Source: Euglena gracilis (taxonomy: Eukaryota). From it: DNA of 64,000 bases. Under the pieces are notes generated by a model. That model did not search any database. It saw only the letters and a program-made list of their open reading frames with translations, and was not told where the DNA came from. Position 1 is the stretch's first letter. The number at the start of each line of letters is the position of its first letter. Positions 1-64,000 of this stretch are shown here, in pieces. The translations under genes were made by a program, and so were the position numbers. The DNA lies in contig CP154954.1 of assembly GCA_039621445.1 (NCBI GenBank), forward strand, positions 17,576,589 through 17,640,588, written 5' to 3'.

Positions 1-1196
1 TTTCGTGTGCGCTAAAAGCGAAACCAATGCCGACCCCGGCCCAGCCCACACCCCACCCAACCGGGAACAATCCTCCGGGGGGCAGCTCAGACTTCTCTGA
101 GGTTTGACCATCCATCATGCGATGACTCTGGGGACTTGGGGGTCATCACCGCTGCCAGGAGGACACCATCCGTCCGCCCCCGCCAACACCAATTCAGCAA
201 CTGCCCGTCCCCCAACCCTTCGTCCCAGGTTGGGCTCCCTCCAAACCCAGTTTGGCCCGTGTGGACACCCTTTGTTGACACCATTGCTGTTCTGCATTCA
301 TGTAAACATCCACGTCACAATCTCGCCCCATTTTCCGGCCAGCAGCACCATCGGATTGGCGTGCTGGAGGATATTAAGGCTGCCACCCCCCCCCCCCCAC
401 ACCAACCCACAACCACACAGTGTTTGTGGGTGTGGATGAATATGCTTTTTTTGCGCGAAAAAATCTCACCACCAACTCGCAGTTGGTCCGGCCAAAACAG
501 CCGCCATTCCACGCAGCCACACCCCGCGGCCAGCCCTCTCAACCCCCATTTTCCAGCCAGCAACGTCACCCGTCCAATGCGCAGGCTGTAACAGAAATGG
601 ATGGGCCCCAATCAGCCTTGAAAAAAAAACCACCTGTCGTGCGGGAACACGACCAAACAGGTGTTCCAGGGGCCTCAGTAGCATCGACCAAGTTGAGATG
701 TGCATCACAGAGCAGACGACTTGTGGGTTGGCATCATCGAGCCCCCATGCGGGTTGGTCACCACGTCTCCTCCCCAACCCCCCTTCCCGCCTGGGTCTGG
801 GTCTGTGTCTCTGCGCCCGTGTGCGTGCGCACCTGTTGTGCTGTGCGATTTCGTGTGCGCTAAAAGCGAAACCAATGCCGACCCTGGCCCAGCCCACACC
901 CCACCCAACCGGGAACAATCCTCCGGGGGGGGGGGGCAGCTCAGACTTCTCTGAGGTTTGACCATCCATCATGCGATGACTCTGGGGACTTGGGGGTCAT
1001 CACCGCTGCCAGGAGGACACCATCCGTCCGCCCCCGCCAACACCACTTCAGCAACTGCCCGTCCCCCAACCCTTCGTCCCAGGTTGGGCTCCCTCCAAAC
1101 CCAGTTTGGCCCGTGTGGACACCCTTTGTTGACACCATTGCTGTTCTGCATTCATATAAACATCCAAGTCACAATCTCGCCCCATTTTCCGGCCAG
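1..1196. repeat. Near-identical direct repeat, 1-342 vs 849-1196 (left copy cut by the window edge)
   Basis: Base-by-base match with a few substitutions and a G-run length difference. Confidence 0.92.
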
Positions 1197-1344
1197 TGTC
1201 TCTACCTTTTAGTCATGGATAATAATGCTGTCAGAGTATAGTCACCCTCTACTCCCATCCATGCAACTGCCATTTGTCTTTTTTTGAAACAGTTTTCGGC
1301 CTTTTTGTATTCTCTCCAAAAAGAATCTCTGCAGCAGTTCGCAC

Positions 1345-33463
<32,119 letters not shown>

Positions 33464-33477
33464 GTCTTCCAGTCCGA

Positions 33478-33495
33478 TCCTGAGGAAGGATGGCA
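33478..33495 (-). promoter_or_regulatory. Candidate 3' acceptor (possible spliced-leader trans-splice site) 16 nt upstream of the start codon
   Basis: Minus strand ccatccttcctcAG|gatcggactggaagacATG; pyrimidine tract plus AG at 33481-33480. Confidence 0.4.
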
Positions 33496-34678
33496 ATCAG
33501 CGCTTGCGACAATTGTACAGGCGGACGAGGAATCGTGGAGTTGCCATGAACCGTGCAGACGGCACAAAATTTCATGTGGACCATCCCGATTGGTAGCTTG
33601 GCCCAAATTATCTCAAAAGAAAGGAAAAACAGCTTGGAAACGCGGGCTTCAAGGCGAAATGTTGAATCCTAATCTTCCCGCGGTTGGCCGATACCCAGTC
33701 CCTAACGAGCGGCGGGACCGCATGGGTCCTCAGGGTGCTTCGCGGAAGATGGGAGGCCTTTAGAACGGCAGCAACCGATAGCAACCAGTAATCAACCTGG
33801 TTCCGTGGGACTCGCTAGTTGGTCATCAGGTCGGGCGACCTTCGGAGTGTGGTGTACTTGAAGCAGCGTTCGATATACCGTGGGGGTGAGTGGCCTGGAC
33901 ATCGGAATGTGGCGCACCGGTGTCGGGGATCGCTATCAACGGGTCCCGGCTGGTCACCTAAACGTAGGGAGGTCGTCGTGGAGGCACCTGCGCATGGTGG
34001 CTCAATGTACAGTCAGGCAAATGTGAGCCCCCCGTGGAAGCAGTCGAGGCGCCTTGGGGCATAGCTGGCACTTCGTTTAAAACGAAGTAAAAAAAACACG
34101 TTTAAAAAAAAACGCCATTGAGGGTCCAGGGCAAAAAAAAAAAATGCTTTTAATTTTGGCTTTTTTTGCCCATCCGGGGTAAGAGAAAGACACCAAATTT
34201 GGGTTGTTTCAACCATAGCTGGCACTTCGTTTAAAACGAAGTTTTAAAAAAAACACGTTTTTTTTAAAAAAAAGCACGTGTTTTTTTTCAAAAAAAAACA
34301 AAGCCCCCCCGAATCCCGAGGGTGTCACCGCAGGAGGAGGATGGGTGCCAGCAACGGGTGTAATCCTTGGCCTCGACGAGCCCATCTCCATCTAGCCACA
34401 GTGAAGGGTCGGCGGCAGGAGCAGTGGTCAGGAGCGTCGTGTGGTGTGGGGCTCCCCTGGGGCCGAGCCAAACCCTGCACGATGCGTTCGGGTGCCCATG
34501 GGGCCTTGACTAACTCGACCTGACCAGCCTGGGTGCCTTGAATCGAGCCTTGAATGGCATGGCCTGCCAATGACCCCGAACCGAGTCTCACGGAAAGGTT
34601 CTAGCCCAGGAATGCAACCATCCCTCTGGGAGGGTGCAGCTCCGAAGGAATAAGCGACCCCCTGCCTGACCTCCTGGA

Positions 34679-35059
34679 CATAGTTGGCAGCTTGTTTTTT
34701 TTGGGCGCTGCTTTTTTTTCATTTTAACAATTTTGAAAAAACAAAAAAAAACGCCAACAAGGTTTTGCACGGAAATTTTTTTGAATGTATATTTTCAATC
34801 ATTTTTTTAGGAAGTTTTGAAAAACTTCCCGGCATGAAAAAAGCCATAAAGTTGCATTTTTTTTTGCATTTTTTGGATGGTTTTGACCATTTTTGGCAAT
34901 TTTTGAACTTAGTAGGATTCAAAGTATGGTTTGGGTGTTTCATAATGAGTTTTTTCAATGAAAATTTCCTTTTGTTTTTTTTTTGATGTTTTTTTGTCAT
35001 TTTTTTTCTTCAAAAAAGTAAGTTTTTTTTAAAAAAAAACAAAAAAAACGCCAACTATG
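34679..35059. mobile_element. hAT-like MITE with CAT...ATG termini (TIR CATAGTTGGC)
   Basis: TSD CTCCTGGA/CTCCCGGA. Confidence 0.8.
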
Positions 35060-35269
35060 CTCCCGGACCCAACCCCACCTGTCCCTCAACCAACTATGGA
35101 TTCTTTCTCATTCGCCCTCCACGACCGGTGCCCTTTTGTCGATTGTCAACGATCCCGGCATACTGTATCTCGCTCCCAATTGCTCTTGCAGGTCTCCCAA
35201 CACGTGGCTGGCAGAGTCCCCCCGGAGGATTTCCTCCGCGCGACTTCAACCACCATTTCCTCTTCCTGG

Positions 35270-37337
35270 CAGGGGTGTAGAAAGTGGGGGTCGGGGGGGG
35301 GGCGGCCGCCCCCGGGATTTTGGAAAGATATTTTTTTTTGGCATGAGTGTGATATTTTCCTTTGCAATGACATCATCAATGGTTCAAAGGGCGTCACCAT
35401 CTCGGCTGCCTTCGGCAGCCACCTTGCCAGTTAAAACCACATTTCTAGAAAATGAAATTGCAAAATCCATTACCGTCTCGGCCGCCTTTGGCGGCCGAAA
35501 TAAACCCCTTGAGGCTTGAAACCGTGTCTGGGGGCTCCGTTTTCATGCCCGAACCGGCGTCTGGGACGCCGGTTTGGGCGGGAAATTTCTGCGCCGAACC
35601 GGCGTCCCAGACGCCGGTTCGGGCCTGAAACCGGCGTCTGGGGGACCCAAAATAAAAAGTGCCAAAAAGTGTCCAAAAGGGTTTGTAGACAGGTGGCAAT
35701 CATATTTGAGCAGTTTTTGGGTGGTCTTGGGCCAAAAATTGGGTGTTTTTTGAGCAACAATTTCCTTTTGGCCAATTTTGGAGATTTTCTGAAATAGAAT
35801 ACCACGCAGCATGGCAGAAATCTAAGGCCATCTGCTGAAAGCCCTTGAGAAGAGCTTTCGATCGATGGGCAACATGGCAGCTGAAAAGTGGAATATCAGA
35901 CATGCAAATGGGGTCCGAAAAATGCGGAAAAATGCGATCGCTGATTTTGAGGGCGCTTTGCAATCTGGCTGAGTTCTGTGGGTACCAAGCGAAAGGTGTT
36001 GGCGAGACCTTTCGTTTGATATGCAATATGCAACCTGAACTGTGGGATTTGACAAATTAGGATGTCAAATTTTGGAATACACGATCGCTGAAAATAAGCG
36101 CTGTGTGCATTATGGCCGAATCCTGTGGCCATCTGTCGGAAGCCCTTGAGAAGAGCTTTCAATTAATGGGTAACATGGCTTCATAAGTGTGGAATCTGCC
36201 ATTTTTGAGCGGCGGCCCATTTGGGCCAAAGTAGCCCAAAACTACCCCAAACATGGGTATTTTGGGCGAAATTGGCCGTGATTCCTCAGCCGCCGGTTCG
36301 GGCATGAAAACGGAGCCCCCTAGCCACGGTTTCAAAAACTGTGTCCCAGACGCCGGTTCGGGCGGGAAACCTGTGCCTGGGACGCCGGTTCGGGCTACCG
36401 CCCGAACCGGCGTCCCAGGCACAGGTTTCCCGCCCGAACCGGCGTCTGGGACACAGTTCTCGATATAGATACTAATTGTTTTTTTTACCCCCCCCCTTAT
36501 TGTCCCACCGACCTCCCCCCGGGAGGCCCGACTGGACAATAAGGGGGGGGGGGACAATAAGGGGGTACCAAAGGAATTTTCATTGGCTGAGCCAAAAAAC
36601 CCCCCGTCGGCCGGGGCCGAGGGACAATAGGGGGGCGGGTGGTACCCATGATTTCGCTTTCTGGTTTGATTTTTTAGCATTGGAGGCTGGGTAGTCCACT
36701 TCGGGAACCCGGACTCCCCCTCCCCCCCTCCCCCTGTTCAGTTCACTTCGGAAGTGCACAGGGGGTCCCGAGACCCCCCCCCCCCCCGTGAACCTGGATG
36801 TACTTGTTCAATTCGGGAAAAAACCGAAAAACGGAACAACGTGCGAACACCGAAAAGGGCATTTTTCAAAAAAATTTCGGCGCCTTCGGCGCCGGACCCA
36901 CCCTCCTCCGGGAAGTCAACATGTCCAGTTCAGTTCGGAAGTGAACAGGGGAGGTCCGGGGACCCCCCCTCCCCCCTGTACCTGGGCTCCTTGGACTTCA
37001 AAGAGACGTTAGCGTCTCGGCCAGGGGTTTTTTTAAGGCCGGGGGGGGGGGGTCGGCACCCACCCACCCACCCCCTGGAGTGGGCCCCCCTCGGGGGAGG
37101 GGGGGGGTCCCGGAGGACCCACCCACTTTTGCCCGAAAATGGCCAAAAAGCGCCAAAAGTAGCAGCTTTCCCAAAATTTTCGGCGCCTTCAGCGCCAAAA
37201 AAAGATATACCCACCAGCCCCATTCGGGGCCAGGAGGACAGAAAAAAATACACTTTGGTTGTGCCAAGAAAATTTTTTTGGCTCGCCCCCCCCCCCCCCC
37301 CCCCCCCCCCCGGGAAAAAATTGTTCCTACACCTATG
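35270..37337. mobile_element. Composite hAT-like element (CAGGGGTGTAG / CTACACCTATG) holding nested insertions
   Basis: TSD CTTCCTGG/CTTCCTGC. Confidence 0.68.
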
Positions 37338-38255
37338 CTTCCTGCTGTACTCTTTTGCGGGACAGAGAACGTTACCATTGCCCGCATGACCTTCCCGTGT
37401 CCCAACTAGCATTGCGACGTAATTTACAAGTGTAAGTTTCGCGTGTAACTTACACGTAACATACAGCGTAATTAAATTTTAACATACGGTCGTTTAAGTT
37501 TTTGTTTTGCAGGGGGCTCATTTGGGGGGGGGGGTCGCTGAGCTCTTATCCCTTTATGGGTAAGAGCCAGCCCCACCCCGGTTCCCTTATTTTTTTTCAG
37601 TCGCGAGCGACTGGATTTCCTGTTTCCGAATCACCTGGGTTTGACCCCCAACTCCTTGCCATGCCCGAGTTATTCACGCGCGGGGGGGGTCTAAACTGGG
37701 TAGGATCGGCCCACCCCCCTTTTTAAGCCCCCCTTTGGACTCTGCCATTTCGGCCAAAAAAATGTCAATTTTCAAAATATCTCCAAAATGAAGCCAAAAT
37801 CAAAGTAATGTATGTAGACCTAATTTGAAGCCCTTGGAACGCCCTATCTACTGGTATTTTGATTTCCTCGCAACTCCCCGCGTTTCGGCCAATATGGCCA
37901 TTTTTCACACTTTTCCCACTCTTCGTTTTCGGGGGGGGGGGGTCAAAAATGAATGTTTTCAAACTTTCTCGAAAGTGATGCAAAATCAAAGGAAATGTCT
38001 GGAGTCCTAAATTGAAGCCCTTGGAACGCCTTATCCTCTGGTATTTTGGTTTTCACGCAGCTCACCGCCTACAAGATACAGCCGCTTTTCGGCCAATTTC
38101 GGCCATTTTGAACACTTTTTCCGCTGTCCGGCTTTTCCTTTTTGGGCCAAAAAATTCAAAAAATGGATTTTTTTTGCCCGAAACGATGTTTTTTTGGCCT
38201 CTCGTACCCGGACAAACTGTTTTTGAGCCGAAAATGAGCGTTTTTCCACCCCCCC

Positions 38256-41200
38256 CAAGGTTGACGGCTTGTTTTTTTTTGAAACAAAAAAACATGTTTT
38301 TTTTTAAAGAAAAATATGTTTTTTTTTGAAAAACAAAAAAACCGCCATGGAGGGTTTGGGGGAAAAATTTTTGCAATGTTTTTTTTTTGAAAAAAAACTT
38401 GGCCGGTGATGCCTAATTTGACAAAGTATTCAGGTAGATTCCTAATTTTGAGGCATAAATTTTTGTAAAATTTAGACTGGTGATGCCTAATTTGGTGTCA
38501 AAATTCTAATTTTAGGTTGGGGGATTCCTAATTTGGAGCCAAAAAGGATCCCCCCCAAATTCGTTTTCGGTGATTCCTATTTGCCCACCGAAAATGTGGT
38601 GTTCTCCCATGACCCCCCCGTGACCAGTGTGGGCCTCGTCTTTTATCAGTCGTTTAAAACATCGTTTTAAATCAGTTTAAAACCGTCGTCGAAAATCAAA
38701 AAGACGTTTTTTCGACAGTATGGAAAAAGACATAGGGGGCGGGACGTCTTGCCGGCTAACGGAGGCCATCCCAGCTTTTGCCCTGGGGAGCTTGCTTCAC
38801 AAAATTCCACTGTGGAAACTACTGGGGGCACAATCCGGGAGGTGAGAAAATTTTGCGTTCGCAGTTGGGAAGGAGTCCAGCCGAAGCCCTCGTCGTGTTC
38901 AAAAAAAGGGTACAAAAATCTTCTTCCCGATTCCGCCGCCTTGGGATCCCAGTTTCTTCCGAAAAAGTTTTTTCACCGAAAATCCCTTGGCACCCGAGCT
39001 GTACGGGCTGTAGGGGGGGGGGGGGCTAAAAACTGGCGCCGCCAGGAAAGCACTGGTTGGGGGGGGGGTGGAACCCCCCAGGTTGAGGTGATTCCCGTAC
39101 AACCCCGCCAAACACTGGGGAGGGGGTGCCAGTTTTCAGAACATACTCCAAGAAGAAAACCCTGTTGACATGAAAATTTCAGGAAAGGCTGGAAACACAA
39201 GCAAAAGAGAAAACCAATGAAGAAAGCAAAAAAGAAAGCGCAATTTACAACAACAGAGTCCTGTGTTTTTTCTGAAAACACCACAGGACCCTGACAACAG
39301 CTGCCAATACCTTCACTTCTTCTTCTTCTTTTGTAGCTTCTTTGACTAAAACTTCACATCAACTTCACATTCCACACGTGGAACCTGTGAGTGGAAGAAT
39401 CACACATGAAACACAACATGGATGACGGACAAATGGGACTGAAAAAAAGAACAATGGCAAATCTGGCAAAATTCCAGAATGAAGCCACATGTCCTAAAAT
39501 TAAAAGCACACAATGCCAGGGGGGGTGTTGGGGACGCGGGGGGGGGGGGACGGGGGGGGGGGGGCGGGGGGGGGGACGCGGGGGCACCACCATTCTGGGG
39601 GTGCTACCCCCGTGACCCCCCCCATGCCCCCCCCCCCCGTGACCCGCCCGTGACCCGAGAATCGAGCCTTTGATTTTCATACAATGCGCCAACCTTCATC
39701 ACTTCAGCCTTTCTTTTCATTCATCATTTCAGCCTGCTTTTTGATGAAGGTGGCGTTTTTGGTCGCTTTTCATCAATTTTCTGGTTGAAAGCAATGAAAA
39801 TTTGCCTTGGCATGGTCCAAAAAAAAACAAGGTTGTTTGGTTAATCGAAGTTTGGTTAATTGTTTGTGACCCAACTAGTGAATTGATCTTTTGTGGGGGG
39901 GGGTCAATTAATCGAAATTAATCGATTTTTGGTTAATCGCTCCCCTCGCCACACCAAACCCCCCCCCTCCCCGCCCCCTAGCCGGAAGCCTCGCCACGGC
40001 GTGCCGACCCCCCACATGTTTTTTTTTAGAATATGTCATCCTGGGTTTGGGATCACTTCAAGAAGGATGGGTCAAAAGCAACTTGCATGGTTCCCAAATC
40101 AAACGGAGATCCTTGTGGCCAAATTTTGGAATGGAAGAGGTCCAGGACTTCTATCAGCTATCATTTGAGAACAACTGGCATTTTTTGAGGGGCAAGGATA
40201 CATTTTTGACTTCTCACTTGTTTTTGCAACGTTCTTTTTCCTTCTCCCCTCTTCTTCGTTTCATCACATCAAGCATGCCGGGACATTGCAGAAAAGCTTC
40301 TTCAAAAAAGAAAAGAAATTAACCTTTTTTCTTGCGAAATGGCCATTTTTTGAGGAAAAAGTTCTAAAGTTGTTTTTTTGGTCATCAAAAAGTGACATTT
40401 TTTTTTTAGTTTTTCCAGACCCTTCATACTAAAAAAATACTAAATTGATGGAATATGTGAAAGCCAGCACCCTTCACAGACTACGAAGCTGCAGAGTTAA
40501 AAAAAAAAAGCGTTCAAAAAATTATCTCCCAAACCCTCCATGACTTTTTTTTTAAAAAAGCATGTTTTTTTTTGCTTCAAAAAAAAACAAGCCGTCATCC
40601 TTTACCCAAAATGCTTCCCAAAATAGGTGACGGTCAAAAGAATTCTGACAAAATTCCCTTTCAAAAATGACCACTTTCGGACCCAAAGGCATTTTTTTTG
40701 TTCAAAAATGGCCCAAAAATGGCCAAAAATGACCACTTTTTTTGTACTCGAAAGTCACCAATTTCAGGATGCGTTCTCCTTCTCGTGATGGGATGCAACA
40801 TCATGGATGTTGCCTCCCGACTACCTCCAAAGTGGCACACTTCCCCCGTGACCCCCCCCCCCCGTGACCTCCCCCGTGACCCCCCCCCGTGACCCGCACC
40901 ACCCCCTCTGGGTACCATGCTGGCTTTTTTAAAAAAATGTTTTTTTTATAAAAGCAACAAAGAATGGTGTTTTTTTCAAAATGGCAAAAAAGGTGTTGTT
41001 TTTAAATGCAGTTCTACAAGGCATTACCATCTCCTTGTTCTGCCCAACGCACCTTCACACATTCTGTTTCTTCTATTTCTAGTTTTTTTTGGGTACTTGT
41101 TCGTTGTACGACCCCCACCCCCAAAACCACGACCCCCAAACGGCAGAGTCGAACCCTAACCCCAACCCTAACCCTAACTAATGTTGACGGCTTGTTTTTT

Positions 41201-43408
41201 TTGAAACAAAAAAATGTTTCTAATACGAAAACTGTTTCCAGAACGCCGGTTCGGACCACGGAACTGTGTTCCAGAACGCCGGTTCGGACCACGGAACTGT
41301 GTTCCAGAACGCCGGTTCGGGCTGCCGCCCGAACCGGCGTTCTGGACACAGTTGTTGAAACCGTGGATTAGGGGCTCTGGCTTCACGCCCGAACCGGCGT
41401 TCAAGGAATCCAGGCCAATTTCGGCCTAAATACCCATTTTTCGAACATTTTGGAGCATTTTTGGGCTCCTTTGGGCGCATGGCCATATCGACCGGCCGAT
41501 TGAAGTTTTCACACGTCTGGTGCCATGTTACCCATCGATCGAAAGCTCTTCTCAAGTGCTTTTGGCAGATGGCCACAGGATTCAGCAATAATCCACACAG
41601 CGCTTATTTTCAGCGATCGTGCATTCCAAAATTTGACATCCTAATTTGTGAAATCCCACACCTGAAGTGCCATACAGCATATCAATCGAAAGCTCTCGCC
41701 AAGGCCTTTCATTTGGTACCCTCAGAACTCAGCTATACTGCAGAGCACTCTGAAAATCGGCGATCGCATTTTCCGACCCTGTTTGCAAAGTCGAAATTCC
41801 TATGTTTCACCAGCCATGTTGCCCATCGATCGAAAGCTCTTCTCAGGGGCTTTCAGCAGATGGCCTTAGATTTCGGCCGTGCTGCATGGTATTCTATTTC
41901 AAAAATTCCCTGAATTTGGCCGAATGGAAATTGTTTCACAAAATACCCCAATATCTGGCCAATTACCCCCCAAAAACTGCTCAGATGTGATTGCCACATG
42001 TCTACTAAGCATTTTGAACACTTTTTGGCACTTTTTTTTTTCGGTCCCCTGGACGCTATCTTCCCGCCCGAACCGGCGTTCCAGAACGCCGGTTCGGCGC
42101 AAAAATTTCTGCGCCGAACCGGCGTTCTGGAACGCCGGTTCGGGCGTGAAGCCAGAGCCCCAATACACGGTTTCAAAAAAAAAACAACAAGCCGTAAGCC
42201 GTAAGGTAGTCAACAAAGGGTACTGGCTTCCACATGTGCGACGCCTTGCCAACCACACCTTTTTGGGATGAAGGGTAGGAAAAACTAAAAAAAACGTCAC
42301 TTTTTGGTGACCAAAAAAAAATGACTTTAGAACTTTTTCCGCAAAAAAAAATGGCCATTCCACAAGGAAAACGGTTAATTTTTTGCTTTTTCAAAAAAAA
42401 TTGGTGTTTTTTTAAAAAAACACTTAGGTTGGGGTTGGGGTTCGGTGGAGGTAGTGTTTTTTGTGGGGCAAGGATAAACTTTTTATTTCTCACTTGTTTT
42501 TGCAACACTCTTTTTATTTCTCCTCTCTTCTTCATTTCATCATAGCAAGCATGCCGGGACATTGCAGAAAAGCCTGTTCGGGGGAGGAAACCAAACCACT
42601 TGGTGGGGACGCGGGGGGACGCGGGGGGGGGGGGGACGCGGGGGGGACACGGGGGCACAACCCCCCAGGTGAAAACACTCCCAAAACATGGGTCAAAGAC
42701 AGAGTTGCAGCAAGTGTTCTCTGTGAAATGGAAGCAAAAGTTCCTTCATGTAAAACTCCACCAGAAAACCATATGGACCGCCAGAAAATGATAGAAAAAC
42801 AGAACGCACAATAGAAGACCTGCCACACAAGAGGGTGGCACTCAAAATTGACACCCAGGGGAGCGTATTTTGGAAAAAATGGCAAATTTTTGAAAGTGGT
42901 CTAGATGCACCAGAAAAGACCAGGAGAACAATTCTTCAAAAGTCACCTTCGGGGGGGGGGGCAAACCTGCTTCGACGTTCAATAAATCCTGCATCAATAT
43001 ATTCCTTATCCTTCAAATAGTTCGATTCTGAGTTCCAGACAAAGAAAAACAACGAATTTCAAGGGGAGAGCACAGTTTTGCTCCCAATTAGGAAGTTCTT
43101 CCGTCTGCGATCGCCGCGAATGTTTAAAACTGTCGTGTTTTTTTCCCCGAAGAAAAAGACGGAAAAAGACGTTTAAGACGGCGTCGAATTGTCGGAATGG
43201 TCTTTTATTCTTAAAAAAGACTTTGGCACCACACTGCCTGTAACCCCCCCCCCCCCCCCCGGTGACCCGAACCACACCTGAAAAATTTTCCTCAAAAATG
43301 GCGATTTCGCAAGGAAAAGGGTCAATTTTTGCTTTTTCAAAAAAAACGTGTTTTTTGCGTTTTTTTTTAAATGTTTTTTTTAGAAAAAACAAAAAAACGT
43401 CAACCCTG
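38256..43408. mobile_element. Nested block bounded by CAAGGTTGACG / CGTCAACCCTG, interrupting the third GCTGAGCTCTT-family copy
   Basis: The flanks rejoin to the uninterrupted sequence seen at about 19010-19140. Confidence 0.65.
41221..42175 (+). mobile_element. Dispersed repeat with GAACCGGCG-iterated ends and internal TCGAAAGCTCT subrepeats (inverted copy at about 35517-36468; related copies at about 44220-45190 and 48020-49560)
   Basis: Colinear similarity between copies over hundreds of nt. Confidence 0.75.
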
Positions 43409-46400
43409 CCCCCCCCCCCCGGCCTTGTTTCGGGGCACAAAACCCTTGCATTTCAGTCAAAAGAGCTCCATGGAGTGGGCCCTATTGATGTTGGGGGGGG
43501 TCAATGAAGGGGTGGGTCAGTCAAATGAATTCCTGGTTCCCTGGGGGGTCGGCACGCCGTGGCGAGCCGTCCGGCTAGGGGGAGGGGAGGGGGGGGGGTT
43601 TGGCGTGGCGAGGGGGTCCCGGATGGGGGGGGGGAGGGGTGCGCGGGGGTTTTCCAAGAAAAATTTCTTTGGCGCGGCTGACATGGCGTGGCGAGGGGGT
43701 CTGAAAAGGGGGGGAGGGGGGTAAAATGGCGTGGCGAGGGGGTCGGTGATGGGGGGGGAGGGGTGTGCCGACCCCCCCCTGGTTCCCCATGGAAGCATTG
43801 GCCTGGTCACATTGCAGGCCATGGGGAAGGGTGCTGCTATGTGCCAAGGAAACGGCCCGACAAACAGGCTCCGTCACTGGGTTGGCTGGTTGGGGGTGGG
43901 CGCACCCAGCCAATGATGCTCCATAATGAAAATCCAAAAATCGTCCAAAAAACAACAAAAAAAGTTCAATCCCCCCTCCCCCAATTCCATCCATCCTTAG
44001 GAGCAGCCCATACACAGGGGCAATTGCGTCTCTCGACGTACAGCACACCCACAGGTTCCTCAGCGTTCAGGCTTGGGCTCATGACAAGGGCCATTCCATT
44101 CCCCTCTGTCAGCAGGAATATGGGATTTTTTGACATTTTTTTTTTAAACACTCGAGTGCGTTCGAAGTGCCAACGTACCGGCTTCCTCACAGCCACGTCA
44201 GTGCTTCACCTCATCATGGCCACGCAGGGATTCTACATTAAGCCGGCGTTTGAGACGCCGGGCTCAGGACAGAACCGGCGTCCCACCCCACGGGCTTCCG
44301 GACGCCGGTTCTGTCCTAAAGCCCGGCGTTAGGAACACCGGCTTTGTCCAAAGCCTGGCGTCCGAATTTCATTCCTAAAAATGTCACCAAAAGTGCCCAA
44401 AAGTGGCCCTAAGGTGTTGGTATGACTGTTTCAACCATCAAGGACAATGAATTTTGCCATCTGGGGACCAGTGGGGTGGATACCAAATTTGTGGTATCCA
44501 AATTTGGTGAAAATTGGCCCAGATTTGGAAATAGAGTACCGTGCAGCGTGGAAAGATCTGATGAGCACCGCTGGTCGTCTGTTGAAAAGAGCTTTCGATC
44601 GAGGGGTAACTTGGTACCCTAACGTTGCACGCAGCCCGAGATACGCTCGCGATCGTCGGATCGGCCAGAATATGAGTCGAAATTTGTCTCAATTTTCAGT
44701 TTAAGATGCTTAATAAACCTTACAAAAACGTTTTTCCTCTTTGAATCAACGACCTGAGGGCCTTGGGGGGGCACCAGAGTTGTGAAATTAGGATTCCCCA
44801 GTGACAGAAAATAAGAGCTCCAGGCGACGTGGCTGAATTTGGTGGTGATCGCCAGTCGTCTGATGAAAAGAGCTTTCGATCGAGGGGTGATTTTATACCT
44901 GGACGATTGACACAGCCAGAAATACCCTCGCGATCGCCGGAATTTGGTGAAGTGCAAAGTGGTGTGACATTGCAGATCAGTGGTCGGAGATTGGTCCTGG
45001 GAGTGTCCTTGGGCCGAAGGTTGGGGACGCCGGTTCTGTCCTGAGCCCGGCGTCTCTAAAACGCCGGCTTAAACAAGAGGTGTCGGACGCCGGTTCTGTC
45101 CAAAGCCCGGCGTTCCAAACGCCGGTTCCGTCCGAAGGACGGAACCGGCGTTTGGAACGCCGGGCTTTGGACAGAACCGGCGTCCGACACCTCTTTTTTG
45201 TAGTAAAGTGAGGATTTTTTTCCCACCATTCTGGCCAAACGGTTTCGCAAACTGCCCACCTGTCTTGTTTTTTTCCAGCGGGTTGTTATCCCAAGCTGGT
45301 GATCTCCACAACAGGTTCCGCTCCTTCTTCCTGCCCACGTTCCACCACAACCACCTCGTCCTCTGTGATGGAGGATGCTGCAGCCTCCATTGCCAATACT
45401 GATGAAGACAAAAAATAGCCGGAAATTCCAAGTTCCTGAGCTCTCTGTCATTGCTTCTGCGGCAAGTGTTCTGTTGACCAACTTCCATACGGACAGAGGC
45501 TGTTGCTTCAAGGGTCTCTTGTGCAACACCTATTGCGAAATAGATTGCGCCAACTCGCAAAAACAAACCACATTTTCTTCGCCGTAGAGCAACATGTCTG
45601 TCATATCGCTTCACCAGTGCAGCAGTGGTATCAGCCGGTCAGAGGAAGGTGCACGCTAGGGTTGTGCCAATTAATCGTTTCGGGCTGGCGAACGATTAAT
45701 CGCGATTAATCGGGGTGTCTCGGACGATTACCACCCCCCCCCCTTTATTGTCCCACCGACCTGCCCCCGGGAGGCCCGACCGGACAATAAAGGGGGGGGG
45801 GACAATAAAGGGGTACCAAAGGAATTTCATTGGCCGGGCCAAAAAAACCCCCCGTCGGCCGGGGCCCAGGGACAATAAAGGGGGGGGACAATAAAGTGGG
45901 GGGGGTGGTAAAGATTAATTGGTCCCTTCCGATTTTTGATAGTGAAATCTGCCTGAGAATTTCTAATATCGAACATAGACCATTTCTTTGTGTGCCCGCT
46001 GACGAATTTTTGTTTCATTCTCTGTTGACATGGCAGAGCGAAGCTTATTAGGAACTGCTGTATCTAATCAGAATCACGCGATGTTTCATGGGCACGTTCG
46101 CTGACTCGTTGGCCACTTTTAACAACCGTTTTCATGGTGTACCAGCAAGTAGTGTGCTATCTGACTGACTACCCCATGAATTTTTGTTGATTTCAACAAA
46201 TATTGTGCCTATTGTGGTTTAGATCCACAATGAACGATTAATCGCCATGGGCCGAACGATTCGATTAATCGGCGATGACGAACGATCAATCGATTAATCG
46301 ATTAATCGAAACAGCCTTATGCACGCAAGATAAAAAGCTGGTCATGTCCACCAACTTGTCCCACTCTGCGCTGCATTCCAACCGCCTGTTGCCGAGAACT

Positions 46401-47644
46401 TGCTGACGCCCCGGCAAACACTATTTCCACATTCCTGCGGGAACGGACGTGGGAATCCCTGCACTTGCTATTCTGCTCTCCAGAATTGCTCTTTGGCCGC
46501 TCCTGCAAATAATTCTTCTCTCCAACGTGTAGAACACAATTTGTGGTTACAGGGGGCTTGAAAAACTTGTGGTATGAAAAGGTCTTGCGCAAAAGGATTG
46601 CGCATGGGAAGGTCGTGACAAGGGCCAGGGTCGCACATTTTTATCCCGCCGGCGCTTCAGTCGTAGGGGGGTGTTCCCCCCGCGTCCCAAACCACCCCGT
46701 AGTGTAAAAAGCGGCAGAATATATAACCACCCGGAGCGCCCTGCCGTACCCTAAATGGCTGGGTGAAAAACGCCTGAGGCAGCGCAACTTCAACAACAAA
46801 CTTCCATTTTTTTCTGCCCCCCCCATTCCACCACTTGGAACACTGCCAGATAGTCCCGGCATCAAATTCTTGTGACAGCCTTCATTGCCTAGTTGGGGTT
46901 GAAGGCTTTTGGAGTGCCACCCCGATGACGACCGTTTGACTCTGCAAAAGCTTGGAATAAACACATTGAGGACCTCCCCAGGTCGTGCACGTTACTTCAG
47001 TACTTCAGCAGTTTCCACAATGGCATGCGATGCTCACCCTGCTCTGTTGTTGCTTGTCGGCATGTAAGTGAATGACGTGTTGCGAGCATGCAAAATTTCG
47101 TCCGCAAAAATAGCAACATCTCTGCTCGGAGCTCTCATGGGAGGCACTGCAAAAAATTCAAAAAAATACATTGTGGTCCTCTCGAGATGGCGAAGCACAC
47201 TATATCAGAAAAGGGGTGGTGGACGCCGGTTTTGTCGTAAACCCGGCGTCCCTGGACGCCAGGTTCACAACAGAACCGGCGTCCACCACCCCTGTCTTAA
47301 AGCGGCGTTTTTGGGACGCCAGGTTCACGACAAAACCGGCGTCCCCAACCTTCAGTCAAAGGACACTCCCAGGACCAATCTCCCACCACTAATCTGAATG
47401 TCACGCTGCTTTGCATTTTGCCAAAATCCGACGATCACGAGCTTACCTCTGGCTGTGTCGGCTCATCTCAAGGTATGGGCGCAAGTCGATTGGGGGGCCG
47501 ACCGCCCAACACCCCCCGGACCCCCCCGGCCAAAATAACGTTGTGTGCAAGGCAAGGATGGCCCAAACACCCAAAACCACAAAATCCCTTGTGTGCCCAA
47601 AATGCGCACCCAGGGCTGGATATAGGGATATAGGGATATTGGAA

Positions 47645-47760
47645 GGTATAGGTATAGGTATAGGTACAGGTACAGGTATAGGTATAGGTATAGGTATAGG
47701 TATAGGTATAGGTATAGGTATAGGTATAGGTATAGGTATAGGTATAGGTATAGGTATAGG
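47645..47760. repeat. (GGTATA)n hexamer tract
   Basis: Direct inspection. Confidence 0.95.
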
Positions 47761-50244
47761 CTTTCTCACCTCCTATCATAGCTGGTGTTTTTTTAAAAAA
47801 AAACGTTTTTATTTGTTTTTGTTGTTTTTTTATTAAAAAAAAAACGGTAAAAAACAGCAAATAACTAAGGAAAAAACGATGGTCCGAACTTTCCTTTTGA
47901 TCGCAAGGTTGAACCTGAAATGAACTGAAATGACTCAAAAACCAAAGAGTTTTGGTCCCTTTCCACAAAAATGGCCAAAATTGGGCATTTTTTTCCATTT
48001 TCACAATTTCTTGCTTAAACCGGCGTTTGAGACGCCGGGTTCAGGACAGAACTGGCGTCCCCCCCCCCCCCCACGGGTTTTCCAGACGCTGGTTCTATCC
48101 TAAAACCCGGCGTTAGGAACGCCGGTTTTGTCCAAAACCCGGCGTCCGGTTTTCATTCCTAAAAATGTCACCAAAAGTGCCCAAAAGTGGCCCTAAGGTC
48201 CTGATATATTGTTTCAACCATCTAGGACAATGAATTTTGTCATTTGGGGACCAGTGGGGTGGATGCCCAAATTTGGTGAAAATTGGCCCAGATTTGGAAA
48301 TAGAGCAAACCCGACCCCCCACTTATAACCCCCCCATCCTATAACCCCCCCCCTGCTTATAACCAAGGTTGACGGCTTGTTTTTTATAAAACAAAAAAAA
48401 ACATGTTTTTTTTAAAAAAAATATGTTTTTTTTAAAAAAACAAAAAAAACGTCATGGAGGGTTTGGGTGAAAAAATTTTTGAACGTTTTTTTAAAGGAAA
48501 AAGGTCATTTTTTTATCTCTGCAGCTTCGCAGTCCGTAAAGGGTGATGGCTTTCACATGAACCATCATTTTAGTATTTTTGGATGAAGGGTCTGGAAAAA
48601 CTAAAAAAAACGTTACTTTGATGACCAAAAACATGACTTTAGAACTTTTTCCTCAAAAAATGGCCATTTCGCAAGGAAAAAGGTCAATTTTTGCTTTTTC
48701 AAAAAAAAACATGTTTTTTTTGCGTTTTTTTTAAAAAAACATGTTTTTTTGTTTTTTTTTAAAAAGCAAAAAAAACGTCAACCCTGCTTGTGGCCCCCCC
48801 CCTCGGGCCCAAGCACTAAACCGTGACTTATACCCCCCCCCCCCGGAAGCCATGAGAAGGCAAAGAGAACCGCCAAGGCTGTAACCCCCCCCCCCCCCCG
48901 CTTATAACCCCCCCCTCGGGGCCAACCACTAAACAGGATCCTATAACCCCCGGGGGGGTTATAAGTGAGGGGGGGGTTTACCGTGCGGCGTGGAAAGATC
49001 TGATGAGCACCGCTGGTCGTCTGTTGAAAAGAACTTTCGACCGAGGGCTAACGTTGCACGCAGCCCGAGATACGCCCGCGATCGTCGGATCGGCCAGAAT
49101 CTGGGTCAAAATTTGTGGTATTTTTTCGTGATTTTTGGTTTAAGATGCTGAATAAACCTTACTTTTCTCTTCGAATCGACCACCTGAGGGGTCCTGGGGG
49201 GCACCAGAGTTGTGAAATTAGTATTTCCCAGTGACAGAAAATAAGAGCTCCAGGCGGTGTGGCTGAATTTGGTGGTGATCGCCAGTTGTCTGATGAAAAG
49301 AGCTTTCAATTGAGGGGTGACTTTGTACCTGGATGATTGACACAGCCAGAAATACCCTCGCGATCGCCGGAATTTGGTGAAATGCAAAGTGGCGTGACAT
49401 TGAAAATTAGTGGTCGGAGATTGGTCCTGGGAGTGTCCTTTGACCGAAGGGTGGGGACGCCGGTTCGGTCCTGAACCCGGCGTCTCTAAAACGCCGCTTT
49501 AAACAAGGGGGGGGGGGCGGACGCCGGTTCTGTCCAAAACCCGGCGTCCGCCCCCCCCCTTTTGTAGTAGAAACCATTCCATTTTGGTTCCATTTTTGAC
49601 CAAGCAGGGGGGGGACTCAAAAAAATGCTGCGAATGGAAGCAAATTTTTTTTTGCCCATGCCCCTCAATGGCTTTTTTGAAAAAAACTTTTTTTAAAAAA
49701 GACGTTTTTTTTTAACTTCGTTTTAAACAAAGTGCCAGCTATGTCTCCTATATCTCTTATATGTTTGGTAATGAAAGGGTTTTGAGGGAAAAGAATGGAG
49801 GTTAGGTATAGGTATACGTGGTGGACCTATACGTATGGGTGTTTTTCCAAACCTGTACCTCCAGCCCTGGTGCACTGTAATGAACTTAGTCGGCCAAAAT
49901 GAAAAGTGCCAAAAAGTGTCCAAATGGTTTGCTGAGATGTGGCAACCTTATCTGAGTAGTTTTTTGGGGGCGGTATTGACCTGCATTTGGAGTATTTTTG
50001 TGCAATAAATCCTTTTGGCGATTTTGGGGGAATTTAGAAAATCAGAACACCATACAGTGTGGCTGAAACCCGAGGCCATCTTCCGGCTGCCCTTGAGAAG
50101 AGCTTTCAATCCATGGGTAACATTGCAGGGGAACAGTGGAATTTGGAATTTACAAAAAAAGGGCGGAACATGCGATTGGCGCCCTGCGAAGTGTGGTTGA
50201 GCTCTGTGGGCATCATTTGAAAGGTCTTGGAAAGAGCTTTCTAT

Positions 50245-50347
50245 GTAAATCAACAGACACTAACGATTTCAGCAGGGGCGCCGGGCCGTGCGAGCGAAGC
50301 GAGCGGCCCGGCGCCCCTGCTGAAATTGTTAGTGTCTGTTGATTTAC
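50245..50347. repeat. Hairpin: 44-bp arms (43/44 match), 15-nt loop TGCGAGCGAAGCGAG
   Basis: 50245-50288 is the reverse complement of 50304-50347. Confidence 0.95.
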
Positions 50348-51196
50348 TAAAACCTATTTCGTCTGGGCCCGCACGCCTGTCTTGAAAATTCATTCGACCG
50401 ATGCACCTGGCTTGAGTTTTGGCCGTTTTCATTTTTTTTTCTTCAAGAAAACGTACACCGTTTTGGAAATCGTTTTACACCATTAGATCCCTGTCTTGGA
50501 AATCGTTTTACACTAACGGTCGCCTGTCTTGGAAATCGTTTCACACTAACGGTCGCCTGTCTTGGAAATCGTTTTACACTAACGGTCGCCTGTCTTGGAA
50601 ATCGTTTTATACTAACGAATCCCTGTCTTGGAAATCGTTTGCTCTTTGATGATGGTGACATGTTCTTCTTGTCCTCAGTTTTTGTTCTTAATGGCTAAAC
50701 GGGCGAACCGTCTCCGTTGCTGAATGAATTTGCTGCAGTGCTCAAACGTGAAAGAGGGGTGCGTGCCATGGAAACTGCTCAACGAATAGCACCTGGGATT
50801 TTGACAGAGGAGGAACAGAGGAGGACCACAAAAATCCTTGTTGTTGAGCCAAGTTGATGGGCAAAAAACTCTGTCGTTTGTCGTGGCTCTATGAAAAATA
50901 TGCACCGATGCGGGGTCCCCCCTTTCGTTTCGTCGTCCACCGTGATCAACAGCACCGCTGCCTCAACTGTGTTTTGTTTGCTCCTCACATCTTGCCTTTT
51001 TAGGACCTTTTTTGTTTATGAAAGCGATCGCCTGTCTTGGAAATCGTTTTACACCAACGGATCCCTGTGTTGGAAATCGTTTTACACTAACGATCGCCTG
51101 TCTTGGAAATCGTTTTACGCTAACGGATTCCGCCTGAAATCCGTTAGTGTCTGTAGAAATTCAAGACAGGCGTCGGGCCCAGGAAATAGGTTTTAA
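50348..51196. mobile_element. TIR element (AAAACCTATTTC...GGGCCCG) with 33-bp tandem subrepeats CGCCTGTCTTGGAAATCGTTTTACACTAACGGT
   Basis: About 6 units at 50460-50640 and about 3 at 51030-51126; inverted ends. Confidence 0.72.
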
Positions 51197-51210
51197 TTGA
51201 TATTCTGTAT

Positions 51211-51628
51211 CAGGGCTGGATAGAGGGAGAGGGATAGAGGTAGAGGTAGAGGTAGAGGTAGAGGTTGAGGTCACCTCTACCTCTACTATCCCTCTATGTC
51301 ACCTCAATGTCAAACTTTTAAGGAAAGTGGCTTATCAAAGAAAATATATGTCGAACGAAGGCAATTTTATGAAAAAAATCAGAAATTGACCATTCTTGTG
51401 ACAAATCTCTTATGGCAATTTTGAAACCACCCATCCGGATATTTTTTCTCATTCCTAACCTAAATAAGATGTGTTAAGATGCTAATTTGCCAAATTTGAG
51501 GCATTTGGAGCCTTTTGTGGCCCCTTATTGGTGCCAGTTTATAACATTTTATGGTAGAGGTAGAGGTAGAGGTGGGTCAGATGGAGGTAGAGGACTTTGA
51601 CCTCTACCTCTACCTGTATCCAGCCCTG
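51211..51628. mobile_element. MITE with TIR CAGGGCTGGATA and (GGTAGA)n arms; apparent 7-bp TSD
   Basis: Flanks TCTGTAT/GCTGTAT; related element at 47611-49869 has (GGTATA)n. Confidence 0.72.
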
Positions 51629-52920
51629 GCTGTATGGTGCCCGAAGGGTGGGATTTCTCAAATTAATATGTCACGCCGAAAATGGGCGCAGTGTGCATTT
51701 CTGTGGCCATCTGCCGAAAGCCCTTGAGGAGAGCTTTCAATCGATGGGCAAGGCCATGTGTCAAACAGGGATAATTTTTTAAGGGAAAAAATCCCCAAAA
51801 ACTTCTTCCGGAATCCTTCCGGAAACAAACTTCTTCCGGACCCTGATCCGATCTGAAGGATCACGACTTTCCCCGAAAGTGGGGCCCATGTGGTTCCACC
51901 CCGCCGGATGAACCATTTGTCCGTATGAACCATTTGTCCGTATGCTGTCAAGTTTAATCCCCCATGTTTATATTCAGGCAGCATTTCAAGACCCCCGGGG
52001 TGTTTGCAATTGGAGGGAGTTATGTCTGTGTTGAAAAAATGAACCCTTGGGAAGGTTGCGCTTGTTTTTCAATACGGGTTGGTGGTCGAATCCACCAACT
52101 TTTCAGCGGCATTCTTGACTCTGCCCCCCCCCCCCGGGCGGCGTACAATTCGTCCCTGCCACGATGGAGCCAAGGGGTGCTTGGTAAAGAAAACCTCCTC
52201 TCCCAAGGCTTTCCAGTCTTGTCTGTTGCCCCTTCCTTTGCTGGGTCAGCCCATGGAAGCAAATATGTGAAAACTTCAATCGGTGGATTTTTTTCTTGAG
52301 GGGGGGGGCTAAAAACACGCATGGGCGGGCAAGGACTGTGTTGGGCGGTCGGATCGGCTTGGCCGGCTCATCCGCCCAAAGTCGACTCGACCACCCGTGC
52401 CCAAGCACCTCTGGTGATGCTGGGCGATGCTGGGCGATGCAGGGCGATGCTGGGCGATGCTGGGCGATGCTGGATTTTTGGAGACCAGAGGTGGGGTTCC
52501 GATGCTGGGCGATGCTGGGCGATGCAGGGCGATGCTGGGCGATGCTGGGCGATGCTGGCATTTTTTTTGTATATTTTGGAGAATTGAACCATTTTTGGGA
52601 TAATTTTCCCACAAAGCTCCAATTTTCCACCCATTTTGGCCATTATGGGTCAATTTTTGCTAATTTTGGGGCTATTTGGCACTGATTTGGCAAATATTGG
52701 GCAAACTGGGGCTGTTTGAGCAGATTTTATGGCATTTTTGGCCATTTTGCGCCTTTTTGGTGATTTTGGGTCATTTTTCACCATCTTTGTGGACATTGTT
52801 GGTGTTTTTGGGCAATTTTTTTGGTTAATTTGGTTGCTTTTTGGGGCTTTTTGGGGTCTTTTGGGCTTTTTGGGGCCATTTTTTGGGCTTTTGTGGTTAT
52901 TTTGGCTTGGTCAGTAGCCA

Positions 52921-53590
52921 AAGGATGAATACTGGACAGATACTGTACAAGATGCAGATGCTGGACAAGATGAACTGGATGCAGGCACTGGACAAGATGC
53001 AGATGCTAGACAAAGATGCCGATGCTGGACAAGATGAACTGGATGCAGACACTGGACAACATGTAAATGGTGGACAAGATACTGGACAAGATGCCGATGC
53101 TGGACAAGATGAACTGGATGCAAACACTGGACAAGGTGTGGATGGTGGACAAGATACTGGACAAGATGCCGATGCTGGACAAGATGCAGATGCTAGACAA
53201 GATGCAGATGCTGGATAAGATGCCGATGGTGGACAAGATGAACTGGATGCAGACACTGGACAACATGCAGATGGTGGACAAGATACTGGACAAGATGCCG
53301 ATGCTGGACAAGATGAACTGGATGCAGAAATTAGACAACATGTAGATGGTGGACAAGATGCAGTTGCTAGACAAGATGCAAATATTGGACAAGATGCCGA
53401 TGCTGGATAAGATGAACTGGATGCAGACACTGGACAACATGCAGATGGTGGACAAGGTACTGGACAAGATGCCGATGCTGGACAAGATGCAGATGCTGGA
53501 CAAGATGCAGATGCTGGACAAGATGCCGATGCTGGACAAGATGAACTGGATGCAGACACTGGACAACATGCAGATGGTGGACAAGATGCA
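52921..53590. repeat. Minisatellite built on GATGCTGGACAA / GATGCA units
   Basis: Direct inspection; lies inside the MULE-like element. Confidence 0.92.
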
Positions 53591-56500
53591 TCTCCCTCCA
53601 CCCTCCAGCGCAACAACTGCTTTGGACTTTGTTTGTCTGACTGGCAAGAGACTTGCAATTTGCACTCAATGTTGCCATCTCACAGGCCTGCACCACATCC
53701 TGTGCCTACAAAAAGCAGCAAGAGTGGTCAAAAAGTGGTCAAAAAGCAAGCAAAAATGGGGTAAAAGTGGTCAGAAAGCAAAAGTGGTAAAAAAAAAGTG
53801 GGCAAAAGTGGGCAAAAGTGGTCAAAAAGCAGCAGAAGTGGGCAAAAAAATGAAAGTGATCAAAAAGCTGCAACAATGGCCAAAAGTGGGCAAAAAGTAG
53901 CAAACATGGCCAAAAGTGGTCGAAAAGCAACAAAAGTTGTCAAAAGTGGTCAAAAAGTAGGCAAAAGGGGCCAAAAGTGGTCAAAAAGCAGCAAAGGTGA
54001 TCAAGAAGCTGCAAAGGTGGTTGGAAATGGGCAAAGGTGGGCAAAAAGCAGCAAAAGTGGTCAAGAAGCAGTCAAAATTGGTCAAAAGGCAGCAAACATG
54101 GGCAAAAGTGGTCAAAAAGCAGTCAAAAGTGGTCAAAGTGGGCAAAAAGCAGTCAAAATTGGTCAAAGTGGTCAAAAAGCAACCAAAGATGGCCAAAAGT
54201 AGCCAAAAGTGGGCGAGAGCGGCAAAAGCAGCAGGCATTATAAGTACACCTTCAAGGGCTCCAAAGGCGATGGTGGGCGATGCTGGGCGATGCTGGGCGA
54301 TGCTGAGCGATGCTGGGCGATGCTGGGCGATGCTGGGCCCAAGGGCATGGCTGACCAGAGGTGCTTGCCCGTGCCCAAATGGAGCGAGTCGATTCGACTG
54401 GTTGGGCCGACTAGTCGACCCGACCGCCCAATCGACTTGTGCCCATTCCTTGACTGACGCCGGCTGTGTCAATCGTTCAGTACAAACTTGCCCCTCAATC
54501 AAAAGCTCTTTTCATCAGACGACTCGTGATCACCACCAAATTCAGCCACAGTACTCCCATTTCTTGTCCCAGGGAAGTCCTAATTTCACAGTTCTTGTAC
54601 CCCCCTGGACCCTGGTCGTTGATTCGAAGAGAAAAATCGTTTTTCTATGGTTCATTAAGTGTCTTAAACCAAGCAGCACCAAAAATCACCACAATTTTCG
54701 ACTCAGATTCAGGCCGATCCGACGATCGCGAGCGTATCTTGGTTTTGCTTCCAATAAAAAGTATCTCTCTGAAAACTCCTTTGGTGTCTCGATTTCGGTC
54801 GGTTCGAGTGCCGAGGCCACTGAATCACGAACTTCCGAGGAGTCAGGAGGCGATGAATCCGAGGAGTCAGGAGGTGATGGACCCGAAGCTGATACTTTAT
54901 TTTTTGGGGAGGGTTTGTATTTGGTCAGCCCCATTTATATCGAGAACTGTGTCCAAGACACCAGTTCGGGCGTGAACCCGGTGTCCTAGTCACTGATTTC
55001 ACGCCCGAACTGGTGTTTTAGACACAGTTCTTGAAACCGTGTATCGGAGGCTTCCGAACCGGTGTCTAGGGACGCACGGTCACGTATTGCTTCCTTGGCA
55101 GGTTTTTTTCTTAATGACATCGGCCAGGTTACTACCGTGTGCACCAGTGTGCTGCCCCCCACCCCAGCAGAATCTTTGGCTAGTCTTGAGGCCGCCGCCG
55201 CACCTCTAGCAGCCCACTCACTTTTGTTTGGGGAAACATTTGACAACAGTTGCCCCCATGGTGGTCTTGCGAAAGGCAAAATGGTGGTGCTGGCAGCTGC
55301 CCGGCATTTCCAAAAGGTTTGCGAGCTGCGTGGGGCAACATTTGACGATTGGCTCTTGGCATTTGCTCTTTGGACGGTAAAGGTCACGTGTCTTTTGATC
55401 ACGGTGACGAGAAGCAACAGGCAGCCACCGCCCAACGCGAAGAAGTTTGTTTTAATGCCAAGGTGCAGGATCGGTCCTGGTTCCCTTCCACGTTGACCAC
55501 GATGGTCAACGCTTTGGCTGCGTTGTACAGGGAAGCGCCCTCCCATGTCGGCTCGTTTGTGCCTTCGGTGCAGTCACATAATCCACAACTTTGTGCTTTT
55601 TTCAATGCTGCTTCTCTTCCGAAGGAGATGAAAGCGAAGATGGAGTTGGGGGATGCGGACCGCTCTCCAAACTGTGGGGGTGCCATGGGCCTCTGTGGCG
55701 GCAAGCGTAAAGTCGTTTGCGATGTCTGCCACTTGCCAGCATTGCGCCTGTGCAGGGTTGGTCATCCCCTCCCGTTACGGGTCCTGGATGTGCCCTGAAG
55801 GTAAATAACTAGCCGTGTCTGATCCCTCAGACAAAACAGTTGCCTTCGTTTTAGTGCTGCGGCTGTGGTACTGTCCGGTTTGCCTTATTGGGCGTTTCGC
55901 ACCTCTTTGCACCGAATTCCAAATGAATCTGGCCTTTTGCATTTCTGTCCTGTTTCTTCAGTCCAAGTCACCGGTTTCCCGCCCGAACCGGTGTCCAAGA
56001 CACCGGTTCGGATGTGAACCCAGAGCCTCCATACACGATTCCACACTCGGGGGGGGGGGGTTGTATTTGGGGGGGGTTATATTTGGGGGGGTTTAGGTGA
56101 CCTTGCAGCCCTATGGGACGAATATCACCAAGGCTCCCCCAGCCAAAGAAAGAGCACATCGCCACTCTCCCGGCCGGCTGGCTGGAAAAAGCCGGGTCCA
56201 GCCCAGCAGCCAGGTTCGAACGACCTCCCTGCACCTCCACCCCCTGTCGGTGGAGGGTCCAGGGAGGTCGTTCCTGAACTCCCTCGAATGAACGGGTCCA
56301 GCCAACACCTTTTTTGGACCCGAAACAGGCCCAAATCTGGGATGCATGTTTATTATTATTATTATTTAATTTTTTTGAGGTGACCCCCCCCCCCAAATAA
56401 AAAGAACAGGGATTCTTGGCCATTTTTGACCCCCTTTTTCAAAAAATTCACCGATTTTTTTGGTCCAGCCTGGCTTTGCCGGGCTGCAAAAACTTTATTA

Positions 56501-58040
56501 CCGGGGGGGGGGGTTGCGGCCCGGCTGGGCGGTGCTGTGGGAAAAAAGGTTCTTGCTGGCTGGACCCCCAGGGGGGGGGGGTCCGGCTTAGGAAATTCCT
56601 TGGTTTCAGACCAAGAACAGTGTTTTGGGCCAAGGTTTTCGGGGGTCCTGGGCGACCACGGCACCGCGGTCGCCCATCGTTCGTGGCTACTGTGGCCATT
56701 TTATGGCCATAGTCAAATTCATACTGTCCCAACACACCTCTTTTGCTTTGCCGCTTTTCGGTCATTTCAGGGTCAATTTTTTTCAAAAGTATTTTTATTA
56801 TGTTTTCTCGAAATGATGGGAAATCAAAGAAAATCACAAAAAGACCCCAGGCTTTTCTGTGCAGACTCTGTGCAAACTGCACAAATTGTTCAACACTAAG
56901 TTCCAGGCTTCAATGACGGGGAAAAAAATACCAACTCTATCCACCGAAGAATGCCTATCCTTAAAAAAGAGTGAGTTTTTTTGTCAACATTTCTGGTGGA
57001 CATCCCCATCCCTCGTCTTCAAGAAAGGATAAATGGCCGATTGGCAGGGGCTGTTCAGATGTTGGAATGGTTTTCTTTTGGAAATGATATTTTTGCCTCC
57101 CCCAAGAAAACAATAGACTCCTGTGAATATCGATGGTACAAACAATTGGGCACTCACTATTTGCAAATTTTTGCTTTCATCATTCACCATAACCCAACCC
57201 CATTTTTGAATTTTTGACGACCAAACTCAGCCAACGGGCAACAATCTTTTTTACTTGCAGTTGATGACAATAATTAATGGATGTATCTGTCAACTTCTGA
57301 CTCTCTTGTTTGTGGTGCAATGTGTTGCGGATCGTGAGATCAGAAGGCAGGTCCCTTTTCAGGCACACGTGACATGATTAATTTGCAATATCAAAATTTT
57401 GAGAAATGAAAAATGCAAGATTTTTTTTTGCATTCCATGTCATTTGAATTTTGATTGCAAACTTCAATTTGAATTTTTTTTTCAATTCAATTATATCTGA
57501 AATTTGTAAATTTCAATTCTCATTTGAAATTTATACATTTCAAAATGAAATTGTTTTGAATTTTCAATTTTGAAAATGAATTTAGAAATTTTAAATTCAA
57601 AATGAAAATATTCAATGAAATAATTGAATTTTAAATTTCAAATTGTGAAAAGAACTGATTTTCCTCTTGTCCTTTTAATTCACACACATTCAGATACAAG
57701 GCTGGTATCGTTGGGAACCAAAAAAATATATAATTTAGAAAATGTTTACCCATTATCCATGATGCCTCTGGGGGTGGTTCGGGTCACCGGGGGGGGGTCA
57801 CGGGGGGGTCACGGGGGGAACACCACATTTTAGGCGGCCAATTAGGAATCACCGAGCACGAATTTTTGGGGAAAAATCAAAAAAACTAGGAACTAGGAAT
57901 CTTCACACCTAAAATTAGGAATTTGACACCAAATTAGGAATTACCATCCCCAAATTTACAGAGAAAAAAATGTTTTTTTTGCCATCTCTTGTGCACAGCG
58001 TCGGAAGTGAAAATGTGTAAAGTTGTTTTCTTGCTTTCAG

Positions 58041-58067
58041 CAACCCCTGTTGGCCAAGAAAGGAACC
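58041..58067 (+). CDS. Possible upstream CLPTM1-like exon (NPCWPRKEP)
   Basis: Strong acceptor ttttcttgctttcag|; joining CC+A gives PCWPRKEPLDVQLF, plausible for the family; no GT donor found. Confidence 0.3.
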
Positions 58068-59479
58068 TGCTGGAGAACGCCGCTACAACCCAAATCACCA
58101 GCCATCACCGGTTCAACGAGAGTATGAACCATTATTTGCGAAGGGTGCCTCAGTCAGGCTGGTGTTCACATTTCAGCTCAATAAAGGGGAGGGAAGTTGT
58201 TTCGCATTTTTTTTCGCATTTTTTATTCGCATTTTTTCGCGCATTTTTTGTAGTTTTTTTTTTCAGCTCATTTTCTTGCTCCTTGGCGCATTTTTTTCGT
58301 GGTTTGCCCATTTTTTTGCTTTTTTTTTCGAAACTGAAACTTTCATCAGAATTCCGTATGATTGTTATACATTTGCTGCCATTTTTGCGTGCGTTTTGGG
58401 TAATTTTTGCATTTTTTTTTGAATCTGCATTTTCTCCCAGACTTTGTACATTTGGCTTATTTTTTTGGCATCTTTTGCGCATATTTGCACATTTTTGTGC
58501 ATTTTTTCGCAAGGCCAGGCTGACGCATTCCCCCCTGCTGAAATGGTTTCTGTGCTTGGAACACTGGATTGGTTTGTTGCAGAGGAATGGACCGTCTAAC
58601 CTCTCAAAAAAATTGGCCTTTGATTTGATGAAAATTTAGGGTCACAACTTTTATTTTTTTAACAAAGCATTTTGTGGCATGCAGCCTGGGAGAACCATGG
58701 AAAGGAATGGTATCTTTTGATGACTGTTGACACCCCCTTCCCTTGCCCATGGGGGTGCGTACGACCCCCCCCCCCCCACCCCCGTGGTCGGGGGATTGTA
58801 GCTGACGTAGCAAAAATAGGGTTTTTTGGCACCTGGTCGTACAACCAGCCCCTGGTCGGGGGTTGCAGGTCAGGGGGTGCGTGAACACCCCCCCGGTCAG
58901 AGGTTGTGGGGTCGGTGGGGGGGGGGGCAGGCTGCAATTTTTTTTTTCAGGTTTATTCTTGATAATTGGAAATTCATTCTGGATATTCTAATTTTCTGTT
59001 GGAAATGATTTGGCAAAATGTCTCCTCCTCCTCCTGGGCCTTGCTCCTTGTTTTCGGAAGGAAATTACACCAAAGCCCCAAGCTGCAGGCATCTCTGTTT
59101 GCGTCTTCTACGTCTTCCAGCGGAAATGACTTCCAAAGAAACGCAAAAATGGGGACGTTCAACTTTGCATAACTAGCGTGCAGAAAAAAAATTGCAAAGA
59201 CTTTTGCACGACTTTTGCCTGACTTTTGCAAACACAAGGACCTTGTGATGCGAGCTCGTGTTGCGAACGTCCCACCTCGCCTGTCAAAAGTCTTGGGTTT
59301 TGGGGGCAGGGGGTTTCTTAAGCCAGAGGGGAGCCGACCCCTGGGGGAGAGGTCCAGCTAGCTTTCACTTTTTCCCCTTCCAGGCAGCACCTTTTCCCAG
59401 CCGGCTGGCTGGACTCCCCGGGTTTTTTCCCTGCACTCTCCTGTTTGGGGGGTAACTCTTGCCGCACCGCTCTGCCGTC

Positions 59480-59648
59480 ATTGGACGTCCAGCTCTTCTT
59501 AAAACGAGACCCGAACTGGACGGCCGTCGACTTCGGTGACCCAAGCCTGCACGTCTGGCGTGATGTGGTCGTCTTCGACTCCGCACAGGACCAGGCGCAG
59601 CACACCTACCAGCTGGAGGTCCCTGTGGATGAGTACTTGGCGGGTAAC
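59480..59648 (+). CDS. CLPTM1: CLPTM1-like exon (LDVQLFLKRDPNWTAVDFGDPSLHVWRDVVVFDSAQDQAQHTYQLEVPVDEYLAGN)
   Basis: GC3-rich open frame; 5' boundary uncertain (CTG-CCGTC|A nonconventional type, or AG at 59399-59400). Confidence 0.8.
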
Positions 59649-62600
59649 GGGCAGGGCTGAACGGCATTTCTTGTGGTGGTGGTGGGGACCCTAGAGGAAG
59701 GGGGGTTCCGACCCCCACCTCCCGGGTGACAAATGCACACAAAACATTAGGTTGTGCTGTTGTGAACGGCGAAAGCACAAAATGCAAATGGCGATGCCAT
59801 TCTGAGTGCGCAATTTTGCTTTTGTGAGGATCACATGATCCATTGTTTTTTTTTTTTGGGTGGGGAGGCAATTTGCAAACTGATTTTTTTCCAGAGATAG
59901 GGGGGGGGGGGCGACCCCCAGCTGGCCCTCCCGTGCAGCCCTGGCAACGGGTCACTCTGGATGCACATCTTCGTTGCGCAGCAGGGGACGGAGTTGGCCG
60001 CCGCGGATGAGAAGAGGATCATCCATCCAGGCATTTCTCGGGTACCAAGGGTATTTCTTTCAATTCATTATTCCCATTCTACCTTCTGATGGAGGTATGT
60101 CGGCTTGGCTTTGCTTGAGAGAAAATGAAAAATTCTGCCATTTCACATAGGAAATTTGGTTTGTTTTATTGCCCCTCGAAAAATTGTTTTCACACAAGTG
60201 ATGCAAATTAGCTTTTTACAACAAAATCATGCGTCCCAAATTTTTCCTATTGGCCCTGGAATCGTATGCGAACAAAATTATTTTCTCACAGATCCTTCTT
60301 GGCTCCACATAATTTTCAAAAGCGAACTTTTGAATTGGACCACAATGATGACTCAAAATTGATCACATTTCTTCCCGGAATGGAACGAATAAAGAATCTG
60401 CTAAGAACAGACGAAAAACCCATATATTGCAAAAATTGCGCCCCGTTTTTTTTTTGCCTTTGTGGGGGGGTAAACCTGAACAAATTTTTCTTGTTCCTTT
60501 TTTTGCATGTTCGGAATCGCTGTGAAATGTTGTGTCTTTAATGGGGCACAAAAATACGTCTGAAAGAGGCTTGTTGACTGTTATTTGAAGGGAGGGGGAG
60601 GTGGGGGGTCCAGGGGGGGGGAGGCACAGGCTCCGGCCACCTCCACGTACACAGACAAAAGGGCCAGAGGCGAACAACAGCGCCAGGCCAGAAGAAGGGA
60701 TAAAAGGCACCAAAAAACAGCCACAGTGCACACAGGGGGGGAGGCGCAGCTCCCCTCCCCTCTCTCCAGGCGCATCCAAAAACTCATCCACTTTGCCATC
60801 TCCCTTGGAAGCACCCCCATGTGTGTGTGGGGGGGAATTTGCTAGTGGAGGCGCCAATTTTTTGCAACAACTCAACCATTCTGCAGAACTTTTCATTAAT
60901 TCTGTAAAACCGTCGAAAATTTCATTTTGACGCGTTTTGAATTAAAGAAGATGTGTATTTGAACCCACTTTAACATGTCCCTCTGTGATATGTGTGTGCC
61001 TAACACACAAAAAACTCTCTCAGGTTTTGTTTAATTTTCCCCCCAAGAATAAATTGTGCGGTTTCCATTGAAAATGGTCAATACGGCATTTTATGAGAAC
61101 CATCAAAACAACGGCAATGTGATCCTTATTTGTCACCCCTTTGGGCTCCGCAGACCTCCTTGGTGACAAGGTGGGTTGTCAGTAACCCACCCCCAAACGG
61201 CCTCTTTTTTCCTGGCGCCTTCAGCGCGCTAGGAAAGAATCTTCTGTGTGCATTTGGTTTCATTAGCACCCACCCCCTAATCGTCAGGGAAAACGATAAG
61301 GGGGGGGGAGTCACACACTCTCCTCTTGCAAAATACACCATTTGCCTGAAATTAGCCAGAGATTTGTGTGGTTCCTCAAAACGGCTTCTTCTGTTTTGTG
61401 AATGCAATTCTTTTTGAGAACCACTTCTGTCAAAAAGGGGTTCTCCCCATCAGGAAAGATAGCCTGTCTACACGCTGTGCACCCGTTGGTGAAGTTTTTG
61501 CCCAAACAGGAGTGTTCCCGAACCCTTTGCTTCCGCTTGCCACCAGCCCTCCATCTCCCACACCCAATCACCATAAGCACTGGTTCTCCCCAGTCTGGGC
61601 CACCTGGTGGTTGGGTTGGGGAATTTTTCTGGTGTCCTACTTCGCACTTTTCAGCAATTTTTTTTTTGCAAATGACTTTTTGTTTGCACTCCAATCCTTG
61701 TTGAAAGAAGTGACATTTCCTGTTTTGTGTTTTTTTCATTCCTGGCAGATAGATGCCCCTTTGGCAGATGACTTTTTGGGGTTTTCCCCTGCTGGTGGCT
61801 CGTTTTTGGCGATGTTTCGCGGCCCGAGCATGAGTTCAAACACATGCAAACCCCCTAAAAAGACACCGGCACTCTCGAAGCATGCCCCTTTTCGAAGCAC
61901 CCCCTTTGTGGAAATCTGGACCCCCATTTTTTTTGTTGTGTTTTCCTGCATGGGCATCTGGACCACAAGACAGGGATTAGGGAAGATAATCCATGGGCTT
62001 GAGAGGCGTGAAAGAAGGGCAGAGGTCAGAGGTGTTTGCAGAGTGACAGAGTGACTGAGTGCTGGATGACTCGGCTTCGTCACTCGCAAAGCACTCAAGT
62101 GAGTTCCAGGTCTCTATTTTCCATGTTCCCTTGCATGGTGGAAAATAAAGGTCTTTGCTTCATGTACTCACACCTCAGTCAAAACAAGAACACCTCCTTT
62201 TTGTTTTCTTTTTTTCATTGTTGCCCACGTGCTGCGTGCTTTGTTTTGAACTTTTTTGTCCTCACTGCGGTGCCTCAAGACGGATCCTGCCGGCAGACAG
62301 AATTTGCACACAGCGTCATGTCCGCAAAAATCAGGGGTTATATTGCAGGGCCAGTGAGGGGTGGGGTGCCGGTAAATCTAAAAAGTGAGGTGCCTGAAAT
62401 TTGAAACATGCTGCTGAACTGTTGAGAATGTCAGCCATGCCACTCTCTTTGACAATTTCCACTTTCCTGAAGTGCTTTTCAATGGCGATGTGTCTGGCAA
62501 AGGGCAAGTGCTTGAAATCCCCGCATCCCCATCCCCGTATTCCACATCGGGAACCATTTTCTGAGTTGTTTCCCTTCGAAGAAATACAGGCACAATTAAA

Positions 62601-63623
62601 CCAACTGCTACGTTCTGACGTTCCCATCACAGGCATTTTATACCATCTTACATATCGTCCATCCGTCCGTCAAAGATGAAAAGAGTTCCGCTGTCTCGCA
62701 GCCTGACAAAGAAGGGTTGTTGCACCCACTTCGTCAAACATCTCATTTACATGCCTGACCAACAACAGAAAGCGACCACATATTTTGGTGAACCAACACA
62801 CCTTTTTTGTGCAAAAAACCCCTGGTAATTCTGACGTCCTTCCGTCACCTGCTGGAACAATCTAATTGTTGTTCAAATGCTGTATGGGGGCGTAGGCCGT
62901 ACCAAAACATGAAACATGCTTATTGAAGGCTGTCTTGGACACATAAAACCTATTCTGGAAAAGGGGGCAGAAAAAACCGGTCCACATCTTCGGCAACGGA
63001 AGGCGTGTTGTGCCAGCAGTGATCACAAATTTGAAACTAACCACCACAAAACATTTTTTTTGTACTTCCAGACCTACCCCTGTTTCTCACAGCCTTCTTT
63101 TGTTGACGCATTGGGAGTCATCCACCACAACAAACTCGATGTTTTGGACTAACTTAGGTTCAAAAATCCCTGAAAGCGACCCCTAAAACCGCCTTTTCTT
63201 CCTGTTAGTTGCACAATTGCGTACACAAGGTCCAATTTTACGCGTGAAGTGCGAAGGTGACTGCCTGAGAGTATGAGTGCATCCCTTTTCAGAGAATGCG
63301 GGCTCTGAGGCCGATGTTGAGGTTTCGACCCACCTTCTTTACCCTCTCGGTTGTAGGTTTGCTCGCCAGTTTCTGGTGTTCGTAGCCTCATAATCCATCA
63401 CCAACCCCCAAAAGAAATCTAATGTGTGTTTCAAAGTGTGCAGCGCGAACCCCGTGTCAAATGGAGTTTTATTTTTGTTGCTGTTTACGTTGCACAGGCG
63501 GCTGCTGCAACCCGGCACCTGTTTGGGGATGCTGCTGCTGAGGACGTGCCTGCCGTGGAGGACGTGGTGCCAGATGTCTGGGTCCCCCACTGGAAGCCGA
63601 CGTTGTCCTTTGCCCTCGTAGAG
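59480..63623 (+). CDS. CLPTM1: Partial multi-exon gene, CLPTM1/CLPTM1L family membrane protein (N-terminal lumenal region; both ends unresolved)
   Basis: Colinear motifs LDVQLFL...VWRD...LEVPVDEYLAG-NGSLWMHIFVAQQG and TRHLFG...WVPHWKPTLSFALVE match the CLPTM1 pattern (L.xxVY ... NGS/TxYxHVF ... NLL ... SxWxPxxTxxLV), recognised from memory. Confidence 0.8.
59649..59948 (+). other. Nonconventional intron = TIR element 59652-59943 plus one 8-bp TSD copy
   Basis: GTAAC|GGG-[CAGGGCTGAACGG...CCGTGCAGCCCTG]-GCAAC|GGG-TCA; TIR 12/13, TSD 7/8; TGA in frame at +10; removal restores GNGSLW. Confidence 0.87.
59949..60024 (+). CDS. CLPTM1: CLPTM1-like exon (GSLWMHIFVAQQGTELAAADEKRII; 3' end 60024 or 60030)
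   Basis: NGSLWMHIF motif; donor either N3-CAG type (C|ATC-CAGGCA) or G|GCATTT. Confidence 0.8.
63293..63321 (+). CDS. Possible short CLPTM1-like exon (xNAGSEADVE)
   Basis: atcccttttcag| and GAG|GTTTCG; phase-0 end fits the next exon; no motif support. Confidence 0.4.
63498..63623 (+). CDS. CLPTM1: CLPTM1-like exon (AAAATRHLFGD...DVWVPHWKPTLSFALVE)
   Basis: gttgcacag| and GAG|GTGCCC; HWKPTLSFALVE motif. Confidence 0.82.
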
Positions 63624-63759
63624 GTGCCCCTTCCCTGTGCTGGAATCCCAGCCCCAGGAACAACCGGCCTCTTGCCTCAAACTTCATTTTCCTTCCATAA
63701 TTTGTGCACCTCATTCTCCATAATCAGGAATGCAATCCATGTGCACAGACACGAAATTT

Positions 63760-64000
<241 letters not shown>

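Follow-up and report, generated by a model that had tools for sequence, protein, structure and literature searches.

Results

The stretch of Euglena gracilis DNA analysed here (the window; 64,000 nucleotides) contains part of a plus-strand gene of the CLPTM1 family, one coding exon of which is interrupted by a 292-bp element at positions 59652 to 59943 (Table 1). The gene was recognized through P0003, a transcript protein labelled EG_transcript_7062, which belongs to Pfam family PF05602 (CLPTM1; E value, 3.4e-123). Residues 53 to 110 of this protein match the upstream exon at 100% identity, and the protein is continuous over the insertion site (...EYLAGNGSLWMHIF...). The family assignment came from the full transcript protein; the separate exon peptides P0001 and P0002 returned 0 Pfam families. 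In agreement with the first-pass annotation, the insert splits a CLPTM1-type motif, with the upstream frame reading ...VPVDEYLAGNG and the downstream frame continuing as SLWMHIFVAQQ....

Table 1. Coordinates of the host gene, the target element and its sister elements in the window
Feature	Position	Strand	Remarks
CLPTM1-family gene, in-window part	57260..63624	+	X15/X17 contig pieces, tblastn of P0003; gene extends past window
mRNA pieces of the CLPTM1-family gene	57260-57342, 58073-58149, 59478-59645, 59946-60023, 61471-61505, 63494-63624	+	leftmost placements; joints slide by a few bases
Upstream exon	59478-59648	+	ends ...GGT AAC (code register); RNA pieces, P0003 match
Left direct repeat (TSD copy), GTAACGGG	59644-59651		bases 1-5 stay in mRNA (code register)
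Nonconventional intron as placed by the published code	59649-59948	+	300 nt, GGG-CAG...CTG-GCAAC
Left terminal inverted repeat, CAGGGCTGAACGG	59652-59664	+	carries the essential CAG (5' motif, +4..+6)
In-frame TGA	59658-59660	+	closes the frame if a transcript is left unspliced
Subterminal G-run/CGAC/C-run palindrome	59700-59716		48 nt from the left end of the element
Right terminal inverted repeat, other strand reads CAGGGCTGCACGG	59931-59943	-	carries the essential CTG (3' motif, -8..-6)
Right direct repeat (TSD copy), GCAACGGG	59944-59951		bases 6-8 open the downstream exon
Downstream exon	59949-60024	+	first base G; encodes (G)SLWMHIFVAQQGTELAAADEKRIIH
Sister element, 397 bp	23848-24244	-	arms CAGGGCTGGACGG / CAGGGCTGTGCAG; perfect 8-bp duplication GCCCGATC
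Sister element, 622 bp	31365-31986		TIR 13/13, perfect, CAGGGCAGAACGG; perfect duplication ATCAGGGG

The size and position of the element and its 12/13 terminal inverted repeat (TIR), all proposed from the letters, were confirmed in the sequence. An inverted-repeat search recovered an arm pair of 13 nt that is 92% complementary with a spacing of 266 nt, and direct repeats of 8 bp (7/8 identical) flank the two ends as claimed, so that the span including both repeat copies is 308 bp (59644 to 59951). The in-frame stop assigned to position +10 is also present: read-through gives CAG GGC TGA, the T being base +10 of an intron that starts at 59649, and the open reading frame (ORF) at 59322..59660 stops at this TGA. 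Likewise, C is followed by G at both junctions, between 59648 and 59649 and between 59948 and 59949. A credible ORF is absent from the 292-bp element, and its interior is approximately single copy, with an X1 depth of ~210 over the element versus ~125 to 180 in the adjoining contigs. The arms pair with each other in the minimum-free-energy fold; as a whole, the intron folds no better than its shuffles (z = -0.90, with an equally good fold in 18 of 100 shuffles), and only the terminal stem is notable. A search of positions 59400 to 60100 against Rfam gave 0 matches at an E value of <=1, and hence no known small RNA within the intron.

RNA sequences support the interpretation that the element is removed exactly at the RNA level. 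A joint from 59645 to 59946, which skips 300 nt and can slide by 6 places, was found in one contig of X15, one contig of X17 and 18 raw reads of X21 (7 + 11, with 15 start places). The depth of this joint is 0 in X1, the sole DNA run that was aligned, which is labelled 'DNA?' and whose contigs can miss rare variants, and X1 spans both element-flank junctions with pieces 59342-59661 and 59725-60620, at single-copy depth. Within X21, the summed depth is ~2.1 and ~5.8 in the two intron-containing bins, which the exon bases in these bins roughly account for, and the joints listed for this cDNA library, of which ~5% of the run was read, include no back-joined (circular) read. The prediction that the cDNA would carry T at position 2 of the repeat was borne out, with T59645 being retained and C59945 being removed. 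Since the left repeat copy keeps its T in the mRNA, a conventional GT donor at 59644 is excluded.

The RNA data permit an intron start at 59646 to 59652, that is, an exon end at any of the 7 positions from 59645 to 59651. At these 7 placements, the intron ends are AA-GC, AC-CA, CG-AA, GG-AC, GG-CG, GC-GG and CA-GG, with a 3' AG at 0 of 7. The genetically defined code of Euglena nonconventional introns is given by Nomura et al. (2025; PMC12501133) as 5'-N3CDG-/-CH'GN5-6|R, and exactly one of the 7 RNA-compatible positions combines N3-CAG and CTG-N5 with a purine as the first base of the downstream exon (exon end 59648; exon start 59949, which is a G). The 5/3 register put forward in the first-pass annotation is therefore the sole RNA-compatible position that fits the published code, while the RNA alone limits the cut to an exon end at 59645 to 59651. 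Because of the redundancy of the duplication, the true register is hidden in the mRNA and would be so in any circular product, and we infer the exact register from the published mutagenesis (PMC12501133) rather than from data on this intron. Every sequence rule of the code as described there holds for the target, and the annotated 5/3 register with C before G at the junctions is that same code. When compared with the E. gracilis intron consensus of CCAGG at +3..+7 and CCTG at -9..-6 (PMC11170887), the target matches at CAGG (+4..+7) and at CCTG (-9..-6) and has G, not C, at +3.

With the target included, the code fits 4 of the 5 in-window introns of the CLPTM1-family gene. The target intron has the best-kept arms and flanks in the gene (12/13 and 7/8, versus 7-10/13 and 2-5/8 in the other introns), which is how a young insertion would be expected to look.

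Further elements with the same termini are present in the window. A strict scan (CAGG start, TIR of at least 11/13 and 8-bp flanks identical at 7/8 or more) returned 6 elements, target included; none of 30 Markov shuffles yielded any. With a looser scan (CAG...CTG, TIR of at least 9/13), a flank identity of at least 7/8 was seen in 9 of 1,231 pairs, compared with 0.62 on average and at most 3 in 50 shuffles. Direct repeats with no more than one mismatch accompany 9 CAG...CTG elements at k = 8 and none at k = 9, 10 or 11; two of these 9 elements lie in coding exons and the rest lie in non-coding DNA. Taken alone, a bare search for the 13-mer carries little weight (6 matches versus 2.56 expected, with 4 of 100 shuffles reaching 6). 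The subterminal palindrome motif occurs at 6 sites in the window, 4 of which are inside the target and the element at 31365-31986, and it is absent from 19 of 20 shuffles and occurs once in the remaining one; the element at 31365-31986 carries three motifs that resemble the palindrome of the target.

The claim of an independent replicate in an unrelated gene on the opposite strand is upheld by the sister element at 23848-24244. This element interrupts a coding exon (between ...TPRLIG and LQNAL...) of a minus-strand gene for a fatty-acid-oxidation multifunctional enzyme and fits the code register of the target, with the exon ending at 24248 and resuming at 23842. A homologue search for the organism's own transcript of this gene returned only P0004, a transcript protein of a relative (78% identity), and P0007, a genome-predicted fragment; going by the coding continuity of P0004, the element would be removed from the RNA. 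The element at 31365-31986 lies in non-coding DNA, namely, within the minus-strand gene, in the intron that separates the exons at 32229-32182 and 27925-27779. That target and sister elements form the same family stands for the termini and subterminal motifs and does not extend to the interiors, which share no similarity: beyond the 13-nt arms and short G/C runs, the sole match of the target to another of the elements listed in the window is 46 nt at 78% identity at the right end.

Discussion

The data presented here make it highly probable that the target is a short, non-autonomous DNA transposon that lies in a coding exon and is removed from the RNA as a euglenid nonconventional intron. Its architecture is already known, and nothing about it is new in kind. 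Nonconventional introns of Euglena were described by Milanowski et al. in 2014 and 2016 (PMC3935182 and PMC4770533) and reportedly outnumber the other introns of Euglena. The proposal that they arose from MITE-like elements dates back to 2014, and junction repeats of 8 nt were described in 2016 (PMC4770533). They are described as being released as full-length circular RNAs without use of the spliceosome (PMC11282704), and by extension from this literature, the mechanism acting on the target is presumably non-spliceosomal and its product presumably circular. Like these introns, the target has CAG at +4..+6 and CTG at -8..-6, spacers of 3 nt and 5 nt, a purine opening the downstream exon, a pyrimidine-purine step at both junctions, arms that pair beyond CAG/CTG, direct repeats along which the borders slide and exact removal from the mRNA, and it lacks GT/GC-AG ends. 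What sets it apart is its unusually good preservation, with 12/13 arms and 7/8 of the 8-bp repeat leaving the transposon anatomy still readable. A close case, compared by its description, is intron 4 of gapC in E. agilis ACOI 323, which is likewise a young nonconventional intron with eight-nucleotide direct junction repeats (PMC4770533). Unlike that intron, as it is described there, the target has sisters with the same termini and with repeats of exactly 8 bp outside coding sequence.

It was for this recently gained gapC intron that Milanowski et al. read the repeats as the trace of double-strand-break repair (PMC4770533), and the same reading could be applied here: a nonconventional intron without any transposon, in which repair produced the 8-nt repeats and the inverted ends are kept since splicing needs them. 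In keeping with this, the interior of the target is single copy and does not resemble that of its sisters, and none of the window's 174 ORFs of at least 110 amino acids stood out as a transposase-like long frame when scanned by eye. Repair would, however, be expected to vary the length of the repeats, which is exactly 8 in 9 elements and never 9 to 11, and elements in non-coding DNA, such as that at 31365-31986, keep 13/13 arms where a splicing constraint should be absent. A duplication of fixed length beside inverted termini is instead the signature of a transposase, and the fixed 8-bp length together with the occurrence of elements in non-coding DNA favours transposition, which leaves the repair scenario unlikely. 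A transposon origin of the target is thus the reading that we prefer, in line with the literature, and its TIR and duplication suggest that it was once mobile; no empty site or insertion polymorphism was seen in X1, the sole DNA run aligned.

The exactly joined form could also stem from an empty allele or from somatic excision in some copies of the DNA, and here a single aligned DNA run with contigs that can miss minor alleles leaves some room. This is nevertheless very improbable, given that the joint has no depth in X1 and both flank junctions are covered there at single-copy depth. Moreover, all 14 DNA-like runs that contain this stretch hold 0.75 to 0.93 of its sampled words, whereas the five small RNA-like runs hold 0.34, a value near the fraction of the query that is exonic. 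Run X20, from a soil metatranscriptome and holding 0.12 of the words, does not form part of the evidence. The same transcript loses three further introns in the register of the target, and cut-and-paste excision normally leaves a footprint, not one exact copy of the repeat. The prospect of a conventional spliceosomal intron is slimmer still. A GT is present at 59644-59645 and one of the slide positions starts with GC, so that either this GT or a cryptic GT/GC...AG pair might be invoked, but the former is at odds with the retained T59645 and the latter with an AG end at none of the allowed positions.

With removal of a transposon as a nonconventional intron as the favoured reading, two groups of elements invite comparison. 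The introners of Micromonas, Aureococcus and dinoflagellates, as described in PMC11282704, are also short and MITE-like, carry TIRs and target site duplications, insert into exons and are lost as introns. Their removal is spliceosomal and uses GT/GC-AG sites that come from the element or from its duplication, which is typically 3 to 5 bp (PMC11282704). The target has an 8-bp duplication and follows a Euglena-specific code, and neither the element nor its duplication provides introner-type GT/GC-AG sites at any mRNA-compatible placement.

The second group is the hAT superfamily. The target shows an 8-bp duplication and a CAGGG terminus, both of which are hAT-type features, and going by these ends and the general consensus, it looks hAT-like by its termini. 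That consensus combines YARNG-type termini, a short TIR and an 8-bp duplication; in Ac/Ds, the short TIRs start with CAGGG or TAGGG. Ds insertions can reportedly be spliced out of maize transcripts (work cited in PMC3935182), so that here, too, an insertion into an exon is tolerated through its loss from the RNA; removal of Ds depends on the spliceosome and on cryptic sites and is usually imprecise. Merlin, another superfamily with 8-bp duplications, is a further candidate for the target and is the one that has been reported in E. gracilis (PMC8101967). Merlin termini are GG.

We propose that a short, non-autonomous DNA transposon with CAGGG... termini, a 13-nt TIR and an 8-bp duplication entered the coding exon of the CLPTM1-family gene. 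The gene would still work, the insert being spliced out of the pre-mRNA as a euglenid nonconventional intron. Pairing of the two arms would draw the ends of the element together, and cuts 3 nt before CAG and 5 nt after CTG, ahead of a purine, would be followed by joining of the exons. Since 3 + 5 = 8, splicing takes away the element together with precisely one duplication copy, and the mRNA is thereby returned to the pre-insertion sequence, with its frame intact.

To a specialist, the target will be one more nonconventional intron and no surprise. Its value is that of a clean specimen in which a nearly intact transposon anatomy is found together with RNA reads documenting exact removal, next to older introns in the same gene that share the code and have decayed arms and flanks, and with sisters that have perfect 8-bp duplications in both an exon and non-coding DNA. 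In combination, these data lend concrete support to the hypothesis of a MITE-like origin from 2014. They also suggest a simple rule, in which 3 + 5 equals the 8-bp duplication. It is conceivable, though in our view somewhat short of probable, that the 3-nt and 5-nt spacers of the code are the RNA-level image of the 8-bp duplication of a CAG-terminated transposon class. The 3/5 rule has been published (PMC12501133), as has one 8-nt repeat (PMC4770533); in the passages of these reports drawn on here, neither links the two or names a superfamily, and no paper tying Euglena to hAT, MITE or target site duplication in this way was found in the open-access literature. If the proposal is true, the machinery reverses the insertion at the RNA level by taking out the element plus one duplication copy, most nonconventional introns would descend from elements with 8-bp duplications (hAT-like or Merlin-like), and the excision system would have co-evolved with, or been derived from, that transposon class.

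A separate observation concerns the start of the matched host transcript. In the X15 contig and in 7 X21 reads, the sequence that aligns from 57260 onward is preceded by an unmatched end, ATTTTTTTTC, which resembles what we take to be the tail of the Euglena spliced leader.

RESULTS

The target element is 292 bp long, and the order over 59644-59951 is GTAACGGG, CAGGGCTGAACGG, 266 nt, the reverse complement of CAGGGCTGCACGG and GCAACGGG. When the sequence was inspected, all features listed here by the first-pass annotation were found at their positions. In a repeat search the two 13-nt arms came out as inverted repeats with 92% complementarity, and the predicted fold includes the terminal stem. 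The reading frame enters as ...VPVDEYLAGNG and leaves as SLWMHIFVAQQ..., and read-through ends, as had been claimed, at an in-frame TGA at 59658-59660, ten bases into the intron.

P0003, a transcript-derived CLPTM1 protein (579 amino acids, label EG_transcript_7062; Pfam CLPTM1 match with an E value of 3.4e-123), matches the upstream exon at 100% identity and is uninterrupted across the insertion site (...EYLAGNGSLWMHIF...). By tblastn, its first 189 residues map to six exon pieces, from 57260 to 63624. Four coded sequencing runs were aligned to 56900-63700: X1 is DNA-like, X15 and X17 are small RNA-like contig sets, and X21 consists of raw RNA reads. The assignment of X1, X15 and X17 to DNA or RNA is a guess; X1 was the sole DNA run used, and X21, of which ~5% was read, was the sole raw-read RNA run. 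In the aligned RNA, a loose end, ATTTTTTTTC, precedes the first exon base, 57260, and we take it to resemble the end of the spliced leader of Euglena. Together with the label of P0003 and the types of intron present, this loose end is our basis for assigning the organism to Euglena gracilis. At position 57270 the window has A, and G is read at full depth in X1, by the X15 contig and by 5 of 12 X21 reads. The substitution changes Ile to Val at residue 3, with P0003 carrying Val; this is a strain or allele difference.

The RNA shows exact removal of the target. A joint from 59645 to 59946, skipping 300 nt with a slide of 6 places, was found in one X15 contig, one X17 contig and 18 X21 reads (7 + 11; 15 start places); its depth in the DNA-like X1 is 0, and X1 pieces 59342-59661 and 59725-60620 cover both element-flank junctions to an ordinary depth. 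Upstream of the joint the retained sequence ends with the T at 59645; the mRNA thus keeps the T of the left repeat copy and loses the C of the right copy, bearing out the cDNA predicted from the sequence (T at position 2 of the repeat). Since this T is retained, a conventional GT donor at 59644 is ruled out, and none of the 7 RNA-compatible placements of the target has a 3' AG end. X21 depth in the two intron-holding bins is about what exon bases alone would give, with no sign of intron retention in either. One X1 contig of ordinary depth (153.9) aligns as far as 59726 and resumes at 59922, and 34 different letters separate the two parts. This contig may represent an assembly tangle at the G/C-run palindromes, or else an allele or paralogue of the element whose core is different and shorter.

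Three reports give rules for the nonconventional-intron junctions: a 5'-N3-CDG ... requirement set by knock-in mutagenesis (Nomura et al. 2025, PMC12501133); CCAGG at +3..+7 and CCTG at -9..-6 in E. gracilis (Gao et al. 2024, PMC11170887); and pyrimidine|purine at both junctions (Milanowski et al., PMC4770533; repeated in a review, PMC11282704). One of the 7 placements satisfies all of them, with the exon ending at 59648 and restarting at 59949 (GGG-CAG ... CTG-GCAAC | G; C|G at both junctions). The proposed 5|3 register, in which the mRNA takes repeat bases 1-5 from the left copy and 6-8 from the downstream copy, is therefore the sole code-fitting one, but the cut itself is unreadable from any target RNA, because the repeat copies differ at position 2 only. 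The code also fits three more of the five in-window CLPTM1 introns, at one slide position each (see the table). Their arms match at 7-10/13 and their flanks at 2-5/8, compared with 12/13 and 7/8 in the target; such decay would be expected were the target the most recent insertion. Intron 5 (61506-63493; 1988 nt, slide of 5 places) can be placed in 6 ways, none of which gives GT/GC-AG or N3-CDG...CHG-N5|R, and GA...AG comes closest; it is either of an intermediate type or a nonconventional intron not covered by the published signature.

None of the five CLPTM1 introns is conventional, compared with mostly GT-AG introns in the neighbouring gene. That gene spans >32 kb of the minus strand (33463 to 1342 or beyond) and encodes a multifunctional fatty-acid-oxidation enzyme; it was mapped with P0004, a relative's transcript protein (PF00378, PF02737 and PF00725; 78-100% identical per exon). 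GT-AG solutions were obtained at 9 of the 11 junctions evaluated, four protein-map gaps having been skipped; junction 14968..14239, mapped by the relative's protein only, follows neither the conventional nor the nonconventional rule. The element at 23848-24244, itself another of the 11 junctions, has a perfect 8-bp duplication, interrupts ...TPRLIG | LQNAL... and conforms to the code in the 5|3 register proposed for the target. In its sequence, it bears out the claim of an independent replicate on the opposite strand. The accompanying claim of a single family held for the ends alone: the right ends of the target and of 31365-31986 match over 46 nt at 78%, and the two have G-run/CGAC/C-run palindromes in common, but their interiors are not shared.

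Six elements in the window passed a strict scan (CAGG-started pairs, arms of ≥11/13, 8-bp flanks of ≥7/8), and none did in any of 30 shuffles. When the scan was loosened (CAG...CTG, arms of ≥9/13), it returned 1231 pairs. Of these, 9 have flanks of ≥7/8; 50 shuffles gave 0.62 on average and never more than 3. The direct-repeat length is exactly 8 bp: in the window, 9 pairs have ≤1 flank mismatch at k=8, whereas k=9, 10 and 11 each give no such pair.

Elements of the window and further code-fitting CLPTM1 introns
Feature	Coordinates	Description	Location
Element 1	2305-2565		Non-coding, between mapped fatty-acid-oxidation exons
Element 2	7435-8415	981 bp, CAGGCTATTG, 12/13 arms, 7/8 eight-bp flanks	As element 1
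Element 3	7840-8151	312 bp, CAGGGCGGTCCTT, 13/13 arms, 7/8 eight-bp flanks	As element 1; nested within element 2
Element 4	23848-24244	Perfect 8-bp duplication	Splits fatty-acid-oxidation exon
Element 5	24597-25325		As element 1
Element 6	29867-30316		As element 1
Element 7	31365-31986		As element 1
Element 8	35711-38219	Weak arms	
Element 9 (target)	59652-59943		CLPTM1 gene
Intron	57344/58075 (exon end/start)	Code-fitting	CLPTM1 gene
Intron	58151/59480 (exon end/start)	Code-fitting	CLPTM1 gene
Intron	60024/61472 (exon end/start)	Code-fitting	CLPTM1 gene

DISCUSSION

The target belongs to the already known euglenid nonconventional introns, which have been described for decades. In 2014 these introns were proposed to have originated from MITE-like elements (PMC3935182); a 2016 study attributed an 8-nt junction repeat, reported for a newly gained intron, to break repair (PMC4770533); and in 2025 the origin was still termed unclear (PMC12501133). 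No link of these introns to hAT or to an 8-bp duplication class was found in the open-access papers searched. Merlin elements with 8-bp duplications are reported from E. gracilis (PMC8101967), so that Merlin, like hAT, is a candidate superfamily for the target. At the level of this window, the modest addition made here is that CAG-terminated elements with duplications of exactly 8 bp include both plain insertions and nonconventional introns that split exons, and that the length of the duplication and the splicing register are equal.

Because terminal inverted repeats are combined with a target-site duplication of fixed length, we infer that cut-and-paste transposition put the element into an exon, duplicating 8 bp. 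The arms would then pair in the pre-mRNA, and Euglena-specific machinery would cut 3 nt before CAG and 5 nt after CTG, a register that comes from the literature, and join the exons. As 3 + 5 = 8, one repeat equivalent stays in the mRNA and the frame that preceded the insertion is restored; without splicing, translation would end at the TGA. A review (PMC11282704) claims that nonconventional introns are removed without the spliceosome and yield a circular product.

OTHER REPEATS IN THE WINDOW

Intron 1 of the CLPTM1 gene contains a high-copy stretch with G-run repeats (57581-58034; X1 depth of ~60,000-98,000). Within intron 4, 60532-60758 has a summed X1 contig depth of ~871,000, compared with ~150 nearby, is also covered by RNA runs (X17, 433; X21, ~7 per strand) and has many loose ends, at 60627, 60657 and 60714; it appears to be a transcribed repeat of very high copy number. 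More inverted pairs with CAGGACAGAAC or CAGGGCTGGAT termini (44265-45043, 48042-49473 and 51211-51628) failed the 8-bp flank test. ORF fragments that are alike recur at 44622-45068, 47301-47630 and 49109-49498, suggesting a further repeat family. At 52416-54338 and 63760-63999 lie long degenerate tandem arrays (periods of 10, 18, 30 and 129-174), and a (CA)n microsatellite of ~120 units lies at the window end.
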